Shown here: positions 1 through 64,000 of the stretch, in pieces
Layout: each line of letters begins with the position of its first letter
Position numbering within the stretch: the first letter of the stretch is position 1
Assembly: GCA_964372635.1 (NCBI GenBank)
Contig: CAYJQW010000005.1
Location: 44 to 64,043 of the forward strand
Length of the DNA stretch: 64,000 nucleotides
Reading direction: 5' to 3'
Origin: an uncultured Candidatus Saccharibacteria bacterium
GTDB lineage: Bacteria > Patescibacteriota > Andersenbacteria > UBA10190
Position numbers and translations under genes: made by a program
The notes under the pieces: generated by a model
What the model was told of the DNA's origin: nothing
The model's input: only the letters and a program-made list of their open reading frames with translations
Databases searched by the model: none

Positions 1-238
1 CTGGTCTTATGATAGGCGAAACAATCATTTTTCTGATTGGAGTAAAAAAATCGGCACCGATTTAAATTTGCATTTAGAAAGCGTGATCTGTGCTAATTGT
101 GCTTTCCTAACCCAGAAAATTGAGGAGCAAGGGTTGTCTTTAAAGGAGCTAGTTGCGCGCCGTAAAGCCAAGCCTGATCCAAAAAGGGACTGATCAATTT
201 GTTTGACCAGTCCATTTTTTTAGTTTGCGAACTTTACT

Positions 239-1267
239 TCAGCCGGAAAGACAAAGATTAAACACTTTAATTTGTCCATTCATTTTTTTTACCATTTTAT
301 CCAGTTCTTCATTCAGGATATTTTGCTCAGCAATCGCCTTATTAAAGTCGGCAACTTGCTGATCAAAGGAAGATTTTTTAAGTTCAAATTCAGCTCGTTT
401 GTCATTAGCTTTGGCTTGCAAAGCTGCACCAGCCGTCCAATATGGCTGGGCAGCGTCATTGCCTTGTTCCTGTGCAACTTTGTTTCCCTCATTAATTTTT
501 TCATTGCCTTGGTCGGTAAGATCTGAAATTTCAGAGGCGAGAGCCTCGAGCATGGCTTTGTCACGATCTATTTCAAGGCGTCGCGCTTCAATTGCCACTG
601 CATTATTCTTGAAAGAGGTCTTTTTCTGGTCGAATGTTTTTTGTAAGTCGGCATCAATACCAGGGCAACTAGACAATGGCAGAGCAAATGTCTGCACGGC
701 CAGCCAAGTGTCACGTCCTTCAAACTGGCCGCGACCAACAGCAATACCAAGCTCGCTCATGCCGGCATGTAAAATATTGGCACGATGACCTGGTGAATCC
801 ATCCAAGCTTGAACAAGGTCGGCATCATCTTTGAAATTTCCCAGGGCTAGATTTTCACCGACTCGGATATATTCATAGCTCACGGCCTCTACAACATCGG
901 CTGGACCCTCACCGGTTGGTGATTCGTGGGCAAAATACTGACGGCTAAACATATCAGCCATTTTATTGGCGGCTGCTTTATTAAGTACACTATTACCCGT
1001 TAATGTTTTTAATCCTGCCTGAGTACGATGCTGATTTGTTTGTGCCAAAACACCAGCCACGGTGAGGGGAGTCTGCGCTAATTTAAGAGTAGACGCTACC
1101 CGGAGCGGTCCAGGAGTTATGACTTCTCTAGCTTGTTTAAGCGTCTCGGCAAAATCAACAACACTGTTTGGCGTCGTATATATATTTTTCTGTCCAATCC
1201 AAAACCAAAGTCCACCGACCGCTCCCGTCAATAAAAGTAAAAGAAGTAAGGCGTAAATAAATCGCAT
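239..1267 (-). CDS. Membrane-anchored CAP/SCP (YkwD-like) domain protein with long C-terminal coiled-coil
   Basis: Hydrophobic N-terminus MRFIYALLLLLLLTGAVGG. CAP-like block HESPTGEGP...GENLA...W..SPGHRANIL...GIAV. C-terminal third is Q/E/K-rich and predicted coiled-coil. Confidence 0.6.
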   Translation of the reverse strand: MRFIYALLLLLLLTGAVGGLWFWIGQKNIYTTPNSVVDFAETLKQAREVITPGPLRVASTLKLAQTPLTVAGVLAQTNQHRTQAGLKTLTGNSVLNKAAANKMADMFSRQYFAHESPTGEGPADVVEAVSYEYIRVGENLALGNFKDDADLVQAWMDSPGHRANILHAGMSELGIAVGRGQFEGRDTWLAVQTFALPLSSCPGIDADLQKTFDQKKTSFKNNAVAIEARRLEIDRDKAMLEALASEISDLTDQGNEKINEGNKVAQEQGNDAAQPYWTAGAALQAKANDKRAEFELKKSSFDQQVADFNKAIAEQNILNEELDKMVKKMNGQIKVFNLCLSG

Positions 1268-1370
1268 AAACCTACTATAAACCAGATTTTATGAGTAATA
1301 AAAACCCCCTACGTAACGGCTGTGTTTGTCTTACAGCCATAAGCGTTGAGGGTTTAAGAATCAGTGAATC

Positions 1371-1886
1371 TTAGCCGGCGATATATTCATGCCAAACAGG
1401 TGGAACAAATTGGTCAGGTTCGCGCAAATATTCCACTAGGGAGATGGAATCAATAACCTTTGTCGGCTCTGCAACGGTTAAACTGTGTACGTCATGAATA
1501 TCATTGATCAGCACTAAGTTGCCGTGTCGGCTGACAGTCATAGACAAGAGTAAGAAACCTCGCTCAAGTTTTCTGCGCAGCAGTTTTTTGGCCGGAGTCT
1601 TCATAAAATGAACCTGAAAAGAGTTCCAAGCTGGAATAGTAAGCCCGGCATATGTCCGAATGTTTTTGACCTTCATGGCGTTAGCTCTCGGACATAAATA
1701 CATAATCACTCTTTTTGTAAAGTACAATGGCCGGTCAATTTTCAGACCGACGGCCGTTCGGATATCGGCTGTGCAGTCCGAACCTACCCCCTTCCATGCC
1801 AACTCATCAATGAAATTTAGATCTTGGTCAGGCTGAATGTGAGAGAACATTATTGCGATCCTCCTCAAAAAAAGACCGTGTGACAT
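1371..1886 (-). CDS. Hypothetical protein (171 aa), divergent from the next gene
   Basis: Long ORF with no motif I recognise. Shares a ~200 bp divergent promoter region with the 2088..2663 gene. Confidence 0.35.
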   Translation of the reverse strand: MSHGLFLRRIAIMFSHIQPDQDLNFIDELAWKGVGSDCTADIRTAVGLKIDRPLYFTKRVIMYLCPRANAMKVKNIRTYAGLTIPAWNSFQVHFMKTPAKKLLRRKLERGFLLLSMTVSRHGNLVLINDIHDVHSLTVAEPTKVIDSISLVEYLREPDQFVPPVWHEYIAG

Positions 1887-2087
1887 GTGCTGAAAACCGA
1901 ATCAGCACCCGAAATTACCGTACTGCGGCTTGAATGAAGAATGCAAATAGATATGAGAGTAACTGCACAAAATATGTTGACTTTCACCACGCGGCCATAT
2001 TACGTTATGAGTCGTGACATCGTAAGCTTATTGTGCTATCGCGTTGTTTGGTCTGCACCTTTCACTTCCTATATTAAGGAGTCTAAT

Positions 2088-2663
2088 ATGGATACGGAAA
2101 ATGTGGGTCCGAATATAACTGTTGTCGTGGCCGAACTGCAAAAGCGTTTTTCTGTGCGGAATGCCCAACTGGTAGTTGATCGAGAATCAATTGATGACAT
2201 CGAAGGATTTGATTCTATCGGTCTGCCGGTTGCCGTAAAAATTGCTGGGTCCGATGTACCTATAACACTAGAGGAGAGCCTGAGTCCCGTCGACATTCCT
2301 TCCTCTATCGTTATTCCAAAAATGCCCTTGGCGGTTTTTTTGGATCCTAATCCGTACGCCGACCAGATAATTTTGGAGATTAATGTTGCCTTGAAGCATA
2401 TTCAGGTCTTAGTCGAACTTACAGATGCCGATAACTTGAATTTTTATCTGGAAAGAGATGTGTTTTTTGTATCGAGGCAGGTCGGTGACGGTGTCTCACT
2501 TGGTCAAGCAACCATCCAGCTTGATGTCGCAGTTCCAGATTTTAGTTTTCAAAGTTTCACCGATGAAGTGGCTCTAAAAAGTCTGTTTGCAGCTAACGAA
2601 CTTCAATTGATTTATGAAGCTGCAGCGCCCAGGCAGGGCATCAAGTTTCGTGAGTTCACTTAA
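2088..2663 (+). CDS. Hypothetical acidic cytoplasmic protein (192 aa from ATG 2088; ORF frame is open from 1941)
   Basis: AAGGAG at 2076-2081 sits 6 nt before ATG 2088. D/E-rich with no TM segment. Followed by a strong intrinsic terminator. Confidence 0.45.
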   Translation: MDTENVGPNITVVVAELQKRFSVRNAQLVVDRESIDDIEGFDSIGLPVAVKIAGSDVPITLEESLSPVDIPSSIVIPKMPLAVFLDPNPYADQIILEINVALKHIQVLVELTDADNLNFYLERDVFFVSRQVGDGVSLGQATIQLDVAVPDFSFQSFTDEVALKSLFAANELQLIYEAAAPRQGIKFREFT

Positions 2664-2694
2664 AGGATTTATTTCCATAGAAAAAAAGAATATT

Positions 2695-2726
2695 GCGTTA
2701 GGTTTTTTTCACCTAACGCTTTTTTT
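2695..2726 (+). terminator. Rho-independent terminator (9 bp stem gcgttaggt/acctaacgc followed by T7)
   Basis: Perfect inverted repeat at 2695-2703 and 2711-2719, then ttttttt at 2720-2726. An A-run upstream allows bidirectional function. Confidence 0.65.
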
Positions 2727-3187
2727 ATGATCTTATTTTAATTAATGGGAGGGACATGTTTTTATGTGGTTCGGATTATTGACCGAACTAGCAAGTATTA
2801 GGGATTGAAGCCCTGTGTCTAATTTATGGGGTCAGATCAAGGACGGGATTGATACCTGTGTGGCTGAGTCAAAACGTACCTGTGAGCTCTAGTGTTTTTT
2901 AGTCATTCTCCGCTCTGCTTTGGATGACAGTAAGCATATTAAGTATATTTAGCTAATAAATAGGTTCATTTTGGTAGTTGCAGATCATTTTAGAACCAGC
3001 CTGTCTTGAAAATTCCGCTTAATTAGGCTGATAGAGAAAATTTTAAATAAATTTGCTGGCTTATTTTTGCAACATCTAAAAAAGTGTTGTCAGGACCATA
3101 AAATTTCCATTTTGTAATGTTTATCTGTGGATATGTTGTCAATAATCGCAATTGTTTTACTACAGAGAGCAGGTATATTAAAAAGCT

Positions 3188-3886
3188 ATGTTTATTTGGG
3201 GGAATCGTTTTTTGCCTGCTCTAGTAGTAATTATATCTGTTTTATTTTTGGGTACAGCCGGCGCAGTGGAGGCCTCACATGTAGACCGGGAGCAGCAGCG
3301 CCTTGAACGGGAACAGCGCTCTGCCGAGCGTGATGCCGAACGGGCTCTCAGACGTGCTGAGCGTGAAGCTGAACAAATAGCACGGGAAGAAAAAAGAAAT
3401 CAGGAAGAGGTAAAAGTGCCAACCTGTACTTGCCGTGCCAGTATAAGTTTTTCCCGGCCACAACAGCTTACTTTTCTTAACAACATTCTGACTTTTAAGC
3501 CGAGGCTAGATCTTAGAATCAGTTCCCGTGGTGATGCTGATGCACCAATGTGGCAAGCCAACATGTTGTCTTCAGGTCGTGCCACTTTTTCATCTGGAGA
3601 CATAGCTACGCCGCCTGATTCTAATTTTGAATTCAATAACAGTACAAATGAATTTCCATGTGGCACTACCTATAACCACAGTGGACTTGCTCTTGGCGGG
3701 GTGTCTTTATCAGGAGTTATGCGCACTCTGCTGGGTTTTGATAAAAATCTCAAGGGCACGATTATTATGAGCACCACACTGACAATTCCATCTTGTCAAC
3801 TTGAAGAAATGGTAATGAAGCAGTTTAGCTTTTCACTTACGGGAGCAAACAGCGCGCGGTTGGGTAGCTGGCGTTCGGTGCGCTAA
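3188..3886 (+). CDS. Secreted hypothetical protein with charged helical segment (RE/EQ-rich) and Cys-containing C-terminal domain
   Basis: N-terminal signal/TM LPALVVIISVLFLGTAGAVEA, then REQQRLEREQRSAERDAERALRRAEREAEQIAREEKR. Lies downstream of a ~500 bp AT-rich non-coding region. Confidence 0.45.
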   Translation: MFIWGNRFLPALVVIISVLFLGTAGAVEASHVDREQQRLEREQRSAERDAERALRRAEREAEQIAREEKRNQEEVKVPTCTCRASISFSRPQQLTFLNNILTFKPRLDLRISSRGDADAPMWQANMLSSGRATFSSGDIATPPDSNFEFNNSTNEFPCGTTYNHSGLALGGVSLSGVMRTLLGFDKNLKGTIIMSTTLTIPSCQLEEMVMKQFSFSLTGANSARLGSWRSVR

Positions 3887-4099
3887 ATGTGCTTATGCAC
3901 ATATTGTGGATAACGAGTACCTTGTCAGGCTCTTGTGCTGTGTTATCACTAAATAGAAGTCAAATCCGTGTGTTTTTAGGGGGAAGGGACTAGAGGCACA
4001 GTATTAATATCTGTGTTTTTTTATATCCATGCGAAACATGCGTATCTGTAAAATGACAATCATCAATACTCTGAAACTTTTGAAAGGAGGTGAGTACAG

Positions 4100-5236
4100 A
4101 TGATGACTAACCTAAAGAAGATTCTCTTCAGTGTATCTGCGCTCGCCTTTGCTTTTGCCATCACGGCTGCGCCAGTTATGGCTGCCGAGGTAGACGTAGA
4201 AGGGAACAACACGAACACTGGAGCTGACTCAGACAACGACAACGACTTCGATATTGACAACGACGTAGATGTTGACGTTGATAATGACGCTGACATCGAT
4301 AACGATGCTGACGTCGACGCCGATACTGGTGATAACGAACAAAATGAAAACACTAATGCCGGCGACCTCGAATCCGGGGTTGTGGACTTGTCAGGTGAGT
4401 GGGAAACCATCGTAAATGGTGGTGCTTCACTCTTGAGTGCTAGTACTGGAGATTTAGATGTCGAAGCCGACTTCGTAAACGACACAACTGGTGCTGACTC
4501 AGACAACGACAACGATCTTGACGTTGATAACGATGTTGATCTCGACTTGGACAATATAGCCGACATCGTGAACGATCTCGACTATGACGCCGATACTGGT
4601 GATAACGAACAAAATGAAAACACTAATGCCGGCAGTCTAATGTCGGGTGACGCTTCATTAATGTTTGACATCTTTAACGAAGCTAACAACGATGCTGGAT
4701 TCGCTGGCGCCGCTGGTAGCGACGTGATAATTGATGTCATTGGTGAGAACAACACCACAGGTTCCGATTCAGACAATAGCAACGACTTCGATATTGACAA
4801 CGACTTCGACTATAGTGTCGATAACGATGCTGATATTGATAATGATGTTGATGTAGACATCGACACTGGTGATAACGAGCAAAACGAAAACACCAATGCC
4901 GGTGACTTAAAGTCTGGCAAAGCCGAAGTGGTAGTGTCTCTCAACAATTCCGCCAATAACGGAAGTAGCGCCTCTAGTGCATATACAGGAAATCTCGGTG
5001 TAAAAGCCGACTTCTTAAACGACACAACTGGTGCTGACTCAGACAACGACAACGACCTCGACGTTGATAACGACGTAGATGTTGATGTTGATAATGACGC
5101 TGACATCGATAACGATGTTGACGTTGATGCCAACACTGGTGATAACGAACAAAACGAAAACACCAATGCAGGCAGTACAAAATCAGGAGATGTGAGCATT
5201 GAGCTCAACATTTCTAACGAAGCTAACAACAGCTAG
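4100..5236 (+). CDS. Secreted, extremely acidic tandem-repeat protein (poly Asp-x-Asp/Asn tracts; 4 repeats of ~90 aa)
   Basis: Strong RBS aaaggaggtg 7 nt upstream. Signal peptide ending AAPVMA|AE. Four repeats each carry SDNDND(F/L)D(I/V)DNDVDVDVDNDADIDND.DVDA(D/N)TGDNEQNENTNAG. Confidence 0.75.
   Translation: MMTNLKKILFSVSALAFAFAITAAPVMAAEVDVEGNNTNTGADSDNDNDFDIDNDVDVDVDNDADIDNDADVDADTGDNEQNENTNAGDLESGVVDLSGEWETIVNGGASLLSASTGDLDVEADFVNDTTGADSDNDNDLDVDNDVDLDLDNIADIVNDLDYDADTGDNEQNENTNAGSLMSGDASLMFDIFNEANNDAGFAGAAGSDVIIDVIGENNTTGSDSDNSNDFDIDNDFDYSVDNDADIDNDVDVDIDTGDNEQNENTNAGDLKSGKAEVVVSLNNSANNGSSASSAYTGNLGVKADFLNDTTGADSDNDNDLDVDNDVDVDVDNDADIDNDVDVDANTGDNEQNENTNAGSTKSGDVSIELNISNEANNS
4212..5180 (+). 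repeat. Four tandem ~270 bp near-identical DNA repeats inside the acidic protein gene
   Basis: Units start near 4212, 4488, 4758 and 5028 (periods 276, 270, 270). The first and fourth units are almost identical at nucleotide level, e.g. ggtgataacgaacaaaa(t/c)gaaaacac(t/c)aatgc. Confidence 0.7.
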
Positions 5237-5264
5237 TTTACTAACTGTAAGTGACCTTCGTGTC

Positions 5265-5292
5265 AGGAGGGTAAGTGTCTACTTACCCTCCT
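5265..5292 (+). terminator. Perfect 12 bp hairpin (aggagggtaagt-gtct-acttaccctcct) 30 nt after the stop; terminator-like, no U-tract
   Basis: Inverted repeat read directly. No T-run follows, so it may be a stability element or a leaky terminator between two co-directional surface-protein genes. Confidence 0.4.
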
Positions 5293-5387
5293 CCACGAGC
5301 GTCAAATGGTATAGTAGGGCGCTTTAACAATGAATTAACTGTAGAAATCTAGTGTAAGAAACAGGATCAATAAAAAATAATCTTCCT

Positions 5388-8300
5388 ATGATTCACCTAA
5401 AATTAAAAAGAATATATCTGAAAAAAACCGCAGCTGTTTTTATCATACTATGGTTTAGTCTACTGCCAACTGTCTCAGCTCTGGCTCAGGATGCCGTTGA
5501 CGCCAACGGTAATCCAACTGGTCCAACGGGCCCAACTGGTCCAAAAGGCCCAACTGGTGCTCCAGCATGTACTGGCGCTGGTTGTGGACAAGGAGTAGGA
5601 CAGGGTGAAAATCAAGGCGGGCCGAGCTCGGCTGATTTAGGTGCGGATGAAAACGGAAATTTACCTGAAGGTGTTGTCGACACAAGACAAGGCGCAAATC
5701 AGGGTAAATCTCAGGGCATAGTCAATGGTACGACTGCCACTAACAGTAATACTGGTTCAGGATCAAGCAATACAATTGACTCAGACACAAATAACTCGTC
5801 CTCGGCTACAACAAATAATACTGTCGCTGATAACACTGCGGCGACGGCAACGGCTACAACTGGCAGCAACACACAAAGCAAAAACACTAGTGCCAACGGG
5901 ATAACTTCTGGGAACGCCAGTATCAGTGCGACGGTTGTCAAAACAGATAACACGGCAACAATTGGCGGAACTGCTGGTTTATCTTCACAGCAATATGCCG
6001 GCACCTACAATGGTGATTATGCCGTCGGTTTTGGTGCCGGCACGGCGGCCCTGACTGGTGCCAGCGGGCCAAAATCATATCAGCTGACAAATCAGGTGAC
6101 CGGTTCTAATTCAACTAATGACATTAACGTTTTTACTACCTTAGAAGAACTGGTTGAAGTGCAAAATGATGGCAAGATAAATAATGATCTTAATGTTACG
6201 GCCGACACTGGTAATAATGCGGCCAACGAAAACACCGGTAATGGCTCGATCGTCACAGGCAATGCTAATGTGGCCGCAACTTTGGTTAATTTACTGAATA
6301 CAACTATCATCAACGGCGACCTCTGGATAACGGTCGCGGACATTTTCGGCAATTTGCAAGGCAATATCAATATTCCGGCTATGGCCAGCTATTTCTCAGG
6401 AGTTGTCGGTGGCGGCCTGGCTCTTGATGCCGGCAATTTAACCACCGGCTCAGACTCGCTTAACACGATTGCTGTTGATATAGATGATGTTGAGACATTT
6501 GATGTTACCAATGATGCTAAAATAAAAACAGCCGTTAATGCCACAGCGAATACGGGTAACAACGACACTATCTCTAACACCGGCGGCGGCTCGATCAATA
6601 CCGGCAATGCATCTGTGGCTGCCAGCAATGTTACGTTGGCTAACACAACGATTGAAGGCGGCAACTGGGGACTGTTTGTGGTCAATGCTCTGAACGGTTT
6701 TCTTGGTTTTTTGGTCGGTGACAACGGCAGTGTTAAAGCTCTCTCCCAAGATGAAACAATTCGTGAAATTACCGCTTATAATGACACTACCGGCGCAAAT
6801 TCTGTTAACACCATTGCAGTTACTGATGAACAGACACGAACCACAACCGTCGACAATGACGCTACAATCACCAATACAATCACGGCACTAGCTAATACCG
6901 GTGATAACGACGCTAATAGAAATACCGGTCAGGGAATTATTTCTACTGGGGATGCCGCTATTACTGCTTCAGCGATAAACATTGCGAATACAACAGTTAA
7001 AGATGGTTCTCTCTTTATTGCGGTTGTCAATGTCTTTGGTGATTGGTTTGGTGAACTTTTCTATGGTGGCAGCTCGCTGGCTCAAGCTGCAGCCAGCCAA
7101 GCGGCTGCCAATCAGGAAATTTCCCTAAACGTTGAGAATAATTCCACAGGATCTGAATCAACTAACACAGTTGATGTTGATGTTGATCGCTCGCATACGA
7201 CAACCATTACTAATGATGCTGACCTAGAATTTTCTCTTACGGCGGATGTGAATACCGGTGGTAATCGAGCTAATAAGAATACATTAGGGGCTAGTATTGA
7301 TACAGGTAATGCATTCTTAGCTCAGTACTCCCGAGCGGTAGCCAACGTGACCGGCGTGGCTGGTCCGGGCGGTCTGATTGTAAACGCCGACTTCACAAAT
7401 TCGGAAACTGGCTTTGATTCTAAAAATACTATCCGTGCCGATATTAATGACGAGCGAATTATCACTATCACAAATAACGCCAATCTCAACACCCTGCTTG
7501 GGTCATTAATTACTCCGGCGCTTGTTAATACCGGCCGCAATGAAGCCAATCAGAATACAATTGGTGGTGGTATTCAAACCGGCAACGTCAATGTTGATGC
7601 GGTGATTGCTAATCTCGTGAATAAAGTCCTAATCGCCTTGTCCGGAGAAGGGGTCGAGATCGATGCTACTTTTGTAAACACGTTGACAGGTGCCTTATCA
7701 ACCAATCTTAATGATCTGAATGCGGTGCGAACAGTACTCGCCACAGTGCTCAGTGATGCTGTCATAGACAATATTATTAACCTGTTGCTAAACACCGGCG
7801 CCAATATGTCTAATGAAAACACTAGTGCCAGCCTATCTGGTGCTGACGGCTTTAGTGCTCAAGCGACAGGTAGCGGCTCATCAATTGCCACTGGTGATAT
7901 TTGCGTAAACGGTGTGGTCACTAATAATGCTAATGCGTTTGGTATAAACGTAGATATTTCACAGAATGTAGATAATAACACCATCATCAATAATGATGTG
8001 ACCATTGACTCTACTACGGGCCAAAACGAGCAAAATAGAAATACTAGCGGTGCTCAAAATAATTCGACTGGAACCTGTGCGAAGTTAGCTCAAGTGCCAC
8101 CTGACAATAATCCACCAATGACTGGTGGAACGATCACACCACCACCTGTCGGTGGTGGTTCGGTAAATAGCACTGAGGTAGAGGCAGAAGACAGCGTCAG
8201 TGAAAGTGGTGCAGATAGTCAACCAATCGTGGCTGGTGTGTCATCGGCAAAAACACGGGTCGGATCTAATAGTATTCTTAAGCGTTTTCCGGTGGCGGGT

Positions 8301-8453
8301 AGTGAATCAATAGCTAAGTGGCTCTCAGGGTATCGAAATCCCGCTTGGCTGTATTTTTTAATTTCAGCCTTAGCTCTAGCAATCGTAGCCTCTTACTGTG
8401 ACAAAAAAGCACGGCAAGCCTTAGTTCTACCTGTGCCGATTGAAGCTGTCTAA
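5388..8453 (+). CDS. Large (1021 aa) secreted T/N/G-rich repeat surface protein with N-terminal collagen-like GPT triplets and a C-terminal TM anchor
   Basis: Signal peptide, then GNPTGPTGPTGPKGPTGAP. At least 7 divergent ~110 aa repeats carry (A/V)(D/N)TG.N.AN.NTG.G.I.TGNA.VAA...N.ANTT. The C-terminus AWLYFLISALALAIVASY plus CDKKARQ forms a TM anchor; no LPXTG motif. Confidence 0.7.
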   Translation: MIHLKLKRIYLKKTAAVFIILWFSLLPTVSALAQDAVDANGNPTGPTGPTGPKGPTGAPACTGAGCGQGVGQGENQGGPSSADLGADENGNLPEGVVDTRQGANQGKSQGIVNGTTATNSNTGSGSSNTIDSDTNNSSSATTNNTVADNTAATATATTGSNTQSKNTSANGITSGNASISATVVKTDNTATIGGTAGLSSQQYAGTYNGDYAVGFGAGTAALTGASGPKSYQLTNQVTGSNSTNDINVFTTLEELVEVQNDGKINNDLNVTADTGNNAANENTGNGSIVTGNANVAATLVNLLNTTIINGDLWITVADIFGNLQGNINIPAMASYFSGVVGGGLALDAGNLTTGSDSLNTIAVDIDDVETFDVTNDAKIKTAVNATANTGNNDTISNTGGGSINTGNASVAASNVTLANTTIEGGNWGLFVVNALNGFLGFLVGDNGSVKALSQDETIREITAYNDTTGANSVNTIAVTDEQTRTTTVDNDATITNTITALANTGDNDANRNTGQGIISTGDAAITASAINIANTTVKDGSLFIAVVNVFGDWFGELFYGGSSLAQAAASQAAANQEISLNVENNSTGSESTNTVDVDVDRSHTTTITNDADLEFSLTADVNTGGNRANKNTLGASIDTGNAFLAQYSRAVANVTGVAGPGGLIVNADFTNSETGFDSKNTIRADINDERIITITNNANLNTLLGSLITPALVNTGRNEANQNTIGGGIQTGNVNVDAVIANLVNKVLIALSGEGVEIDATFVNTLTGALSTNLNDLNAVRTVLATVLSDAVIDNIINLLLNTGANMSNENTSASLSGADGFSAQATGSGSSIATGDICVNGVVTNNANAFGINVDISQNVDNNTIINNDVTIDSTTGQNEQNRNTSGAQNNSTGTCAKLAQVPPDNNPPMTGGTITPPPVGGGSVNSTEVEAEDSVSESGADSQPIVAGVSSAKTRVGSNSILKRFPVAGSESIAKWLSGYRNPAWLYFLISALALAIVASYCDKKARQALVLPVPIEAV

Positions 8454-8510
8454 CTGATATTAGATAAAACTTGTCAGGAAACTTTGGGCGTTGTAAACTG
8501 ATGCGTTACC

Positions 8511-9425
8511 ATGAATAAATTGACTAACAAACAATTGAGTTGGATCTTAGCAGGAACTGTTGTCACTCTATTCATTGTGTTAGCGCTTGGTTTTCAACAA
8601 AGATCACTCCGTCAGGGACAAGTAATTCGAGCTGCCTTAGATAAATTAACGATTACTGAATCCCTCCACGCTAAAGCCGATTTTACTATGCATCTACCTA
8701 AGCGATTACGAAATATTCAGCGGCCATTTCGAGAAGTGCATGTAACTATTGAGGGGGATGTTAAAAAAGATGAAACTAATTTTCCACAGATAACCGGTAA
8801 ACTAAACGGAGACTTGACGGGCCCCGGTAATACATTCTTCTTTAACGGTGATGTACGTATTTTCAATGACGCCGTCGCTTTTCATTTGGTTGACTTTCCT
8901 GCTCTTTTAAATCCTCGCGGAACATTGTCGAACCGATGGACATATGTACCGACGAGTCTGCTCTCGACAAAAAATGGCAGTGATGTAACAAGAGAACTCA
9001 AAGACCTAGCTTCAAACTTAAAGTATAAAGGCACTAAAAAAATATCAGGTATTTCGGCCTATCATTACACCGGATCATTTTCAGCTGAACAAGAACAGAC
9101 TTTAAGTACTATATTGGGCCGGGCAATATCAGGGAATTTGGCCCTTGATGTCATCGCTCGACTACTTGCCGCAAATAATGTGAAATCATTTGACCTTTAT
9201 GTAAATACTAAAACCAATGAAATCACCCGACTGGCAATTAATTTTGTGCGACCCCTGACTAACGGTTCTGAAGTTTCAGTTGTCGATCTTAACCTTTCTT
9301 TTACGGATTATGGAAAGAAGGTTTCCATTGACCGGCCAGAGGAACAAGCAAAGGCCAGACCAGAAATCTTTGCCAAGCTGTTTGGCACGTCGAATGTTGG
9401 TTCTGTAACTGTTGAAGCTAATTAA
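8511..9425 (+). CDS. Signal-anchored extracytoplasmic hypothetical protein (304 aa)
   Basis: Single N-terminal TM (SWILAGTVVTLFIVLALGF), then a soluble domain with no motif I recognise. Confidence 0.5.
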   Translation: MNKLTNKQLSWILAGTVVTLFIVLALGFQQRSLRQGQVIRAALDKLTITESLHAKADFTMHLPKRLRNIQRPFREVHVTIEGDVKKDETNFPQITGKLNGDLTGPGNTFFFNGDVRIFNDAVAFHLVDFPALLNPRGTLSNRWTYVPTSLLSTKNGSDVTRELKDLASNLKYKGTKKISGISAYHYTGSFSAEQEQTLSTILGRAISGNLALDVIARLLAANNVKSFDLYVNTKTNEITRLAINFVRPLTNGSEVSVVDLNLSFTDYGKKVSIDRPEEQAKARPEIFAKLFGTSNVGSVTVEAN

Positions 9426-9447
9426 TTTTAAGTAATTACCTGATCTC

Positions 9448-11226
9448 ATGACCTATTTGCCGCGCGCTTTTTTTCTAGGCTTAAGCCTTGTTACTTTGTT
9501 ATCTGCCTCTATCCCACTGGTACCAATTCAGGCCGAAAGTACTGATGAGAATGTATATCTCGTTGTTGAATTAAAAGATACTACGAATGATCCGACAACC
9601 GATAAAGTTTTACGCCGACAATTAAGAGACGTCCGAAGTCTAAGTGACCGTTTGCCGCGCAACTATATAGCCGATGGAAAAAAATTGCGCACGCAAGATT
9701 TACGTCGCTGGCGAGTTGTTGCAGTACCAAGCAGCCGTGCCGATGTTTTACTAGCTGAGCTAAAAGCCAATCCAGCCGTCATTTCAGTTCGCCGCGAAAA
9801 TATCTATCAAACAACTCAATTAACTAACGATCCATTGCTGCCGCAGCAATATGCGCTGAGTGGTAGTCCTGGTATTTCTGTTCAAGCGACATCGGCCTGG
9901 GATAAAACGACAGGGTCGGGTAATACCGTTATAGCGATTATTGACGGCGGGGTCGATCTAACTCATGAAGATTTGATGGGAAAAATTTGGAAAAATCCTA
10001 AGGAAAGTCAAAACGGTCGGGATGATGATGGTAACGGCTTCATTGATGACATCTATGGCTGGGATTTTGTCACAAACCAGCCGGTCAGTTATGCGCACAA
10101 GCACGGCACACACGTGGCGGGCATTGCCGCCGCCAGTGGTAATAACGGCAAAGGTATATCTGGCGTGAATCACGGAGCGCGAATAATGTCTGTGCGGGTT
10201 TTAAACCAGTCTGGACTTGGTCGTGAAGAATGGATCGTTCGCGGAATCGAATACGCCGTGGCTAATGGTGCTAAAATTATTAATCTTAGTATTGCCGGCT
10301 CAGTTTCGGCACCTATGTTAGATGCCATTGAACAAGCTTATGCAAATAATGTCTTGGTTGTAGCCGCAGCCGGCAATAGTGGTCTTGATACAACTTTGCG
10401 CAAAGTATATCCGGTTTGTGCTGATCGTAATGGTATCAATATGGTCCTTGGTGTTGGGGCCACCAATAGTAAAGGTGAGCCGGCGCGTTTTAGTAATTAT
10501 GGAAGTTGTGTTGATGTTTCTGCTCCCGGGGATGATATATTAAGTACAACGCCGGGTAACCGCTATCAAGAAATGAGCGGTACTTCTATGAGTTCACCCT
10601 TGGCGGCCGGCATCGCCGGTTTATACCTGGCACAAAACCCAGGAGCGAGCCCAAGCCAGGTAATCGGGCGTTTGCGCGATTCGCTTGATTCATTTTCGGG
10701 TAGTAAGGCAGCTCTCTGGAACGCGAGATATAAAGGTAAATTAAATGCTGCCAAAGTGGTTGGTGCGCCGGCAGTGTCGGTGCCCTTGCCGACAATTTCG
10801 CCACAACCTTCTACCTCACCGGCATCTCCGCCAGCTACTCCCCAAGCTAATAATCCGGCAGAATTATCGATTGAGCTAGCTGGTCCCGGTGAAAATAAGC
10901 GCGGCACATCTTTCGTTTATACTATAACTGTTCGCAATAGCGGTGGTAGTTCGGCTACCAATGTTCAAGCGATCGCCGATATTGACCGCGACACTAATTT
11001 TATCTCTGGAGCAGACTGCAGTTTAGATGGCCGTGATGTAGTTTGCAGTCGCAACAGCCTTAGTGCTGGCAGCACCACCAGTTTTGCGATAACCGTGGAC
11101 GTGGCTGATGGTGCGCGTTGTAACTCGTCTTTACGCAGCCGAGCCACTGTCTACATGGATGAAAGAGGACGCAGCCGGCGGCAAGATAATAGCGAACGAC
11201 TAAAAACAACCGTGACTTGCGAATAG
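9448..11226 (+). CDS. Secreted subtilisin-like serine protease (peptidase S8) with Pro-rich linker and C-terminal DUF11-like beta-sandwich domain
   Basis: Catalytic triad blocks AIIDGGVD (Asp), HGTHVAGIAAASGNNG (His) and GTSMSSPLAAGIAGL (Ser). Ca-binding-like DDDGNGFIDD. Linker PQPSTSPASPPATPQ, then TYTITVRNSGGSSATNV (DUF11-like). Confidence 0.85.
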   Translation: MTYLPRAFFLGLSLVTLLSASIPLVPIQAESTDENVYLVVELKDTTNDPTTDKVLRRQLRDVRSLSDRLPRNYIADGKKLRTQDLRRWRVVAVPSSRADVLLAELKANPAVISVRRENIYQTTQLTNDPLLPQQYALSGSPGISVQATSAWDKTTGSGNTVIAIIDGGVDLTHEDLMGKIWKNPKESQNGRDDDGNGFIDDIYGWDFVTNQPVSYAHKHGTHVAGIAAASGNNGKGISGVNHGARIMSVRVLNQSGLGREEWIVRGIEYAVANGAKIINLSIAGSVSAPMLDAIEQAYANNVLVVAAAGNSGLDTTLRKVYPVCADRNGINMVLGVGATNSKGEPARFSNYGSCVDVSAPGDDILSTTPGNRYQEMSGTSMSSPLAAGIAGLYLAQNPGASPSQVIGRLRDSLDSFSGSKAALWNARYKGKLNAAKVVGAPAVSVPLPTISPQPSTSPASPPATPQANNPAELSIELAGPGENKRGTSFVYTITVRNSGGSSATNVQAIADIDRDTNFISGADCSLDGRDVVCSRNSLSAGSTTSFAITVDVADGARCNSSLRSRATVYMDERGRSRRQDNSERLKTTVTCE

Positions 11227-11276
11227 TTTCCTTGTATATAATTAAGCGGATCAAAAACTTCCGCTAGAACAACTGA

Positions 11277-13073
11277 GTGCTACACTTGGAGGATATGGCT
11301 GAACGTATCCCGTCTGAAATGTCCGATCAAGATTCGGTATTAGATGAACCAAGTATTGCCAGCGACGAAGACACAGTTATCGGACAGGGTGACGTTGATA
11401 CAGAATTAGAAAACATAGCCTGGAAATTTACTGGTGAAACGACACTTGGTCTTGCCGAACAACATCAAGAAGCTAATCGCCTTAACAGTTTTCTAACAGA
11501 TAAATCAAATAAATTGTCGCAGCCAGCGCTGGAACGCGCTGATACTTTATTAGACAGACTGCGGGACACACGATGGGATAAGGAGGATTTTAATGCAACC
11601 TTTGGCAGTGAAGCTCGACATGTGGACATGGTATTAAAAAGTCCGGCAGGATTTAACCAAGTTGAAAAAATATTAGAAGATCTAAAAGAACGATCTTTTT
11701 CTGAAGTTTGGCGGGATGCCAAGGAAAGGGTAAGCCATGCCGAAGATATTCGTGCCTTATTAGTGGCTGGCGTTTTGCTCCGTGATGCCAATCGAGCCCA
11801 TGCTAATAGTCCTCGAGATATAGGTCAATTGCCAGATATGGATTCCTATAAAAAACAGCATGATAATCTTGAAACTGTCTTGTTAGGCGATTATATATGC
11901 CGTCTTGCCGAAAGCCATTATTTTCAAGAAGCAGGGGACGAGCAAATCGCGCAGCTAGCTCTAAAAAGAAATGGTGCAGAAGATATTAATCACACTATTG
12001 ATCAATTTCGGCCTTATTTGTTGAGTGAGCGGGTACCAAAAATTGTTAAGCAGAACATAAAGAAAACAGTGGCGACACTTCGTGTTGCCCGCCGGAGTTT
12101 AGAAACAGCAAGAGATGCAATTGATTTAGGGGCAAACAATGCAACAGCCATACCAAAAAGAGGTCAAACTTCTCCTGAAGATATATTTATCACGCCGGGT
12201 AAATTAACAGAGGCTGATGTAGTCGCTGCCACAGCGATGGAACAAGAACAAGCCATGGTTGAACTGACACGTGACTTATCTTATGCGACGCTGCAGAAAT
12301 TGAGTGAACCGGCGCGAACACAGCGTCTGGAAAAATTAATTAATGAGCAGCACAATCCCGATTGGCGGCGAAGACAAGCGCAACAAGAATTGGCTCGATG
12401 GCGAGAAGAAGACATAAATATTGCCTATATAGACTGGATATATCAAGTTGTCCACACCGTATCAATTGAGAGTGGTAATTCAGAAAAACTACAGACATCA
12501 GTCGACAATAATAATTCAGCGAATCGGGAAAAACATCGAAAGAAATATGCGGAACTGATGCAAAATGAATTGGGCTATGGTGATACTTTGCAGGAAGGTG
12601 GCTTCTTAAACAATATAACGTCTAACTGGCTCGAACCCTTGGCAGCCAAAATGCAAATGTTTCGTAACCCGCTCAAGTGGTTTAGCCGTCATGGTCAACA
12701 AGAGCTTCAGGTGGCGCGCCATGATTTAGCTGATACTTATAGACAGGCCGCTGAGTCAGCAGAATCTAATCTGGATGGTATTCAGCGGGAGATATTACGA
12801 GAGCTGGCTGATCGTCTGGAACAAATTACGCTGCGAGAGATGCAGGGTGGATTTGAGCCACAGCGGGATTTAGTGGAGCCTTGGAAACAATTGTTGCCCA
12901 TATTGCCTGATACATCGGTAGAAGAAGACGATGACGATTTGATAATTGACGATGCTGATGAGGCAGAGAATAAGTACCCGGTACCTCCAATGTTGCCGAT
13001 GCCTGATGGCACCTATGAACCAAAGCGGCGGGGGCGCTCTTGGTGGCGAATTATCTTTCCATTTCTAAACTGA
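11277..13073 (+). CDS. Hypothetical acidic cytoplasmic protein (~598 aa; alternative start ATG 11295)
   Basis: Long D/E-rich ORF with no TM and no motif I recognise. A GGAGG lies only 2 nt before ATG 11295; the frame opens at GTG 11277. Confidence 0.45.
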   Translation: MLHLEDMAERIPSEMSDQDSVLDEPSIASDEDTVIGQGDVDTELENIAWKFTGETTLGLAEQHQEANRLNSFLTDKSNKLSQPALERADTLLDRLRDTRWDKEDFNATFGSEARHVDMVLKSPAGFNQVEKILEDLKERSFSEVWRDAKERVSHAEDIRALLVAGVLLRDANRAHANSPRDIGQLPDMDSYKKQHDNLETVLLGDYICRLAESHYFQEAGDEQIAQLALKRNGAEDINHTIDQFRPYLLSERVPKIVKQNIKKTVATLRVARRSLETARDAIDLGANNATAIPKRGQTSPEDIFITPGKLTEADVVAATAMEQEQAMVELTRDLSYATLQKLSEPARTQRLEKLINEQHNPDWRRRQAQQELARWREEDINIAYIDWIYQVVHTVSIESGNSEKLQTSVDNNNSANREKHRKKYAELMQNELGYGDTLQEGGFLNNITSNWLEPLAAKMQMFRNPLKWFSRHGQQELQVARHDLADTYRQAAESAESNLDGIQREILRELADRLEQITLREMQGGFEPQRDLVEPWKQLLPILPDTSVEEDDDDLIIDDADEAENKYPVPPMLPMPDGTYEPKRRGRSWWRIIFPFLN

Positions 13074-13140
13074 TATCATATTTACCAGTTATGAAATTTC
13101 CTCGCCGTGAAGCGTCATTTGTGCGCTATACTACTTTAAT

Positions 13141-13623
13141 ATGGCTTCATTTACCGAACGCTCTCCAAATGAGAAGGAAACATTAATTTTTGATTCACCG
13201 GATAAAGCGCGAGAATTCACTGAAGCAGCCCAGGAAAAGATTTCTAAAGAGAAGCGCAATGGTATGCGGCGTGACCGTGAAATTGTTGCCGAAGCTGTAG
13301 CTAACGAATTTGCACAATCTGGTCACGCTGTTCATTCGCTAAAAAAGCCGTGGCAGCATACCCCAGAAGAGCATGTTGAAGTAGAAGATCTGACTGACTT
13401 GGCATTTTCCAAAGACTTAACGACGGCGCTCCGCAAAGCAAAAGTTAGCCGCCACTATCCGCGCAATCTTGACCTTTTTCACGATGTCTTAACGGGGGAG
13501 CTTTATGAAGCTTTACGTGAGCACAAGCTTCATAAGCAACCCCTGATTGGCTGGACTATACTAACACTCAGTGTGGTTATAATCTTCTTTATCATTTTTC
13601 TACTCGTTCTTCTAACCTTATAA
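13141..13623 (+). CDS. Small tail-anchored membrane protein (160 aa, C-terminal TM) immediately upstream of the VirB4-like ATPase
   Basis: Soluble charged N-terminus, then GWTILTLSVVIIFFIIFLLVLLTL at the extreme C-terminus. Confidence 0.4.
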   Translation: MASFTERSPNEKETLIFDSPDKAREFTEAAQEKISKEKRNGMRRDREIVAEAVANEFAQSGHAVHSLKKPWQHTPEEHVEVEDLTDLAFSKDLTTALRKAKVSRHYPRNLDLFHDVLTGELYEALREHKLHKQPLIGWTILTLSVVIIFFIIFLLVLLTL

Positions 13624-13739
13624 ATAATGAATGGCCCATGTCGAATATATAGGGATAAAGAATAGTAATGATTGGTTCTACTTTGTCCAAACTATTTCTG
13701 CTCGAAGTTTTTCTCCTTGAAACATAGATACTTATCTTC

Positions 13740-16226
13740 ATGTCTTTCTTATTTACTCTAATTTTAATTTTGTCGTCGGTTTTTGCCACGGCCTTGTTCC
13801 TTTGGCTTATTTGGCAGACAATTCGCGAGCATGCCCGCCTGCGACGGACACTGGACATTGTCATGATGCAGGTTATGGTTCCAAAAGACTTAACAAAAGA
13901 AGAACGTGAAGAAGGCGTGGGGCAGGCCATTAAAGAGCGTATTGCGGTGGCAGAACAGTGGTTGTCAACTCTGGCCAATCTGCCAATAAAGTCACTAGAT
14001 CGCCTGATATATGGCCGGCCAATTCTCGTTCTTGAAATAGCCGCTCGTCAGGACGGAGTAATCGCTTTTTATGCTGGTACGGAGAGACGCTTTGCTGATC
14101 ATCTTGAGAAGCAAATTTATGCTTTTTATCCCGAGGCTGAAGTGGCGTTAGTCTCTGACTATACTATTTTTGAGTCAGGGGACACGATGAAATTTGGCTG
14201 GTTGCAATTACAGGAAAAACATCACTTGCCCTTGGCCACATATAAGGAGCTAGAAGCTGATCCGATGCAGGCTATGACAGGGGCACTGGCGAAACTACAA
14301 GATGGTGACGCGGCGGTGATTCAATTTGTCTGTCAAGCTGCGGGTAAAAGAGTTCACAAAAAAGGTCGGCGGGCGGCCCGTAAAACCATGCAAGGCAAGC
14401 AATTTGATGTTAGTGGTAATGGTCTTGGTATTAGATCAATCCGCGATGCCCTCACCAAGACAAAAGATGATAAGGCGGCAGCTGAAGCCCAAGCTGCCAA
14501 GCTGACACCGCGTTCTCAGGAGAGAGTTGAGTTAGTCGAGCAAAAGGTAGCTCAGCAGCAATTTTCTGTTAATATTCGCCTTGGCGTCTCAACAAGGCAA
14601 CCTGAAGATGCGGAACGTGCCTTTAATGCAGTTGTCGGTGCCTTTACTCAATATGATTTGCCAGATCTAAATCGATTGCGGTTACGGACAGTTAAAAAAC
14701 AGTCACCATTCATTCGTAGTTTGATTTTTCGTATCCCGCGTCCAAAAACAGCTAGCGCCTTGTCGACGACAGAGCTCACCTCGCTGTTTCATTTTCCGTT
14801 GCCAACAACGGCCACTCCCAACATTCAATGGCGAGGTGCAAAAAATGCTCCCGTTCCAACCGACATGCCAACTGAAGGGATGTTGCTCGGGCACAATGTT
14901 TATCGCGGCATTAATACACCGGTCTATTTACAAAGTGATGATCGCCGTCGTCACTTGTACCTTATTGGACAGACAGGCACCGGCAAAACCACATTATTTT
15001 TCAATATGATTATTCAAGATATTGTCGCCGGCCATGGGGTTGGTGTGGTTGATCCGCATGGTGACTTAATTGAAGACATTTTACTTCATATTCCAAAGGA
15101 GCGTACCAAGGATGTAATTCTTTTTGATCCGCGAGATACCGAAAGGCCACTCGGTTTCAATATTCTGGAAGCACGCGATCCGGCTCAGAAAGATTTAGTG
15201 GTCAATGAAGTTGTTCAAATCCTGCAGAAACTTGCTGCTCGTCTTAATCCTGAGTCTATTGGACCAATGTTTGAGCACTATTTGCGCAATGCCTTATTGG
15301 CGCTCGCGCAAGATCCCAATGCTACTTTAATTGATGTACCGCGAATGTTTGTTGATGATGGCTTTCGTCAAGCCATATTGAAACTAGAACAAGATCCTAC
15401 CGTCAGGCAGTTCTGGGAAAAAGAATATGCTCAATCGCAACGCGGCCAGATGTCAGCGGATATGTTGAGTTATGTGGTGAGTAAATTAGGGCGTTTTATT
15501 GGTAATGTGGTTGTTCGCAATATAATCGGTCAATCTCATTCTAGCTTTGATGTCCGAGAAGTCATGGATCAACAAAAAATATTATTATGTAACTTATCCA
15601 AGGGCCATCTTGGTGATATCAATGCTGACTTGTTGGGCTTTGTTCTGGTCTCAAAAATACAGATTGCAGCTCTTGGCCGAGCTAATGTGGCGGAAGATAA
15701 ACGTCCTGATTTTTACCTTTACTTAGACGAATTTCAAAACTTTACAACTGATAGTATTTCAACAATTCTTTCCGAAGCTAGGAAATACCGTCTTAACCTC
15801 AATTTGACCCACCAATTTATCCAGCAATTAGAGGAAAATATTCGTGAGGCAGTTTTTGGCAACGTTGGTACAGTGATCAGTTATCGTATTGGTGTTGAAG
15901 ATGCTGAATTTATAGCACCGCAGTTTTCGCCAGTGTTTGCTGAATATGACCTAGTTAATTTGGAGAGGTTTACAGCAGTTGCTCGGCCGTTGGTTAATGG
16001 CACTCCAGCACGATCTTTCAGTTTGCGTATTGCGCCGCCACCGCTAAGTGGTGATCCCGAGACCAGAGAATTAATTCGTGAACAGTCAAAGCAACGCTAT
16101 GGACGCTCCAAGGTTTTGGTTGAGGAAGAAATCATCAAGCGGTTTCAAATTGGTGATCCTAAAGCCGCGCCAAAATCGGGGGCTGGCGGGGACTACTTAA
16201 GTGAGTCTTTGTTCGACATAAAGTGA
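13740..16226 (+). CDS. Membrane-anchored FtsK-HerA superfamily P-loop ATPase, VirB4/TraC-like (828 aa)
   Basis: N-terminal TM. Walker A LYLIGQTGTGKTT is at ~residue 405-415, followed by VGVVDPHGDL. Walker B YLYLDEFQNF is at ~residue 660. Size and Walker A position match VirB4-type ATPases rather than VirD4. Confidence 0.55.
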   Translation: MSFLFTLILILSSVFATALFLWLIWQTIREHARLRRTLDIVMMQVMVPKDLTKEEREEGVGQAIKERIAVAEQWLSTLANLPIKSLDRLIYGRPILVLEIAARQDGVIAFYAGTERRFADHLEKQIYAFYPEAEVALVSDYTIFESGDTMKFGWLQLQEKHHLPLATYKELEADPMQAMTGALAKLQDGDAAVIQFVCQAAGKRVHKKGRRAARKTMQGKQFDVSGNGLGIRSIRDALTKTKDDKAAAEAQAAKLTPRSQERVELVEQKVAQQQFSVNIRLGVSTRQPEDAERAFNAVVGAFTQYDLPDLNRLRLRTVKKQSPFIRSLIFRIPRPKTASALSTTELTSLFHFPLPTTATPNIQWRGAKNAPVPTDMPTEGMLLGHNVYRGINTPVYLQSDDRRRHLYLIGQTGTGKTTLFFNMIIQDIVAGHGVGVVDPHGDLIEDILLHIPKERTKDVILFDPRDTERPLGFNILEARDPAQKDLVVNEVVQILQKLAARLNPESIGPMFEHYLRNALLALAQDPNATLIDVPRMFVDDGFRQAILKLEQDPTVRQFWEKEYAQSQRGQMSADMLSYVVSKLGRFIGNVVVRNIIGQSHSSFDVREVMDQQKILLCNLSKGHLGDINADLLGFVLVSKIQIAALGRANVAEDKRPDFYLYLDEFQNFTTDSISTILSEARKYRLNLNLTHQFIQQLEENIREAVFGNVGTVISYRIGVEDAEFIAPQFSPVFAEYDLVNLERFTAVARPLVNGTPARSFSLRIAPPPLSGDPETRELIREQSKQRYGRSKVLVEEEIIKRFQIGDPKAAPKSGAGGDYLSESLFDIK

Positions 16227-16325
16227 ATGAGTTCTGGATGTTAGAAAGGGGCAATATACTGCAAATGTTGAATTTAATTTTCTAGTACTTGCTCAATCTG
16301 CAGTCCTTGTTACGATGATAATCAT

Positions 16326-17531
16326 ATGAATTATGAAAAAAATGAAGAATCAACGAGTAAACATTCAGCAACTATTGAGCTCAGGTCTGATGTTAAATCG
16401 GATATAGTTAAACCGGTCAGCGGCAGTTTGTTAAAGACAATTAAAGGTCCTCACTATATTGGCTGTATCGGCCTTGTATTAATTCTTATCCTTATTGTTG
16501 TTTTTGGGGTGTATGCAGCTAAGAGAAATGTTACCAAATCAACCGAAGAAAGGACTGATAACGGTATTTTTGGACAATTGCCATTTGCTTCTGAACAGGA
16601 AAAAGTTGCCACGACGAGCGGGTTGTCAGGTAAAACTTGTGATCACCCGACCCGGCGACCAATTGGCGTAATGTTGGCCGGGGATCCGATTAATCGGCCG
16701 ATATCAGGCTTTAGCCAAGCCGATATGGTCTGGGAATTACCAGCCCTAGTCAGTAATGTGACCAGATTATTAGCTGTGTATCAATGTGGTGAGCCGACTG
16801 ATATTGGTTCCGTTCGTTCAGCCCGGCATGATTATCTTTTCTTGGCGGACGGAGTTGATGCCATTATCTCGCATTGGGGGGGTAGTTACCACGCATTAAA
16901 TCGAATCAATGCTGGGGAATTTCAATCATTGGATGCGCTGGTTAATCCCAGTCAGGCATTTTTCCGGAAGTCCAACTTACCGGCGCCGTATAACGGTTTC
17001 ACTACCTATGCCAACCTATGGCGAGCTCTGCAGGACGCTGGTTATAGGACTGAAGCTAATTTCAAGGGATATGAGTTTAAAGATGATATTAATCCAACTG
17101 AGCGGCCGGCCGGCGGCAAGCTATCTATTAATTGGCCAGGACAGTTTCGTGTGCATTATGAATATGATCCACAAACGAATCGATATGTACGTTTTTGGGC
17201 TGGCATCAAGCAAATTGACGCTGCTGATAAACAAGTTGTTGCCCCAAGTGCTGTTGTCGTGATACGTGCCACGAATGAGTTTGCCGATGGTCCTGGTGGA
17301 TATAATGATGTGGGTATCCAAGGCTCAGGCACAGGAACAGTTTTTCAAGATGGCCAGTCGATCAATATCACTTGGTCAAAGAGTACAACTAAGTTTAATG
17401 ATCCTATGATATTTACTAATGCTGCCACCGGCCAACCTGTAATTTTTACGCGTGGACAGGTTTGGATAATGACACCAAGTTCCAACATTGATGTCACCTG
17501 GGAACCATTAGCTACTACAACTTCCCCTTAA
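16326..17531 (+). CDS. Signal-anchored DUF3048 family protein (YerB-like)
   Basis: Single TM, then blocks typical of DUF3048 N- and C-domains (PIGVMLAGDP...RPISGFSQADMVWE...ARHDYLFLADG...ISHWGGS). Confidence 0.55.
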   Translation: MNYEKNEESTSKHSATIELRSDVKSDIVKPVSGSLLKTIKGPHYIGCIGLVLILILIVVFGVYAAKRNVTKSTEERTDNGIFGQLPFASEQEKVATTSGLSGKTCDHPTRRPIGVMLAGDPINRPISGFSQADMVWELPALVSNVTRLLAVYQCGEPTDIGSVRSARHDYLFLADGVDAIISHWGGSYHALNRINAGEFQSLDALVNPSQAFFRKSNLPAPYNGFTTYANLWRALQDAGYRTEANFKGYEFKDDINPTERPAGGKLSINWPGQFRVHYEYDPQTNRYVRFWAGIKQIDAADKQVVAPSAVVVIRATNEFADGPGGYNDVGIQGSGTGTVFQDGQSINITWSKSTTKFNDPMIFTNAATGQPVIFTRGQVWIMTPSSNIDVTWEPLATTTSP

Positions 17532-17617
17532 GCAGAAGACCGGAATATAGTCATTCCCAAAAAAAATCACTCTTAAGTTTATTTGCTTATTAATGCCTGA
17601 TTCACGATGCTTAAGAG

Positions 17618-18547
17618 ATGCAATATTTCTATGGTGAGGATACATATGGTGCCCGGGAAGCAATTGTTAAAACTGCTCATGATAAGAACGCAACCATTGT
17701 TTGGCTAGATCGTGATTCTCTCTTAGATCATGCTTTAACTGACATCTTCTCTGGTCAGACCGGACTCTTTGGTCTAACCTTAACAATTTTTCGTGATCCC
17801 TCAACTCTACCCCAAAATTTATTAGGAGAGTTAGTTGAGTTGATTAAACAAAGCAAAAACGCTAACACCATATTATGGGATCGTACCAAGCCTGATCGGC
17901 GATCCGTGTTTTGGAAAACATGCCAGAAATTTTCCCGGGAGTTTCCAGCTTTATCATCGTTGCAGCTCTGCTCATGGCTTGCCATGTTAGCTAAGAAACA
18001 ACATGGCACTATTGACTTAAAGGCGGCACGACATCTTGTTTCAAGGATCGGCCCAGACCGTTGGCGTCTCTTATCAGAGTTGGACCGGCTATTATTGATC
18101 AATGATAGTGTGACCGAAGAGTTAGTAAAAAAAGAAGTAACCGACCAAACTGTTACCGATATCTTTCCACTTCTTGATTTTTTATCAAACGGAGATCAAA
18201 AAAATGTTATCAAGCATCTTGAGCTGTTGCTCGAGCAAGGGGATAGTGAGCTATATATTCTCTCTATGCTGGCGTATCAGTTTCGGGTTCTGCTCATGGT
18301 GAATTATGGATTACGTTTGGGAAAAAACCTGCGGGAAATTTCAAGTGAAGGAAAGCTTCATCCGTATGTTGTCGAAAAAAATAGTCGGGCGGCCGCAACA
18401 TTCACCAATCAATATCTGCAAGATACCCTCACTAAAATCATGGCTACTGATGTTGCTATAAAACAAGGCAAACTTGATGCCAGAACAGGACTTATTATGC
18501 TCATTTCTGGTCTGCTTAAAGAAAAAGCTCTATTGACTGATCAATAG
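17618..18547 (+). CDS. holA: DNA polymerase III delta subunit
   Basis: N-terminal MQYFYGEDTYGAREAI matches the delta-subunit start pattern. Size is ~310 aa, and holA often neighbours rpsT. Confidence 0.5.
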   Translation: MQYFYGEDTYGAREAIVKTAHDKNATIVWLDRDSLLDHALTDIFSGQTGLFGLTLTIFRDPSTLPQNLLGELVELIKQSKNANTILWDRTKPDRRSVFWKTCQKFSREFPALSSLQLCSWLAMLAKKQHGTIDLKAARHLVSRIGPDRWRLLSELDRLLLINDSVTEELVKKEVTDQTVTDIFPLLDFLSNGDQKNVIKHLELLLEQGDSELYILSMLAYQFRVLLMVNYGLRLGKNLREISSEGKLHPYVVEKNSRAAATFTNQYLQDTLTKIMATDVAIKQGKLDARTGLIMLISGLLKEKALLTDQ

Positions 18548-19031
18548 AGCTAGGGGAAAAGCGCACGGATGACTGGCGATGCGGCAGCTTTCGTCAAATC
18601 GGTTGGTGATCTTTTGACACGGTGTTTGAGCCGCTGAACTGATGGTATTCAGACTGTTCATCATGACAGTGCTCGCGTTACCGTTCTGGTCAACCATGAG
18701 ACCAGGGCCGTTCTATGAGGAGGGAAGGTTGAGTGAGGCTTCCCGAAAACTCCTACGGAAGAACACACGCTTCTTGCGAATGCAGATCCATACAACCGCT
18801 ATGCATCTCATTTTTAGTCTTACTCGCGCAGGACAACACAAGTAAGACTCGCCGGGTCGCGAAATGTGCGAAAAAAAGTGGGCACGCCCGGTAAGGAGTC
18901 AAGCGCCGCAAAATCGCTTACTACCTTCGATGCATACTACCAGTCTTGGCCATTATCATGCCCGTTGCCTCAAGACCGCTATTTTCTGGCCGCGCACGCT
19001 TTAGATAATTATCAAAGAGCAATATAAGATA

Positions 19032-19301
19032 CTATTTTTTTGACATATTCGTCACCGCTTTTTGCAATCGGGATTTTTTTCTGGCCGCCGTATTAGCCGG
19101 CAAAACATGGTGGCGGGCCGCTCGATCAATATTTTTTTGAGCAATCTTGAGCAGTTCAACTGCTGTCTTCACATCACCTAAAGTCACAGCCTGGCGGACG
19201 CTTTTAATACTGGCGCGAAATTTCCGCCGCCATGAATCATTTTTGACTCGTCTTCTTTGGCTGGCCCGGAGAGCTTTCCTTGCTGATTCAGTTTGTGGCA
19301 C
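19032..19301 (-). CDS. rpsT: 30S ribosomal protein S20
   Basis: 89 aa basic protein SARKALRASQRRRVKN...KSVRQAV, characteristic of S20. Confidence 0.85.
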   Translation of the reverse strand: MPQTESARKALRASQRRRVKNDSWRRKFRASIKSVRQAVTLGDVKTAVELLKIAQKNIDRAARHHVLPANTAARKKSRLQKAVTNMSKK

Positions 19302-19361
19302 AGATATCTAAGATGCGTAAATAATTAGTAAAGCCAAGTATGAATGATTGTCCATAAAGTG

Positions 19362-20333
19362 TCAAAAGACGATGTTTGGCTGCAAACTAATAGGAGAGTG
19401 CTCAACAGTACCGACGCCAATTAAAGTTTTGTCCATATTAAATACTGCCGCCAGACTATGCTCTAATGCCGAATTGCTATTGTTTTCTATGATTAGTTCG
19501 TTAATTGTTTGCCCCTTTCTATATTTTACGACATTGAGAGGTGATAGAGTTATTCTTGGCAGATGGCCAACAAGCGTTTCAGGAGAAAGCAGGGCTTGTG
19601 GAAAAGTTTCTTGAGTCAAATCATCTAACGAATGAACTTGCCGTATGTCAAGATGACCTATTCTAGTTCGGCGCAATTTTGAACAATAAGCGCCAATTTG
19701 TAAAGCTTCACCAATGTCACGAGCCAAGGCGCGTATGTAGGTTCCAGTGCTACATGTTATACGCAACACAATATTCGGGTATTCATATTTCAAAATGGAA
19801 ATATCCGAGACATGCACTCGTCGCAGGGGCACTGTCACAGACTCCCCTTTTCGAGCATATTCGTACAATTTCATACCAGCGACTTTGATTGCAGCATAAG
19901 CAGGTGGAGATTGCAGATATGATCCTTCAAACTTAGTTAGAACATTTTTGATTCGAGCGTAATCTATTTGTAAGTTTCCCTTTACCTTAATAATTTCGCC
20001 GGTGCTATCATCAGTCGAACTTACTGCCCCAAGCGTGATTGTAGTCTCATACTCCTTTTCCCAAGCGTGCGTAAAGCGAAGTAACCGCGTCGAGGATCCA
20101 ATAGCTACAATTAAAACACCTGTGGCGAACGGATCCAGGGTTCCCGCATGCCCAACTTTTGGTCGCTTACGATCAATTGTTGTCGCTTTCTTCTGGCTAT
20201 GAGCTTGGACTCCACTAGTGGCGTAAGTGGATGACATTATCAAATCTCTTACCCTATCGCACACATCATGGCTTGTCAGGCCGCGAGGTTTGTCAATAAT
20301 AATAACCCCGGAAGTTGTTGCTAGTTTGGACAT
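19362..20333 (-). CDS. truB: tRNA pseudouridine(55) synthase
   Basis: GVIIIDKPRGLTSHDV and the GHAGTLDPFATGVLIVAIGSSTR catalytic motif. Confidence 0.85.
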   Translation of the reverse strand: MSKLATTSGVIIIDKPRGLTSHDVCDRVRDLIMSSTYATSGVQAHSQKKATTIDRKRPKVGHAGTLDPFATGVLIVAIGSSTRLLRFTHAWEKEYETTITLGAVSSTDDSTGEIIKVKGNLQIDYARIKNVLTKFEGSYLQSPPAYAAIKVAGMKLYEYARKGESVTVPLRRVHVSDISILKYEYPNIVLRITCSTGTYIRALARDIGEALQIGAYCSKLRRTRIGHLDIRQVHSLDDLTQETFPQALLSPETLVGHLPRITLSPLNVVKYRKGQTINELIIENNSNSALEHSLAAVFNMDKTLIGVGTVEHSPISLQPNIVF

Positions 20334-20396
20334 CTGTCGGATGATAAGATAAAGTGGCGTTGTTATTTTTTCTTAAGAACCTATAGCGTACAACCT

Positions 20397-21395
20397 ATGG
20401 CAAAAAATGCACTAATTACCGGTATTACCGGACAGGACGGCTCTCATCTCGCCGAGTTGCTTTTAGAAAAAGGCTATTCTGTCTACGGCATTGTTCAGCG
20501 CTCGGCCACTGATCCCTATGACAATATTCGCCACATTCTTAGCGATGTGAATGTCTTAGTTGGAGATTTATCGGATTCCTTGTCTCTAGTCAGGGCTATC
20601 GAAGCATCGCAGCCGGATGAAGTCTATAATTTAGCCGCCCAGTCATTTGTCAAGAGTAGTTATGAAGTACCTGAAATGACGGGAGATGTAACAGGCATAG
20701 GGGTGGCCCGCATGCTTGAGGCTGTTCGTCAGGTGAAACCTGAAGCACGTTTTTATCAAGCCTCAAGTTCGGAGATGTTTGGCAAAGTTATAACTACACC
20801 ACAAACAGAAACTACACCCTTCTATCCACGTAGTCCCTATGGCGTGGCTAAGGTCTACGGTCATTGGATTACTGTAAATTATCGGGAAAGTTACAATATG
20901 TTTGCGTGCTCAGGTATTCTTTTTAACCATGAAGGACCGCGGCGTGGCTATGAATTTGTCACTCAGAAGATCGCTAGTACCGCTGCTTACATCAAGGAAG
21001 GCCTAGTTAGTGAACTACGTCTTGGTAATCTTGAGGCCAAGCGAGACTGGGGATATGCTGGCGATTTTGTCGTCGCCATGTGGCTAATGCTGCAACAAGA
21101 CAAACCTGATGACTATGTGATTGGTACAGGTGAAAATCATTCGGTTCAAGAATTTTGTGAAGTAGCATTTAAACATCTGAATCTGGATTGGCAAGACTAT
21201 GTAGTTAAGGATAAAAAGTTTATGCGGCCAGCTGAGGTTGATACGCTGCTTGCTGATTCCAGTAAGGCCAAGCGACAACTAGGGTGGCAACCAAAAGTTA
21301 ATTTTGAGCAGCTTGTTATTACCATGGTTGAGGCGGCGCAGGAGAAAATCTCTAGAGCTAAATCAGGAGAAATTCCGAGATTACCCGTGGCCTGA
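20397..21395 (+). CDS. gmd: GDP-mannose 4,6-dehydratase
   Basis: ALITGITGQDGSHLAELLLEKGYSVYGI, YNLAAQSFV, YGVAKVYGHWITVNYRESY. Confidence 0.85.
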   Translation: MAKNALITGITGQDGSHLAELLLEKGYSVYGIVQRSATDPYDNIRHILSDVNVLVGDLSDSLSLVRAIEASQPDEVYNLAAQSFVKSSYEVPEMTGDVTGIGVARMLEAVRQVKPEARFYQASSSEMFGKVITTPQTETTPFYPRSPYGVAKVYGHWITVNYRESYNMFACSGILFNHEGPRRGYEFVTQKIASTAAYIKEGLVSELRLGNLEAKRDWGYAGDFVVAMWLMLQQDKPDDYVIGTGENHSVQEFCEVAFKHLNLDWQDYVVKDKKFMRPAEVDTLLADSSKAKRQLGWQPKVNFEQLVITMVEAAQEKISRAKSGEIPRLPVA

Positions 21396-21423
21396 TTAAA
21401 AAATGTGGCGCAACCGGTTAACT

Positions 21424-22326
21424 ATGAGTGATTCTATAATTATTACCGGCGGTCGAGGTTTTGTCGGCCAGCACTTAAAATCCGAGTTACAAAGGATTTT
21501 CAAAAATAGAGAAATAATTTCTTGGGACTTACCGGAGGTTAACATTACTAAACCTGAAACCTATCAAGCTGAACTACGGGCTATTAAACCGGCTTGGATT
21601 TATCACTTGGCGGCTTTTAGTTCTGTCGGAAAAAGTTTTGCTTTAAAGGAACAGGCTTTCAAGATAAATGTTGAAGGTACGAAATCGTTGCTTGAAGCAA
21701 TGACTCACCTCACACCTCACACCGGTATTATTGTAGCAAGTAGTGCGGACATCTATGGGCAAGGATCGAACATTCCCCTGCCTGAGTTGCCGCTTGAACA
21801 ATGCCAGCCAAAAAATCCTTATGCGGCCAGTAAATTGGCTATGGAGAGGCTGATCATTGACGACTTTAATAGCATGGTTATTCGGGTTCGGCCATTTCCG
21901 CATATTGGCCCAGGCCAACAGACTGGTTTTGTCACGGCCGACTTTGCCTCGCAGATAGCTGCGATAGAGAAGCAGCAGCAGCCACCGATCATGAAGGTTG
22001 GCAACTTAAAAACTCAACGAGATTTTACAGATGTTCGCGATGTTGTTCGGGCCTATTGTTTACTAATGGAACATGGCAAACGCGGCGAGGTTTATAATAT
22101 TGCTTCCGGTCAAGCTGTTAGTGTTCAATCTATTCTTAAACATCTTTTAACATTGACTGATTTGGCGATCAGCGTTGAGCCGGATCAAGCGCGGCTCCGT
22201 TCGGCTGATATTGCCATATCTCTTGGTGATGCTACTAAATTGAAACAAACAACAAACTGGCGACCAGAAATACCGCTTGAGCAATCGTTAAAAGATATCT
22301 TAAATTTCTGGCGGACTAAAGTTTGA
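21424..22326 (+). CDS. NAD-dependent epimerase/reductase of the SDR family adjacent to gmd (GDP-4-keto-6-deoxymannose reductase or GDP-fucose synthase type)
   Basis: IIITGGRGFVGQHL Rossmann motif and YAASKLAMERL (YxxxK). Start taken at ATG 21424; the ORF frame opens at 21403. Confidence 0.55.
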   Translation: MSDSIIITGGRGFVGQHLKSELQRIFKNREIISWDLPEVNITKPETYQAELRAIKPAWIYHLAAFSSVGKSFALKEQAFKINVEGTKSLLEAMTHLTPHTGIIVASSADIYGQGSNIPLPELPLEQCQPKNPYAASKLAMERLIIDDFNSMVIRVRPFPHIGPGQQTGFVTADFASQIAAIEKQQQPPIMKVGNLKTQRDFTDVRDVVRAYCLLMEHGKRGEVYNIASGQAVSVQSILKHLLTLTDLAISVEPDQARLRSADIAISLGDATKLKQTTNWRPEIPLEQSLKDILNFWRTKV

Positions 22327-22333
22327 TGGCAGT

Positions 22334-24223
22334 TTATTGCACTCGATATAATTGGTACGAAGAATTTACTGCCACCAGTTGCCAATTTGGTTGAATGACA
22401 AGTTGCGGAAATTGTTGCCGCTCAACTGGTCCAATGACGACAAAACCTGGTTCAATTTCCGGTAAATCTTCGCGTCTCCCCTCATAGAAATCTTTTATAG
22501 CTTGCTCACGGGTAAAATATGGCAAGCCATGACTCCAAACATGACCGGGAAATCCCATATACTGAATTCGGCCTGACAGGGCGACCGGACTATTATGATA
22601 TGGTGCAGTTAAAATAACAGCATTAGTTTCGGTTAATTCTTGTATTTGTCTGGCGATGTTAATGGCCTCGCTATTCCACTCTTCATAGGCTTGAGCAGAA
22701 GGCAAAGCAGTTCTAAAGAGATCCAAAAATCCTGTTTGCATATGAATAATCATAAAAAGAATAACTAAAGTTGATAGAAGCAATCGATTATAACTCAGTA
22801 ATTTATTCAGCAGCCAACCAATTGAAGGCAACGTCAGGATTAGCCACCAGATCAATAGCTTATAGTTGTCCCAGGCCCAAGGAGCAAATATAAATAGATT
22901 AGCGCCGGTGAAAACAAGCAAACCGGCCGCCGTGATTGCTTTAAGAGAACGAGAGCCGGGTATAAGAATACTGAGCAGGCTAACGGGAATTAGTAGGCCG
23001 GCATTTTTAAACCAAAACCACAGCCAGTTTTCTTGAGCTGTCCAACCGGGGGCAAAACGAAAGAATTGCCCAGATGTGCCCGCTACACCATTAATAAAAT
23101 ATAAAACTTCTTGGAAGCCGACAATGACTGAGACACCAGCAAAAACTAGCCACGCCGCCACGGCTTGAGATCGATGGTTGCGTTCACTAAAAATATGGAC
23201 AAGCGCCAGGAATAAAATTGTCGGTATCATGACTAGCACGGTATGAGCATGGGCCAGTGGCATAAGACCGGCGACAACACCGGCCAGAACGAACGGGACG
23301 AGAGATTTTTTTTCAAAAGTTTCCAGTGCAGTGAGCAAGATTATAAGTAAGCTCATGGCTAAGGGTAAGCCGAAAAGCAGTGATCGCTGAGGCAAGAGTC
23401 CGGCGATGATAATATTTAAAAATTGCCAGCCGGGGAGTTCGCCGCCGCTGCCGGTACCAGCGTAGTCGCGAGGCAGATGAAGGAAAAAATCAAGCACTGG
23501 TCGAGCACTATTAGCAAGGTCAGACGTCAGCTGAGTCCAGCCTAAGGTGCTGCCTGAGAATATGAGCAACAGTATCGCTATAGCAGCAGCCGTTGTGTTC
23601 CCTGTAATCGTGCGGGCAAAAATAAAGAACAAAGTAAAAAATATTGGCAGAAGGATAAGGACGGGCGTCGTAACACTTTCTGCGATGGTGGCACCAGCGA
23701 TGACGAGAAGACCGCTGAAGAAATTTATTAAAAATGGATAAAATAATTTACTGCCGGCATAGATAGGATCCTGCGGTGGCACAGCTTGACCTTCAGCAAA
23801 ACCAGTAATATTTGCCACATGCCAGCCGAGATCACCCCAGGCATTTAGGACGTTTGTACTTAAGGCAGTACCATCAAAAAAAAGTAACTTTGGGGCGAGA
23901 AGTAGAGCCAATACCAGCGTCAGAATCAGAACGGTAGTGTTAGCCCGATCCCACAAATTAAAATTTAATACTGATAGTTGCAGTCGGGGCTGAACAGTCA
24001 ACAGAGCTATAAAACCTAAAATTGTTAAAGTAATCCAGATGACAAGCGGAGTTATTTTTATCACTGCCGCTAGAATATAGAAACCGGTTGTCACACTAAC
24101 TAGACCAACAATTGTTCCGATTAATAGATTTGTAACAGTGTCGCGGGCAATATTATAGCGATTAGTAAGACTGCTACCGATAAAACCGGGGATGATAAAA
24201 AGTAAAAGGCCGAGGATTGTCAT
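22334..24223 (-). CDS. Polytopic membrane protein (629 aa, ~14 TM plus C-terminal soluble domain), candidate GT-C-type glycosyltransferase
   Basis: Many hydrophobic helices. Sits next to GDP-sugar genes. No catalytic motif recognised with certainty. Confidence 0.4.
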   Translation of the reverse strand: MTILGLLLFIIPGFIGSSLTNRYNIARDTVTNLLIGTIVGLVSVTTGFYILAAVIKITPLVIWITLTILGFIALLTVQPRLQLSVLNFNLWDRANTTVLILTLVLALLLAPKLLFFDGTALSTNVLNAWGDLGWHVANITGFAEGQAVPPQDPIYAGSKLFYPFLINFFSGLLVIAGATIAESVTTPVLILLPIFFTLFFIFARTITGNTTAAAIAILLLIFSGSTLGWTQLTSDLANSARPVLDFFLHLPRDYAGTGSGGELPGWQFLNIIIAGLLPQRSLLFGLPLAMSLLIILLTALETFEKKSLVPFVLAGVVAGLMPLAHAHTVLVMIPTILFLALVHIFSERNHRSQAVAAWLVFAGVSVIVGFQEVLYFINGVAGTSGQFFRFAPGWTAQENWLWFWFKNAGLLIPVSLLSILIPGSRSLKAITAAGLLVFTGANLFIFAPWAWDNYKLLIWWLILTLPSIGWLLNKLLSYNRLLLSTLVILFMIIHMQTGFLDLFRTALPSAQAYEEWNSEAINIARQIQELTETNAVILTAPYHNSPVALSGRIQYMGFPGHVWSHGLPYFTREQAIKDFYEGRREDLPEIEPGFVVIGPVERQQFPQLVIQPNWQLVAVNSSYQLYRVQ

Positions 24224-24316
24224 AAAAGTCTAACTAATTACTTTCAAAAAAATATTGCGCTTCCTATCTTACTATTGGCAAGGTCTATGTATAAGCTTCT
24301 CTTTAAGCTTTAGCTT

Positions 24317-24709
24317 ATGATGGAACAAAATAAGGTCCGAACACAAACTCATATTATTAGCCACGCCGAGCTGGCTGATCTTTTAGCTGAAACACCGCCC
24401 AAAAATTATGATCGTGTGCACGGGTATAGCTTGGTCAACGTTTCTCCTTGGGAGCAATTTGCGCGGATACATATTCCGGGTTCAATAAATATTACGGAAG
24501 GTAGTGAAGAAGAGTTTGAATATCTCTTTGATAAGAAAAAGGAAATAATCGTGTACGGTATTTCCCCGCAGAATCGTCTTTCCTTATCAATTGCCGAGGA
24601 GCTAACTCGGCGTGGTTTTCACAATGTTATGGCTTATCAAGGTGGCTTGGCAGACTGGCGCTCACACGGCGGCCAGGTTCACCAGTTTCATGTTGAAGGT
24701 GACTATTGA
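24317..24709 (+). CDS. Rhodanese-like domain protein (catalytic Cys replaced by Gly)
   Basis: Rhodanese fold blocks HIPGSINI and IIVYGISPQNRLS, with Gly where the active-site Cys is expected. Its 3' end overlaps the convergent gene by ~80 nt. Confidence 0.5.
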   Translation: MMEQNKVRTQTHIISHAELADLLAETPPKNYDRVHGYSLVNVSPWEQFARIHIPGSINITEGSEEEFEYLFDKKKEIIVYGISPQNRLSLSIAEELTRRGFHNVMAYQGGLADWRSHGGQVHQFHVEGDY

Positions 24710-25946
24710 ACTTTCTCGTGGCGATGTAAATGATGGCCGCCAAAAATATTAGCAGTAATGCGTTTCTGCTCAGAGCTATAATAAACCAAGATACGTCAAC
24801 CGAATTATCATAATACCAGTCCAGAGAGGCCGTATAATTTAGCGGGTACGTCAATTGTGTAAAAATCAGCGATACAATTACCGTGATTAAAATAACCATA
24901 TGTAATGTTTGCGTCCAGACCTGTTTTGGAATCAAGGGTAAAAATGATAGAAACCACCACAAGTACTGCGGATTAAGAACTTTGGCCGTTAGCGTAAATA
25001 CTGTGAGGACAACCAACGGGATAAGTGGATTCCTATAGCCTTCCAAGCGATATCGCCAAAGAAGCCAAATGAAAACTACACCGGTCGGTAAAATCCAGAT
25101 CAAGTTATAGAAGGATAAAGAAAAAATAGTTGTTGGTTCGACTAAACCATGAATGCCGTGGGCATTATCCATTACAAGGTTTTGGCCGGTGCCAATGGCT
25201 AAAATAGTAGCTGCGCTTCCCCACATACTGTCGAGACCAACTGGTTTAATTTGATAACCTCGCAAACTTTCACTAACGTCTTGGATATTCCCACCAAAGA
25301 GTAAAAACGGAATCAACACCAAGGCCAGGCCAGTGCTAAGTCCAATTAAAAAATTTAAGATTAGACGACGGTTATTTATACGAATGAATTCGAAGACAAG
25401 AATGGGAACAATCACAATTGGGTATAACTTAATTGCGATAGCAAGTCCAAGCAACAACCCTGCCCCAGTAACTTGACGCTTCATAAATAAAATCCAGCCC
25501 GATATGGTCAGTAGGGAAACTATTAGATCAAAACGATAAAGTAAAATTGGACCCATGGCAGCCAACATAATAAGTAGCAGCCACGGCTTAGCATTAGGTC
25601 TAAAGCGAGCGTAAACTAAACCATGGCTTATAAGCAGAAGCGCGTTAATAAACAAAGTTGCGGCGAGATAAACAGAATAATTATTTTGAAAAGACTCTAG
25701 GAAGTAAGACACCATAAAAAACCACAAGGCTCCAGGTTGATATTCTTGAAAGCTAATATTTTGCCAGGAACCAGTTTGCCAATATTCTTGCACCTGCTGC
25801 TGATGAATAATTACGTCGGTTTGCAAATGTGATTGCCAGGCAGGATGAAAAGCTTGAATAAAAAGCACAATAGCCAAGACAGTACTACTAACAATAAAGA
25901 CAAGATTCTCATCAGCTAGTAGATTGGCAAAAACATTTTTATTCAT
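24627..25946 (-). CDS. Polytopic membrane protein, DUF2029/GT87-like candidate glycosyltransferase
   Basis: ~11 TM helices. An early extracytoplasmic loop contains EYQPGALWFF (YPP-like motif of GT87/DUF2029 mannosyltransferases). Confidence 0.35.
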   Translation of the reverse strand: MNKNVFANLLADENLVFIVSSTVLAIVLFIQAFHPAWQSHLQTDVIIHQQQVQEYWQTGSWQNISFQEYQPGALWFFMVSYFLESFQNNYSVYLAATLFINALLLISHGLVYARFRPNAKPWLLLIMLAAMGPILLYRFDLIVSLLTISGWILFMKRQVTGAGLLLGLAIAIKLYPIVIVPILVFEFIRINNRRLILNFLIGLSTGLALVLIPFLLFGGNIQDVSESLRGYQIKPVGLDSMWGSAATILAIGTGQNLVMDNAHGIHGLVEPTTIFSLSFYNLIWILPTGVVFIWLLWRYRLEGYRNPLIPLVVLTVFTLTAKVLNPQYLWWFLSFLPLIPKQVWTQTLHMVILITVIVSLIFTQLTYPLNYTASLDWYYDNSVDVSWFIIALSRNALLLIFLAAIIYIATRKFNSHLQHETGEPGRRVSASLPSHLDKP

Positions 25947-25952
25947 ACCAAA

Positions 25953-27989
25953 CTATTTCTTCGGGCGCTCTGCCTGACGCAAGTCTGAGATAACATTACG
26001 TAGTTGCGCGGCCTTTTCAAATTCAAGATTTTGGGCTGCTAATTTCATTTTACTTTCTAACTCGCTCATAACACGGCGCCTTTCATCGGCTGGAATATCG
26101 GCTACCTCCGGCAGATGTAGTACCTGGGCTTGGTGAGCCAGACGATCACGAATTTTTTTTGTAATCGAACGGGGCTTAATTTTGTGATCCTTGTTGTACT
26201 TTGTTTGGATTTTGCGTCGACGCTTAGTTTCCTTTAACGCTTGCTGTATTGATCCAGTTAAGGTGTCAGCATACATAATAACATGCCCCTCAATGTGACG
26301 GGCAGCTCGCCCCATGGTTTGAATCAGGGCCGTGGTTGATCTTAAATAACCTTCCTTATCGGCATCCATGATCGCGACTAGAGAAACTTCTGGTAAATCT
26401 AAGCCTTCTCGTAAAAGATTGATGCCAACTAAAACATCATAAGTGCCAAGTCGTAAGTCGCGTAGGATCTCTAGTCTCTCCAGTGTATCAACTTCACTAT
26501 GGATATAGGCAGATTTAATGCCCATCTCAACTAAATATGTTGAAAGTTCTTCAGCCATGCGTTTTGTTAACGTTGTGACCAGAACACGTTGTTTTTTCTT
26601 CGTGACTTTTTGAATTTCATCCATAATGTCGTCAATCTGATGCTCAGTCGGCCGGACTTCAATCGTTGGATCAAGCAGACCTGTTGGTCGAACAATTTGT
26701 TCAACAATGACATGACTCGTATTATGTTCATAATCCCTTGGGGTTGCGGAAACAAAGATCGTTTGACCAAGCCGATCCTCAAATTCGTTGAATTTGAGCG
26801 GACGATTATCCTTTGCGCTCGGTAACCGAAAGCCGAATCTAACTAATGATTCTTTTCTGGCAGCATCGCCAGCTTGCATACCGCCAATTTGTGGAATCGT
26901 CATGTGTGATTCATCAACAAATGTTAAAAAACCATCACGTCCGTAGGCGTGAATAAAATAGTCGATCAATGTCGCCGGTGGCTCGCCTATGCCACGTCCG
27001 TCAATGTGTCGTGAGTAGTTTTCAATACCTGACACGTAGCCGATTTGGGTAATCATCTCAAGATCAAAGGTCGTGCGCTCCAGAATGCGCTGGGCTTCTA
27101 TGGCCTTACCGAGCTTTTTAAAATACTGGACGCGATCTTGTAGTTCAAGGCGAATACCAGCCATCGCCTGATGCATGCTTTCTTTATTAGTAATAAAAAA
27201 AGTTGCCGGAAAAATGTTTGCCTCCTCAACATAGTTTATTACCTCGCCAGTCAAATCATCCAAACGAACAATTTGTTCAAGCCTAGAGCCAAAAAACTCG
27301 AGACGCAGTACTAAATCTTCGCCGGCCGGGTGAATGTCTATAACATCACCACGGACACGAAAACGACCTCGGCTAAGATCCGTATCATTTCTTTCATATT
27401 GCAATTGCGTCAATTTGCGCAAAACTTCTTGTCTTGACAGCCCAGCACCTTTTTTAAGAACCAATCTCAAGTCCAGATAATCAGTTGGCCTGCCGAGACC
27501 ATAAATACATGAAACTGAAGCTACAACAATTACATCGGAACGAGTTAATACGGCTTCCATCGCGGCGTGTCGCAAGCGATCAATTTCATCATTAATCGCT
27601 GAGTCCTTGGCAATATAGGTATCGGTTCTGGGAATATAAGCTTCGGGTTGGTAATAGTCATAATAAGACACAAAATAATTCACCGAGTTATCAGGAAAAA
27701 ACTCTTTAAATTCCGCAGTTAGTTGGGCCGTCAAAGTTTTGTTATGGGAAATTACAAGCGCAGGTTTTTGAGAAGCGGCGATCACTTCGGCCATCGTGTA
27801 TGTTTTACCGGAACCTGTTACTCCTAACAAAGTTTGTCTATTGGGCTGGGTATTTTTTTTAATTTCCGAATCAGCACCAGATCTGATCTTATGGCCGGTC
27901 TTGGTAAGACCTTGCAATAAATGTTTTATAGCCTGCGGTTGGTCGCCCGCGGGCTTATATGGCGATTTGAGTGTAAACTGGTTTGGCAT
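25953..27989 (-). CDS. uvrB: Excinuclease ABC subunit B
   Basis: [10 protein letters not shown]; [12 protein letters not shown]; helicase motifs; C-terminal UVR domain [18 protein letters not shown] 27989 aligns with canonical UvrB N-termini; the ORF frame is open from GTG 28004. Confidence 0.9.
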
Positions 27990-28018
27990 GAGTATTCTTA
28001 ACACTATAGGCTAAAGAC

Positions 28019-28582
28019 ATGATCGCAAGTTTACAGGGGATAATTTCCAAACTAGAGCCAAAGTCACTTATTATTGATGTGCATGGCTTGGGCTACCGTG
28101 TGGGAGCATTAGGGGCGCTTCTCGCCGATGTTACCATCGGCCAAGAAATGATTTTGTTAATTCACCATCATGTCACTGATAGTGCTGAGACTCTCTACGG
28201 GTTTAAGACGCAAGAGGATCTTAATTTCTTTGAATTATTACTGACGGTGCCGTCTGTTGGGCCACGCACTGCTCTGAATATTTTAGATATAGCCCCACCG
28301 GCGACCTTAGCTCAAGCAGTCATTGAGGATGATATTAAGTTGCTTACTAAAGTATCTGGCATTGGCCGCAAGACAGCTAACCGAATAATAATTGAGCTCA
28401 AAGGCAAGATTGATGAAACATTAATTTCTGGTGCGCCCAGTAATGTTCAGACGGAAACTGTTTCTGCGTTAGTCAGTCTTGGCTTTACCAGGGAGCAAGC
28501 TCGAGCTCTAATTAAGGAATTACCGAAGAACGTCACAACCGTACAAGAGGCAGTTAAGGCGGCGCTTAAAGAAAATAAGTAA
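28019..28582 (+). CDS. ruvA: Holliday junction DNA helicase RuvA
   Basis: MIASLQGII...IDVHGLGYRV N-terminal OB domain, HhH motifs (GIGRKTANRII) and a C-terminal domain. Confidence 0.85.
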   Translation: MIASLQGIISKLEPKSLIIDVHGLGYRVGALGALLADVTIGQEMILLIHHHVTDSAETLYGFKTQEDLNFFELLLTVPSVGPRTALNILDIAPPATLAQAVIEDDIKLLTKVSGIGRKTANRIIIELKGKIDETLISGAPSNVQTETVSALVSLGFTREQARALIKELPKNVTTVQEAVKAALKENK

Positions 28583-28677
28583 TTCATTGAATAATTTTTA
28601 GCCGAGCGGAGTGTTATTTAGAAAATTTTTTTGCTCAGATAGTTTATCAAATTGGCAAAATTATTCATTTCATCTAA

Positions 28678-29667
28678 ATGGTGCCAGATAGATCACAATG
28701 GAATAACTTGGTGGAACAAGCTGCCGGAGGTTCATTTCTTCAAAGCTGGGAATGGGGGGAATTGCAAGGCAGTATGGGTCTCCCCTACCGACGCTTCTTT
28801 TCTAATGAGAATGAAGGGGCTATGGCCTTGGCCATCAGGCGGCCACTCTTTAGTAATCGATCATGGATATATATCCCTCGCGGCCCTCTTTGGCACAAGA
28901 AACCAGCTTTACTGAAGTTGCTGCCTGATGTGCAGGTATGGGCCGAAGAACAGCGGGCCGTATTCATTCGTGTTGAACCGCCAATAGAGGTGGCACATAG
29001 TTTAGACAAATCATGGCGTAAATCTGAACGTGATGTGCAGCCTAGACATACTCTTATGCTTAATCTCACGGACTCGCTTGAAGACATGCGGGCTGACATG
29101 CATCCCAAAACACGCTATAACATCGGTTTGGCTGAGCGGAGTAAAGTCGCAGTTCGTTTCTCAACCGCCAAGCGTGACATTAACGCCTTTATTACCTTGT
29201 CAAAAGAAGTGAAAGAGCGTTCCGGTTTTCGATATCATCCTGATGATTACTATCTGTCTCTGCTGCGATCCCTTGCCCCGGCCAATATGATTGAGCTGGC
29301 TGTGGCTGAACTCAATGGCGTGCCTTTAGCGATCAACCTTTTGATTTCTTGCAAGGACACTGTGACTTATGCTCATGGTGCAAGTTCATCAACTCAACGT
29401 GAGTTCATGGCCCCTCATCTTCTGCAATGGGAAACGATTCGCCGAGCTAAAGAAAACGGTTATAAGTCTTATGATCTTTATGGGGTAGCTCCACCCAATG
29501 CCGGAGCATTACATCCCTGGGCCGGCATTACTCGATTCAAAAAAGGTTTTGGCGGGCAACTATCATCTTATGCTGGCGCTTATGACCATGTTATTGATCC
29601 TGTCTTGTATTGGTTCTACAATATGGCCCACCGAATTAAACAACTGCCAAATAAGATAAAAAACTAA
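28678..29667 (+). CDS. FemAB-family aminoacyl-tRNA-dependent peptidoglycan branch transferase (FemX-like)
   Basis: FLQSWEWGELQ; size ~330 aa like Weissella FemX; GNAT-like duplicated fold blocks (AHGASSSTQREFMAPHLLQWETIRRAKENGYKSYDLYG). Confidence 0.65.
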   Translation: MVPDRSQWNNLVEQAAGGSFLQSWEWGELQGSMGLPYRRFFSNENEGAMALAIRRPLFSNRSWIYIPRGPLWHKKPALLKLLPDVQVWAEEQRAVFIRVEPPIEVAHSLDKSWRKSERDVQPRHTLMLNLTDSLEDMRADMHPKTRYNIGLAERSKVAVRFSTAKRDINAFITLSKEVKERSGFRYHPDDYYLSLLRSLAPANMIELAVAELNGVPLAINLLISCKDTVTYAHGASSSTQREFMAPHLLQWETIRRAKENGYKSYDLYGVAPPNAGALHPWAGITRFKKGFGGQLSSYAGAYDHVIDPVLYWFYNMAHRIKQLPNKIKN

Positions 29668-29732
29668 TTAACTTAAACCCCCATGTTATTAAAGTTTACT
29701 AACAACATTTACCTTATTAACTGCCTTAGTGC

Positions 29733-30950
29733 TTGTGTAATGTGATGAATCTGAATCGTTTGTTTCAACAAACCAAAAACATCTACCACGGCCTGCAGTC
29801 GCAATGGTGGCGGGCATGGTATCGGTGGCCTGATCTTGGCCTGAATATATATGGCGTTACCGGTACTGACGGAAAAACTACCACGGCGATTTTTCTTGCT
29901 GCTATTTTGCAGGAAAATTTTGGACGCGCTTCGGTTGGTCTACTCTCAACTGAACGTATTTATATCGGGGATGAGGTAAAAACCAATTCCACCCACATGA
30001 CAACACTAAACAGTCATCTTGTTTATCAATATTTACGGACGATGCATAACCGAGGCGTGAAACACCTGGTGCTTGAATTGACCAGCCATGCTCTGGATCA
30101 AAACCGCGTGGCCGGCATACGACTATCTGGAGCAATAATTACAAACATTACCCATGAGCATCTTGATTATCATAAGACGATGTCAGCCTACGCTGACGCT
30201 AAAGGCAAAATTGTCAGATATTTAAAATCAAAAGCACCACTTGTCGCCAATGCAGACGACAAATGGACATTACGCATAATTAACAAACTCAGATCTCAGA
30301 ATGAAAATTTGAATGTTATCGAGGTGACGGCTGCCCAAGCGGAAAGTATTCATACTTTTCTGCCCGGTGAATTTAATCAGGCCAACGCGGCCGCGGCGAG
30401 CACACTGGCCCAAGCCGTTGGAATCAATCATAAGAAAATTTCTGAAGGCCTAGCGCGAGTAAAGCAAGTGCCTGGGCGCATGGAATGGATTGAGCTGCCT
30501 AATAAAGCACGGGTACTAATTGATTTTGCTTTAACGCCGTCTGCTTTGGAGCATCTCTATCGTTATTTAAGATCTGAGGTGTCTGGCAAAATTTATGCTG
30601 TTTATGGTGCCGCCGGTCGTCGAGATCGCACTAAACGTCCATTGCAGAGCCGTGTCATTGCTCGTTTTGCCGATGAAATTGTCGTCACACAAGACGAACC
30701 ATACACTGAACCGGAAGAACAAATTTATACTGATCTTGAAGCTGGTCTTGAAGGTTTCAAAGTTCCCTGGCAACGTATTTCTGATCGGCGTGAGGCTTTG
30801 CGCTATGCTTTAAAGAAGGCTAGTCAGGGAGACGCCGTTGTTATCACGGGGATGGGGAATTTTACGACAAGAGTTGTTGGCACCGAACACATACCGTGGA
30901 ATGATCGAAATGTTGTTCAGCAGCTTATATCTGAGCTTACACTTAAATAA
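29733..30950 (+). CDS. MurE-like Mur ligase lacking the N-terminal UDP-binding domain (central + C-terminal domains only)
   Basis: YGVTGTDGKTTT P-loop about 40 aa from the start; ITNITHEHLDYH; DFALTPSALE; VYGAAGRRDRTKRP...FADEIVVTQDEP matches the MurE GCGGDRDKGKRP...VTDDNP block. Only 65 nt separate it from the upstream gene, so a missing N-domain cannot be hidden upstream. Confidence 0.7.
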   Translation: MCNVMNLNRLFQQTKNIYHGLQSQWWRAWYRWPDLGLNIYGVTGTDGKTTTAIFLAAILQENFGRASVGLLSTERIYIGDEVKTNSTHMTTLNSHLVYQYLRTMHNRGVKHLVLELTSHALDQNRVAGIRLSGAIITNITHEHLDYHKTMSAYADAKGKIVRYLKSKAPLVANADDKWTLRIINKLRSQNENLNVIEVTAAQAESIHTFLPGEFNQANAAAASTLAQAVGINHKKISEGLARVKQVPGRMEWIELPNKARVLIDFALTPSALEHLYRYLRSEVSGKIYAVYGAAGRRDRTKRPLQSRVIARFADEIVVTQDEPYTEPEEQIYTDLEAGLEGFKVPWQRISDRREALRYALKKASQGDAVVITGMGNFTTRVVGTEHIPWNDRNVVQQLISELTLK

Positions 30951-30971
30951 AAGAAGCAGGGGGCTTACTCT

Positions 30972-31331
30972 ATGAATATAATTGTCATTGATACTTCACA
31001 GCGTGAGGCTAGCGTCTTCGTTGCTTATAATACAAAAGTCTTGGCGCAACAAAAATGGTCGGGCGATAAACACCTTTCTGTAAAACTGATTGAAAGTATT
31101 GATCAAGTCTTAATGCAATCCGGAATCAGTCTAAATCAGATAAATCGAATTGCTGTTCACGGCGGGCCTGGTAACTATTCTGCTCTAAGAGCCGGTATCG
31201 TCACGGCTTCAACTTTAGCGCAGGCACTTGGTATTAATCTTGTCAGTGTCAAAGGTATGGATATGGTTCAGATACTTAATGAGGCAATTGATGCTGATCC
31301 TGTCGCAGTCGTCAAGCCACAATACATCTAG
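30972..31331 (+). CDS. tsaB: TsaB (YeaZ)-like protein, N-terminal half only (119 aa)
   Basis: MNIIVIDTS...GPGNYSALRAGIVTASTLAQALGINLVSV matches the TsaB N-domain. The ORF stops after ~120 aa and is followed by 385 nt of non-coding DNA. Confidence 0.55.
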   Translation: MNIIVIDTSQREASVFVAYNTKVLAQQKWSGDKHLSVKLIESIDQVLMQSGISLNQINRIAVHGGPGNYSALRAGIVTASTLAQALGINLVSVKGMDMVQILNEAIDADPVAVVKPQYI

Positions 31332-31437
31332 TGCCTAAACATCGTTTTGCCATTAATGTAATACAAGCCATGATCGTTAAGATTGTGAATTTAATTAACA
31401 AACCAAAAATGCCACTAGTTTGTAATGTCATATATTC

Positions 31438-31467
31438 TTGACATGTCGGTATAAAGCTTCGTATACT
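31438..31467 (+). promoter_or_regulatory. Candidate sigma70-type promoter for rpoBC (TTGACA-18 nt-TATACT), ~250 nt upstream of rpoB
   Basis: ttgaca at 31438-31443 and tatact at 31462-31467 with an 18 nt spacer. A long 5' leader with several short hairpins follows. Confidence 0.35.
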
Positions 31468-31716
31468 CAATAAATCGTCTTAGGACGAGCTCGATTTGTG
31501 TGCAAAACAATTTAAATGGTGCGTCAGGCTAATCGCGCAGAGTAACATTATAAGCTCTGTTGACAGGATTTATCCTCGCGGTTCTCCCTGGACACGCATA
31601 GAGTAAGTTATACACAGGTTCTCATGAACTTGGCTCGCGACGGCATTAACAGGGAATAAACACCCTATTGAGCAAAACACACCCATTTATTCACTTAGGG
31701 ATTTTTCTTTATTTAT

Positions 31717-34700
31717 ATGCCGAAAGCGAAAGAGTCAGAGGGATTTTCTAATAAATCTTTACGCGAGCGAACAACCTTTTCAAGTGAGTCCACCGCTTTT
31801 TCCAAAGCGCCGGATCTTCTTTTGTTACAAGTAGAATCATACAATTGGTTTTTTGAGAAGGGTTTAGCAGAATTATTTAGCGAGATTTCTCCGATTGAAG
31901 ACTATGGTGGTAATTTAGAATTACAATTTCTTGATCATTATCTAGATGCACCAAAACACACCGAGGAAACCGCTCGGGATCGCAATGCAACCTATGAATC
32001 ACCCTTGCGAAGTGCCGTTCGACTGATTAACAAAAAAACTGGTGAAGTTAAGGAGCAAGAAGTCTACCTCGGAGAATTTCCGGTGATGACGCCGCGCGGT
32101 ACGTTCATTATTAACGGTGTCGAACGAGTGGTGGTTTCACAGCTCATCCGTTCGCCAGGAGCATTTTTTACAACCAACTACAATAAAGGCCGTAATTGGT
32201 ACGGAGCTAAAGTAATCCCCAACCGTGGGGCTTGGCTTGAGCTTGAGACAGCCGCTGATGGTGCCATCTATGTCAAAATTGATCGAAAAAGAAAAGTTGT
32301 TGTAACGGCTCTGCTGCGCGCGTTCGGTAAGGCATCTAACACTGAAATCAAGAAACTATTTGCCGATATCGATACTGACGAAGAACTTTCCTATATTGAT
32401 GCAACTATTGCCAAAGATACATCAACCAATGAAGAAGAAGGCTTAAAAGAAGTTTATAAGCGATTACGGCCTGGTGATATGGCTACAGTTGATAATGCTC
32501 GTCAAATGGTCAAAGACATGTTTTTCCGTTTTGATCGCTACGATTTTGGTAGAGTTGGTCGTTATCGTGTTAATCAACGTCTCGGGCTTAAGATTCCTTT
32601 AGATGATCCAGCTCACCGGGTCTTAAAAGTTGACGACATTGTGGCGGTCATTCGTGAAATTATTCGACTTAATATTACGCAGGATCTAGCTGACGATATT
32701 GACCATCTCGGTAACCGCCGTGTCAGGGCCGTTGGGGAACTTATTCAAAATAAATTTCGTGTCGGCTTGATGCGCATGGAACGCATCGCTAAAGATAGAA
32801 TGAGCACGCTGGACCTGGAAGCAGTAACTCCGTCACAGCTTGTCAACGCTCGTCCCATCATAGCCGCCATCAAAGAGTTTTTTACCAGTTCGCAGTTATC
32901 GCAGTTTATGGATCAAACGAATGTTCTGTCTGAAGTTGAGCATAAGCGACGCTTGTCCGCCATGGGTCCAGGTGGACTGGAAAGAAATCGAGCTGGTTTT
33001 GAAGTTCGAGATGTCCATCGCAGCCATTACGGTCGCATCTGCCCCATTCAGACGCCAGAAGGACCAAATATTGGGCTAGTTGGCCACATGGCTCTATATG
33101 CCCGAATTAATGAATACGGTTTTTTAGAAACACCTTATCGGAAAGTCGTTGATGGCAAAGTAACAAACACTATTGAGTACATTGATGCCTACACTGAAGA
33201 TACTAAGATTATCGCGCATGCGGCCGAAAGTCTGAAAAAAGACGGATCGTTTGTGAGTAACAGAGTTGAGGCCCGTGAAAAAGGCCAATTTGCCGAGGTG
33301 ACGCCAGGTGATGTTGATTATATGGACGTTGCGACTAATCAGTTAGCGTCTATTGCAGCCAGCTTGATTCCTTTCATTGAACATGATGACGCCCAACGTG
33401 CTTTGATGGGATCAAATATGCAGCGACAAGCCGTACCATCAATGGTGCCTCAGGCGCCGCGGGTTGGTACTGGTTTTGAATCTAGAGCTGCCGCCGACTC
33501 AGGACAGGTGGTCGTTGCTCTTAGCGATGGCATCGTTACTGAGATTGATGGCCAGCACATAACGATTGTCGATGACAAAAAGGAAAAACATTTTTATAGA
33601 TTACAGAATTTTTTACGCAGTAATCAATCAACTGCTTTATTGCAACGTCCCATTGTTTCAAATGGTGACCATGTTCGCAAAGGGCAAGTTATTGCTGATG
33701 GTTCCTCAACTGATCGAGGAGAATTGGCCCTCGGCCAAAATCTGACGGTAGCGTTTATACCTTGGTATGGTGGTAATTTTGAAGATGCGATTGTGGTTTC
33801 GGAAACCATTGTACGAGATGATCGTTTTAGCTCTATCCATATCGAAGATTTTATTATCGATGTCCGGGACACAAAATTAGGTCCAGAAGTAGTTACGCGA
33901 GATATCCCGAACGTCAGTGAAGAAAAACTTCGTAATCTTGATGAAGACGGTATTGTTCGCATTGGGGCTGAAGTTCGCTCTGGTGATATCTTGATTGGCA
34001 AAGTTACCAATAAGGGTGAGACCGATCTCACTGCCGAAGAGCGACTGTTGCGAGCTATATTTGGTGAAAAGGCTAAGGATGTTAAAGATACCTCACTGTA
34101 CCTGCGTCATGGTGAGAATGGGAAAATTGTTGATGTTAAAACATTTTCTCGTGAAGAAGGCGATCGTCTGCCGAGCGGCGTTATTCGCCAAGTCCAAGTC
34201 AGCGTGGCACAAATACGTAAGTTACAGGTTGGCGATAAATTTGCCGGCCGACATGGGAATAAAGGTGTCATTTCGATGGTTGTAGCCCAGGAAGATATGC
34301 CGTACCTGGCTGACGGCACGCCAGTGGATATTGTTTTAAATCCCTTAGGTGTAGCCAGCCGTATGAACATTGGTCAGATCTTAGAAACACATCTTGGTAT
34401 TGCCGCGGAAAAACTTAATTTGTTTGCAGCCTCCCCACCATTTGCTGGTGTTGCTGAAAAAACTGTCCGTGAGCAACTTATTAAAGCAGGACTTCCCCCT
34501 GACGGTAAAGTGGATCTCTATGATGGCAAATCAGGACAAAAGTTTGATCATGCAGTGACAGTTGGCGTGATGTATATATTAAAACTTCATCACTTGGTGG
34601 AGGAGAAGATCCATATGCGTTCCACAGGACCATACTCGCTTGTAACGCAGCAACCGCTTGGTGGCAAAGCCCAATTTGGTGGTCAGCGTTTTGGCGAAAT

Positions 34701-35004
34701 GGAAGTATGGGCTCTAGAAGCTTATGGTGCAGCCTACACGTTACAGGAAATGTTGACGATCAAGTCTGATGATGTGATTGGTCGAAGTAAAACATATGAA
34801 GCAATCGTGAAGGGTGAACCAATCCATACGCCGCATTCGCCGGCCGCCTTTGATGTGCTTGTTCAGGAGTTGAAAGGTCTAGCTCTTAATGTTGACCTAG
34901 TCGGCCAAAACAAGGTTTCAAACGAGATTCAGCGAGAGCATGTCGGTGTTGATAATAAACGGGAAAAACATCGTGTCGACACAAAGACAAGAATTCGTTC
35001 ATAA
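31717..35004 (+). CDS. rpoB: DNA-directed RNA polymerase subunit beta
   Basis: 1095 aa with classic conserved blocks (GNRRVR..GEL, NMQRQAVP, GRHGNKGV, EVWALEAYGAAYTLQEMLT). Confidence 0.97.
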   Translation: MPKAKESEGFSNKSLRERTTFSSESTAFSKAPDLLLLQVESYNWFFEKGLAELFSEISPIEDYGGNLELQFLDHYLDAPKHTEETARDRNATYESPLRSAVRLINKKTGEVKEQEVYLGEFPVMTPRGTFIINGVERVVVSQLIRSPGAFFTTNYNKGRNWYGAKVIPNRGAWLELETAADGAIYVKIDRKRKVVVTALLRAFGKASNTEIKKLFADIDTDEELSYIDATIAKDTSTNEEEGLKEVYKRLRPGDMATVDNARQMVKDMFFRFDRYDFGRVGRYRVNQRLGLKIPLDDPAHRVLKVDDIVAVIREIIRLNITQDLADDIDHLGNRRVRAVGELIQNKFRVGLMRMERIAKDRMSTLDLEAVTPSQLVNARPIIAAIKEFFTSSQLSQFMDQTNVLSEVEHKRRLSAMGPGGLERNRAGFEVRDVHRSHYGRICPIQTPEGPNIGLVGHMALYARINEYGFLETPYRKVVDGKVTNTIEYIDAYTEDTKIIAHAAESLKKDGSFVSNRVEAREKGQFAEVTPGDVDYMDVATNQLASIAASLIPFIEHDDAQRALMGSNMQRQAVPSMVPQAPRVGTGFESRAAADSGQVVVALSDGIVTEIDGQHITIVDDKKEKHFYRLQNFLRSNQSTALLQRPIVSNGDHVRKGQVIADGSSTDRGELALGQNLTVAFIPWYGGNFEDAIVVSETIVRDDRFSSIHIEDFIIDVRDTKLGPEVVTRDIPNVSEEKLRNLDEDGIVRIGAEVRSGDILIGKVTNKGETDLTAEERLLRAIFGEKAKDVKDTSLYLRHGENGKIVDVKTFSREEGDRLPSGVIRQVQVSVAQIRKLQVGDKFAGRHGNKGVISMVVAQEDMPYLADGTPVDIVLNPLGVASRMNIGQILETHLGIAAEKLNLFAASPPFAGVAEKTVREQLIKAGLPPDGKVDLYDGKSGQKFDHAVTVGVMYILKLHHLVEEKIHMRSTGPYSLVTQQPLGGKAQFGGQRFGEMEVWALEAYGAAYTLQEMLTIKSDDVIGRSKTYEAIVKGEPIHTPHSPAAFDVLVQELKGLALNVDLVGQNKVSNEIQREHVGVDNKREKHRVDTKTRIRS

Positions 35005-35012
35005 ATTTTCTT

Positions 35013-38000
35013 ATGCAAGGCAGACCACCACAATCAATTTTTAGTTCTATTCGTTTAGCCTTAGCCAGCCCTGAGCAAATCTTAGACTGGTCTCACGGCG
35101 AAGTTACAAAACCTGAGACGATAAATTATCGAACCCAAAAACCTGAGAAGGAAGGGTTGTTTGATGAACGAATATTCGGTCCGGTTAAAGATTGGGAATG
35201 TAGTTGCGGTAAATATCGCCGAATTCGCTATAAAGGTATTATCTGTGACAAATGTGGTGTTGAAGTTACTCGTTCAATTGTTCGGCGTGAACGCATGGCC
35301 CATATTAAGTTAGCCACACCAGTATCACATATCTGGTTTTTGCGCGGGGTGCCATCAAAGATGGGACTACTTTTAGACATTAATGTCTCACAGTTGGAAA
35401 AGGTTATATATTTCGCCTCATACATAGTGACTGAAGTAGATGAAGTCGCCAAAGAAGAAGTTTTAAAGAGGCTTGATTCTGAAGCTGATTCCAAGCGAGC
35501 AGCAATCAAACAAGGTTATAAGCAACTCCGTAATGAAATTAAAAAAGATGCCAAGAATCGGGAGAAGAGAAAAACTAAATTGTCTGACGAGGAAAAGGTT
35601 CAATTGAAGAAACTTGATGAGGCTATCTCAAATGCACGCGATCAGCTCAAAGCCCTTAAAACCTATCATATTATTTCTGAAGTTGAATATCGTGATTTGT
35701 CCCTCAAATATGGTCATGTGTTTAAAGCTGGTATTGGCTCGGAAGCCATCAGAGCGATCTTTGAGAAGATGAACATTAATACTTTGATTTCAGGACTGAC
35801 CGAGAAAATGAGTACGGCCAGTGCCGCCGAACGCAAGCGTATTGTTAGGCGCTTGGCGCTATTACAAGGCATGCAAGCCTCAGGTGTCAGACCAGAATGG
35901 ATGTTTCTAGCTGTCTTGCCGGTTATTCCTCCGGATTTGCGTCCGATGGTGCAACTTGATGGTGGTCGTTTTGCAGCCTCAGACTTAAATGATCTCTACC
36001 GTCGTGTTATTAATCGTAATAATCGGTTGAAGCGTTTACTTGAGCTTGGTGCACCTGAAGTGATAACACGAAATGAAAAACGTATGCTCCAAGAAGCCGT
36101 TGATGCCCTCATTGATAACTCAGCTAGACGAGGCTCAACGACAATGAGCACTACCGGACAGCGGCGACAACTAAAATCAATGGCCGATATGCTTAAAGGA
36201 AAACAAGGTCGCTTCCGTCAGAATCTTCTTGGTAAGCGTGTTGACTACTCTGGGCGATCAGTCATTGTTGTTGGTCCTGAGTTAAAATTACATCAGTGCG
36301 GTTTACCGAAAACAATGGCTCTCGAACTATTTAAGCCATTTGTTATTCACGAATTAATAGAGCGCGAACTGGCCCACAATATTCGTTCAGCCAGTAGATT
36401 AATTGAGCAAGGTATTCCCGAAGTCTGGGATGCCTTAGAAGAAGTTACTAAGGTCCACAAAGTTCTTCTTAATCGGGCGCCAACGTTGCACCGTCTTGGT
36501 ATTCAGGCTTTTCAACCTGTGTTAATTGAGGGTAAAGCTATCCAGATTCATCCTATGGTGACTGTGCCGTTCAATGCTGATTTCGATGGTGATCAGATGG
36601 CCGTTCATGTGCCACTTTCATCGCAAGCCCGCTTTGAGGCTGATGAGATCATGTTGAGTAGTCACAACTTATTGAAGCCAGCCGATGGTAAGCCAGCAAC
36701 TTCGGCCTCACAAGACATAGTTTTAGGCTTGTACTACATTAGTTTACCTAAGCCAGGTATGAAGGGTACTGGGCATGCCTTCTCTTCCATTAATGAGGTG
36801 AACATCGCATATCAATTAGATGAAGTTGCCATTAATGCTCTGATAAAGGTGCCGGATCCTGAGACGCGTTCCAAGAAAAAAAGTGGTCAGATCATCGAAA
36901 CAACAATCGGGCGCTTACTGTTTTACGAGATTTTGCCAGCGGGGTATCCCTTTGTTAATAATGTTCTCGATAAAGGACGACTGAAAAAGATCATTGCGTC
37001 TGTGTTGCGAGATTATGGCCGTGATGCTACCGCCGAATTTATTGATAAAATGAAAGAACTTGGTTTTAAGTTTGCGACTCGCAGTGGTTTGTCGTGGGGT
37101 ATGGGAGATTTAGCAGAACCTGCGGCCAAAAAAGATATTATTACCCGCGCGGAAAATGAAGTTACGACCATTCGTGAACAATTTGCCGATGGGTTATTGA
37201 CCGACGAGGAACGATACCGCATGACCGTCGCCGTGTGGGATAAAGCCCGTGAAAGCATGAGTGAAGCAACAAAGCAAGCTCTTGATAAAGAAAGTTCAGT
37301 CCATGCGATGGTTAGTTCCGGTGCTCGTGGCTCCTGGGGCCAGACATTACAGATGATGGGCATGAAAGGGACTGTGGCCGGACCAACTGGCCGGGTAGTT
37401 GAACTGCCAATCAAGAGTAGTTTCAAAGAAGGATTTAATGCCCTTGAATATTTTCTCTCAACCCATGGTACACGCAAAGGTATGGCCGATACCGCTTTGC
37501 GGACCGCCACGGCTGGTTACTTGACACGGCGTTTAGTAAACGTGGCTCAAGATGTTGTCGTTCGTGAAGAAGATTGTCAGGATGTTGAAGGTGGCACTTT
37601 CACTAAAGCAGATAGTGAAGAAGTAGGTACAACCCTTGGCCAGCGGGTATTGGGACGTATCTTAGCTCAGGGAGTTAAACATCCGAAGACGGGTAAAACA
37701 TTATTCCCGCGCGGTACACTGATTACAGAAACTGAAGCGGAAGAAATTGATAAGCGAGAAATTGCAGAGCTGACCATCCGTTCCGTTGTTGCCTGCCAAG
37801 CAAAAAACGGTATTTGCCGGCAGTGTTATGGTTGGGATTTGGGTCATAATAAATTAGTGGAAATTGGTGAAGCGGTCGGTGTTGTTGCCGCCCAAGCGAT
37901 TGGGGAACCAGGAACACAATTAACGATGAGAACTTTTCATTCCGGTGGAATTTCAGGGCAGGATATTACCCAAGGTTTGCCACGTGTTGAAGAACTCTTT

Positions 38001-38957
38001 GAAGCGCGTGAACCAAAAGGTGAAGCATTGATGAGTGAAATTGATGGTTTAGCAAAAGTCAGCGTAGGTGATAAAGAGGCCATCATCACGATTTCAAGCC
38101 AGGGGAACAGAAGTGTTGAATATAATGTGACGGGCGCCATAGTTACTAAAGGTATTAAAACAGGCTCAAAAGTAAAAGAGGGTGATAGCCTTTTCGTCAA
38201 TGTTGAAGCGGAGAAAGTCAACGCTCTATTTTCAGGCGATATCAGTCTTAAAAACAATATCTTAAAATTGCGTGGACGCGGTAAGGATGTTCGTACCTAT
38301 ACTGTGCCGTCGACGACATCTCTTGAGATAAGTGATGGTGACACATTGTTAGCAGGACAGCAGTTGACCGAAGGACATGTCAATGTTCAAAATTTATTTT
38401 CAGCTGCCGGAATTCGTGCTGTGCAGCAATACATCTTGCGTGAAGTTCAGCAGGTATATGCTATTCAAGGTGAAACAATAAACGACAAGCACTTGGAAAT
38501 AATGGTCAGACAAATGTTGTCACGTATTCGCGTACGCGATGCTGGGGACACAAACTTACCGCCCGGACGTATCATTGAATACCAGGAATTTAGACGTGTT
38601 AATTCTGCCACAGAATCTCAAGATAAACAGCCGGCTCTTGGCGAACGTATGCTGCTTGGTATTACCAAAGTCGCCTTGACTACCAACAGCTTCCTCTCCA
38701 GCGCCTCGTTTATGGAAACAGCCCGGACCTTAATCGATGCCGCTGTGATGGGACGTGAAGATACGTTAAAAGGTTTGAAGGAAAATGTAATTATTGGCCG
38801 CTTAATTCCAGCAGGGACGGGCTATCATGGTGAGTCAAAAATTGTAGCCAAGGTTAAAGAAGTTGTTGTCGCTGAAGCAGCTGCTCATGTTCAAGAGCGG
38901 GTTACAAAACCAGCCACTGTGACACAAACGGGCCTAGCCCAGCAAATTATTAAGTGA
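35013..38957 (+). CDS. rpoC: DNA-directed RNA polymerase subunit beta'
   Basis: 1314 aa; Zn-finger [23 protein letters not shown]; catalytic [12 protein letters not shown]; starts 8 nt after the rpoB stop. Confidence 0.97.
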
Positions 38958-39203
38958 GCTATCATATTTGATCGCTCTGCGCAAATTTAAAAGTTTGTTT
39001 GTGCGATTTAGAAACAACATAACACCAGTATAATATATAGCTTAACGCAGCTATTAATCGAGACTAGAAGAAGTAAATCTTATACTTTTTAAGAAGTCGA
39101 ATTAACGGTCATAGCCATGTATACTTTATAAATCCTCAAAATTAGCGGTCTAAAAGAGGCTATGAGGGTATATTTATTGTTTGAATAAGCAACTTCATAT
39201 TTT

Positions 39204-41474
39204 ATGAGATTGAATCCTTTCAGGCGCCGGCAATATAAGCGCAGGCGATCTTCTTCAGCCGGTTGGCTAAAACCAGCTACGAAGAAGGCAATTGTTGGCG
39301 TTGTTCTCCTGCTTATAGCAATCATCACAGTTTTTAGCTTTTTTGGACAAGCTGGCAGCATTGGTATTGTCATTTTGAGAATGTTACGTTTGTCATTTGG
39401 CTGGCTAGCTTACGGAGCACCCTTTCTATTTGTTTATGTTAGCTATTATTTACTTCGACCGAATTTAGAGCCGTTGCCACGTTCGCGGGTGATAGGCGTT
39501 ATTCTGCTTACTATAGGTTTACTTGGCACATTCCATTTAATCGGAATAGCTCCTGACGACGCCTTACAAGTAGCCTCTGAAGGTAAAGGCGGCGGTTTTC
39601 TTGGGTTCACTCTAAGTTATCCCTTAAGCTTGGCCTTATCAGTAGTCGTATCTATTATTGTTTTCCTAGCTGCTCTAATAATTGGTATTTTTATGACGTT
39701 TAATCTCTCGCCAGCTGAAGCGGTTGAGCGTCTGATGGGCCTCTGGCCCGAGACCATATCCGAAGATGATACTGACGACGAGGAAAAATTAGACAATGAT
39801 GAAGAAACACATACTGCTGTCTCCCCTCCTCGCTTTCGCATTAGATCGATGGGCAATGCTGTGCCAAAGATTGATCCAGCTCAATTAAAGCTTGATGAAG
39901 AACGTGCTCAAAAAGAGAAACATCAAAAAATTATGCAGCAAAAACAATTAAAACAAGCAAATCGAAAATACGTGCCACCACCACTTGAATTATTAGCTAC
40001 CAGCACGCGCCAACCCGAAGGAGGAGATATTGAAACGAATAAAGACACTATTAAAACGACTCTGGAGAATTTCAATATCACTGTCACGATGGGTAAAGCT
40101 AAGGTTGGTCCTACTGTTACGCAATACACATTCCGTCCAGATGAAGGTATTCGTTTATCACAGATTACTGCTCTGCAAAATGATCTGGCGCGTGCGCTTA
40201 AGGCTCATCCGGTTCGGATTGAGGCGCCTATTCCTAATACCGATCTAGTAGGTATAGAAATACCTAACAAGGAAGTGGCCTCGGTACGTCTGCGGGATTT
40301 GCTTGGCAGTAAAGAAATGAAACGGGCTGAATCACCTTTATCCATAGGCTTAGGGCGTGATGTCTCAGGCATAGCAGTAACAGCAGAACTAGATCGCATG
40401 CCCCATTTACTGATTGCTGGCGCTACGAATTCCGGAAAATCTGTCGCGATCCACTCAATTCTCATGTCGCTCTTATATCGAAACTCGCCGGCAATCTTGC
40501 GTCTGATTCTCATTGACCCAAAGAGGGTTGAGCTGACGGCTTATAACGGTATTCCCCATCTCTGGGGGGATCCAGTCATCGTCGACATGGCTAAGGCACT
40601 CAATGCCTTGAAATGGGTATTGCGGCAAATGGATAAACGCTACAAGCTGCTGGAAGAATCAGGCTCACGTAATCTCTTTTCATATAACGTGAACAATCCG
40701 GAAAATGCCATGCCTTTTATCGTGATCGTGGTGGATGAGCTGGCCGTACTTATGGCCAAGCACGTCCGTGATGTTGAGGGGCCGGTGGTGCGTCTCAGCC
40801 AGCAAGCTCGGGCTGTCGGAATACATCTGATTTTGGCCACGCAGCGGCCAAGTGTCAATGTTATCACCGGTCTGATTAAAGCTAATATTCCGACCCGGAT
40901 TGCTCTTAAGGTTGTCTCTCAAGTTGATTCGCGCACGATTCTTGATATGGCCGGCGCCGAAAAACTTGTTGGCACTGGTGATATGTTGTTTCTCGCCAGC
41001 GACAATGCCCGGCCGCGCCGGTTACAGGGTGGCCTAGTTTCTGAGGAAGAGGTCAGCAGAGTTGTCCAGTTTATTATTGAGAATAATGACGCGTCGGATT
41101 TTACCGATGAGGAATCAATTACTGAGGGAGAAAGTCGAGTAATTGGGAGCAGTGGCATTATTGGCGACGATGTTTTACTAACCGAGGCCAAACGTGTCGC
41201 CAACGCGGCTGGCAAAGTGAGTGCTAGCTTACTCCAGCGTCGCTTAAAAGTAGGCTATTCTCGAGCTGCTCGCCTACTTGACATGCTGGAAGCAGCTGGG
41301 ATTATTGGTCCGGCTGATGGTAACAAACCCCGCGAAGTCTTAAGGCGTGAAGCTCAAGATAGACACGAACCCGACCAGAAAAATAGTGACCTTAGTATGA
41401 CTGATGAAGATAGTGCTGATGATGACGATGATAATGATACCGAGGACGATAATTCAGTTATCAATGAAAATTAA
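39204..41474 (+). CDS. ftsK: DNA translocase FtsK/SpoIIIE
   Basis: N-terminal TM helices, acidic linker, motor domain with HLLIAGATNSGKSV Walker A and IVIVVDELA Walker B, and a C-terminal gamma-like domain. Confidence 0.85.
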   Translation: MRLNPFRRRQYKRRRSSSAGWLKPATKKAIVGVVLLLIAIITVFSFFGQAGSIGIVILRMLRLSFGWLAYGAPFLFVYVSYYLLRPNLEPLPRSRVIGVILLTIGLLGTFHLIGIAPDDALQVASEGKGGGFLGFTLSYPLSLALSVVVSIIVFLAALIIGIFMTFNLSPAEAVERLMGLWPETISEDDTDDEEKLDNDEETHTAVSPPRFRIRSMGNAVPKIDPAQLKLDEERAQKEKHQKIMQQKQLKQANRKYVPPPLELLATSTRQPEGGDIETNKDTIKTTLENFNITVTMGKAKVGPTVTQYTFRPDEGIRLSQITALQNDLARALKAHPVRIEAPIPNTDLVGIEIPNKEVASVRLRDLLGSKEMKRAESPLSIGLGRDVSGIAVTAELDRMPHLLIAGATNSGKSVAIHSILMSLLYRNSPAILRLILIDPKRVELTAYNGIPHLWGDPVIVDMAKALNALKWVLRQMDKRYKLLEESGSRNLFSYNVNNPENAMPFIVIVVDELAVLMAKHVRDVEGPVVRLSQQARAVGIHLILATQRPSVNVITGLIKANIPTRIALKVVSQVDSRTILDMAGAEKLVGTGDMLFLASDNARPRRLQGGLVSEEEVSRVVQFIIENNDASDFTDEESITEGESRVIGSSGIIGDDVLLTEAKRVANAAGKVSASLLQRRLKVGYSRAARLLDMLEAAGIIGPADGNKPREVLRREAQDRHEPDQKNSDLSMTDEDSADDDDDNDTEDDNSVINEN

Positions 41475-42199
41475 TGGCTAAAAAACAGGTCGGAGAGATC
41501 CACCATTCAAAGGCAGTAGCAACACGACCTCAAGGGCCTGGTGTTCGACCTGGTAAGACACGATCCGACGTAAGTGTTGGTAGTCTCTTAAGAACTGCGC
41601 GTGAACACAGGCGCTTGACTCTTGATGATGTTGTTACCGAACTACACATTCCGCGTAAACATCTCATTGCTTTAGAGCAAGGTAATTTATCAGTGTTTAC
41701 CGCTGAGATCTATGCTCATGGGGCGTTTACAAAATATGCTTCCTTTTTGGATGTCCAAGCTGATCATACTCACCATGCTTTTATGCGGGTTCTTTCCGGG
41801 GCCCGTGAATTCGTGCCGTTGCGAGTGCACACACCGCGTCCGTGGTTACATGCAATGTTCACACCCCATTGGATTTTAGCCGCTGCTCTTAGCTTTGTAG
41901 CTACTATCTTGGGTGGCTATATTGCTTGGCAGGTTAACTCTTTCTTTCGTCTGCCTGGGTTGACTTTAGCCGAACCATCAGCCGGGGTTAGTGAAACCCA
42001 GAACATAACAGTGCGGGGCACAGCCGGTGGTGATGCTGACATTACTGTTAATGGCGAACAAGTTTTATTAAATCAAGACGGTCTTTTTTCCTATGATCTA
42101 GTCTTAAGAAAAGGTGTCAATACGATACGTGTTGAAGCAACCAACGGCGCGGGGAGAACCAGAACCATCACTAGAGATGTGCTTGTGCCACGACAATAG
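41474..42199 (+). CDS. HTH (XRE-type) - TM - C-terminal domain protein, RodZ-like
   Basis: LLRTAREHRRLTLDDVVTELHIPRKHLIALEQG HTH; TM (ILAAALSFVATILGGYIAW); C-terminal beta-rich domain. Its start overlaps the ftsK stop (TAATG). Confidence 0.45.
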   Translation: MAKKQVGEIHHSKAVATRPQGPGVRPGKTRSDVSVGSLLRTAREHRRLTLDDVVTELHIPRKHLIALEQGNLSVFTAEIYAHGAFTKYASFLDVQADHTHHAFMRVLSGAREFVPLRVHTPRPWLHAMFTPHWILAAALSFVATILGGYIAWQVNSFFRLPGLTLAEPSAGVSETQNITVRGTAGGDADITVNGEQVLLNQDGLFSYDLVLRKGVNTIRVEATNGAGRTRTITRDVLVPRQ

Positions 42200-42251
42200 A
42201 CGGGGTATGTTGTGGTGATGTCTCACCTAAGAAAAATTAGCTTTTAATTTA

Positions 42252-43298
42252 TTGACCAAACCTATGAATAAGGAAGCAACTAGAGAAAAAGTAAAGAAAG
42301 ATACACCGGAGACAGTAAAGCAACAGGCCGCTGACGCTGCAGTTGAAGAGATTAAAGAGCGATTCGGTGAAGGAGCGATTATGAAATTGGGTGAAGCCAG
42401 AAAAGTTGATATTGATGCCATCGCTACTGGTTCTATTTCACTCGATATTGCCTTAGGTATTAAAGGAGTTCCCAGGGGACGTATTATTGAAATCTATGGT
42501 CCTGAGTCAAGTGGAAAATCAACCCTGGCGCTCCATATCTCTGCCAATGCTCAGAAAAATAATGGTACTGTAGCGTATATTGATGCGGAACATGCTCTCG
42601 ACCCGCAATATGCTAAGCGCATAGGCGTTAATATCGATAGTCTACTCATTAGTCAGCCGGATACGGGTGAGCAGGCGCTCGAAATTGTTGAAACCTTAGT
42701 TGAGTCTGGCGCTGTTGATTTAATTGTCATTGATTCGGTCGCTGCCCTTACTCCGCGAGCCGAGATTGAAGGTGAGATGGGTGATTCACATATGGGCCTA
42801 CAAGCTAGGCTGATGAGTCAAGCTCTGCGTAAATTAACAGCCATTGTGGCTAAAACGAACACCACCGTCATTTTCATTAACCAGATTCGCATGCAGATTG
42901 GCGTTATGTTTGGCAATCCGGAAACAACTACTGGCGGCAAAGCACTTAAGTTTTACTCTTCAGTTCGAATTGAAGTTCGTCGTCGTGCCAATATTAAAAT
43001 GGGCGAGAAGATTATTGGCAATCGTGTGTTTGCGAAAGTCGTTAAGAATAAAGTTGCACCGCCATTCAAAGTGGCTGAATTTGATATTATGTATAATGAA
43101 GGCATTAGTTATGAAGGCGATATTGTTGACAAAGCACTCGAGTACAAGTTAGTTCAGAAGTCAGGGAGCTGGTTGTCGTATGGTGATATAAAAATCGGGC
43201 AGGGTCGGGAAGCGGCCAAAGCATTTTTAAGGGAAGATAAAAAAATCGCCAAGGAACTAACCATGACGATTTGGAAAAAGGTTGAAGCCGACAACTAA
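42252..43298 (+). CDS. recA: Recombinase RecA
   Basis: [38 protein letters not shown]; IDAEHALDP; and the remaining RecA blocks. Confidence 0.95.
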
Positions 43299-43870
43299 CT
43301 AACAGTCCGAAATTGTGCCTGCACGCAAGCACAAATTGACAGTAGTACTTGCCCATTCCAGTCGTATCCTCTCGGGCCTCGATAAATAATATGTGGCCTC
43401 GTATTTTGGTGTACTGAAATGAGAGTAATATATTCTTGACCTATGACTTGTAGACGCTGGCGTAGACATGCCATCTCAGCTGGACTTAGAACAGACAGAA
43501 TCGGGTAGTAAAATGTATACTTTCCCAGTGTTTTACTAGAGTGAATCTGGTGAGATTCAACGCGACAAGACAATAATTCAGCCAGTGATTCCAATCGTTT
43601 GACATATAATGCTGGTAGATCAAATGAAGTGGAAAGTAAATTAATGGCGCGTGATACAATCTGCTCCGTTTCAATGTTACTTGGACAACATAGGCTTATT
43701 TTTGTCCCTGTAATCCATACATCACTAACGATTTTCGGATCGTAACTATTTAGTAATCTTTGTGCGATCCGGTATCTAAGACTTGGCTTACTGTATGGTC
43801 CAACGTAATAGATGTTAATCTGATTGATCAATGGATTCAAGCGACGAGTAGGCAAAACGACGTATTCCAT
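43295..43870 (-). CDS. Hypothetical protein (191 aa), convergent with and overlapping the recA stop by 4 nt
   Basis: Long ORF with no motif I recognise. Confidence 0.3.
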
Positions 43871-43935
43871 TGCACACCTCCATAGGTTAAACAGGCAATT
43901 GGAAAGAACGATTAATAATTCATCAGCCTAGCTTG

Positions 43936-44235
43936 TTACTTTAAGGATGACAAGAGTTTCTCCCAATCATCATCGGCGGCGGATCTATTTCTTTTTGTGA
44001 GTCCGCAGCGTCGACATTTCTGCGTCAACTTAAGAGTATAGGGGTCTGAACCTTCATACGATATGGTTGGCATAAGGCCGTGGCAAGTTGCCGCCCGATC
44101 ACCTGGCACTGTAGCATCAACGTGTTTACTAGTGAAACAGCTTGGGCAATGGTTACGACAAGTACCTTGAGCCGGTGGTACAGTCTGACCACAAGACTCA
44201 CAATTAAAGCTATCGTTACGAGGGATGAAGCTCAT
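43936..44235 (-). CDS. RNHCP domain-containing Cys-rich small protein
   Basis: Contains the literal CRNHCPSC motif and further Cys pairs (CESCG..., CRRCG) typical of the RNHCP zinc-ribbon-like domain. Confidence 0.5.
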   Translation of the reverse strand: MSFIPRNDSFNCESCGQTVPPAQGTCRNHCPSCFTSKHVDATVPGDRAATCHGLMPTISYEGSDPYTLKLTQKCRRCGLTKRNRSAADDDWEKLLSSLK

Positions 44236-44446
44236 AGTTCAAAACACAAATATTAAAACACAAAAAAACAAACAAAGCCTAACGATGCACAGCCCAAACC
44301 ACATTGTTTGTGCATTTGTGAGTTTGGAAACTGGATTTTATTTAGACTTTGGATAAAGTGATTTGGTGATTTTCTAGGCGACAATGCGTTTTGAAAATGT
44401 TCTTTGCTTGGACTTTGTGCACGTCTGTGTTTTGTGCTTTCTCTAA

Positions 44447-44665
44447 CTATTGACCTCGATAGCCAAGTAATCCCATCTCACGAGCTCGCTTAACTTCTCT
44501 GGCAACATGGCGCTGCGCTTTTGCAGACAGGCCAGTTTTCCGGCGAGGATAAATTTTATTTTGACTGCTGATAAATCGACGCAGAATATCGGTATCACGA
44601 AAAGTGATACTCTTCAAAATTTCATCAGGGATATAAATTGGTTCACGACGTTTTCTTATAGGCAT
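44447..44665 (-). CDS. rpsR: 30S ribosomal protein S18
   Basis: ITFRDTDILRRFISSQNKIYPRRKTGLSAKAQRHVAREVKRAREMGLL. Confidence 0.85.
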   Translation of the reverse strand: MPIRKRREPIYIPDEILKSITFRDTDILRRFISSQNKIYPRRKTGLSAKAQRHVAREVKRAREMGLLGYRGQ

Positions 44666-44806
44666 AGATTACATTATTGACATAAAAATATTCTTAAAGT
44701 TTACTATGATCTTCAAAATTAGCTCCGCGAATTTCCGGCAGCTATTTTCAAATTCGTTACATGATTGTTTATCAAAAAATTACTAAAGTCCATAGGTGTG
44801 TTGTGC

Positions 44807-45265
44807 TTAGAAAGGAATATCCTCAATTCTGATTTCTTCATCACTTGTGGCCGCTACGGTGACGACTGGTGTGGGTTTTGGAGATTCGATGGCCGCCTGT
44901 TGAGTTTTTTGATCAGATGTTTTTACAGACCATTCACTGCGACTACCGAGCATAATCATATTATCGGCTACTATTTCAGTCCGATAATTTTTCTTGCCGT
45001 CGTTGCCTTCCCAGTTGCGAGTCTGGAGGTGTCCTTCAACATAAATTTGCCGTCCTTTGCTTAAGTATTGAGCACAGATTTCGGCCAGACGACGCCAGGC
45101 GACGATATTGTGATACTCGGTTGCATCACGTTGATTACCCTTATCATCTTTCCAAACTCGGTTAGTGGCTATACTAAAATTTGTTACACTAACACCTTGC
45201 GGTGTAGTTTTCACTTCAGGATCGCGAGTCAAGCGTCCGATGAGCATAACTTTGTTTAGATCCAT
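44807..45265 (-). CDS. ssb: Single-stranded DNA-binding protein
   Basis: MDLNKVMLIGRLTRDPE OB-fold start, with a C-terminal acidic tail ending DIPF. Confidence 0.9.
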   Translation of the reverse strand: MDLNKVMLIGRLTRDPEVKTTPQGVSVTNFSIATNRVWKDDKGNQRDATEYHNIVAWRRLAEICAQYLSKGRQIYVEGHLQTRNWEGNDGKKNYRTEIVADNMIMLGSRSEWSVKTSDQKTQQAAIESPKPTPVVTVAATSDEEIRIEDIPF

Positions 45266-45273
45266 ATAAGTGT

Positions 45274-45705
45274 TTACTTTACTTCTTCCTCAAGCGCCTT
45301 TTTAATTTTGGCCTCGACTTCTTCTTCGGACATTTCTTTAGCCGGCTTAGCTATTGCTTTTCTTGGTTCCGTATAGGCTTTTGTTGCCGCTTCAAAGGTG
45401 CTTAAGGCAATTTCTTCGCGCTTAGTGGTCTGAAGAATGGATGTTCTGATAACTCCCTCTTCTTTCTTAAGCAGGCTGCGGATATCGGCAATATGAGCTG
45501 GATCAATAGAGGCTTGAATCGTGCGCAAAAAACCCGCTTGCTGTTTCTGGATAGGATAAATTAGTCTGCGGCGAATACTGTCTGAATTCCAACTTATAGC
45601 CCCTTGTTTATCTTCAATGATCTTATCAATCTTATTATTAAGTTCACTGCGAATCTCGTCAGTTAAGCCAAGAGCCGAAACGTAGCTAATTTCATATTCC
45701 TTCAT
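45274..45705 (-). CDS. rpsF: 30S ribosomal protein S6
   Basis: MKEYEISYV start; size and the conserved rpsF-ssb-rpsR operon order. Confidence 0.75.
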   Translation of the reverse strand: MKEYEISYVSALGLTDEIRSELNNKIDKIIEDKQGAISWNSDSIRRRLIYPIQKQQAGFLRTIQASIDPAHIADIRSLLKKEEGVIRTSILQTTKREEIALSTFEAATKAYTEPRKAIAKPAKEMSEEEVEAKIKKALEEEVK

Positions 45706-45898
45706 AGAGTCTGAACAGAATACAGTATTCCCTTAAATTAAGCAAACTGACGTGCGGAATTGATAATTGACCATAAGAGAGTCGGGTGTAAGCTTTAGAA
45801 TACTAGTATACTTTCGTTTAACCGGTAAGCAAAAAATGATCTGCCATTTATGGCAAGCGTCCTGCACCTTAAAAATCAATTTTTTGGAGGCTACCGTT

Positions 45899-46228
45899 AT
45901 GTCTCATCAAAAACAAAAGTTGGTACTAAAAAAGACGTGCCAGCGCAAGAATCGGGATCGTTTCATCTTTGTTGATCCAGTAACTGGTCAACAAGTTGGC
46001 AGCGGCGATGGTTCTGAAACCACAGTTCGAAAAATGTTGCTTAAAAAATTTCCGCATTTATCCGAAAACCAAGTTACTAATCTGTTTAAGAATGCTCGCA
46101 TGTGCTACGACACGGAGCACAATTTAGATGTCCCAAATCTTGAAATGACAGCTGAAAACGATGATTGTGATTTTGAAAGCGACTTTTTCACTGATGATAT
46201 GCCTGACGATGATGATATGATTGGCTGA
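45899..46228 (+). CDS. Small hypothetical protein with strongly acidic C-terminus (109 aa from ATG 45899)
   Basis: GGAGG 7 nt upstream of ATG 45899. C-terminus DDCDFESDFFTDDMPDDDDMIG. Followed by an intrinsic terminator. Confidence 0.4.
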   Translation: MSHQKQKLVLKKTCQRKNRDRFIFVDPVTGQQVGSGDGSETTVRKMLLKKFPHLSENQVTNLFKNARMCYDTEHNLDVPNLEMTAENDDCDFESDFFTDDMPDDDDMIG

Positions 46229-46246
46229 AGCATTGCAACTTATTTT

Positions 46247-46276
46247 CCCTTGGTATTAAATACCAGGGGATTTTAT
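46247..46276 (+). terminator. Intrinsic terminator (10 bp stem cccttggtat/ataccagggg, 3 nt loop, then ATTTTAT)
   Basis: Read directly from sequence. Lies between the small acidic gene (+) and the ychF 3' end (-). Confidence 0.5.
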
Positions 46277-47367
46277 ACAGAAAACTTAAATAGCATAATG
46301 TCACCATCTCGCACAATGTACTCTTTACCTTCATTCCTGACTTTGCCAGCTGAACGTGCTGCCGCATAAGATCCGGCTGTAATTAAATCATCATATGCCA
46401 CTGTCTCAGCCCGGATAAAGCCGCGCTCGAAGTCAGAATGAATTTTTCCAGCGGCCTGCGGGGCTGTGCTGCCCGAGACTACTGTCCAGGCACGGGATTC
46501 AGTCGGGCCGGTAGTTAGAAATGTAATTAATCCCAAGAGTTGATAACTGGCGGCGATCAGACGATCAAGACCAGTTTCTTTCAATCCGTATTCTTGTAAA
46601 AAAGTAAACCTATCCTCGTTTGAGAGTTCTATAACTTCCTGTTCAATCTTTATACTTAAAGGAAGTACGGGAGAAAATATTTTTTTAAACTTCGCAATAG
46701 CCTCATCTTTTTTTATTTGGGTTTCACTGACATTGGCTAAATAAAGCGTTGGCTTAGCTGTTAAGAGAGAAAATGAGCGAATAATCTCTTGTTCTTCTTT
46801 CCTTAATGGCAAATCACGTGCTGGTTTACCAGCGGATAAATGATCCTCAAGTTTTTTAAGCGCCACTATTTTAACTTTCCAGCGTAGTCCATTGGGTGAA
46901 GTGGGGCTGTTTCCTTTAGCATCATGTTCTGCTTGTTGCTTAGCCTTACTCACTAATTCCAAGTCTGCCAAGGCTAATTCTGTTTCAATGGTAGCCACAT
47001 CAGCTTGGGGATCTACTTTGTTATCTACATGAATGGTATTGAGATCTTCAAAAAATCTCACAACATGAACAATTGCATCAACTTCACGAATGTGTGAGAG
47101 GAACTTGTTGCCCAGACCCTCGCCTTTATGTGCCCCCTTGACCAACCCGGCAATATCAACAAACTCGATAGTCGTTGGTGTAATTTTGGCAGATTTAGAC
47201 AGCACTAAAAGTTTTTCTAAACGTTGATCAGGCACCGGCACCACACCCACATTTGGTTCGATAGTGGTAAAAGGAAAATTCGCACTTTCGGCGGCTTGCT
47301 TAGTGAGCGCATTAAATAGAGTACTTTTACCTACGTTAGGTAAACCGACTATTCCTGCTTTTAACAT
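46273..47367 (-). CDS. ychF: Ribosome-binding ATPase YchF (Obg-family GTPase)
   Basis: [22 protein letters not shown], a G-domain, and a C-terminal TGS domain. Confidence 0.9.
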
Positions 47368-47412
47368 TCATTATATGTAGCTCGACCGTCATCTTTCGGC
47401 AAGGGTGCAATG
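47357..47412 (+). repeat. Repeat copy A (degenerate): the real ychF start and upstream region
   Basis: cttttaaCATtcattatatgt...ctttcggcaag shares blocks with copies B and C. CAT at 47365-47367 is the ychF ATG on the minus strand. Confidence 0.55.
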
Positions 47413-47480
47413 GAAAATCAAGGCGCCTATATAAGCCAGTTTGCTAGTCAGTAGAAGTAAGAAAGAGATTAATTGTACTT

Positions 47481-47513
47481 GACCCCTTTTTGACCCCTTT
47501 TTGTCTTTTTGTC
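47481..47513 (+). repeat. Short tandem repeat gaccccttttt x2 plus gtcttttt gtc
   Basis: Direct reading of the sequence between repeat copies A and B. Confidence 0.6.
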
Positions 47514-47517
47514 ATAC

Positions 47518-47573
47518 AACTTTTAACATTTCTTATATGTCGCGGCGGTGTCGTTTCGGCAAGAATCGGAACA
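47518..47573 (+). repeat. Repeat copy B (left boundary of the GC-rich block), ~54 nt identical to copy C
   Basis: acttttaacatttcttatatgtcgcggcggtgtcgtttcggcaagaatcg. On the minus strand it retains ATGTTAAAAG, which mimics the ychF start codons. Confidence 0.65.
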
Positions 47574-47599
47574 ACATCGACCAATGGGAGCAGTAACTA

Positions 47600-49063
47600 C
47601 TATTGCCGTCGAACTATGTTGGCTTCATTCTTCGTAAATATGTTGCGGCTGGCGTGACTGAAGCTGGGGTTGACGTGGTCTAGAAATATCGCTGCTTTCT
47701 GGCTCCTGACGATCGTGTTGGCCGTAAGTGTGTTATTGCGAACGTCGTCTTTTAGGTAAATGCCATAGCGGTTTCCGACCAACTTGTTGTCAAGCACTAT
47801 GTTTTTGTCCGTTCGAAGGTATACGCCACCACGACTGTTAGTGATTGTGTTGTTTCTGATAATCGTGTTTCCCGCTCCTTGATAGAGATACACACCGTAG
47901 TCGCGATTGTTTGCCAGTGTGTTGTATTCGACGAGGTTGCTGGTGGCAGGATCGTTAATGCGGATGCCGTTATTGTTGTCGTACGCCGTATTGTGGCGGA
48001 TGACGTTGTTGCTAGAACGATACACAGCGATTCCGTCCTGGTTGTTGTAAACCGTGTTGTCTTCTAACAAGTTATTGTGTGAGTCTTCATGAATTATAAT
48101 CCCGTGGCCTTGGTTATCATAGGAGATGTTGCCGCGGAAGGTATTACCGCGGCAGCGTTCGGAGACAATGATTCCGTGCTTGCCGTTGTGGTGAGCGCGG
48201 TTGCCGACGATCAGAGCGTAGTTAGAATCATTGTACGGATCGAGACCATAAATCACGTTGCGGTATAGCTCATTGTTAAGCCAGTTCATACCTACAGCTC
48301 CGAAAGTGTAGGTGCCGTAGTAGTTATGATGGAAGGAGCTTCCTCGTACCTCACCGGTCAAGAGGTGTACGCCCGACGTATCATCCGCTCGCCAACTAAC
48401 GCCGTAGTGGCCGCTTATGTTCGGCTGCGAGGCGTATCCAAGATAGGCAAGCTCGGCATCAATAATGTCCATGCGGGCATCCTGACCGGCACGGACATAG
48501 GCGCGGCCATCCTGCCAGCGGTAGTCATAGTCGCGCGCCTGCACGTCCCACGAGGTCAGACGCACACCTTCAATATAGATGCGACCTTGAACGACACGAA
48601 TCCAGACAAATTTTTCCGGTGTGCTGGTTAGCTTGAGGTCGGTTACCTCGGTAACTGTTAGTTCCAGCAGCACATCGCGATTAATCAGCAGATTAGTTTT
48701 TAGCAGCCAACTTGTTAATCCCAGCTGCTGTACGTGGTCGGGGCCAAGTGCGCGGGACAGGTCGGACATAGTCACGCTCGTGCCGGGGCCGCTGACGCTG
48801 ATCCTATCTTTCTCCGGCTCGTAGACAATTGTCGGTTTAGCCGACTGGTTTGTGGTGGCACGCAACGCCGCATCAGTGATGTCGTAACGGTGCAGCGGCA
48901 CGGTGATAAGTTGGTCGGCTACAAATTGCTGCCTCTGATTAACCGCAGTGAGATCAGCCACAGTGGTGTGGTAGCGGCGAGCAATCAGCGACATTGTATC
49001 TCCGTTCTTCCAGACGTAGGGAGCATCCCAGGTCTCGGTTGTGCGGTAAGCAGGCGCGGTCAC
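47600..49063 (-). CDS. LysM + right-handed parallel beta-helix (PbH1 repeat; pectate-lyase/NosD/AlgG-like) protein, no signal peptide
   Basis: N-terminal LysM-like YVWKNGDTMSLIARRYHTTVADLTAVNQ...LITVPL. About 9 PbH1-type repeats (NNQDGIAVYRSSNNVIRHNTAYDNNNGIRIN...). Start overlaps the GT2 stop (ATGA). Confidence 0.65.
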   Translation of the reverse strand: MTAPAYRTTETWDAPYVWKNGDTMSLIARRYHTTVADLTAVNQRQQFVADQLITVPLHRYDITDAALRATTNQSAKPTIVYEPEKDRISVSGPGTSVTMSDLSRALGPDHVQQLGLTSWLLKTNLLINRDVLLELTVTEVTDLKLTSTPEKFVWIRVVQGRIYIEGVRLTSWDVQARDYDYRWQDGRAYVRAGQDARMDIIDAELAYLGYASQPNISGHYGVSWRADDTSGVHLLTGEVRGSSFHHNYYGTYTFGAVGMNWLNNELYRNVIYGLDPYNDSNYALIVGNRAHHNGKHGIIVSERCRGNTFRGNISYDNQGHGIIIHEDSHNNLLEDNTVYNNQDGIAVYRSSNNVIRHNTAYDNNNGIRINDPATSNLVEYNTLANNRDYGVYLYQGAGNTIIRNNTITNSRGGVYLRTDKNIVLDNKLVGNRYGIYLKDDVRNNTLTANTIVRSQKAAIFLDHVNPSFSHASRNIFTKNEANIVRRQ

Positions 49064-50433
49064 CTGGAAAGCGGCCAGGTGGTGGGTGGGTTACTAAGTG
49101 CGGATTCGTCAATACTCTCTGCTCTGACGGTTGTCGGGGTTAACTGGCTTGTCCCGTAAACCACCCCACTTAAAACCACAATAATTACGGCGGTTGCTCC
49201 ATAGGCTGCTATTAACTTGAGCCAGGTGTGTTGTGGCAAGCGGTTTTTATCCCAGCGAGTGATCCAACCTTGCTGGTTCATAGTAATAAGTGCGTATATG
49301 CGCACGAAAGCTGTAATAAAGGTGTACAAGATGTAGATTGGCAAAAGGACGATGTCTGCCGGCCGACGCCGCAGGTGCGACCAGAGGCGAATTAGGCGGC
49401 TGGCGTGCCACCACACCAGCACAATTCCGGCAGCCAACCAATATTCGCGCAGCAGTGCAGCGGCAAAATAAAGTGGTGAGAACAACAGCACAAACGGCTG
49501 AATCATTTGATCGACAATAAAGAACGCCAACGCAGGATGTCGCCAAACCCAGCCCTCCCAAAGGGCCCGCAGGTTGGCTCGCCAACTGTTACGAGTCCAG
49601 CGCAATCGCTGCTTCAGTAGTATTCCCAGTCGGTCAGCGCCCGGCGTAAAGACGCGGGCAGTTTGCTGAAACGCCAGGTGCCAGCCTTTTGCGGCAACCA
49701 GATAGGTGAGACGTTTATCTTCGCCGCTTATGACAGGTTTGCCCCAAAAAGTTTCGTTGACCATATCCGGCAGCACAGGCAAGAGCGTCTGGCGGCGGTA
49801 CAAGGCGGTGCGCCCTGACAAGCAAGTCAGTACGGTGCCGCTTCCGGCTAGATACGGCATTTCATCGGAGTAGCGCAGATCGAGTTGAATATCGAATAGG
49901 GCCTGGGCGACTGTCGTGACCGCTAGCACATTTTGCCGAGTGGCCACGCCACCCACACGGGGGTCACTAAAAGCTGGCAGCGCTTCGGTTAACATAGTTG
50001 GATCCCACAACGTGTCGCTGTCAACTAGAGCAATTATATCGCCGGTAGCCGCCCGCGCGCCGTCGGCCAAAGCCTGTCGCTTACCGGGCGTGGTGGTCAC
50101 AATCAGCTTCGCGGCCGGGTATTGGGCCGCAAACTTACGAAACACCTGCTGGCAGGATTTATCCGTGTGGTCAATGACGGCAATAATCTCGAGTGGGTCG
50201 TTCGCCTGCCAGGAATATAGAGCTTGCTGAAATAATGTAGGTTCTTCGTTATACACTGGCGTGACGACAGACACCGAGCCGCGATACACACCGCGCATCG
50301 GTCGGTAGCGCCGGCCCATCACTTTCTTATATAACCAGACACTCCAACGCCAGATGCCGACAACACTGAGAGGAAAATAAAACGCGATCAGACCTGGGAT
50401 GTCGTGCACTTCAATTGAAAAAAAGTCAGTCAC
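49060..50433 (-). CDS. Processive family-2 glycosyltransferase (hyaluronan/cellobiuronan/cellulose-synthase-like, QxxRW)
   Basis: N-terminal TM helices; GT-A domain with VVTPVYNEEP, DSDT (DxD) and QRLRW; C-terminal TM bundle. Size (457 aa) and topology resemble HasA/Cps3S-type membrane synthases. Confidence 0.75.
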   Translation of the reverse strand: MTDFFSIEVHDIPGLIAFYFPLSVVGIWRWSVWLYKKVMGRRYRPMRGVYRGSVSVVTPVYNEEPTLFQQALYSWQANDPLEIIAVIDHTDKSCQQVFRKFAAQYPAAKLIVTTTPGKRQALADGARAATGDIIALVDSDTLWDPTMLTEALPAFSDPRVGGVATRQNVLAVTTVAQALFDIQLDLRYSDEMPYLAGSGTVLTCLSGRTALYRRQTLLPVLPDMVNETFWGKPVISGEDKRLTYLVAAKGWHLAFQQTARVFTPGADRLGILLKQRLRWTRNSWRANLRALWEGWVWRHPALAFFIVDQMIQPFVLLFSPLYFAAALLREYWLAAGIVLVWWHASRLIRLWSHLRRRPADIVLLPIYILYTFITAFVRIYALITMNQQGWITRWDKNRLPQHTWLKLIAAYGATAVIIVVLSGVVYGTSQLTPTTVRAESIDESALSNPPTTWPLSR

Positions 50434-51400
50434 GGTTGGCCACCAGATTGACTGATAACTCTGCGTCCACCAACTGGGTATTGTGGACTCTAAGTTCTGG
50501 TTGTGGAGCCGGTGAGGCCGCCGTATGTATAGAGTCGTTCAGCGCAATAGTGGCCGCCAGGACGGGCATGTCATAACCATTCTTAGTCGCCCAGGCATAG
50601 AACGCCTGCGTGTCCTTAGGTAAGCACATGCCGTCGAAAGCTCCAAAGTCGCGTGTCCCATAGGTCGCATTCCACATCCCTTCACAGCTAAGAGCGGTTA
50701 GCTTGAAGATGGTCTCATGATCCAGGCCCCGCACCTGACAAATCCGTCGCATTTCATTAAAGAAACTAATCTTAGTGGCGTTGAACAAATTGTGAGCATA
50801 TTTTTGCAGTTCGGCTTCCTGAATAGAAACTCGAACCAAAGGACAGTCGAATCCTTGGTAGAGATCAGCCAACAAGTCGCCCGAGCGTTGGTCAAATTGA
50901 CCGATCACGATCAGCCACGGTTGTCGAAAATCTTCCGCAGCGCTCTTTTCACGTAAGTACTCGGGATTCATGCACAAGCCAAAATCACGTCCTCTAAGTT
51001 TGCCCGACTCTCGCTCAAGAATCGGTGCGATCACTGTCTCAGTAGTTCCGGGCGGGACTGTGCTACGCACGGTTACTAAGTGATAACGATTCATAGTTTT
51101 CAAGCGCTGCCCCAGTTCATATGCCGCCGCTTCGATATGCGCCAGGCTAATGCTCCCCTCGGCCGTGGGTGTGGAAACGGTAAGAAGAGAAATATCTGAG
51201 TCGTCACCAGCTTTTCTTAGCGACTGCGGCAAGTAGCAGCGCAAACCTCGCTGCTGGAGGTGTGTAACCGTGGCTGCATTCACGTCAACGAACTGAACAG
51301 TGTAGCCTTGTCCTAGTAATCCCAGACCAGTGGCCTGGCCGACGACACCAGCACCGATAACGGAGATAGTTAGTTTTTTTGTCTGGTGTTTTCTATGCAT
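50426..51400 (-). CDS. UDP-glucose/GDP-mannose dehydrogenase family protein (short, 324 aa)
   Basis: N-terminal Rossmann ISVIGAGVVGQATGLGL and catalytic-Cys block GAFDGMCLPKD (compare GGSCFPKD). Overlaps the GT2 start. Confidence 0.65.
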   Translation of the reverse strand: MHRKHQTKKLTISVIGAGVVGQATGLGLLGQGYTVQFVDVNAATVTHLQQRGLRCYLPQSLRKAGDDSDISLLTVSTPTAEGSISLAHIEAAAYELGQRLKTMNRYHLVTVRSTVPPGTTETVIAPILERESGKLRGRDFGLCMNPEYLREKSAAEDFRQPWLIVIGQFDQRSGDLLADLYQGFDCPLVRVSIQEAELQKYAHNLFNATKISFFNEMRRICQVRGLDHETIFKLTALSCEGMWNATYGTRDFGAFDGMCLPKDTQAFYAWATKNGYDMPVLAATIALNDSIHTAASPAPQPELRVHNTQLVDAELSVNLVANRD

Positions 51401-51478
51401 AACAACCGACTAATTTAACATGGCGGCTTTAAAACCTCAAGTATTACTCTTAAATGGATAGGTGTTGCAGGTACTACC

Positions 51479-53440
51479 CTATTGCCTCAAGGCTTCAATT
51501 GGCTCCAACTTAGCCGCCCGCAGCGCTGGATATGTGCCTGATATCAGACCGATCAGGCCACCTAAAAGAGGGGCGAGCAATGGAATACTTGGATCTAAAA
51601 CAGGTGTCCAGACTTGGTAGGCTCCTACAGCTACTACTACCAGAGTGCCTAGACTGGCGCCAATGATACCTCCGATGATTCCCATGGAAGTACTTTCGAT
51701 GAAAAACTGTGTCGCAATATGACGGCGCGTGGCACCGAGCGAGCGGCGCAGTCCGATTTCACCGATGCGCTCAATCACAGATATTAGAGTTATATTTCCG
51801 ATACCAATTGCTCCCACAACAAGGGATAAGCCGCCTAGTAAGAGCATTAGTATATTTAATTCACTTTGGATGGCCTCGCGCACGCGTTTGGGCTCAGGTG
51901 GCGAGACAATCTTTAATGTTTTTGGATCATCCGGTCGTAGAGCCAGCGGAGCTTGGCGTGAAATCAACGTTGCGGCACCAATTCTGGTTTCAATGATTAC
52001 CGAGCTAGGACTTGATAACCCAAAATCACGCCTTGCTGTTTCTTCGGGAATAATGACTGAACCGAGTAGGTCTGGCTGTCGACCGACACCGTCCAAGATT
52101 CCCATCACGAGGTATATCTTATCCCCAATGGCGATCGCTGGCAGATGCTCAACACCGACAATATTAAGCCGCTCGGCTGCCGAAGGACCCAGCACGGCAA
52201 CACGATCTCCTCGCTGGGAGTGACCCTTATCCGGCAAACGACCATTTTTCAGGTTGGCTCGTACAGTCGCAAACAATTCAGGCGACGCAGCTTGAACAGC
52301 CAATTTGAAATCCGTCTGACGGCGCGGGTCAGTAATAGTTGATGCACTAACCAGGGCGTCTTGGCTAGCTACCGGGCTCAATGTTCCGGCGGTAACTACG
52401 CCATTAAGGCGAAGCAGACGCTGAGCAGCATCCCAAGGGATGACTTTATTTTGTTGGCTAGCCAGACTGGCGCGAGGCGTCACCATGATTTCAGTGGCAG
52501 CTAGTTCATTGAAAGTTCCAATAATACGATTACTTGCTGTGCGTGATACTCCAACGGTGGCGACCAAAGCAGCGATACCAATCACTACCCCCAGGCTAGT
52601 CAGTGCGGTGCGAGTTGGATTGGCGAACAGACCGGCGATTGCTTCACTTACGAGGTCATGAATAGTTATGCCTGAGCGTGAAACCACATTCGCCGACCGG
52701 CTAGTACCGGCGGAGTTCATGGTGGTCAGCATAGTTTTTTCGCTCGACTGCTCAATTGATTTGCCATCTATGATTTCGAGACGTCGGCCAGCGCGCGCGG
52801 CCACATCTTCATCATGAGTAACGACCACTATTGTTAGCCCCTGTTGATGCAAGTTCTCCAGCAGCTCAAGGAGGTTGGCGGCTGACTTCGAATCTAAGTT
52901 ACCAGTTGGTTCGTCACACAATAACAGATCCGGAGTACCAATCAAGGCGCGGGCAATGGCAACCCGTTGTTTTTGTCCACCTGATAATTTGGTTGTCAGA
53001 AAATCAGCCCGGTCACCTAGGCCGACTTGATTAATAGCGGCTAAAGCCCGTTCACGCCGGCCGTGGTGCGATTGCTTTCGGTACACTTCTGCTAGCATCA
53101 CATTTTCGACTACTGATTTGTGTGGCAATAGGTGAAACGATTGAAAGACGAAGCCAATGTGTCGACTGCGCAGTCCAGCCCGCTCGACTTCGGTTAACTT
53201 CGTGGTATCGATGCCGCGGAAAAAATATTGACCGGCTGTTGGCCGATCTAAGCAGCCAATAATATTTAAGAGTGTTGATTTACCCGAGCCTGATGGGCCA
53301 GTGATTGCTAACCACTCGCCTGTCTCAAGCCGAAAATCAACCCCGGCCAGGGCTTGGACAGGCGCGTCAGTACCGAACTGACGACCAACGTTACTGAGCA
53401 AAAGTATCGTTTCAACGGGTGAACTTTTTGATGTTTTCAT
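51479..53440 (-). CDS. MacB-type ABC transporter (fused ATPase + FtsX-like permease)
   Basis: Walker A GPSGSGKST; signature LSGGQKQRVAIARAL; Walker B LLLCDEPTGNLD; then a large extracytoplasmic domain and 4 TM helices (FtsX fold). Confidence 0.8.
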   Translation of the reverse strand: MKTSKSSPVETILLLSNVGRQFGTDAPVQALAGVDFRLETGEWLAITGPSGSGKSTLLNIIGCLDRPTAGQYFFRGIDTTKLTEVERAGLRSRHIGFVFQSFHLLPHKSVVENVMLAEVYRKQSHHGRRERALAAINQVGLGDRADFLTTKLSGGQKQRVAIARALIGTPDLLLCDEPTGNLDSKSAANLLELLENLHQQGLTIVVVTHDEDVAARAGRRLEIIDGKSIEQSSEKTMLTTMNSAGTSRSANVVSRSGITIHDLVSEAIAGLFANPTRTALTSLGVVIGIAALVATVGVSRTASNRIIGTFNELAATEIMVTPRASLASQQNKVIPWDAAQRLLRLNGVVTAGTLSPVASQDALVSASTITDPRRQTDFKLAVQAASPELFATVRANLKNGRLPDKGHSQRGDRVAVLGPSAAERLNIVGVEHLPAIAIGDKIYLVMGILDGVGRQPDLLGSVIIPEETARRDFGLSSPSSVIIETRIGAATLISRQAPLALRPDDPKTLKIVSPPEPKRVREAIQSELNILMLLLGGLSLVVGAIGIGNITLISVIERIGEIGLRRSLGATRRHIATQFFIESTSMGIIGGIIGASLGTLVVVAVGAYQVWTPVLDPSIPLLAPLLGGLIGLISGTYPALRAAKLEPIEALRQ

Positions 53441-54990
53441 TATTTAAAACCAATGACAATCAGCTGACTTGGTGTCAGCGTTCCGGTGACGGGAGTGACT
53501 TCCACAAAACCATTGGCCGACAAACCGGTTTTCACAGTGACATACTGTAGAGATCCATCTTCGTCTACTTGTACACGCGAGGTACCATCAGCGGCCAGGG
53601 AGACAGCACTGATAGGTACGGCGATCACTTCATCCTTAGTTGATTCAATCGGAATGGTGAGTCGTAGTGATGTGCCTTCCAGAGTGGTGGGAGTTGTATC
53701 AACTGTTACTTCAAAATAGACGTGGAAGCCATCCACTCCGTTGGTGCCGGGCGCAGCGGCGACTTTAGTCACGATACCGGTTGCTTCTATGCCTAAGTCC
53801 GCCTCGTCTATCTTCACTTTCATGTCGGGTTTTACCAGCGCGGCTTCGGCAAGCGGCAGAGAAGCATCAATCACGACTTGATTATTAGTGACTGTTAACA
53901 CTGGTCCTTTCGCAACTGCGCCAACGGCAACGTCAACTTGTTTGATGCGCGCTGGCAGCGAGTTTACAAACATGACTTCATTGGCAGGTACTTGAATACC
54001 CGTTTTGCTTTGGACACGACTTAGATCGGACGCAATGCGTGCGGCTAACGCCTTGGCCACTACGGCTTCACGTTGTCCAATCTGCTGCGCATTCAGGGCC
54101 GTCTGTACGGCAATAGTGCCTTCTTGCCGTAATGCTTTAGCAGAGGCTTCAGCAGCCTTAAAATCGGCGGTGGCTTTAGCTTTTTCTTCATTAGTTGCAC
54201 TTAAGTCCCCAGTGACTTTAAGGTACGTCGCCTTTTTTGCTTCAATGTCAGCAGTCGCGGCGATATTAGTGCCGGCTGCTTTATCACGGGTAGCCGCAAC
54301 TAACTTAGGCCCAGCGGCCAGTGTGGCGATGAACTGATCTTTCTCTGCCACGGCCAACTCCTCGATTAGGGTGTGAATTTCCTTGAGTTGCTCTGGAGTT
54401 GGCTCAAATGGTTGCCAATTGGATCTGGCGTACCATGCAGCTACAGCGGCGGCGGTTTGGGCATCGTACCGCCCATCGATGATTCCGGGATAAAAACCCA
54501 GTCGTTTAAGGCCCTGTTCTAATTGCATTATATCTTCACCAATAGTACCTGGAGTCATATCCCGAAACGCGGGGATGGCACCTTCCATGACAAACACCGG
54601 ACGGTCACCAATAGTGAAAGCGACCTGACCTTCTTTAAATTGCGCATTGGGCAAGGGAAGGGTAGTGATCAGTGTCTCGAGCGGTTTGGCGGCCGAGTGA
54701 GGCAGCGATATTGTTTGTGGCAGACCGAAGCGAGCCGTGCCGCGAGTCACAATATCAGAGGTAAGCACGCGTTTCTCGATCGGAACCAGAATCGGCGAGG
54801 CTAGTGGCGGGGCCACTTCGGCAGCGATTTCGGCTGGCGATTTAATACGTGATCCAACTAGCCAACTACCCAGCGCCAACACAACAACTGCTCCGAGAAT
54901 TAGACTGATGAGCTTTGACCTTTTTTGCGTGTGTGCCAGTTCAGCGATAGGTTTCGGTATCAGACGAAACAATGTCAGTTTTATATTCAT
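53440..54990 (-). CDS. HlyD/MacA-family periplasmic adaptor (membrane fusion protein) with inserted peptidoglycan-binding domain
   Basis: N-terminal TM; PG_binding_1-like LEQGLKRLGFYPGIIDGRYDAQTAAAVAAWY; long Ala/Lys-rich coiled-coil hairpin; C-terminal beta-barrel/MP domains. Start overlaps the MacB gene. Confidence 0.7.
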   Translation of the reverse strand: MNIKLTLFRLIPKPIAELAHTQKRSKLISLILGAVVVLALGSWLVGSRIKSPAEIAAEVAPPLASPILVPIEKRVLTSDIVTRGTARFGLPQTISLPHSAAKPLETLITTLPLPNAQFKEGQVAFTIGDRPVFVMEGAIPAFRDMTPGTIGEDIMQLEQGLKRLGFYPGIIDGRYDAQTAAAVAAWYARSNWQPFEPTPEQLKEIHTLIEELAVAEKDQFIATLAAGPKLVAATRDKAAGTNIAATADIEAKKATYLKVTGDLSATNEEKAKATADFKAAEASAKALRQEGTIAVQTALNAQQIGQREAVVAKALAARIASDLSRVQSKTGIQVPANEVMFVNSLPARIKQVDVAVGAVAKGPVLTVTNNQVVIDASLPLAEAALVKPDMKVKIDEADLGIEATGIVTKVAAAPGTNGVDGFHVYFEVTVDTTPTTLEGTSLRLTIPIESTKDEVIAVPISAVSLAADGTSRVQVDEDGSLQYVTVKTGLSANGFVEVTPVTGTLTPSQLIVIGFK

Positions 54991-55023
54991 AGCCCCGATG
55001 TACCCCTTTTACTCCACCTGTCT

Positions 55024-55995
55024 TTAGTTTTGTGGTGCGCCGTAAAGTTCAGTTTCAACCTGAACTACAACCGGCTCAATGAATTCCTCCGCGCAGTCAA
55101 AATCGGCGACGGCGATCGCTCGTTCCTCGCCTTGCAGCTCAGTTAACACCTTTTGGATATCAGGAGCTAAAGTGCTTGGATCAGCCTCACCAGTAATACT
55201 AGTCAGGCGATCTTGAAGGTCTTTTTCAATTTCTTCGGGGTTATTGTAGTTAAAACCTGCTTTCCGGATGCAACTCGCCCACTTGGCAGTGGCAGCGATT
55301 ACTCGCGAATCTTGCGCAATCAGCACATCGCCTGGGTTAGTGTAAGCGCCGCCTAACTGATCGCGGTTAAACACTTGTTCGATGGCGGTGCGTGTACAAC
55401 CACCCACTTGCGAGAAGTCTTCAGCTTCAAGAGAGACGGCAAACGTGGCAGTCGTGTTTTCACCAAAGAGGGAACGGTTGTAAGCTACCTGGTTACTGGC
55501 CGACAAGTTAATAAACAGTTGTACATTCTGGCTACCTAAGCCAATAGTGGCAGCGTGGTCAGCACCAGAAAGCTGGGGGGCAGTACCAAGCTTAGTATTC
55601 TGCGTGGAAATACCGTAGCCGAATTGGGAACGGAATTCATCATCAGTTAATCCGGCAATTTTTTTATCGGCGTCCATGGATTTTCGCACGGTGAGATAAT
55701 CGGCCGGGATATATTGAAAACCAGTGGTCTTCATACAACTGGCAATACCTTGTTCAACTGCCTCGATATTCTTCACCAACTCGGCTTTGGTCAAACCAAA
55801 TTCTTCGGCTCCTGGCAATATAGCTGCAGGGGATTGTGAGATAGTGGCGGGCGATGGTTTGCGGCTAGGCCAAAGATTATCGTTAGGACTGACAATATAG
55901 GAAATACCAGCGATGGTGGCGATCACGAGCACAGTCAGTAATAACGGTTTCTTTTTCATCTCTACACATCTAGCACAGACCATCTGACTAGTCAA
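55024..55995 (-). CDS. Exported hypothetical protein with two Cys-containing internal repeats (likely start at MKKKPLLL, near coordinate 55959)
   Basis: Signal/TM KKKPLLLTVLVIATIAGISYIV. Repeated blocks C.KTTGFQYIPAD and CIRKAGFNYNNPEE. First gene of the minus-strand operon. Confidence 0.4.
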   Translation of the reverse strand: MTSQMVCARCVEMKKKPLLLTVLVIATIAGISYIVSPNDNLWPSRKPSPATISQSPAAILPGAEEFGLTKAELVKNIEAVEQGIASCMKTTGFQYIPADYLTVRKSMDADKKIAGLTDDEFRSQFGYGISTQNTKLGTAPQLSGADHAATIGLGSQNVQLFINLSASNQVAYNRSLFGENTTATFAVSLEAEDFSQVGGCTRTAIEQVFNRDQLGGAYTNPGDVLIAQDSRVIAATAKWASCIRKAGFNYNNPEEIEKDLQDRLTSITGEADPSTLAPDIQKVLTELQGEERAIAVADFDCAEEFIEPVVVQVETELYGAPQN

Positions 55996-56041
55996 CGTAC
56001 AGAACTTGTGCTACTTTTGTCGATAAGGAGGGGTCCTTCAT

Positions 56042-56542
56042 GTGCATAGTTGTATGATGCGTATCTCCTTCTTCATTATTTCTATTACTCTAACCGCAGT
56101 TAGTCTGGCTGGGGTTTTTTTATATTACTTTCTACAGTTGCAGTCGGCGTCTTTGACAGATAGTTCCTTTATTCAGAGCGATACTAAATCAGCTCAGATT
56201 ATACCGATTAAAGATACTGAGCTAAATCATGTGGTGTTGACAGAGCGGGCGACACAGCGACTGGCCATTGCGACTGTTCCAGTTCAGGTTGCCACTTCAG
56301 CTCAGGCTAGACAGGAAAATGGCCGCACAATTATTCCGTATTCGGCAGTGATTTACGATCCGAACGGAGCTACCTGGACATACACGAATCCAGAAACTTT
56401 TGTGTATGTCAGGCATCCCATCACGATTGTCTATATTGAAGAAGACTTTGCTGTTCTCAGCAGCGGTCCACCATCTGATACGAGGGTGGTGACGGTCGGG
56501 GCGGCTGAACTGTTTGGAGCTGAGTTTGGTGTCGGCAAGTAA
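56042..56542 (+). CDS. Minimal membrane-fusion-protein-like adaptor (TM + beta-barrel/membrane-proximal domain only; no alpha-hairpin)
   Basis: N-terminal TM; C-terminal IIPYSAVIYDPNGATWTYTNPETFVYVRHPITIVYIEEDFAVLSSGPPSDTRVVTVGAAEL matches the MFP C-terminal pattern (VP..AV...G..VYV...V..G.VV.G). Immediately precedes two RND genes. Confidence 0.45.
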   Translation: MHSCMMRISFFIISITLTAVSLAGVFLYYFLQLQSASLTDSSFIQSDTKSAQIIPIKDTELNHVVLTERATQRLAIATVPVQVATSAQARQENGRTIIPYSAVIYDPNGATWTYTNPETFVYVRHPITIVYIEEDFAVLSSGPPSDTRVVTVGAAELFGAEFGVGK

Positions 56543-56554
56543 CGGATATACGTT

Positions 56555-59500
56555 GTGGCTATACCAGTGATCCGTCATATAGTTGAGACAAGTTTGCGGC
56601 TTCGGTTTCTGATGGTGGCGATTATTATTGTCTTGTTGCTAGTTGGCGTAAGTGAGTTTCCGGAAATACCAGTCGACGTGTGGCCTGAACTCAACCCGCC
56701 GTTAGTAGAAATTCAAACTGAAGCACTTGGGTTGGCTGCGGCTGAAGTGGAATCCTTAATCACCGTTCCGATGGAGGCGGATTTACTCAACGGTATTGCC
56801 TTCCTAGACCACATCACGTCGGAGTCGGTGGCTGGTTTATCGTCTATTCGCCTCATTTTCGAACCTGGGACTGATCCGATGATAGCCCGGCAATTAGTGG
56901 CTGAACGATTAACGCAAGCGTTTGCATTGCCCAACGTGTCAAAACCACCAATGATGCTGCAGCCTCTGTCGAGTACAAACCGGGTGATGATGATTGGTCT
57001 TTCTTCGCAGGATTTATCGTTAATTGATTTATCTGTGCTGGCGCGATGGAATATTAGGCCACGCTTAATGGGTGTTCCGGGAGTTGCAAACGTGGCAATT
57101 TGGGGTCAGCGGGAACAGCAGTTACAGGTACAGGTTGATCCAGAACGACTTTATCGGCAAGGCGTCACTCTCCAACAAATCATTGAAACTGCTGGCAATG
57201 CTCTGTGGGTATCGCCACTTAGTTTTTTGAATTCCTCGACACCTGGCACGGCTGGTTGGATAGATACACCCAATCAACGACTTGGTCTCCACCATGTCTT
57301 ACCCATTAAAGGGCCAGAGGACCTATCTAAGGTATCAGTCGCAGGTAGCAGTGGGCTGCGTTTGAGTGATGTGGCCACAGTAGTGGAAGATCATCAACCG
57401 CTAATTGGTGATGCGGGGTTAAGTGATCAGGCGGGTCTCCTGCTGGTCATTGAAAGGTTTCCTGAAGCTAACACATTGGAAGTAACCGATGATGTGGAAG
57501 AAGTACTCGACGCTCTACAACCTGGTCTTACTGGGGTCGAGATCGACACCATTTTCCGCCCGGCCAGTTATATCGAGCTAACGATCTATAATTTGGTTGT
57601 TGCTGCGCTGTTGGCTGGCGTGTTTATTGGGCTGGCGTTATTTACTTTTCTTGATGCGTGGCGCGTGGTGTTCATTGGCGTTCTGTCGATTCTTGGAGTA
57701 CTACTCATCGCTGGGCTGATTCTGTTACTACACGGGACGAGTATCAATGCGATGATGATTGTAGGAATTGTAATTGCCATTACTATCGTCATCGATGATG
57801 TAGTGCTTGACAGCGAAACAACGGTGCGGCGACTACGTGAATCAGCTGATATGAATCGTGATCAGTCGCTGCAGTCAGTGATTGTATCTGCCACGCTGCA
57901 GCTGCGTCGTCCGTTAAGCTATGCGACAATAATCATGTTACTAATTGTGTTGCCGGCCTTCTTCTTGCCTAATCCCGTCGGCGCATTTTTCCGGCCACTA
58001 GCGTATGCATATATTTACGTGTTGCTTGCAGCTGTAGTAGTGACACTAGTTATCACGCCGATGTTAAGTCTGATACTATTGTCAACTTCGCGGCGTACCC
58101 ATGACGCACCGGCGATCATCATACTGCTCTCACAACGTTACCGAAATTTACTCACGCGTTGGCTTGGTGTCCCTCGCCGCGTGACTAGCGCGGTTGTGAT
58201 CACTGTACTTGGAGGTCTATTACTACTGCCACTTATTACCGTGTCTTTGCTGCCCGTGTTTAAGCAGACGGATCTACTAGTGCGGCTGAAAGGTATACCT
58301 GGCACGTCGCAACAGGAGATGAACCGGATGGCAGTTTCGGTCAAGCAGGAGGTGCGATCGATACCGGGCATTCGGAATGTCGGATTTCAGGTCGGGCGAG
58401 CCATAACCGGGGATCAAGTCGTTGGTATCAATTCAGGTGAGCTGTGGATAAGCCTTTCTCCTACGGCGGTGTATGAGGCAACAGTGGATAGAGTTCGAAA
58501 AGTGGTTGATGGCTACCTTGGTTTTGCGAGCGCGGTACAGACCTATCAACCAGACAAAGCCGAACAAATATTATCTCGCGCTGAGCAAGACCTGGTTGTG
58601 CGCGTGTACGGTCATGAGTTAGATGAACTCCAGCGTCAGGCCGAGATAGTACAGCAGCGCCTTGCAGAGATTGAAGGTATCAGAGATGTACATGCACAAC
58701 TGTCGGACCTGGAGCCGCAAGTGGAAATAGAGGTGGATTTAGCGGCGGCCGAACGCTATCAAATTAAACCTGGTGATGTCCGTCGGCAGGCGAGTACGTT
58801 GTTGTCTGGTTTGCAAGTGGGTAATCTATTTCAAGATCAGAAAGTCTTCGATGTTGTCGTCTGGGGTGTACCTGAATTACGCCAGAATTTGACTAAACTA
58901 CAGGAACTTCAGATTGACACGCCGGGCGGCCAGGTGCGCTTGAGGGAATTAGCCGATGTGCGCATTGTGCCCTCACCCACCATTATTATACGTGACGCTG
59001 TCTCGCGTTATATTGATGTTGTTGGGAGCGTGCATGGTCGGGATGCACGAGCGGTGAAACGTAATGTCACCAAGGTTCTCTCAAGTCTAGTGTTTCCCTT
59101 AGAGTACCATGCAGAAGTACTGGATGAATCGGCTATACAGCAGCGAGCCGAGTGGCGCACCTTAAGCGTGGTGGGTGCGGTCTTAGTGGCGTGTTTACTT
59201 TTGCTCCAGGCGGCTTTTCAAAATTGGAGGGTAGCCGTACTCTTTTTTATCAGTGTGCCGTTAGCACTTGTTGGCGGTCTGGCGGCAGCGATACTTGGTG
59301 GCGGTACGCTTACAATCGGTTCAGTAGGTGGATTCTTGGCGGTGTTAGCAATTGTGGTTAGAAGTGGTGTGGTGCTGCTCGATCACTGGCAACAACTCGA
59401 ACAGCAGGCAGGCATGCCTTTTGGCTTAGCCCTTGTCTTGCGTGGTAGCCAAGAGCGACTCACACCAATTCTCATGTCTGCCAGTGCGATCGGTCTGGCG

Positions 59501-59647
59501 ATGCTACCACTTGTGCTGTTTGGTACTATTCCTGGGTACGAACTACTGCATTCACTGGCGATTGTTACTATTGGTGGCTTAATTACCTCGACTCTCTTTC
59601 TTCTCTTTCTTCTGCCAGCGTTGTACTTGCGGTTTGGGAAGTCTTGA
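56555..59647 (+). CDS. RND efflux transporter, HME (CzcA/CusA-like) type, paralog 1
   Basis: 1030 aa, 12-TM RND architecture. N-terminal block IFEPGTDPMIARQLVAERL resembles CzcA IFKDGTD..ARQLV. TM4 has IVIDDVVLDSE. Confidence 0.8.
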   Translation: MAIPVIRHIVETSLRLRFLMVAIIIVLLLVGVSEFPEIPVDVWPELNPPLVEIQTEALGLAAAEVESLITVPMEADLLNGIAFLDHITSESVAGLSSIRLIFEPGTDPMIARQLVAERLTQAFALPNVSKPPMMLQPLSSTNRVMMIGLSSQDLSLIDLSVLARWNIRPRLMGVPGVANVAIWGQREQQLQVQVDPERLYRQGVTLQQIIETAGNALWVSPLSFLNSSTPGTAGWIDTPNQRLGLHHVLPIKGPEDLSKVSVAGSSGLRLSDVATVVEDHQPLIGDAGLSDQAGLLLVIERFPEANTLEVTDDVEEVLDALQPGLTGVEIDTIFRPASYIELTIYNLVVAALLAGVFIGLALFTFLDAWRVVFIGVLSILGVLLIAGLILLLHGTSINAMMIVGIVIAITIVIDDVVLDSETTVRRLRESADMNRDQSLQSVIVSATLQLRRPLSYATIIMLLIVLPAFFLPNPVGAFFRPLAYAYIYVLLAAVVVTLVITPMLSLILLSTSRRTHDAPAIIILLSQRYRNLLTRWLGVPRRVTSAVVITVLGGLLLLPLITVSLLPVFKQTDLLVRLKGIPGTSQQEMNRMAVSVKQEVRSIPGIRNVGFQVGRAITGDQVVGINSGELWISLSPTAVYEATVDRVRKVVDGYLGFASAVQTYQPDKAEQILSRAEQDLVVRVYGHELDELQRQAEIVQQRLAEIEGIRDVHAQLSDLEPQVEIEVDLAAAERYQIKPGDVRRQASTLLSGLQVGNLFQDQKVFDVVVWGVPELRQNLTKLQELQIDTPGGQVRLRELADVRIVPSPTIIIRDAVSRYIDVVGSVHGRDARAVKRNVTKVLSSLVFPLEYHAEVLDESAIQQRAEWRTLSVVGAVLVACLLLLQAAFQNWRVAVLFFISVPLALVGGLAAAILGGGTLTIGSVGGFLAVLAIVVRSGVVLLDHWQQLEQQAGMPFGLALVLRGSQERLTPILMSASAIGLAMLPLVLFGTIPGYELLHSLAIVTIGGLITSTLFLLFLLPALYLRFGKS

Positions 59648-59656
59648 ACCTAAGTT

Positions 59657-62600
59657 ATGATTCGTCGGAAGATTATTGACAGTACTAATGTCACATCGAC
59701 CTTGTTCTTGCAGTGGGTCATTCGCACAAGCCTACAGTTTCGCTACCTCGTCATATTTATAGTGGTGGCGCTTATTGTCTTTGGCATCGATGCGATTCGC
59801 CAGATGCCAGTTGATGTGTTTCCAGAGTTTGCGCCACCGCGGGTCGAGATTCAGACTCCCAGCCTGGGCCTTTCCGCGACTGAGGTGGAAGCACTGGTAA
59901 CAACGCCATTGGAGGAGATATTTAATGGGGTGCCGCAGCTGGATATCATGCGTTCCAAATCAGTGGAACAATTATCGTCCATAGTGCTTATCTTTGAACC
60001 CGGCACTGAATTGATGAAAGCTCGGCAGTTGGTAGCCGAGCGGTTAGCTATTGCGATACCTATCTTGCCAACCTGGGCAGCCCCTCCGGTGATGATGCCG
60101 CCGCTGTCATCAACGGCACGGACGATGAAAATAGGTATTTCTTCGAACGACCGCAGCGTGATCGAACTGTCAATGATCACATATTGGAAGATTAGGGAAC
60201 GATTGTTGCGCGTACCTGGCGTGGCCAACTTAGTGATTTGGGGCGAGCAGATTCAAATGCCGCAGGTGCAAGTTGATCCGGAGCGTCTTCAAGCAGAGGG
60301 TGTGTCGATTGATGAAGTTTTGCAGGTTACTTCAGATACGCTGGACTCTGGGATGATCCAATACTCTGACGGATCAAGAATAGGCGCGGGCGGATTTTTA
60401 GTGACGCCCAACCAACAGTTGGCGATTCGTCACGTGCTGCCTTTTCTTGAACCAAGTGATTTGGCGCGTATAGTAATAAATGACCGCACCAAAAGTGACG
60501 GCACACCGCTACGATTGGGTGACGTAGCGAATTTAGTGGAGGGTACATGGCCCATGATTGGTGATGCAGTAGTTAACGATGGTCCTGGACTTCTGCTGAT
60601 TGTTGAAAAGTTTCCCTGGGGTAACACGCTTGAGGTGACTCGAGGGGTCGAAGCAGCGATCGATGAAATGCGACCTGGATTACCAGGTATCGACATTGAC
60701 ACCACCATTTTCCGGCCGGCAACGTTTGTGCAAGCCGCGCTCAATAATTTGGTAACCTCTTTACTGATTGGGGCAGGCCTGGCGGTAGTGGTGCTTCTCC
60801 TTTTTCTATGGGACTGGCGGATCGCGCTGATTTCCGCCGCGATTATTCCAGTGACGGCGGTGCTTACTTTGCTGGTACTGTCTTGGTTGGGAACAACACT
60901 TAATGTGATGGTATTAGCGGGGTTGGTGATCGCCATTGGCGCGGTGATTGACGATGCCATTGTTGATGTCGAAAACATTGTGCGGCGACTCCGCCAATAT
61001 CGCCGGCAAGGAAGCACTAAAGGAACGGCTGAGATTATCCGCTTAGCGTCAGTCGAAGTACGCAGTGCCATTATCAATGCGTCGCTGATTGAGATGATCG
61101 CGCTTATTCCAGTCTTCTTTTTACCTGGGCTATCGGGCGCTTTTTTTCGACCGCTGGCCCAAGCTTATGTAGTGGCGACTATAATATCCCCGTTGGTTGC
61201 GCTCACGGTTACACCAGCGCTGATTTTGATTTTGTTGGAGAATGCGCCAATTCGTGAGCGCCTGTCTCCAATTATTCCGTATCTTCAGCGGAGCTATGAC
61301 AGGTTGCTGGCGAGAATTATTAAAGTACCGCGGCTGGCGTATGCGGCCTGCGGTGTGCTGTTGGCATCTGGTATTGTGGTATGGCCACATTTAGGGCAGG
61401 AGTTACTACCCTCGTTTAAAGAACGAGACTTTCTGATGCATTGGGTGGCTAAGCCTGGCACATCGCATCCGGAAATGGTGCGAATCTCCACTCGGGCTTG
61501 TCAGGAACTACGCACTATACCGGGGGTTCGTAATTGTGGTTCCCACATTGGGCAAGCGTTACTAATGGATGAGGTCTACGGCATTTATTTTGCTGAGAAT
61601 TGGGTGAGTGTTGATCCCGCGGTTGACTATGACGTGACACTCGCCAAAATCCAGGAGATGGTTAATGGTTATCCCGGGCTGGTACGTGATGTACAGACCT
61701 ATCTAAAAGAACGCATTAGAGAAGTCCTGACCGGGTCAAGTCATCCGATTGTCGTTCGCATCTATGGCCAGGACATGGGAGTCTTGCGAGGGTTAGCTCA
61801 AGAAGTGCAGGAGGAACTTGCTAAAATTAGTGGCATTGTTGATGCACAAGCGGAGCTTTTAGTTGATATTCCCCAGATACAGATTGAAGTCGATTTAACG
61901 GCAGCCGAGAAATTCGGTCTTAAACCAGGTGATGTTCGCCGACAGGCGGCCTATATGGTGGCGGGTGAAGAAGCGGGCGATATTCACACCGCTAATCGTA
62001 CTTATGATGTACAGGTATGGAGTACACCAGCCTCACGACACAGCCTGAGCAGTATAAAAAACATGCTAATAAATACGCCCACAGGACAAACCATCCGTTT
62101 GACGGATGTTGCCGATGTCCGTATCGCACCAGCGCCTAATGCTATCAATCACGAAGGTCTCTCCAGAAGACTTAACGTTGAAGCTGATGTGGTAGGAAGA
62201 GATCTGGGCTCAGTGATTGACGATGTCGAAGATGCTCTCGATACAGTTCAATTTCCCCTGGGCTACTATCCGACATTGCTTGGCGAATACGCCGAGCGAC
62301 AAGCGGCGCAAGAGCGCATTGTGATTATGGGTCTCCTTGCGGTGCTCGTGATTTTCTGCCTCTTACGGGTATCGCTTGGGAGTTGGAAAGTGGCAACTAT
62401 GGCTTTTTTAAGCTTGCCAATGGCGCTGTCGGGAGGCATCCTAGCGGCGCTTTTGTTTGGCGGCGTATTGACGCTCGGTTCTTTGGTTGGTCTTCTCACC
62501 ATTTTAGGCATAGCAGCGCGTAATAGCATTATGCTCATTAGTCACTTTCAACATCTTGAAACAGTAGAAGGCATACCTTTTGGATCGGCTTTGGTTCAAC

Positions 62601-62842
62601 AGGGTGCACGAGAACGACTGGTACCGATTCTCATGACCGTGTTAACGGCCGGACTGGCATTGGTGCCGCTCGTGATTGCTGGCAATATTCCTGGGCATGA
62701 AATTGAACATCCGATGGCCATTGTTATACTCGGTGGCCTACTAACCTCGACGCTGGCCAACTTGTTTGTAGTGCCCGTGTTATACCTAAGGTTTTTCATC
62801 CCTTCGACAGGCTCACTTTTCGACCAGCGTAAAGTGCCATGA
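59657..62842 (+). CDS. RND efflux transporter, HME (CzcA/CusA-like) type, paralog 2
   Basis: 1061 aa; IFEPGTELMKARQLVAERL; TM4 AVIDDAIVDVENIVRRL. In tandem with paralog 1, separated by 9 nt. Confidence 0.8.
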   Translation: MIRRKIIDSTNVTSTLFLQWVIRTSLQFRYLVIFIVVALIVFGIDAIRQMPVDVFPEFAPPRVEIQTPSLGLSATEVEALVTTPLEEIFNGVPQLDIMRSKSVEQLSSIVLIFEPGTELMKARQLVAERLAIAIPILPTWAAPPVMMPPLSSTARTMKIGISSNDRSVIELSMITYWKIRERLLRVPGVANLVIWGEQIQMPQVQVDPERLQAEGVSIDEVLQVTSDTLDSGMIQYSDGSRIGAGGFLVTPNQQLAIRHVLPFLEPSDLARIVINDRTKSDGTPLRLGDVANLVEGTWPMIGDAVVNDGPGLLLIVEKFPWGNTLEVTRGVEAAIDEMRPGLPGIDIDTTIFRPATFVQAALNNLVTSLLIGAGLAVVVLLLFLWDWRIALISAAIIPVTAVLTLLVLSWLGTTLNVMVLAGLVIAIGAVIDDAIVDVENIVRRLRQYRRQGSTKGTAEIIRLASVEVRSAIINASLIEMIALIPVFFLPGLSGAFFRPLAQAYVVATIISPLVALTVTPALILILLENAPIRERLSPIIPYLQRSYDRLLARIIKVPRLAYAACGVLLASGIVVWPHLGQELLPSFKERDFLMHWVAKPGTSHPEMVRISTRACQELRTIPGVRNCGSHIGQALLMDEVYGIYFAENWVSVDPAVDYDVTLAKIQEMVNGYPGLVRDVQTYLKERIREVLTGSSHPIVVRIYGQDMGVLRGLAQEVQEELAKISGIVDAQAELLVDIPQIQIEVDLTAAEKFGLKPGDVRRQAAYMVAGEEAGDIHTANRTYDVQVWSTPASRHSLSSIKNMLINTPTGQTIRLTDVADVRIAPAPNAINHEGLSRRLNVEADVVGRDLGSVIDDVEDALDTVQFPLGYYPTLLGEYAERQAAQERIVIMGLLAVLVIFCLLRVSLGSWKVATMAFLSLPMALSGGILAALLFGGVLTLGSLVGLLTILGIAARNSIMLISHFQHLETVEGIPFGSALVQQGARERLVPILMTVLTAGLALVPLVIAGNIPGHEIEHPMAIVILGGLLTSTLANLFVVPVLYLRFFIPSTGSLFDQRKVP

Positions 62843-62917
62843 GCTTGTCGAGGAACAGGGTTAATCTTAAGTGCGTCGAAGAAGATTGACACCTCATCTG
62901 GCCAGCAGTATCGTGAC

Positions 62918-63811
62918 ATGATGTTTCCACTACGACATTTTCATATCTTATTAGGGGCAGTTGTAATCTCATTGGTAATTTTCGGTTTTGTTCGTCGGTC
63001 CGGCTCGATGCCGGTGGTGACTGACGGTAATGAGTTAACCGATGCGCAACCTATACGGTTCGAGGAAATTGACCCGAGTAATTTTGACCGATCAACGACG
63101 ATCGACAACCCGTGGTGGTCGCTAAAGCCTGGGACGAGATGGGTGTACGAAGGGTATAGTCTAGCGGATGGCGAGCGTGTTCGCCATATGGTAGTGGATA
63201 CCGTAACCGATCTTACCAAGGATATTAATGGCATACGTGCGGTCGTGAGTCTGGAGGAAGATTACAGTGATGGCAAATTAATCGAGAGAGAAATTGCCTT
63301 TCACGCACAGGACAAAAATGGCAATGTGTGGCACTTAGGTCAGCTGCGAGAAGAGTATGAGGATACGCATTTCAGTGGGGCTCAAGCCTGGTTGGTTGGC
63401 CATCTCACTGACGCCAAAGCGGGGATCAGGATGTTAGCCACGCCAGTTCAGGGTGCCAGCTATTCTCAGGGTTATGCGCCGCCGCCTTTTCACTGGACCG
63501 ATCGTAGCTATGTCTCTCAACTGGGCCAGCAGACGCGAGTCGCTGCGGGTAGCTACAATGACGTGATGATCATCGAAGAGTGGGACGAGGAAACTCCACC
63601 CGGGGTCTTTCAGACTAAATACTACGCCCGCGGGGTGGGCTTAGTTCGGGTTGGCTTTAGAGGTGATGATCCTGAGCAAGAGGAATTAGAGTTGGTTAAG
63701 GTTGAGCAGTTGGGACCAGCATTTTTAGCTGAAGCTCGTGAAGAGGCGTTAAAAATTGAGGAGCGGGCCTATGTGTACGGCCACACGTCGCCTGCAGAGC
63801 AGATCAAGTGA
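62918..63811 (+). CDS. Signal-anchored hypothetical protein (297 aa), last gene of the island
   Basis: N-terminal TM (ILLGAVVISLVIFGFV), then a soluble domain with no motif I recognise. Confidence 0.4.
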   Translation: MMFPLRHFHILLGAVVISLVIFGFVRRSGSMPVVTDGNELTDAQPIRFEEIDPSNFDRSTTIDNPWWSLKPGTRWVYEGYSLADGERVRHMVVDTVTDLTKDINGIRAVVSLEEDYSDGKLIEREIAFHAQDKNGNVWHLGQLREEYEDTHFSGAQAWLVGHLTDAKAGIRMLATPVQGASYSQGYAPPPFHWTDRSYVSQLGQQTRVAAGSYNDVMIIEEWDEETPPGVFQTKYYARGVGLVRVGFRGDDPEQEELELVKVEQLGPAFLAEAREEALKIEERAYVYGHTSPAEQIK

Positions 63812-63873
63812 CGTGAAACTTTTGCCTGTGCGCAGGCGAAAGGATTAGTTTGGATATTGGTATGCAAATACCA

Positions 63874-63933
63874 AACTTTAACATTTCTTATATGTCGCGG
63901 CGGTGTCGTTTCGGCAAGAATCGAACTAACATC
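63874..63933 (+). repeat. Repeat copy C (right boundary of the GC-rich block)
   Basis: aactttaacatttcttatatgtcgcggcggtgtcgtttcggcaagaatcg is identical to copy B over ~54 nt. Two small hairpins precede it (gcctgtgcgcaggc; ttggtatgcaaataccaa). Confidence 0.65.
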
Positions 63934-64000
63934 ATAGTGTTTGTCTTTCATGTTTTGTGAAAAAATGATGGCTACCCAAATAAGCTCCTACATCTTTCGT

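What the first reader, a model, noticed from the sequence alone, without database searches (positions are those of the whole stretch)
4100..5236. Secreted hyper-acidic poly(Asp-x) tandem-repeat protein, very recently expanded
After the signal peptide the protein is almost entirely four ~90 aa repeats. Each holds runs like DSDNDNDFDIDNDVDVDVDNDADIDNDADVDAD, about 20 alternating Asp/Asn-x positions, followed by a conserved TGDNEQNENTNAG module. The encoding ~270 bp DNA units are nearly identical, so the expansion is recent and copy number is probably variable. A surface polyanion of this density could bind divalent cations (Ca/Mg/metal sink) or act as a wall spacer. It could also be an electrostatic adhesin toward a host surface. 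I know of no characterised family with this exact repeat.
Basis: seen in the sequence. Interest (0 to 1): 0.7.

Follow-up and report, generated by a model that had tools for sequence, protein, structure and literature searches.

The report
Conserved hyper-acidic beta-solenoid surface protein
This is a real, secreted protein carrying about 63 aspartates on one flat face, but it is an old, conserved and probably abundant cell-surface building block of the uncultured "candidate phyla radiation" bacteria, not a recently expanded repeat.

Summary
The ORF (4100-5236, +, 378 aa), its signal peptide, the four in-register 90-aa repeats and the Asp-x tracts are real. The mature protein is 24% Asp with net charge about -98. 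The DNA units are not nearly identical: they share 56-77% identity, and many codons for identical residues differ. At least 36 orthologues (41-71% identity, 364-379 aa) keep the same four units with position-specific orthology. The expansion is therefore ancient and the copy number fixed.

It lies directly upstream of a larger paralogue with a C-terminal membrane anchor (a dockerin in some distant lineages). It has an invariant maximal ribosome-binding site, a covarying 3' stem-loop and high-expression codon bias.

Best reading: it is the abundant unanchored subunit of a CPR-specific two-paralogue surface assembly, and its Asp lattice needs divalent cations. That function is inferred, not shown.

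The parts
4085..4093 (+). Shine-Dalgarno AGGAGGTGA, 6 nt before the ATG
   Evidence: The 9-mer occurs once in the 64-kb window. GGAGGTGAGT.CAG is invariant (16 invariant columns in all) and the fuller consensus GAAAGGAGGTGAGTACAG nearly so across 10 orthologous loci.
4100..5236 (+). CDS of the 378-aa hyper-acidic repeat protein
   Evidence: ORF listed. 205 homologues at E<=1e-3; 2,453 cluster representatives by profile search. AF2 pLDDT 80.5, pTM 0.71, all-beta.
4100..4183 (+). Signal peptide (aa 1-28, predicted cleavage VMA|AE)
   Evidence: Read from the sequence (n-region KK, hydrophobic core, A-x-A-like site). Conserved in orthologues (consensus ...AxPVLAAEVDV). AF2 gives a helix at 4-18 with pLDDT<50. 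No signal-peptide predictor was available.
4184..4453 (+). Repeat unit 1 (aa 29-118)
   Evidence: 270-nt in-register family. Per-unit strand pattern 10 + 31 + short + 11 residues.
4454..4723 (+). Repeat unit 2 (aa 119-208)
   Evidence: Closest to unit 4 (76% aa, 77% nt).
4724..4993 (+). Repeat unit 3 (aa 209-298)
   Evidence: Closest to unit 1 (A-B-A-B pattern).
4994..5233 (+). Repeat unit 4 (aa 299-378); it lacks the inter-unit loop and the protein ends directly after its last strand
4226..4324 (+). Asp-x tract of unit 1 (aa 43-75): 17 of 17 outward positions are Asp. Equivalent tracts lie at 4496-4594, 4766-4864 and 5036-5134.
   Evidence: One search gives 17, 15, 15 and 16 Asp per tract, with inner positions S N N F I N V V V N A I N A V A. 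Family profile. AF2 models one unbroken 31-residue strand per unit.
5257..5299 (+). Conserved stem-loop immediately after the stop codon (candidate terminator, attenuator or mRNA stabiliser)
   Evidence: Folding energy -39.2 kcal/mol, z -5.5. Present in all 11 orthologous loci inspected. RNAalifold on 12 sequences: 20 pairs, 13 with compensatory changes. No U-tract and no Rfam match.
5388..8453 (+). Adjacent larger paralogue (1021 aa): signal peptide, collagen-like GPT triplets, about 8 related repeat units, disordered linker, invariant LxRFPVAG motif, C-terminal TM helix with basic tail
3188..3886 (+). Conserved upstream cassette gene (232 aa; N-terminal TM, charged helix, Cys-containing C-terminal domain); function unknown
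   Evidence: Syntenic at 25-36% identity in 11 related loci. No Pfam or PDB relatives.
8511..9425 (+). Conserved downstream cassette gene (304 aa; N-terminal TM anchor); function unknown
   Evidence: Syntenic at 35-44% identity in 11 related loci. Only a sub-threshold LppX_LprAFG hit, E 0.16. No PDB relatives.
9448..11226 (+). S8 subtilase with a DUF11 domain; a recurrent but not constant neighbour (candidate processing protease, link uncertain)
   Evidence: Pfam Peptidase_S8 2e-53 and DUF11 2e-9. tblastn matches in 10 of 26 loci.

Best explanation
The gene encodes a Sec-secreted, unanchored, four-unit flattened beta-solenoid. It belongs to a large, so far undescribed protein family of CPR/Patescibacteria.

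Architecture: each 90-aa unit most likely forms one rung. A 31-residue strand makes one face, and three shorter strands make the opposite face. Alternate residues of the long strand point inward; these are conserved Asn ladders and aliphatic residues. The others point outward, and 63 of those 68 are Asp. One face is therefore a regular lattice of carboxylates.

Proposed mechanism (inferred): such a lattice is stable only with bound counter-ions. Folding and assembly outside the cell would then depend on Ca2+ or Mg2+, as in RTX beta-rolls.

Proposed role (inferred): the protein has no capping element at either end. It is made in large amounts. Its gene always sits next to a larger paralogue that is tethered to the cell by a C-terminal membrane anchor (a dockerin in some lineages). 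I therefore propose it is the major, abundant subunit of a two-paralogue cell-surface assembly (a fibre or S-layer-like coat) built on or beside the anchored paralogue. This would give these wall-bearing, outer-membrane-less cells a cation-binding polyanionic surface.

Shown: the gene, the repeats, conservation, family size and taxonomy, the fold class, paralogy and synteny with an anchored partner, and the expression signals.

Inferred: one rung per unit, cation dependence, polymerisation or co-assembly, and surface location of the small protein.
For: - Reality and age: ORF and 4 x 270-nt register; diverged units; the 36 relatives aligned are 364-379 aa long; positional orthology of units.
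- Family: 2,453 representatives at E<=1e-3 and 294 at E<=1e-30. All named genomes are CPR: Andersen-, Woyke-, Davies-, Gottesman-, Berkel- and Parcubacteria. No Pfam or NCBIfam model.
- Alternation over 148 units: even positions are N 97-100% or hydrophobic 80-100%. Odd positions are 43-86% acidic but variable (D/E/T/N/K). About 16 inward residues on the long strand match about 15 on the other strands.
- No caps: the protein starts at strand 1 right after the signal peptide and ends after the last strand. Terminal units are as conserved as internal ones (0.60 and 0.61 against 0.61 and 0.53). A natural relative has at least 10 units in tandem.
- Abundance: maximal 9-nt SD, unique in the window and invariant in orthologues. 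Covarying 3' stem-loop between the small and large genes. GAC 57% and AAC 74% against a background of 32-33% (p 2e-5 and 2e-9), in the same direction in all 10 loci tested.
- Context: CPR S-layers or sheaths have been seen by microscopy, but no paper found in these searches names their proteins (PMC13293708; bioRxiv 10.1101/2022.04.20.488981; PMC5220378).
Against: - No experiment bears on location, abundance, metal binding or polymerisation.
- Foldseek against the PDB found nothing significant (best E 0.37).
- The distal (N-terminal) end of the anchored paralogue's solenoid is preceded by an ~85-residue disordered segment. End-on templating is therefore not obvious, and no multimer prediction was possible.
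- Asp content varies from 3 to 23% across family members, so hyper-acidity is a lineage trait rather than a family requirement.
- The 3' stem-loop lacks a U-tract.
- No sortase gene or known wall-binding domain was found in the window.
Confidence: 0.5

Rival explanations
1. It is a released, soluble cation-binding protein, not part of a surface structure. It would act as a divalent-metal buffer or scavenger, or as a modulator of carbonate or phosphate mineral nucleation around the cell, like Asp-rich biomineralisation proteins.
For: It has no anchor, wall-binding domain or sorting signal. Net charge is about -98, with a regular carboxylate lattice. Many source genomes come from groundwater (record titles).
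Against: Adjacency to an anchored paralogue is conserved across CPR. The solenoid ends are uncapped. Relatives with only 3-9% Asp keep the same architecture, so the fold rather than the charge is the conserved property.
Confidence: 0.2
2. It is an adhesin: the acidic face binds a host-cell surface or a mineral surface electrostatically, supporting the episymbiotic lifestyle.
For: Beta-solenoid adhesins are among the fold matches: UpaB, EtpA, FHA, SRRP, PfbA. Cultivated CPR are episymbionts (PMC13293708). Outward residues are variable.
Against: It is not tethered to the cell itself. High-expression signals and a strongly conserved four-unit length suit a bulk structural component better than a specific adhesin. 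No ligand-binding domain is present.
Confidence: 0.12
3. It is an intrinsically disordered polyanionic spacer, like the Ser-Asp stalks of staphylococcal Sdr/Clf proteins, and the AlphaFold solenoid is a repeat-driven artefact.
For: The only curated-library hits are to SD-repeat regions of ClfA, ClfB and SdrC/D. The sequence has low complexity. Foldseek finds no significant match.
Against: The hits score 17-23 bits against cut-offs of 999-2500. The alternate inward positions are 80-100% conserved as Asn or aliphatic across 148 units, and Gly, Thr, Ser and Asn at the turns are invariant. Disordered spacers do not show this. pLDDT is 80-95 in the tracts.
Confidence: 0.05
4. One reading: a recently expanded, copy-number-variable contingency-type repeat locus.
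For: Short identical in-register DNA patches of 25-48 nt exist between units. The four TGDNEQNENTNAG modules are identical here but differ between units in orthologues. Inter-unit identity here is at the top of the family range. This suggests some short-tract homogenisation.
Against: Overall unit identity is 56-77% with abundant synonymous differences. No 270-nt array is called by TRF. The four-unit length is fixed in the 36 aligned relatives of 41-71% identity. Units show positional orthology.
Confidence: 0.03

Closest known systems
Curli (CsgA major subunit and CsgB cell-bound nucleator) and Fap functional amyloids
   Different: No Curlin_rpt or other Pfam match. The rung is about 90 aa with a 31-residue strand, against about 22 aa in CsgA. 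The host is a monoderm-like CPR with no CsgG/E/F-type outer-membrane secretion genes nearby. The protein is extremely acidic. Polymerisation is unproven.
SufB/SufD flattened right-handed beta-helix
   Different: SufBD proteins are cytoplasmic Fe-S assembly proteins with flanking helical domains. Sequence identity is 5-9%, there is no Pfam match, and the protein here is secreted. The resemblance is in fold only.
RTX beta-roll proteins, including the RsaA S-layer and the Ca2+-dependent antifreeze protein MpAFP
   Different: There is no GGxGxDxUx nonapeptide and no HemolysinCabind hit. Export is by a Sec signal peptide rather than type I secretion. The acidic residues lie on a strand face, not in the turns.
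Ser-Asp repeat stalks of staphylococcal MSCRAMMs (ClfA, ClfB, SdrC/D)
   Same: Both have alternating Asp-x composition. These are the only curated-library hits.
   Different: Scores are 17-23 bits against cut-offs of 999-2500. There is no ligand-binding A domain and no LPXTG. The x positions here are conserved Asn or aliphatic residues, which indicates a folded strand.
Two-component S-layers with a separate anchor protein (for example Sulfolobus SlaA/SlaB; from my own knowledge)
   Same: The genes are adjacent. One product has no anchor. The other has a C-terminal TM anchor on a stalk and a possible trimerisation element (here collagen-like GPT triplets).
   Different: There is no sequence or fold relationship. 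Here the two proteins are paralogues and the unanchored one is the smaller. Lattice formation is untested.

Membership tests
Undescribed CPR 'TG-N-NT' beta-solenoid repeat family (this family) | 90-aa unit with invariant T-G..S, N, N, T-G-x-N, N-T, G, [ST]-G and N positions and an alternating inward Asn/aliphatic strand | tested here: met
   All four units carry the invariant columns. Per-position profile. Profile search finds 2,453 representatives.
Undescribed CPR 'TG-N-NT' beta-solenoid repeat family (this family) | Small unanchored member immediately upstream of a larger C-terminally anchored paralogue | tested here: met
   Window genes 4100-5236 and 5388-8453. The same arrangement occurs in nearly all 26 loci.
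Curli CsgA/CsgB (Pfam Curlin_rpt) | Curlin repeat sequence signature (S-x5-Q-x-G-x2-N-x-A-x3-Q, ~22 aa) | tested here: not met
   No Pfam family at E<=1.
Curli CsgA/CsgB (Pfam Curlin_rpt) | Two-sheet beta-solenoid with one repeat per rung | tested here: inconclusive
Curli CsgA/CsgB (Pfam Curlin_rpt) | csgEFG-type outer-membrane secretion and assembly genes in the locus | tested here: not met
   Neighbours are a CAP-domain protein, S8 subtilase, TrwB-like ATPase, DUF3048, holA and proteins without matches.
Curli CsgA/CsgB (Pfam Curlin_rpt) | Self-polymerisation into amyloid fibres | not testable with these tools
   Needs ThT and EM assays or multimer modelling.
RTX / HemolysinCabind | GGxGxDxUx nonapeptide repeats (PF00353) | tested here: not met
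   No hit. There are no GGxGxD motifs in the sequence.
Thrombospondin type 3 repeats | DxDxDGxxDxxD calcium-binding repeats (Pfam TSP_3) | tested here: not met
   No hit at E<=1. The Asp tracts lack the Gly and Cys pattern.
MSCRAMM Ser-Asp repeat adhesins | Full-length match above the NCBIfam cut-off, an A domain and an LPXTG signal | tested here: not met
   17-23 bits against cut-offs of 999-2500, restricted to the SD region. The protein ends ...NEANNS with no sorting signal.
S-layer proteins (functional class) | Known wall-anchoring module (SLH, CWB2 or similar) | tested here: not met
   No Pfam or NCBIfam domain.
S-layer proteins (functional class) | Highly expressed, secreted, acidic protein | tested here: met
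   Signal peptide and composition. SD, codon bias and 3' stem-loop. Expression itself was not measured.
S-layer proteins (functional class) | Forms a two-dimensional lattice on the cell | not testable with these tools
   Needs cryo-ET or in vitro assembly.
Left-handed beta-helix hexapeptide-repeat proteins | Regular 6-residue [LIV]-G-x4 period giving 18-residue triangular coils (Pfam Hexapep) | tested here: not met

The most novel reading that the evidence does not exclude
This family is the long-sought protein basis of the S-layer or sheath seen on CPR/Patescibacteria cells. The assembly would be a Sec-exported, cation-cross-linked, open-ended beta-solenoid polymer, a monoderm analogue of curli. 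An abundant hyper-acidic four-rung subunit would stack onto or pack against a membrane-, sortase- or dockerin-tethered paralogue. Its carboxylate lattice would take over the cation-binding polyanion role that teichoic acids play in Gram-positive walls.
Probability: 0.25. Interest if true: 0.8.

Novelty: new variant of a known kind. Interest (0 to 1): 0.6.

Why it matters
CPR bacteria make up a large share of bacterial diversity, yet the make-up of their cell envelope is essentially unknown. Microscopy shows S-layers or sheaths, but no paper found here names their proteins (PMC13293708, PMC5220378).

This family is a concrete candidate for a major envelope component. It is CPR-wide and lacks any curated model. 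It appears highly expressed and secreted, and it comes as a conserved pair of an unanchored and an anchored paralogue. It is directly testable by metaproteomics, recombinant expression with and without Ca2+/Mg2+, and cryo-ET.

The predicted design is also unusual among beta-solenoids: a 31-residue strand per rung, with 63 Asp on one flat face. That could interest protein engineers working on metal- or mineral-binding scaffolds. A Pfam-type model built from these alignments would annotate thousands of 'hypothetical proteins'.

Tried and rejected
- Pfam, NCBIfam and PDB sequence searches gave nothing usable for the 378-aa protein, the 1021-aa paralogue or the two flanking cassette genes.
- Foldseek against the PDB gave no significant match.
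- The AlphaFold-database library was unavailable. No annotated structural neighbours or their organisms could be obtained.
- The homologue search for the 304-aa cassette protein returned only 3 hits, too few to model it. The second structure job went to the 1021-aa paralogue instead.
- Exact look-ups to name the source record failed. The taxon is inferred only from the nearest loci (Andersenbacteria-like).
- The consensus promoter/terminator scan was uninformative: counts matched the shuffles, and the stem-loop lacks a U-tract.
- No Rfam family matches in 3000-9600.
- Literature searches on CPR combined with S-layer, curli, amyloid, beta-solenoid or sortase terms found no description of this family. 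A direct look-up of one older CPR-ultrastructure paper by a DOI recalled from memory (10.1038/ncomms7372) found it is not held.
- A DNA-mimic role was considered because of the charge. It was rejected because the protein has a conserved signal peptide.
- A sortase gene was looked for in the window and none was found among the ORFs scanned.
- Model coordinates are not exposed to scripts, so rung geometry and Asp-Asp distances could not be measured.
Full report
**1. The observation**

The ORF at 4100..5236 (+) is real and encodes 378 aa. The N-terminus (MMTNLKKILFSVSALAFAFAITAAPVMA|AE) is a typical Sec signal by eye, and it is conserved in orthologues.

The rest of the protein consists of four units at exactly 270-nt spacing. 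The mature protein is 23.7% Asp and 16.3% Asn, with D+E = 102 against K+R = 4. Each unit holds a 33-residue tract in which every second residue is Asp. That gives 17, 15, 15 and 16 Asp out of 17 positions, or 63 of 68 in all, out of 83 Asp in the protein. TGDNEQNENTNAG is identical in the four units.

- The units are 56-77% identical at nucleotide level and 53-76% at protein level.
- 25-62% of codons for identical residues differ synonymously.
- Tandem Repeats Finder sees only 18-nt sub-periods, no 270-nt array.
- The longest identical in-register runs are 14-48 nt.

**2. Age of the repeats**

A search of 5.8 billion proteins gave 205 homologues. The 36 relatives aligned (41-71% identity, many independent assemblies) are all 364-379 aa long.

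Unit i of the window protein is more similar to unit i of these orthologues (0.53-0.61) than to their other units (0.44-0.57). Against the nearest orthologue, same-unit identity is 0.70-0.78. Units within the window protein are 0.57-0.65 identical; only u2/u4 reaches 0.76. The pattern is A-B-A-B (u1~u3, u2~u4), which indicates an ancient duplication of a two-unit module.

The four-unit architecture therefore predates the divergence of these species, and the copy number is fixed in this orthologous group. An assembly artefact is excluded by recurrence.

Some within-protein homogenisation is possible. There are identical patches, the four modules are identical, and inter-unit identity is at the top of the family range. 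It could equally reflect the extreme Asp enrichment.

**3. The family**

No Pfam family matches at E<=1. NCBIfam gives only low-complexity hits to the Ser-Asp stalks of ClfA, ClfB and SdrC/D, at 17-23 bits against cut-offs of 999-2500. No PDB sequence matches a profile of the orthologues.

A profile search of 1.84 billion cluster representatives finds 2,453 proteins at E<=1e-3, 1,360 at 1e-10 and 294 at 1e-30. They fall into size classes of about 285, 370, 550-600 and 900-1100 aa, corresponding to 3, 4, 6 and 8 or more units.

Every named source is a CPR/Patescibacteria genome: Andersenbacteria, Berkelbacteria, Woykebacteria, Daviesbacteria, Gottesmanbacteria, Staskawiczbacteria and Parcubacteria. 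A few MAGs carry automatic 'Saccharibacteria' or 'Gammaproteobacteria' labels. The nearest loci are Andersenbacteria-like. The window is chromosomal, with rpoB, rpoC, ftsK, recA and holA.

The family is acidic overall (mean 11% Asp, net -0.13 per residue). At 22% Asp the window protein sits at the top of the range. Similarly extreme members occur in Berkelbacteria and Daviesbacteria.

**4. Structure**

AlphaFold2 with the 37-sequence alignment gives pLDDT 80.5 and pTM 0.71. The model is all-beta. Each unit has a 10-residue strand, an unbroken 31-residue strand (the Asp-x tract), short strands and an 11-residue strand.

A position-by-position profile over 148 units is independent of AlphaFold.
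- Even positions of the tract are N 97%, N 97%, hydrophobic 93% and 99%, N/H, hydrophobic 80%, 86% and 99%, N 100%, A 87%, hydrophobic 100%, N 99%, then hydrophobic 99%, 95% and 97%.
- Odd positions are 43-86% acidic but freely exchange D, E, T, N and K.
- Gly, Thr, Ser and Asn at the turns are invariant.

This is the signature of a folded strand with one buried face carrying Asn ladders and one solvent face. It is not the signature of a disordered spacer. About 16 inward residues on the long strand match about 15 on the three shorter strands. This is why I infer one rung per unit and a two-sheet, flattened cross-section. I could not inspect coordinates, so this step is inferred.

The mature protein begins at strand 1 and ends after the last strand, so it has no capping element. 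Terminal units are as conserved as internal ones. A natural relative has at least 10 units in a row.

**5. Genomic context**

The next gene (5388-8453, 1021 aa) is a paralogue: BLASTP E 3e-29 over several registers. Its parts are as follows.
- A signal peptide.
- Collagen-like GPT/GPK triplets (aa 41-57; TRF period 9).
- About eight longer units.
- A disordered linker of roughly 90 residues.
- An LxRFPVAG motif that is invariant in 41/41 orthologues.
- A C-terminal TM helix with a basic tail.

tblastn and ORF inspection of 26 loci from GTDB species representatives show the same module almost everywhere. A small, unanchored, more acidic protein is followed by a larger paralogue with a C-terminal TM and basic tail, or in some lineages a C-terminal dockerin. 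In one distant genome a third paralogue carries a canonical LPATG signal and is followed by a sortase gene.

In the Andersenbacteria-like group a four-gene cassette is conserved: the 232-aa protein, this protein, the 1021-aa paralogue and the 304-aa protein. S8 subtilase, a CAP-domain protein and a DUF8128/TrwB-like ATPase are recurrent but not constant neighbours.

**6. Expression signals**

- The ribosome-binding site AGGAGGTGA is the maximal complement of the anti-SD. It is unique in the 64-kb window. GGAGGTGAGT.CAG is invariant, and the fuller consensus GAAAGGAGGTGAGTACAG nearly so, in 10 orthologous loci whose upstream regions otherwise barely align.
- A strong stem-loop follows the stop codon directly (5257-5299; -39 kcal/mol, z -5.5). 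It is present in every orthologous locus. 13 of its 20 pairs show compensatory changes.
- The gene uses GAC for 57% of Asp and AAC for 74% of Asn. Background genes use 32-33% (p 2e-5 and 2e-9). The bias runs the same way in all 10 loci tested.

Together these point to a very abundant product and a lower dose of the downstream anchored paralogue. This pattern is typical of major/minor subunit operons. That is an inference; no expression data were available.

**7. Mechanism proposed**

The protein is exported unfolded by Sec. Outside the cell it folds into a four-rung strip, and one face carries a lattice of about 63 carboxylates.

Neighbouring carboxylates in a parallel sheet sit only about 5-7 A apart (general beta-sheet geometry). 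The fold should therefore need bound Ca2+ or Mg2+. This is analogous to RTX beta-rolls, which fold only in the Ca-rich exterior (established knowledge). Cation dependence would also prevent premature folding in the cytoplasm.

The ends are uncapped, the product is abundant, and an anchored paralogue of the same fold is always next door. I therefore propose that it assembles, end-to-end or laterally through cation bridges, into a fibre or S-layer-like coat held on the cell by the large paralogue.

This works like curli, where CsgA is the major secreted subunit and CsgB the cell-bound nucleating paralogue and both are beta-solenoids (PMC10192328). It also resembles a two-component S-layer. It is not a member of either family: the defining sequence signatures and accessory genes were tested and are absent.

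Confidence is high (about 0.8-0.9) for the descriptive part: a conserved, secreted beta-solenoid family with an anchored partner. It is moderate (about 0.4-0.5) for surface assembly and cation dependence.

**8. Rivals**

- A released cation buffer or mineralisation modulator (0.2).
- An electrostatic adhesin (0.12).
- A disordered SD-like spacer (0.05; contradicted).

**9. Novelty and score**

No paper in the held library describes this family. Reviews state that CPR S-layers have been seen but say nothing about their proteins (PMC13293708). One genome paper says the structure of the CPR envelope remains unclear (PMC5220378).

The kind of protein, a beta-solenoid surface repeat protein, is known. 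The family, its 90-aa rung with a 31-residue poly-Asp-faced strand, and the conserved unanchored/anchored paralogue pair in CPR are new. I file it as a new variant of a known kind, with interest 0.6.

Noticed in passing
window 5257-5299 (and downstream of the orthologous gene in L001, L002, L005-L013): A strongly conserved stem-loop sits immediately after the stop codon of the small gene. 13 of its 20 pairs show compensatory changes across 12 loci. It has no U-tract and no Rfam match, so it may be a CPR-type terminator, an attenuator or an mRNA-stabilising element.
   Followed up: partly
window 5508-5558 (aa 41-57 of the 1021-aa protein): Collagen-like Gly-Pro-Thr/Lys triplets (GNPTGPTGPTGPKGPTG) occur near the N-terminus of the anchored paralogue. 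Orthologues have them in variable number. The segment resembles the GPT repeats of Bacillus exosporium BclA (my own knowledge) and hints at trimerisation or glycosylation. AF2 models it as disordered.
   Followed up: partly
window 8277-8300 (aa 964-971) and 8343-8426 (TM helix): The motif L-x-R-F-P-V-A-G is invariant in 41/41 orthologues. It lies about 15 residues before the C-terminal TM helix and basic tail, so it looks like an undescribed sorting or cleavage signal ([LF]Px[TA]G-like). No sortase gene was found in the window, and no NCBIfam sorting-domain model matches.
   Followed up: partly
P0322, P0324, P0326; L021 9420-12512; L024 9772-12603: In some distant CPR lineages (for example Staskawiczbacteria) the large paralogue ends in a type I dockerin (PF00404) instead of a TM anchor. 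This implies a cohesin-dockerin tether on CPR cell surfaces.
   Followed up: no
L003 13700-14842 and 14939-15415: A third, 380-aa family member ends in a canonical LPATG, TM and charged tail, and is followed by a sortase gene. At least some family members are therefore sortase substrates.
   Followed up: partly
window 13740-16226, with 11277-13073 and 13141-13623: A DUF8128/DUF87/TrwB-VirD4-like ATPase is preceded by a 598-aa and a tail-anchored 160-aa protein without family matches. The 160-aa protein and the ATPase recur downstream of the cassette in several orthologous loci; the 598-aa protein matched in only one (L006). Whether this is a dedicated export or assembly ATPase or an unrelated module is unknown.
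   Followed up: no
window 239-1267 (-) and 9448-11226 (+): A CAP-domain (PR-1-like) secreted protein and an S8 subtilase with DUF11 are recurrent neighbours of the module, in about 13 and about 10 of 26 loci respectively.
   Followed up: partly
window ~48000-64000: G+C steps from about 0.43 to about 0.51. The genes beyond are a GT2 glycosyltransferase, a UDP-glucose dehydrogenase, a MacB-type ABC transporter, a peptidoglycan-binding protein and two AcrB-type RND pumps. RND pumps are unusual for a CPR genome. This may be a horizontally acquired island or a chimeric join in the assembly.
   Followed up: no
window 4100-5236: The exact 378-aa sequence is absent from the 15-billion-protein collection, although both flanking proteins from the same 64,080-bp NCBI contig are present. 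The public gene call probably uses another start or misses this low-complexity gene.
   Followed up: no
L002 5161-8870; L003 16520-19383: Genes for Peptidase_M73 (TasA/camelysin-like; a weak hit in L002), LTD-domain and HemolysinCabind proteins cluster near the module in two other CPR genomes but not in this window. They may belong to a second surface-fibre system.
   Followed up: no

Follow-up and report, generated by a model that had tools for sequence, protein, structure and literature searches.

Why do two neighbouring genes of an uncultured, ultra-small bacterium encode exported proteins built from the same repeat, one with an anchor and one without, and what might their products make together? 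Judged from sequence, genes A and B are adjacent in Patescibacteria (CPR), share a repeat and recur as a pair, and because the same pair recurs across this uncultured group, A and B probably form a cell-surface structure together. The window, the whole 64-kb stretch of DNA analysed, contains both of the adjacent open reading frames named in a preliminary description, one encoding an acidic protein of 378 aa and the other a protein of 1021 aa. The features of gene A are as follows.

4083 to 4093, forward strand: strong Shine-Dalgarno sequence of gene A, AAAGGAGGTGA, 6 nt before the ATG (read from the sequence)
4100 to 5236, forward strand: gene A, secreted short-form protein, 378 aa
4100 to 4183, forward strand: signal peptide of A, aa 1-28
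4184 to 4453, forward strand: repeat 1 of A, aa 29-118 (alignment; hmmsearch domain score 101.7 bits)
4454 to 4723, forward strand: repeat 2 of A, aa 119-208 (alignment; hmmsearch 104.0 bits)
4724 to 4993, forward strand: repeat 3 of A, aa 209-298 (alignment; hmmsearch 101.3 bits)
4994 to 5233, forward strand: repeat 4 of A, aa 299-378 (alignment; hmmsearch 98.5 bits)

Mature A consists of four 90-aa repeats only, with nothing before or after them, and the last repeat is also the end of the protein. By composition it contains 83 Asp and 19 Glu versus 4 Lys, which gives a net charge of -98. A-type proteins of every lineage examined lack a sorting motif, a TM segment and a basic tail, and export of A in an unanchored form is strongly supported. 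Approximately 120 homologues of 190-590 aa occurred among the matches listed. Gene B follows downstream.

5388 to 8453, forward strand: gene B, anchored long-form protein, 1021 aa
5388 to 5486, forward strand: signal peptide of B, aa 1-33, ...SALA|QDA (read from the sequence; conserved in orthologues)
5487 to 5720, forward strand: N-terminal low-complexity head of B, with 5 GXY triplets (5520-5564), CTGAGC, (xQG)n and a conserved LGADENGNLPEGVVDTRQGA segment
5721 to 8078, forward strand: repeat region of B, aa 112-897, seven full repeats and one partial
8079 to 8285, forward strand: Pro/Gly-rich disordered linker of B by composition, aa 898-966, pLDDT ~30, candidate wall-spanning segment
8286 to 8300, forward strand: FPVAG, candidate LPXTG-like sorting motif, aa 967-971, conserved in homologues
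8343 to 8450, forward strand: C-terminal TM segment and basic tail of B (DKKAR...), TM at aa 986-1004 by sequence, AF2 helix at 986-1012

Export of B via a Sec signal peptide is strongly supported, as is the assignment of its C-terminus (Pro/Gly spacer, FPVAG, TM, basic tail), as read from the protein sequence, to the sortase-substrate or membrane-anchor architecture of a single-membrane (monoderm) cell. The C-terminal TM anchor had been described previously as lacking LPXTG; the TM segment is present and B contains no literal LPXTG, but a conserved LPXTG-like FPVAG with its TM and basic tail had been missed. This motif lies 15 residues ahead of the TM segment; 42 long-form homologues keep it as (K/R)RFPVAG, while other relatives have LPVTG, LPETG, LAPTG or LAFTG at the same position, and a TM followed by DRRAR is the family consensus at the C-terminus. 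No sortase gene was found within the window. The clusters of Berkelbacteria (two), L014, L016, L021 and L022 contain one or two sortase genes each, and Pfam confirmed those that neighbour the pair in L014 and L016.

Several lines of evidence show that A and B are paralogous at the repeat level, as had been proposed. The two proteins aligned by BLASTP with composition adjustment at an E value of 3e-29, repeats aligning end to end. An HMM built only from the B repeats scored A at 206 bits versus a maximum of -17 for 300 shuffles, while one built only from the A repeats scored B at 184 bits versus a maximum of -28. Twelve columns are invariant across the four A and seven B repeats (N8, T11, G12, S15, N17, T47, G48, N50, N55, T56, G64 and N77), and the signature is conserved over 1,742 repeats in 378 proteins. 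The two shared modules reported earlier are real motifs, far beyond chance, but represent the two ends of one repeat of ~80-90 aa, present in 4 copies in A (period 90 aa) and 7.5 copies in B (89-117 aa). Within B, repeats 0-3 are a long form of ~115 aa with an extra hydrophobic hairpin, and repeats 4-6 are short, A-like forms.

The region between the two ends is Asp-rich in A. Profile positions 16-46 alternate strictly: buried positions are hydrophobic or invariant Asn, while in short forms Asp/Glu makes up 50-66% of exposed positions. In the long strands of A, Asp occupies every second residue over up to 17 alternate positions (for example, aa 43-76), the residues between are hydrophobic or invariant Asn, and one face is almost wholly Asp. 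Poly-Asp tracts had been thought to replace the strands of B in A. The segments are Asp-rich, but they are the homologous 31-residue strand, B's own, with Asp alternating on the exposed face, and are therefore not replacements. Mean net charge per 100 aa is -17 in short unanchored forms versus -7 in long forms, although the A-type protein of L014 is Ser/Thr/Asn-rich, so acidity is typical of A-type proteins rather than universal.

Both proteins were modelled by AF2 as all-beta (A, pLDDT 80 and pTM 0.68; B, pLDDT 75 and pTM 0.65); the models are confident, with pTM values that are high for multi-repeat chains, and place A and B on one predicted scaffold fold, as had been suggested. Coevolution across 1,617 repeats, analysed independently, recovered two antiparallel registers, one at i+j = 111-113 that joins positions 35-52 to 58-76 and one at i+j = 25-27 that joins positions 6-8 to 17-21. 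Inter-repeat coevolution hardly separated adjacent (1.5) from alternate (1.4) repeats. Foldseek searches with the AF2 models found no fold match. No family matching the repeat was found in Pfam, no match among PDB sequences, and in NCBIfam only SD-repeat noise (17-23 bits versus cut-offs of 999-2500), in keeping with the earlier failure to place it. The A/B repeat is a previously undescribed all-beta repeat of ~80-90 residues.

The repeat family comprises at least 2,482 protein clusters (representatives) at E <= 1e-3, and all named members belong to Patescibacteria (CPR), to which the repeat is confined in these data. Fusions in relatives all involve extracellular modules (DUF11, dockerin, PG_binding_1). 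The order o232-A-B-o304 is kept in ~13 Andersenbacteria species, with the following neighbours in the window.

3188 to 3886, forward strand: o232, upstream partner in Andersenbacteria, syntenic in at least 7 related loci
8511 to 9425, forward strand: o304, downstream partner in Andersenbacteria, with an N-terminal membrane anchor, syntenic in at least 10 loci
9448 to 11226, forward strand: subtilase (Peptidase_S8; Pfam E 2e-53) with a C-terminal DUF11 domain (2e-9)

Besides an N-terminal signal/anchor, the o232 protein contains a helix rich in Arg and Glu and a beta-rich domain in which four Cys are conserved; its alignment shows invariant C80, C82 and C203 and a C-terminal WRxxR, and no Pfam or PDB match was found. 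Lacking any conserved His, it is not a sortase; nor is o304, which has no conserved Cys and gave only sub-threshold hints to LppX/SCO4651-type lipoproteins. The order of a short secreted gene followed by a long anchored one recurs in Berkelbacteria (with two sortases and S8), Staskawiczbacteria (S8) and L022 (sortase), with up to three family paralogues per cluster. A subtilase usually, and a sortase often, accompanies the recurring pair; S8 genes flank it in L003, L005, L009, L012, L018, L019 and L020. This conservation of gene order across lineages supports the pair as a functional unit.

A further conserved element lies between the two genes.

5252 to 5304, forward strand: conserved RNA hairpin between A and B, ~19 bp stem, no U-tract after it

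Its free energy is -34 kcal/mol (z = -7), and across eight species 96% of cells pair, with compensatory changes in 12 of the 19 pairs; none of 500 shuffles reached the observed values. Its G-U pairs assign it to the sense strand. No Rfam match was found for this hairpin, analogous hairpins occur in four other lineages, and upstream of gene B there is no Shine-Dalgarno sequence comparable to that of A.

The best explanation, held with moderate confidence as a whole, is that B would serve as an anchored base and A as an abundant secreted paralogue of a polyanionic surface fibre or coat. The strong ribosome-binding site and the conserved stem-loop between the genes suggest that A is made in excess over B. 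A may then associate with wall-anchored B through the shared repeat fold, and probably also with itself, so that the two would build a polyanionic fibre or coat, to whose stability divalent cations may contribute, while the neighbouring subtilase, plus the sortase of other lineages, could process and attach the components. Of the two-component fibre or sheath originally envisaged, an anchored stalk with a polyanionic partner, the anchored and the free polyanionic protein both stand, and co-assembly is inferred. Two of the observations above weigh against this explanation: the window has no sortase gene, and A-type proteins are not universally acidic.

The strongest alternative, though an unlikely one, is that the two proteins act independently, with B a wall-anchored stalk or adhesin for host attachment and A a soluble secreted polyanion that never binds B and might, for example, buffer Ca2+ or metals, bind minerals or ice, or belong to a matrix. 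CPR are epibionts needing attachment factors (PMC12102498, PMC12857230), and B has the canonical fibrillar-adhesin layout of signal peptide, repeats, Pro/Gly spacer and sorting signal. The flat carboxylate array of A resembles cation- or mineral-binding surfaces, and there is a weak, non-significant 3Di likeness to a Ca2+-dependent beta-helical antifreeze protein. However, the strict adjacency and order of the paralogues across deep lineages, together with the intercistronic hairpin, argue for co-function; the acidity of A-type proteins is variable; and B orthologues (62 full-length, 34-57% identity, about 48%) are conserved with a fixed repeat number, unlike fast-evolving host-range adhesins.

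That constancy (7-8 repeats, ~1000 aa) also fits an S-layer-like two-dimensional lattice rather than a fibre, with abundant A as the lattice subunit, which B and cations would keep on the wall, a reading we consider slightly less probable again. The locus is part of the core chromosome, with rpoBC, ftsK and recA as neighbours, the composition is acidic, Thr/Asn/Ala-rich and Cys-poor, and A looks highly expressed, judged from its Shine-Dalgarno sequence and the hairpin. Cryo-EM of groundwater CPR cells by Luef and colleagues in 2015 reportedly revealed a distinct S-layer, its protein not known. Against a lattice, Pfam detected neither SLH nor any other known domain for S-layer anchoring, and the 2-3 paralogues with different anchors per cluster fit a base plus shaft at least as well.

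The sortase genes inside related clusters and the presence of up to three paralogues might also suggest a covalent, sortase-polymerised pilus of Gram-positive type, with A as shaft pilin and B as base or tip pilin. This is very improbable: in every lineage examined A-type proteins stop exactly at the last repeat, and without a sorting motif, a TM segment and a basic tail they cannot act as donor substrates for a sortase. No pilin-motif Lys is conserved, and mature A has only 4 Lys. An equally improbable reading makes the pair an accessory adhesin that serves the Patescibacteria type IV secretion system, as PrgB does in the conjugation systems of monoderms; it draws on genes that lie downstream.

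13740 to 16226: VirD4-like coupling ATPase, ~5 kb downstream in Andersenbacteria, with a small conserved ORF

According to the literature, no PrgB-like adhesin has been found for this system (PMC12102498), but Patescibacteria VirD4 homologues are mostly orphan genes far from virB4 (PMC12102498), no virB4, virB6 or virB8 occurs within the window, and the clusters of Berkelbacteria, Staskawiczbacteria and L022 lack the VirD4-like gene. Finally, although A and B are both Asn/Asp/Thr/Gly-rich and HMMER bias terms are large, a low-complexity or compositional coincidence is already refuted by the cross-profile scores (184-206 bits versus <= -17 for 300 shuffles), the columns invariant over 11 repeats, the widely conserved signature and the consistent coevolving contacts.

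Among known systems, the anchored-base reading most resembles the chaplins of Streptomyces and the curli and Fap fibres, by analogy of logic rather than sequence. Chaplins comprise long ChpA-C with a LAXTG sortase signal and short secreted ChpD-H, sharing a hydrophobic domain of ~40 aa that makes a water-repellent amyloid layer. Like A and B, their long wall-staying paralogues with a sortase-type signal share a domain with short secreted ones, the long and short genes adjoin, and a monoderm cell exports them via Sec. In contrast, the A/B repeat measures 80-115 aa and exposes a strongly acidic face, and no sequence similarity to chaplins was seen. Curli (CsgA/CsgB) and Fap (FapC/FapB) likewise pair a secreted major subunit with a surface-bound paralogue, both made only of imperfect tandem beta repeats with conserved turn Asn/Gly/Thr/Ser and buried polar residues. 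However, the A/B repeat is 4-5 times longer, and the organism, being monoderm, has no CsgG-type outer-membrane secretion. CsgA (8c50) and FapC (9u4u, 9nqd) were among the top non-significant Foldseek hits (E 0.03-0.08), were rejected as fold matches at TM 0.04-0.06, and aligning the repeat profile with E. coli CsgA by hhalign gave a probability of 0.03.

B also shares with LPXTG wall-anchored fibrillar surface proteins of Gram-positive bacteria (such as SasG/Aap and Sdr) a signal peptide, repeat rod, Pro/Gly spacer, pentapeptide, hydrophobic segment and basic tail, as well as sortase genes in the cluster of related lineages, but differs in the FPVAG motif 15 aa before the TM and in an unrelated repeat fold. 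Those systems are not known to have an obligate secreted paralogue partner. An Sdr/Clf identity for A was rejected, the NCBIfam matches being Asp-rich noise far below cut-off. Ca2+-dependent beta-solenoids and beta-rolls (RTX repeats, MpIBP region IV) similarly carry regular Asp/Asn/Thr/Gly arrays on extracellular repetitive beta structure, but A and B have no GGxGxD nonapeptide or Pfam match, and the structural likeness to MpIBP (3p4g) was non-significant (E 3.6-5.7).

The head of B has features of its own. AlphaFold modelled aa 32-76 at pLDDT <50 and aa 80-100 at ~80; this ordered N-terminal segment could act as a distal cap that impedes end-to-end growth, which counts against a fibre. A collagen-like stretch had been noted here, and a short GPT-rich Gly-X-Y run near the N-terminus, as in the bacterial collagen-like proteins BclA and Scl, does exist (GPTGPTGPKGPTGAP, aa 45-59). 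Unlike theirs, it has only 5 triplets, one GPT fewer than originally written, is disordered in the model and is not conserved, orthologues having TGAPxD hexamers instead, or none. TRF detected a 9-bp period at 5513-5558.

Protein A, the secreted short form (378 aa; 4100-5236, + strand), and protein B, the anchored long form (1,021 aa; 5388-8453, + strand), are the only proteins in the window to carry a common repeat, which occurs at the following residues:

Protein A, four repeats: aa 29-118, 119-208, 209-298, 299-378
Protein B, seven repeats and a partial eighth: aa 112-228, 229-342, 343-457, 458-574, 575-663, 664-756, 757-850; partial, 851-897

BLASTP with compositional adjustment aligned the two proteins across whole repeats (E 3e-29), and 12 columns of the combined repeat alignment were invariant (N8, T11, G12, S15, N17, T47, G48, N50, N55, T56, G64 and N77). 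An HMM built from the B repeats alone scored A at 206 bits (best of 300 shuffles, -17), while one built from the A repeats scored B at 184 bits (shuffles' best, -28), refuting the idea that the shared motif is a low-complexity coincidence. The homology proposed in the preliminary description therefore stands, although its two modules, an N-terminal turn (N..TG..S.N) and a central turn (TG.N....NT...G...TG), prove to be parts of one repeat of ~80-90 aa. Tandem Repeats Finder detected no 270-bp DNA period, reporting only micro-periods of 18 bp (DxDxDN) and 9 bp (GPT), which indicates that the repeats are old and reflect neither recent expansion nor an assembly artefact.

An exhaustive search of 1.84 billion representatives with the repeat-profile HMM recovered 2,482 proteins at E <= 1e-3, 1,399 at <= 1e-10 and 328 at <= 1e-30. 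The phylogenetic distribution of the motif, proposed earlier as a check, is thus that of a family of at least 2,482 proteins (clusters defined at 50% identity), and every match with a named source belonged to the CPR/Patescibacteria (Andersenbacteria, Parcubacteria group, Patescibacteria group, Staskawiczbacteria and Berkelbacteria), with the homologues of B named as Andersenbacteria or Parcubacteria. Among 378 fetched family proteins, lengths ranged from ~95 to 1,180 aa and repeat numbers from 1 to 10 (nearly all 2-8). Additional domains in distant members were all extracellular (DUF11, DUF7507, dockerin and PG_binding_1).

Neither protein matched Pfam at E <= 0.1, and neither phmmer nor hmmsearch with the repeat profile found a match among all PDB sequences. 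Likewise, a literature search returned no description of the family, in agreement with the earlier view that these repeats belong to no described family. NCBIfam searches of A yielded Ser-Asp-repeat noise alone (17-23 bits against curated cut-offs of 999-2500), so A was rejected as an MSCRAMM Sdr/Clf-type Ser-Asp repeat adhesin. Surface repeats of the DUF11/CARDB type were also rejected, as PF01345 and PF07705 had no match in A or B; DUF11 was confined to distant relatives and the neighbouring subtilase, in each case as an additional, separate domain. Curli subunits CsgA and CsgB contain repeats of the form S-X5-Q-X-G-X-G-N-X-A-X3-Q. Alignment of the repeat profile to the E. coli CsgA sequence gave an hhalign probability of 0.03; no Pfam curlin domain was found in A or B, and no CsgG, CsgE or CsgF secretion genes were identified by domain among the ORFs of the window. 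The long and short chaplins, together with CsgB/CsgA, nevertheless provide the nearest functional analogy for the A/B pair, although A and B are neither chaplins nor curli subunits.

Structure prediction, suggested in the preliminary description, gave confident all-beta AlphaFold2 models from family alignments for both A (pLDDT 80, pTM 0.68) and B (pLDDT 75, pTM 0.65; repeats mostly 85-97). Each modelled repeat consists of a strand of ~10 residues, a TGxxS turn, a 31-residue strand, an irregular TGxNxxNxNTGxG hairpin and a final strand of 11-16 residues. Repeats 0-3 of B carry an additional hydrophobic hairpin (...GGNWGLFVVNALNGFLGFL...) that extends the long-form period to 112-117 aa, compared with 87-91 aa in the short form, while aa 32-76 and 898-983 of B are modelled as disordered and aa 986-1012 as helical. 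Mean-field direct coupling analysis (DCA) of 1,617 repeats from the 378 family proteins (Meff 1,476), which is independent of AlphaFold2, recovered two antiparallel registers, (52,58) (50,61) (47/48,64) (45,66) (43,68) (41,72) (37,74) (35,76) and (6,21) (8,17) (8,19), both matching the modelled strand layout. Foldseek searches gave no significant fold match for A (best E 0.028 and TM 0.04 against the PDB; best E 0.003 and TM 0.10 against BFVD) or for B (best E 1.8 against the PDB), and the all-beta architecture predicted by the models is apparently new. Parallel beta-helices or solenoids, CsgA and FapC among them, made up nearly all of the highest-ranking of these non-significant PDB matches, hinting that the modelled repeat has a solenoid-like local geometry. 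The buried face carries invariant Asn residues and the bends carry Gly/Thr; both traits, characteristic of beta-solenoids, would be in keeping with this resemblance. DCA of concatenated repeats was rejected as evidence for either a solenoid or a meander, because same-position couplings were as strong between repeats n and n+2 as between n and n+1 and so reflect shared ancestry.

Profile positions 16-46 form a single unbroken strand with perfect two-residue alternation, in which odd positions are hydrophobic or invariant Asn (Asp/Glu 0-2% nearly everywhere, 6% at position 25) and even positions are polar. In A this polar face is nearly all Asp (for example, aa 43-76, DSDNDNDFDIDNDVDVDVDNDADIDNDADVDADT), and in B the equivalent positions are occupied by Thr, Asn, Asp and Lys. 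The Asp residues that had been read as poly-Asp tracts replacing the segments between modules are therefore one face of an alternating strand, at positions homologous to those of B. Mature A contains 83 Asp, 19 Glu, 4 Lys and no Arg (net charge -98). Unanchored short forms across the family average 20% Asp+Glu and a net charge of -17 per 100 aa (10th-90th percentile -26 to -7), with a mean of -7 per 100 aa in long forms. Secreted forms are thus usually, though not always, acidic, given this spread and the Ser/Thr/Asn-rich A-type protein of one related locus (L014). Two long ORFs lie antisense to gene A (4063-4566 and 4810-5229, both on the - strand); their translations are rich in Ser, Thr and Leu, and, rather than being genes, they seem to arise from the GAY-NNN codon periodicity of A.

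Both proteins begin with Sec-type signal peptides that are kept in homologues (cleavage PVMA/AEVDV in A and SALA/QDAVD in B). By inspection, aa 1-33 of B comprise a basic n-region, a hydrophobic core and ALA/Q, conserved across orthologues. Beyond the signal peptide, B contains five Gly-X-Y triplets, GPTGPTGPKGPTGAP (aa 45-59), followed by CTGAGC, (xQG)n and a conserved LGADENGNLPEGVVDTRQGA segment. The stretch previously called collagen-like is limited to these triplets, which in orthologues are replaced by 6-8 triplets, by TGAPxD hexamers with Gly only at every sixth residue, or are missing. With a pLDDT below 50 in addition, B was rejected as a collagen-like protein, and the run is a low-complexity linker with no conserved collagen domain. 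At the other end of B, the partial repeat, flanked by two conserved Cys, is followed by a disordered Pro/Gly-rich spacer, KRFPVAG, 14 residues, a hydrophobic segment (aa 986-1004) and DKKAR, the family consensus being a transmembrane segment followed by DRRAR. The (K/R)RFPVAG motif is kept in 42 long-form homologues, and the position of FPVAG is taken in others by LPVTG, LPETG, LAPTG, LAFTG, LPVAG or FPTAG. Judged by sequence, the C-terminus of B is arranged like a sortase sorting signal in which the pentapeptide is a variant, making FPVAG a candidate non-canonical sortase motif. The transmembrane anchor without a literal LPXTG reported previously is thus present, but the conserved LPXTG-like FPVAG had been overlooked. 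A-type proteins stop at the last repeat, with no sorting motif and no transmembrane segment, and none of the four Lys of mature A is conserved. No sortase gene was found in the 64-kb window; sortases (PF04203) adjoin the orthologous or paralogous pair at six related loci (L014, L016, L018, L020, L021 and L022). A FemAB-family transferase (28678-29667, +) and a Mur ligase (29733-30950, +) imply that the peptidoglycan has an interpeptide bridge, to which a sortase could plausibly anchor B.

The gene order o232 (3188-3886, +), A, B, o304 (8511-9425, +) is shared by about 13 species of Andersenbacteria. The genes that usually come next are an S8 subtilase and/or a small ORF with a VirD4-like ATPase. 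No recognisable family was found for o232 or o304 in Pfam, NCBIfam or PDB sequences. A divergent sortase was considered for o232 on the basis of a TLxxC-like motif and rejected as no His is conserved, while o304 was rejected as a sortase replacement as no Cys is conserved; nor did o304 show homology to Berkelbacteria neighbour genes. The o232 product, confined to Andersenbacteria clusters, has an Arg/Glu-rich helix, a beta-rich domain containing four conserved Cys, and a C-terminal WRxxR. In more divergent relatives, a genuine sortase lies immediately upstream of the pair (PF04203; E 9e-22 in L014 and 4e-20 in L016). The Berkelbacteria loci (L018 and L020) encode, in order, a sortase, a 2-repeat anchored protein (FFPAGAS plus transmembrane segment), an acidic secreted 3-repeat protein (22-27% Asp+Glu), a 4-repeat anchored protein, a sortase and an S8 protease. 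In Staskawiczbacteria (L019), a 7-repeat member with a terminal dockerin follows a secreted 6-repeat one, with an S8 gene nearby, and L022 encodes a secreted 4-repeat protein, 4-repeat and 3-repeat anchored proteins and a sortase. The recurring core across these arrangements is a secreted short form followed by an anchored long form, with attachment or processing enzymes nearby. Other CPR lineages encode a third, small member of the family (L018:4965-5894, L020:5890-6870 and L022:10524-11696) that has 2-3 repeats and a C-terminal anchor of its own, suggesting a three-component arrangement there.

Gene A is preceded by a near-perfect Shine-Dalgarno sequence (AAAGGAGGTGA, 4083-4093) and B by none. 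The spacer between them encodes a hairpin:

5252-5304, + strand: RNA hairpin, 19 bp, -34 kcal/mol, z = -7, no U-tract
Homologous hairpins: L001, L003, L005, L008, L010, L012 and L013
Analogous hairpins: L018-L020 and L022

A canonical terminator with a T-run occurs elsewhere in the window (2695-2719). Across eight Andersenbacteria species, 96% of hairpin positions paired and 12 of the 19 pairs showed compensatory changes, values reached by none of 500 shuffles (slid controls paired at 51-64%), although taking the most stable 70-nt window per spacer favours hairpins. Homology is supported despite this choice by a lower stem conserved across species (CUUCGUG...CACGAG), and frequent G-U pairs place the structure on the sense RNA. 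Rfam returned no match. Spacers between short and long forms in Berkelbacteria, L022 and Staskawiczbacteria also contain strong hairpins (z -4.7 to -9.7), compared with z -0.8 and -2.2 in two upstream control spacers. By likeness to fimbrial operons, this suggests that the short form may be made in excess.

A and B are secreted paralogues built on one repeat fold; the C-terminus of B is of a wall- or membrane-anchoring type, A is free and polyanionic, and across CPR lineages both the pairing and its gene order are retained, with sortase and subtilase genes alongside. The family is real, widespread and CPR-specific, has no earlier description and maintains a two-component gene arrangement; we hold this descriptive account with high confidence. 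The picture of an anchored protein with a polyanionic partner remains reasonable once the Asp tracts, collagen-like run and LPXTG are corrected. We infer a model in which B would be fixed to peptidoglycan or membrane with its repeat rod pointing outward, Mur and FemAB enzymes being encoded in the window. A, in excess and consisting of uncapped repeats only, would join B and itself via the shared fold, producing a polyanionic fibre or coat, perhaps bridged by cations, whose components the subtilase may mature. As a whole, this assembly has about even chances of being correct. An S-layer-type lattice of A and B is a rival that differs from the fibre or coat only in geometry, and a further rival assigns the proteins independent functions, with B as an adhesin and A as a soluble cation-binding protein. 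A covalent sortase pilus is disfavoured, since its shaft subunit would have to carry both a sorting signal and a pilin-motif Lys, and A-type proteins have neither. An adhesin linked to a type IV secretion system (T4SS) is also disfavoured, as the clusters of other lineages lack the VirD4-like gene, itself an orphan.

A large part of bacterial diversity belongs to the CPR/Patescibacteria, which live attached to other cells. To our knowledge, almost nothing is known of their envelope or contact-surface proteins other than type IV pili and T4SS. Here, a large family with a clear signature and no Pfam, NCBIfam or PDB counterpart shows a conserved operon logic (a secreted, presumably abundant form and an anchored form separated by an RNA hairpin, plus sortase or subtilase), making it a concrete candidate, open to testing, for a major surface structure of CPR cells. 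More speculatively, and in our view improbably, the family could supply the subunits of a surface organelle specific to Patescibacteria, in which wall-anchored long forms would nucleate or hold non-covalent polymers made of the secreted short forms, which are acidic and uncapped, through a new beta fold with amphipathic strands of ~31 residues. Such an organelle would be a functional-amyloid-like or S-layer-like coat, and could represent the envelope layer seen on ultra-small CPR cells or their host-contact structure. The flat, Asp-lined beta surface is also interesting in itself, both for protein design and with regard to cation or mineral binding.

The window, with its rpoB/rpoC, ftsK, recA, ssb, uvrB, ruvA, Mur ligase and FemAB-family genes, is core chromosome of a Candidatus Andersenbacteria (Parcubacteria, CPR) genome. 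Downstream of the cluster, and conserved there in Andersenbacteria, are a small membrane ORF (13141-13623, +) and a VirD4/TraG-like coupling ATPase (13740-16226, +; 828 aa; T4SS-DNA_transf E 2e-9), with no further T4SS genes in the window; most Patescibacteria VirD4 homologues are orphan genes (PMC12102498). Upstream, as in L001 and L006, lies a gene for a secreted CAP/SCP-domain protein with a coiled-coil-like C-terminal region (239-1267, -; 342 aa), separated from o232 by two genes (1371-1886 and 1941-2663) that have no counterpart at related loci. A 629-aa ORF without a Pfam match (22334-24223, -) adjoins GDP-mannose dehydratase/epimerase genes and a GT87-like glycosyltransferase. From ~47600 to 64000, G+C rises from about 0.43 to about 0.51 across genes for a beta-helix/NosD protein with LysM, a GT2 glycosyltransferase, UDP-glucose dehydrogenase, a MacB-type ABC transporter, a PG_binding_1 protein and two AcrB-family RND transporters, and this region could have been acquired as an island or could belong to another compositional domain.

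Follow-up and report, generated by a model that had tools for sequence, protein, structure and literature searches.

A chromosomal T4CP-type ATPase and its small upstream partner as a candidate two-gene module in Patescibacteria

The 64-kb window analysed here (the whole stretch of DNA, part of the core chromosome of a Candidatus Andersenbacteria genome, Patescibacteria/CPR) encodes a pair of genes that probably make up a two-gene module: a small helical protein (13141-13623) and a domesticated chromosomal coupling protein (T4CP) ATPase (13740-16226), serving as a substrate motor linked to a type IV secretion system (T4SS). We put the probability of this reading at about 0.6. Its sequence makes the 828-aa ATPase a T4CP of the VirD4/TrwB type, not a VirB4. 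The first-pass annotation described six co-directional ORFs here, together with the motifs of the ATPase. All six are in place, with intergenic gaps of 22-116 bp, and a promoter and terminator scan that did no better than on shuffled sequence gives no convincing element between the genes.

8511-9425: 304-aa protein with a single N-terminal hydrophobic segment (residues 7-30)
9448-11226: 592-aa S8 protease, matching Pfam Peptidase_S8 (2e-53) and DUF11 (2e-9)
11277-13073, + strand: 598-aa acidic protein (109 D+E against 74 K+R) with no TM segment and no Pfam match
13141-13623, + strand: 160-aa small partner protein ("type A") with a C-terminal TM segment (residues 132-160)
13740-16226, + strand: 828-aa membrane-anchored T4CP-like ATPase, a DUF8128 N-terminal domain followed by a TrwB-like motor
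16326-17531, + strand: 401-aa protein with DUF3048 and DUF3048_C (Pfam) and a TM segment at about residues 38-70

The DUF3048 protein is membrane-anchored and extracytoplasmic. Pfam scans show only housekeeping genes among the other large ORFs across the 64 kb, in agreement with the earlier observation that VirB6, VirB8 and VirD4-partner genes are absent from the window; a bona fide FtsK is encoded at 39204-41474.

Family, domains and predicted fold of the ATPase

The ATPase was first placed in the FtsK-HerA superfamily, correctly, and it belongs to the type-IV-secretion branch. The accompanying label "VirB4-family" survives for the fold of the N-terminal domain only, while by sequence it gives way to VirD4/TraG/TrwB-type T4CP. 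The Pfam models proposed as a check on that label, CagE_TrbE and AAA_10, give no match; instead, T4SS-DNA_transf (PF02534, 37.5 bits, cut-off 20.1), TrwB_AAD_bind (PF10412, 25.9 bits, cut-off 20.5, over residues 398-699) and TraG-D_C (PF12696, 25.5 bits, cut-off 22) all score above their cut-offs, and DUF87 barely does (25.3 bits, cut-off 23.2). NCBIfam matches are to TraD and VirD4-like CD1115, with a weak one to the archaeal DNA-translocating ATPase CedD; VirB4_plasma reaches 14 bits where its cut-off asks for 590. Sequence matches in the PDB are to TrwB and DotL for the single protein and for the family profile alike, and the family profile finds no VirB4 there. PADLOC reports mad8 (2.6e-10) and HerA (about 2e-4), both covering only generic P-loop regions. 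The first-pass annotation would have given up its reading had the best matches been to HerA/helicase families with no co-conserved membrane components; the best matches are to secretion families, and co-conserved membrane components are indeed missing.

13743-13853, + strand: N-terminal TM helix (residues 2-38 as one long helix in the AF2 model, 1-28 by hydropathy)
13857-14789, + strand: DUF8128 N-terminal domain, about residues 40-350 (precomputed PF26449), predicted fold like the VirB4 N-terminal domain
14967-14990, + strand: Walker A GQTGTGKT, residues 410-417 (motif scan)
15180-15527, + strand: all-alpha insertion in the motor, about residues 481-596 (AF2 secondary structure)
15714-15737, + strand: Walker B YLYLDEFQ, residues 659-666, in YLYLDEFQNF (motif scan)

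The protein also carries the motif VVDPHGDL, and across 39 diverse homologues the residues G410, G413 and K416 of Walker A and D663 and E664 of Walker B are invariant. The basic stretch REHARLRR after the TM helix would, under the positive-inside rule, give an N-out, C-in orientation and a cytoplasmic ATPase. In the full-length AF2 model (pLDDT 86.9) seven helices lie between strands 459-462 and 614-618, an insertion that appears positionally equivalent to the all-alpha domain of TrwB/VirD4. Foldseek matches to this model are TrwK, TrwB, HerA, DotL and Cagbeta, with TrwK/VirB4 ranked first (about 900 columns aligned, E 1e-15) and TrwB aligned over about 450 columns (target TM 0.58-0.67). The DUF8128 domain, which has no sequence match in the PDB, gives a model of its own (pLDDT 85.1); in Foldseek against the PDB, R388 TrwK/VirB4 fills the first 14 places (E 5e-7 to 4e-4, probability 1.0, TM 0.42-0.48), followed by unrelated proteins at E > 3e-3. 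Judged from these models, the VirB4 resemblance is confined to the DUF8128 domain and to the level of fold, so the original VirB4 impression was half right.

A full-length homologue is found on Bacillus plasmids (hhalign E 3.6e-53 over columns 79-777, 656 aligned, 24% identity), annotated as an 886-aa "DUF87 domain-containing protein" on 24-28-kb plasmids of the Bacillus subtilis group (e.g. NZ_CP032854). Its gene adjoins that of a Replic_Relax relaxase, and TcpC, TcpE, an AAA_10 VirB4 and a large conjugal transfer protein are encoded downstream; this position is the coupling-protein slot of a Tcp-like conjugation operon. The genuine AAA_10 VirB4 aligns to the ATPase family by hhalign with a probability of 2.5%. 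A haloarchaeal plasmid homologue likewise lies within a conjugation cluster. Some proteins related only through the motor domain carry TPR N-termini, and such relatives are also seen on plasmids near transposases.

Gene neighbourhoods and distribution in Patescibacteria

Synteny was compared in four Andersenbacteria relatives, represented by five loci of which two are near-duplicates. Their gene order is polA, CAP (minus strand), a slot that is empty or holds an unrelated ORFan, and then the 160-aa gene, the ATPase, DUF3048 and holA. The block at 1941-11226, between CAP and the ATPase module, is present in this genome only, and none of the five loci has the S8, 304-aa or repeat protein gene beside the module. 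No homologue of the S8, 304-aa or 598-aa protein turns up among 83 loci tested, and a 1021-aa repeat protein has one match in one locus. The surface-protein genes beside the ATPase therefore have no link to its module, and the proposal of a reduced T4SS-like machine serving them is largely refuted; the "orphan ATPase" offered as its alternative is the reading that holds. The 598-aa protein retrieves itself alone from 5.8 billion proteins, and its slot is hypervariable, occupied by unrelated proteins of 544 aa and 585 aa in loci L001 and L085 but empty in L003 and L084; as a candidate member of the module it is unproven. The DUF3048 gene follows the ATPase in all Andersenbacteria loci and in 0 of 80 loci from other Patescibacteria (DUF3048 and holA are found downstream in Andersenbacteria only), and it is probably a lineage-restricted neighbour with no functional part in the module. 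Outside Andersenbacteria, dnaX lies next to the ATPase gene in 23 loci, and genes for a Xer-like integrase, divIC and RNR also recur nearby.

The small upstream gene is the only constant neighbour of the ATPase gene across the phylum. It lies directly upstream in all Andersenbacteria loci (34-43% identity) and, at 19-27% identity, in other Parcubacteria; jackhmmer places this family upstream of the ATPase in 24 loci. The type-A family, which has no Pfam model, numbers at least 200 members, with named sources nearly all Patescibacteria or "bacterium". Each of two reverse look-ups from it led to the position immediately before a DUF8128 ATPase gene, in neighbourhoods otherwise unrelated. More generally, an upstream ORF is present in 75 loci, and in about 60 of them it encodes 120-200 aa and is co-directional with the ATPase gene, often with a 4-bp overlap. 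In the 160-aa protein the N-terminal half is variable or disordered, while the C-terminal domain is helical and conserved and contains the motif YPRNLDLFHDVLT. The idea of a VirB3-VirB4-like pair keeps its conserved partner and loses the analogy to VirB3, since the C-terminal TM tail occurs in Andersenbacteria copies only and the protein is soluble in all other lineages. By sequence, at least three types can be told apart among the small upstream proteins, and types A and B show no detectable homology to each other, so a single adaptor family is not established.

The ATPase family itself has 6246 representative clusters matching at E<=1e-30 and at least 600 GTDB species loci, in Parcubacteria, Microgenomates, Saccharibacteria, Peregrinibacteria and Berkelbacteria, with 62-73% identity inside the class and about 40% phylum-wide. 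It has already been catalogued: Quiñonero-Coronel et al. 2025 (PMC12102498) count 5713 VirD4-type T4CP homologues, spread over 2918 of 3035 Patescibacteria genomes at about two copies per genome, and only 148 of these homologues are near virB4. From shared profiles we infer that our family is that T4CP set. VirB4, less common at 2417 of 3035 genomes, forms a separate clade there; its gene is roughly single-copy and lies near dnaA/dnaN, with TrsD and VirB3 as neighbours (PMC12102498). Queried with the Tcp proteins of a single Bacillus plasmid, so that divergent components may be missed, single-sequence phmmer finds no relaxase, VirB3, VirB4, VirB6 or VirB8 homologue within 8-10 kb of the ATPase in 87 Patescibacteria loci, nor in the 64-kb window.

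Proposed role and rival explanations

In the T4SS-linked reading, the ATPase would assemble as a membrane-bound ring, like TrwB, VirB4 and HerA, and the small upstream protein might bind it as an adaptor or regulator, by analogy with CagZ on Cagbeta and the adaptors of DotL. The ATP-driven motor would recruit a macromolecule as its substrate and drive it toward the membrane, the likeliest destination being the VirB4-based T4SS encoded elsewhere in most Patescibacteria, in a cluster of its own without a coupling protein; the T4SS cluster of S. epibionticum has no recognisable one (PMC10633639). The VirB4-like N-terminal domain could offer a docking surface. Several observations stand against a T4SS link: the search with the Bacillus Tcp proteins finds no T4SS-component genes near the ATPase in the 87 loci or in the window, its neighbours are replication and division housekeeping genes (polA and holA; elsewhere dnaX, the Xer-like integrase and divIC), it has one TM helix, and in S. 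epibionticum the t4cp homologue is non-essential where T4SS genes are essential, according to PMC12102498. The non-essentiality and the neighbouring genes also lend some weight to a possible, if less probable, autonomous housekeeping translocase, an exapted pair working as a T4SS-independent membrane-anchored motor that handles DNA or protein in replication, division or uptake, for example by feeding or pulling DNA at the membrane. The excess of T4CP (2918 genomes, at about two copies per genome) over VirB4 (2417) fits a T4SS-independent role, and the authors of PMC12102498 consider exaptation possible. Core-genome position, strong conservation, recurrent clamp-loader adjacency (holA in Andersenbacteria, dnaX elsewhere), the Xer-like integrase, divIC and RNR genes and the weak CedD match point the same way. 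Set against them, neighbourhoods vary by class, so that replication-gene adjacency may be plain lineage synteny; the window already has its FtsK; no membrane channel partner is co-conserved; and every characterised relative with such a motor acts at a T4SS.

The other explanations are much less probable. It is improbable that the ATPase is the organism's VirB4 orthologue, the energiser of mating-pair formation and possibly a VirB3-VirB4-like fusion: length, two-domain architecture, a TM helix ahead of the N-terminal domain as in such fusions, and the Foldseek ranking (TrwK/VirB4 top at full length and exclusively for the N-terminal domain) would suit it, but the Pfam, VirB4_plasma and PDB profile results and the hhalign contrast between two proteins of the same plasmid (2.5% for VirB4, E 3.6e-53 for the protein in the T4CP slot) do not, and the neighbours reported for Patescibacteria VirB4 in PMC12102498 are absent here. 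We think it very improbable that the ATPase powers a pared-down type IV-like machine for secretion or surface assembly that serves the adjacent S8 and repeat/surface proteins. Co-direction and short gaps would suit it, and the promoter and terminator scan, no better than on shuffled sequence, is neutral, but synteny in the four relatives largely refutes it; the surface proteins are nearly absent from the 83 loci, and the S8 protease and 304-aa protein have N-terminal signal/anchor segments and so would use Sec. Least credible is a HerA/FtsK-type ATPase of anti-phage defence or another mobile system, which could draw on the PADLOC matches, the marginal DUF87 match and the motor-domain relatives with TPR N-termini or on plasmids. 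Defence islands are typically patchy in distribution; the present gene lies in class-wide core-chromosome synteny, is found in about 96% of the phylum's genomes and has no nuclease, methylase or sirtuin partner, and the PADLOC matches cover only generic P-loop regions.

Comparison with known systems

The T4SS-linked module is best compared with the canonical T4CPs, TrwB (R388), VirD4, TraD, DotL and Cagbeta, with which the ATPase shares a RecA-like motor, an all-alpha insertion, Walker A/B, the motif xDPxGD after Walker A and an N-terminal membrane anchor, along with Pfam and PDB sequence matches and target TM values of 0.54-0.67. Its small partner gene recalls CagZ with Cagbeta. Unlike them, it has about 340 extra residues (DUF8128) between anchor and motor, one TM helix where they usually have two, and no relaxase, oriT context or mating-pair-formation genes nearby, being encoded by the core chromosome rather than a mobile element. 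TrwK/VirB4 (R388) is similar in overall size, two-domain plan, N-terminal fold and motor superfamily, but shows no sequence-profile match, an N-terminal TM of only 0.42-0.48, and VirB3, VirB6 and VirB8 neighbours that the ATPase lacks. The Bacillus 886-aa protein matches at full length, N-terminal domain included, and is plasmid-borne in a working conjugation context, whereas the Patescibacteria gene is without those partners. Close homologues are named [quoted passage not shown] by NCBI, with Pfam DUF8128 plus T4SS-DNA_transf or TrwB_AAD_bind. Nearest of all are the patescibacterial VirD4-type T4CPs of PMC12102498; the part of that paper available makes no mention of the VirB4-like N-terminal domain or the small upstream gene, and the T4CPs it describes, likewise chromosomal, far from virB4, without relaxase and near-universal in the phylum, show no essential difference from the 828-aa ATPase.

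Gene run and family assignment of the ATPase

The first-pass annotation described a run of six co-directional open reading frames, taken there for a surface-protein cluster ending in a VirB4/TraC-like ATPase. All six are present, and the ORF listing puts the gaps between them at 22-116 bp:

8511-9425 (+), 304-aa protein with an N-terminal anchor
9448-11226 (+), 592-aa protein with Peptidase_S8 (2e-53) and DUF11 (2e-9) domains by Pfam
11277-13073 (+), 598-aa acidic protein with no TM segment and no Pfam match
13141-13623 (+), 160-aa small partner with a single TM segment at its extreme C-terminus
13740-16226 (+), 828-aa ATPase with an N-terminal hydrophobic helix and Walker A/B motifs
16326-17531 (+), DUF3048 plus DUF3048_C protein (Pfam)

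Judging by the source names of close homologues, the organism belongs to Candidatus Andersenbacteria, within the Patescibacteria/CPR. The remainder of the window is ordinary core chromosome, with holA, rpsT, truB, sugar epimerases, uvrB, ruvA, femAB, a Mur ligase, rpoB, rpoC, recA, ychF, ssb, rpsF and a complete ftsK. Pfam scans of the 64-kb window find no VirB-type genes, including VirB3-, VirB6- or VirB8-type membrane components, and an Rfam scan of the whole window finds no RNA family at gathering score. Predicted promoters and terminators in 8300-17800 are fewer than in shuffled sequence, so they have no bearing on operon limits. From 47600 to 64000 the G+C content rises from ~0.43 to ~0.50, and this block encodes a beta-helix/LysM protein, a GT2 glycosyltransferase, a UDP-glucose dehydrogenase, a MacB-type ABC transporter and two tandem AcrB/RND-family pumps (56555-59647 and 59657-62842). 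In a small monoderm CPR genome, neither RND pumps nor a shift in composition would be expected; possible explanations are an acquired island and a chimeric contig.

Judged by its sequence, the ATPase belongs to the type IV coupling protein (T4CP) branch, not to VirB4. Three T4CP profiles in Pfam score above cut-off (given in brackets): PF02534 T4SS-DNA_transf at 37.5 bits (20.1), PF10412 TrwB_AAD_bind at 25.9 (20.5) and PF12696 TraG-D_C at 25.5 (22). The NCBIfam models for TraD and VirD4-like CD1115 match at E ~1e-12, both under their whole-protein cut-offs. The best PDB sequence matches of the single sequence are TrwB and DotL, which also come out best with a profile built from 39 diverse homologues (4e-7 and 3e-5), and that family profile finds no VirB4 in the PDB at E<=1. 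Neither CagE_TrbE (PF03135) nor AAA_10 (PF12846) matches the ATPase at E<=0.01, NCBIfam VirB4_plasma gives it 14.2 bits against a cut-off of 590, and hhalign assigns a probability of 2.5% to the alignment of a Patescibacteria profile with the AAA_10 VirB4 of a Bacillus plasmid. The PDB search with the family profile and the hhalign probability contradict the idea that this protein is the organism's own VirB4.

The motor motifs are as first described, with Walker A (GQTGTGKT) at residue 410, the VVDPHGDL box, Walker B (YLYLDEFQNF) at residue 659 and the N-terminal helix, and the catalytic residues are invariant among the homologues compared. The "VirB4-family" label attached to them has to be dropped, since the VirB4 sequence profiles go unmatched while T4CP profiles exceed threshold; of the profile families proposed as checks, those of TraG/VirD4 type match, CagE_TrbE and AAA_10 do not, and the HerA-type DUF87 covers only residues 390-447, around Walker A (25.3 bits vs 23.2). 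Assignment to the HerA or FtsK-SpoIIIE translocases is also rejected: members of those families match HerA or FtsK profiles over the motor and have accessory domains (HAS barrel in HerA; alpha and gamma in FtsK), a pattern that the ATPase does not fit. The FtsK_SpoIIIE profile does not match it, and a separate gene at 39204-41474 codes for a complete FtsK with 4TM, alpha, motor and gamma domains. A defence-system reading fails as well, the PADLOC matches (mad8, HerA) being generic P-loop matches only. P0001, an identical protein, is annotated with PF26449 (DUF8128) in its N-terminal region, as are the 120 homologues listed, without exception; this model is missing from the Pfam version scanned, and the assignment is taken from precomputed Pfam annotation.

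Predicted structure adds a second affinity. In the full-length AlphaFold2 model (39 homologues; pLDDT 86.9, pTM 0.78), a single long TM helix (residues 2-38) leads into an alpha/beta N-terminal domain (~40-350), and the RecA-like C-terminal domain contains an insertion of seven helices (481-596), the counterpart of the all-alpha domain inserted in the nucleotide-binding domain of TrwB. In Foldseek searches of the PDB, TrwB chains align with this model over 410-465 columns (target TM 0.58-0.67, rmsd ~6 Å), and HerA is a fold match too, with a target TM of 0.53, below TrwB. TrwK/VirB4 ranks first (E 1e-15) because its alignment, at ~900 columns, runs through both domains. A model of the N-terminal domain by itself (residues 36-375, pLDDT 85.1) retrieves TrwK/VirB4 as all of its top 14 matches (E 5e-7 to 4e-4, probability 1.0, query TM 0.42-0.48), and the matches that follow are unrelated enzymes that trail the weakest TrwK match by ~ten-fold or more. 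Because a sequence profile of this domain has no meaningful match among PDB sequences, its likeness to VirB4 is one of fold. As modelled, DUF8128 has the fold of the VirB4 N-terminal domain, at moderate TM-scores. What survives of the original VirB4-like impression is the two-domain architecture, as a fold with moderate TM-scores, but not the motor, which is T4CP-like by sequence.

The N-terminal transmembrane anchor of the ATPase is a single hydrophobic helix (residues 1-38). Canonical T4CPs usually have two TM helices. The VirD4 of pLS20 is recorded with two (PMC8557374). At the other end, some long family members (P0137, P0141, P0142, P0145, P0153, P0155, P0163 and P0166) carry disordered C-terminal tails of ~440-1200 aa, mostly P/A-rich, or S/Q/P-rich in P0137. 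No Pfam families were found in these extensions; the short motifs PPIGAPPVD and S(I/L)xDITGG repeat among the tails of P0145, P0153, P0155, P0163 and P0166. Such tails recall the partner-binding tails of TraD and DotL, or the FtsK linker.

Homologues in plasmid conjugation modules

A tblastn search of plasmids with the ATPase yields 532 records, 295 of them from Bacillus; the Bacillus records listed are mostly 24-28-kb plasmids typed as "non-mobilizable", including seven of the eight that cover >=80% of the query. On 24-28-kb Bacillus plasmids, such as NZ_CP032854 of Bacillus subtilis (11896-14556), an 886-aa "DUF87" protein matches from the N-terminal domain through the motor (hhalign with the Patescibacteria profile, E 3.6e-53, 656 columns). 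Its gene is directly followed by a Replic_Relax relaxase, then by TcpC, TcpE, an AAA_10 VirB4-type ATPase and a large conjugal transfer protein. By its place beside these genes, the 886-aa protein fills the slot of the coupling protein in a Gram-positive, Tcp-like conjugation operon, where VirB4 is a separate gene. The VirD4 of pLS20 was considered as the Bacillus counterpart and discarded, since pLS20 p48 is a classical 2-TM VirD4 and the homologue lies on a different Tcp-like plasmid family.

Used as a query, the protein from the plasmid's T4CP slot has 91 matches in the window and 87 Patescibacteria loci. The same set contains no homologue of the plasmid's relaxase, TcpC, TcpE, VirB4 or TcpH-like protein, and with these queries no linkage of the ATPase to relaxase/Dtr or mating-pair-formation genes is seen in any of it.

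On the Natrinema plasmid NZ_CP100758 the match (8743-12946; query residues 105-810) spans a 382-aa ORF and the annotated T4CP directly downstream, a pair whose cluster also includes a pilin and a conjugal transfer protein. To judge from this match, two separate genes can encode the N-terminal domain and the motor. A homologue on a Sulfitobacter plasmid has the motor domain only, among transposases, and offers no functional clue.

Genomic neighbourhood and spread across the phylum

In Andersenbacteria (five loci compared, from four relatives, with L001 and L002 near-duplicates of each other) the gene order is polA, CAP (minus strand), a slot, the 160-aa gene, the ATPase, DUF3048, holA, rpsT (minus) and truB (minus). 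In the window, CAP (239-1267, minus strand) and the 598-aa gene are set apart by an insertion of ~10 kb that encodes repeat proteins, the 304-aa protein and the S8 protease and is missing from the Andersenbacteria relatives compared. The S8 protease and the 304-aa and 598-aa proteins have no homologue in any of 83 loci searched, and the 1021-aa repeat protein has a single match, in one of the 83. DUF3048 and holA occur, among those 83, only in three Andersenbacteria loci, and are present in L084 and L085, also Andersenbacteria, as well. The surface-protein genes nearby belong to an insertion specific to this genome and are unrelated to the ATPase module. The surface proteins had been proposed as part of a module with the ATPase, served by it as a cut-down type IV secretion system (T4SS); both the gene order in relatives and the 83-locus search contradict this, and a false lead is removed.

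Two repeat proteins lie within the insertion and are missing from the relatives compared. One, of 378 aa (4100-5236), is D/N-rich with repeated ...DNDxDxDxDTGDNEQNENTNAG units; the other, of 1021 aa (5388-8453), is N/T/G-rich with repeated "TGxNxAxxNTGxGxIxTGNA" units and a C-terminal hydrophobic anchor. Neither has a Pfam family.

The slot between CAP and the small-partner gene is empty in two relatives and holds a 544-aa or a 585-aa protein in two others. These and the 598-aa acidic protein show no similarity in any pairing, and the 598-aa protein is an ORFan, with only a self-match among 5.8 billion proteins. With such varied occupants the slot, immediately upstream of the ATPase module, is hypervariable.

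The small partner is the constant element. Across the phylum a same-strand ORF of 120-200 aa lies directly upstream of the ATPase, often overlapping its start by 4 bp, a description that fits ~60 of the 75 loci having an upstream ORF. There are at least three sequence types. Type A, the family of the 160-aa protein, has a conserved helical C-terminal domain with the motif DPYxLDxFHDxL and is found in 24 loci by jackhmmer (21 of them in one BLAST cluster); its TM tail is confined to the Andersenbacteria copies, the small upstream protein being soluble in other lineages. It has at least 200 database members, with source names nearly all Patescibacteria or "bacterium", and both of the two members looked up lie directly upstream of a DUF8128 ATPase with all other neighbours different. 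Type B, in ~20 loci, ends in ...WLKxIPGVNKFFLEQEAKIKTDKI, and type C is seen in Microgenomates. Examples scanned from these types matched no Pfam model. Types A and B have no detectable homology by hhalign, and we therefore make no claim that the small upstream proteins form one family.

Downstream neighbours are lineage-specific. In 23 loci a ~210-213-aa protein and then dnaX follow the ATPase; a Xer-like integrase is present in 10 loci, and divIC in 8. The ~210-aa protein (10478-11083 in L013, plus 22 other loci) has no Pfam family and a core motif EGVFDGQNMVGPDGKQYxVPANYASKSKLVEGDxLKLTI; loci with it between ATPase and dnaX include those with a type B partner.

The ATPase family comprises 22,341 representative clusters at E<=1e-3 and 6,246 at E<=1e-30, with both N-terminal domain and motor matched in most of the best 150. 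With one genome per GTDB species, at least 600 loci carry a homologue, and the best 80 of these belong to Uhr-, Staskawicz-, Magasanik-, Komeili-, Doudna-, Falkow-, Moran-, Zambryski-, Levy-, Woese-, Curtiss-, Berkel-, Peregrini- and Saccharibacteria. Many loci (L016, L018, L024, L026, L028, L033 and others) bear "uncultured Gammaproteobacteria" or "Bdellovibrionales" titles from TPA binchicken assemblies and have Patescibacteria-typical gene content; of L004 and L078, one is titled Methylomirabilota and the other Bathyarchaeia. Such titles are probably taxonomic mislabels or mis-binned contigs, and these loci were left out as evidence of occurrence beyond Patescibacteria.

This wide spread agrees with a published survey, which gives 5,713 VirD4-type T4CP homologues in 2,918 of 3,035 Patescibacteria genomes, 148 of them near virB4, with VirB4 in 2,417 genomes and 109 relaxases in the entire dataset (PMC12102498). 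In each of L041 and L048 the first ORF of the DUF8128-ATPase cluster is directly followed by another, with an overlap of 1-4 bp (858 aa in L041; 272 aa, at the locus end, in L048). This doubling may relate to the published average of ~2 T4CP homologues per genome, a split gene being the alternative.

Role of the ATPase and its small partner

The ATPase is a T4CP-family ATPase with an extra domain resembling the VirB4 N-terminal domain. Its gene is fixed in the core genome of the whole phylum, paired with a small upstream protein and detached from relaxase and mating-pair-formation genes, and the ATPase does not form one module with the adjacent surface proteins. Like its structural relatives, it would be expected to form a membrane-bound ring, with a putative role in recruiting or translocating a macromolecule. 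We favour a reading in which it works in trans with the Patescibacteria T4SS, which is without a coupling protein of its own, and onto which the N-terminal domain could possibly dock it. The T4SS cluster of S. epibionticum has no recognisable coupling or relaxase proteins (PMC10633639).

A serious rival to action in trans is an exapted translocase that acts autonomously and needs no T4SS, and exaptation of the T4CP homologues is left possible by the survey authors (PMC12102498). Two findings of the survey speak for it: genes of the ATPase type are more widespread than VirB4, and t4cp is reported to be non-essential in S. epibionticum, where the T4SS is essential (PMC12102498). The position of the ATPase gene among replication and division genes also favours it. 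In its broadest form, which we consider unlikely, the pair of small protein and DUF8128 ATPase would be a phylum-universal, T4SS-independent translocation device derived from a coupling protein of monoderm conjugation; at the membrane it could transport DNA or proteins as part of an epibiotic, scavenging life, and the hypervariable slot (the 598-aa protein here) could encode lineage-specific substrates. If such a device were real, the family, by virtue of its VirB4-like N-terminal domain, would stand as a living intermediate between VirB4 and VirD4.

Patescibacteria account for much of bacterial diversity. Their T4SS cluster lacks a coupling protein, yet ~96% of genomes have VirD4-like genes elsewhere, and the window is a clean example of such an orphan gene. 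By its sequence profiles, the ATPase family is one already annotated and counted in the phylum-wide survey (PMC12102498), and the locus adds a member. The passages of the survey consulted contain no account of the VirB4-like fold of DUF8128, of the partner gene that nearly always lies upstream, or of the full-length homologues that occupy the T4CP slot in conjugation modules of Bacillus and haloarchaea. These three points are computational and of moderate weight, and they bear on whether the ATPase feeds the Patescibacteria T4SS or has gained another use. By analogy, the small upstream protein would be a putative adaptor or regulator of the ATPase, for which CagZ with Cagbeta (complex 8dol, among the fold matches) and the adaptors of DotL serve as models.
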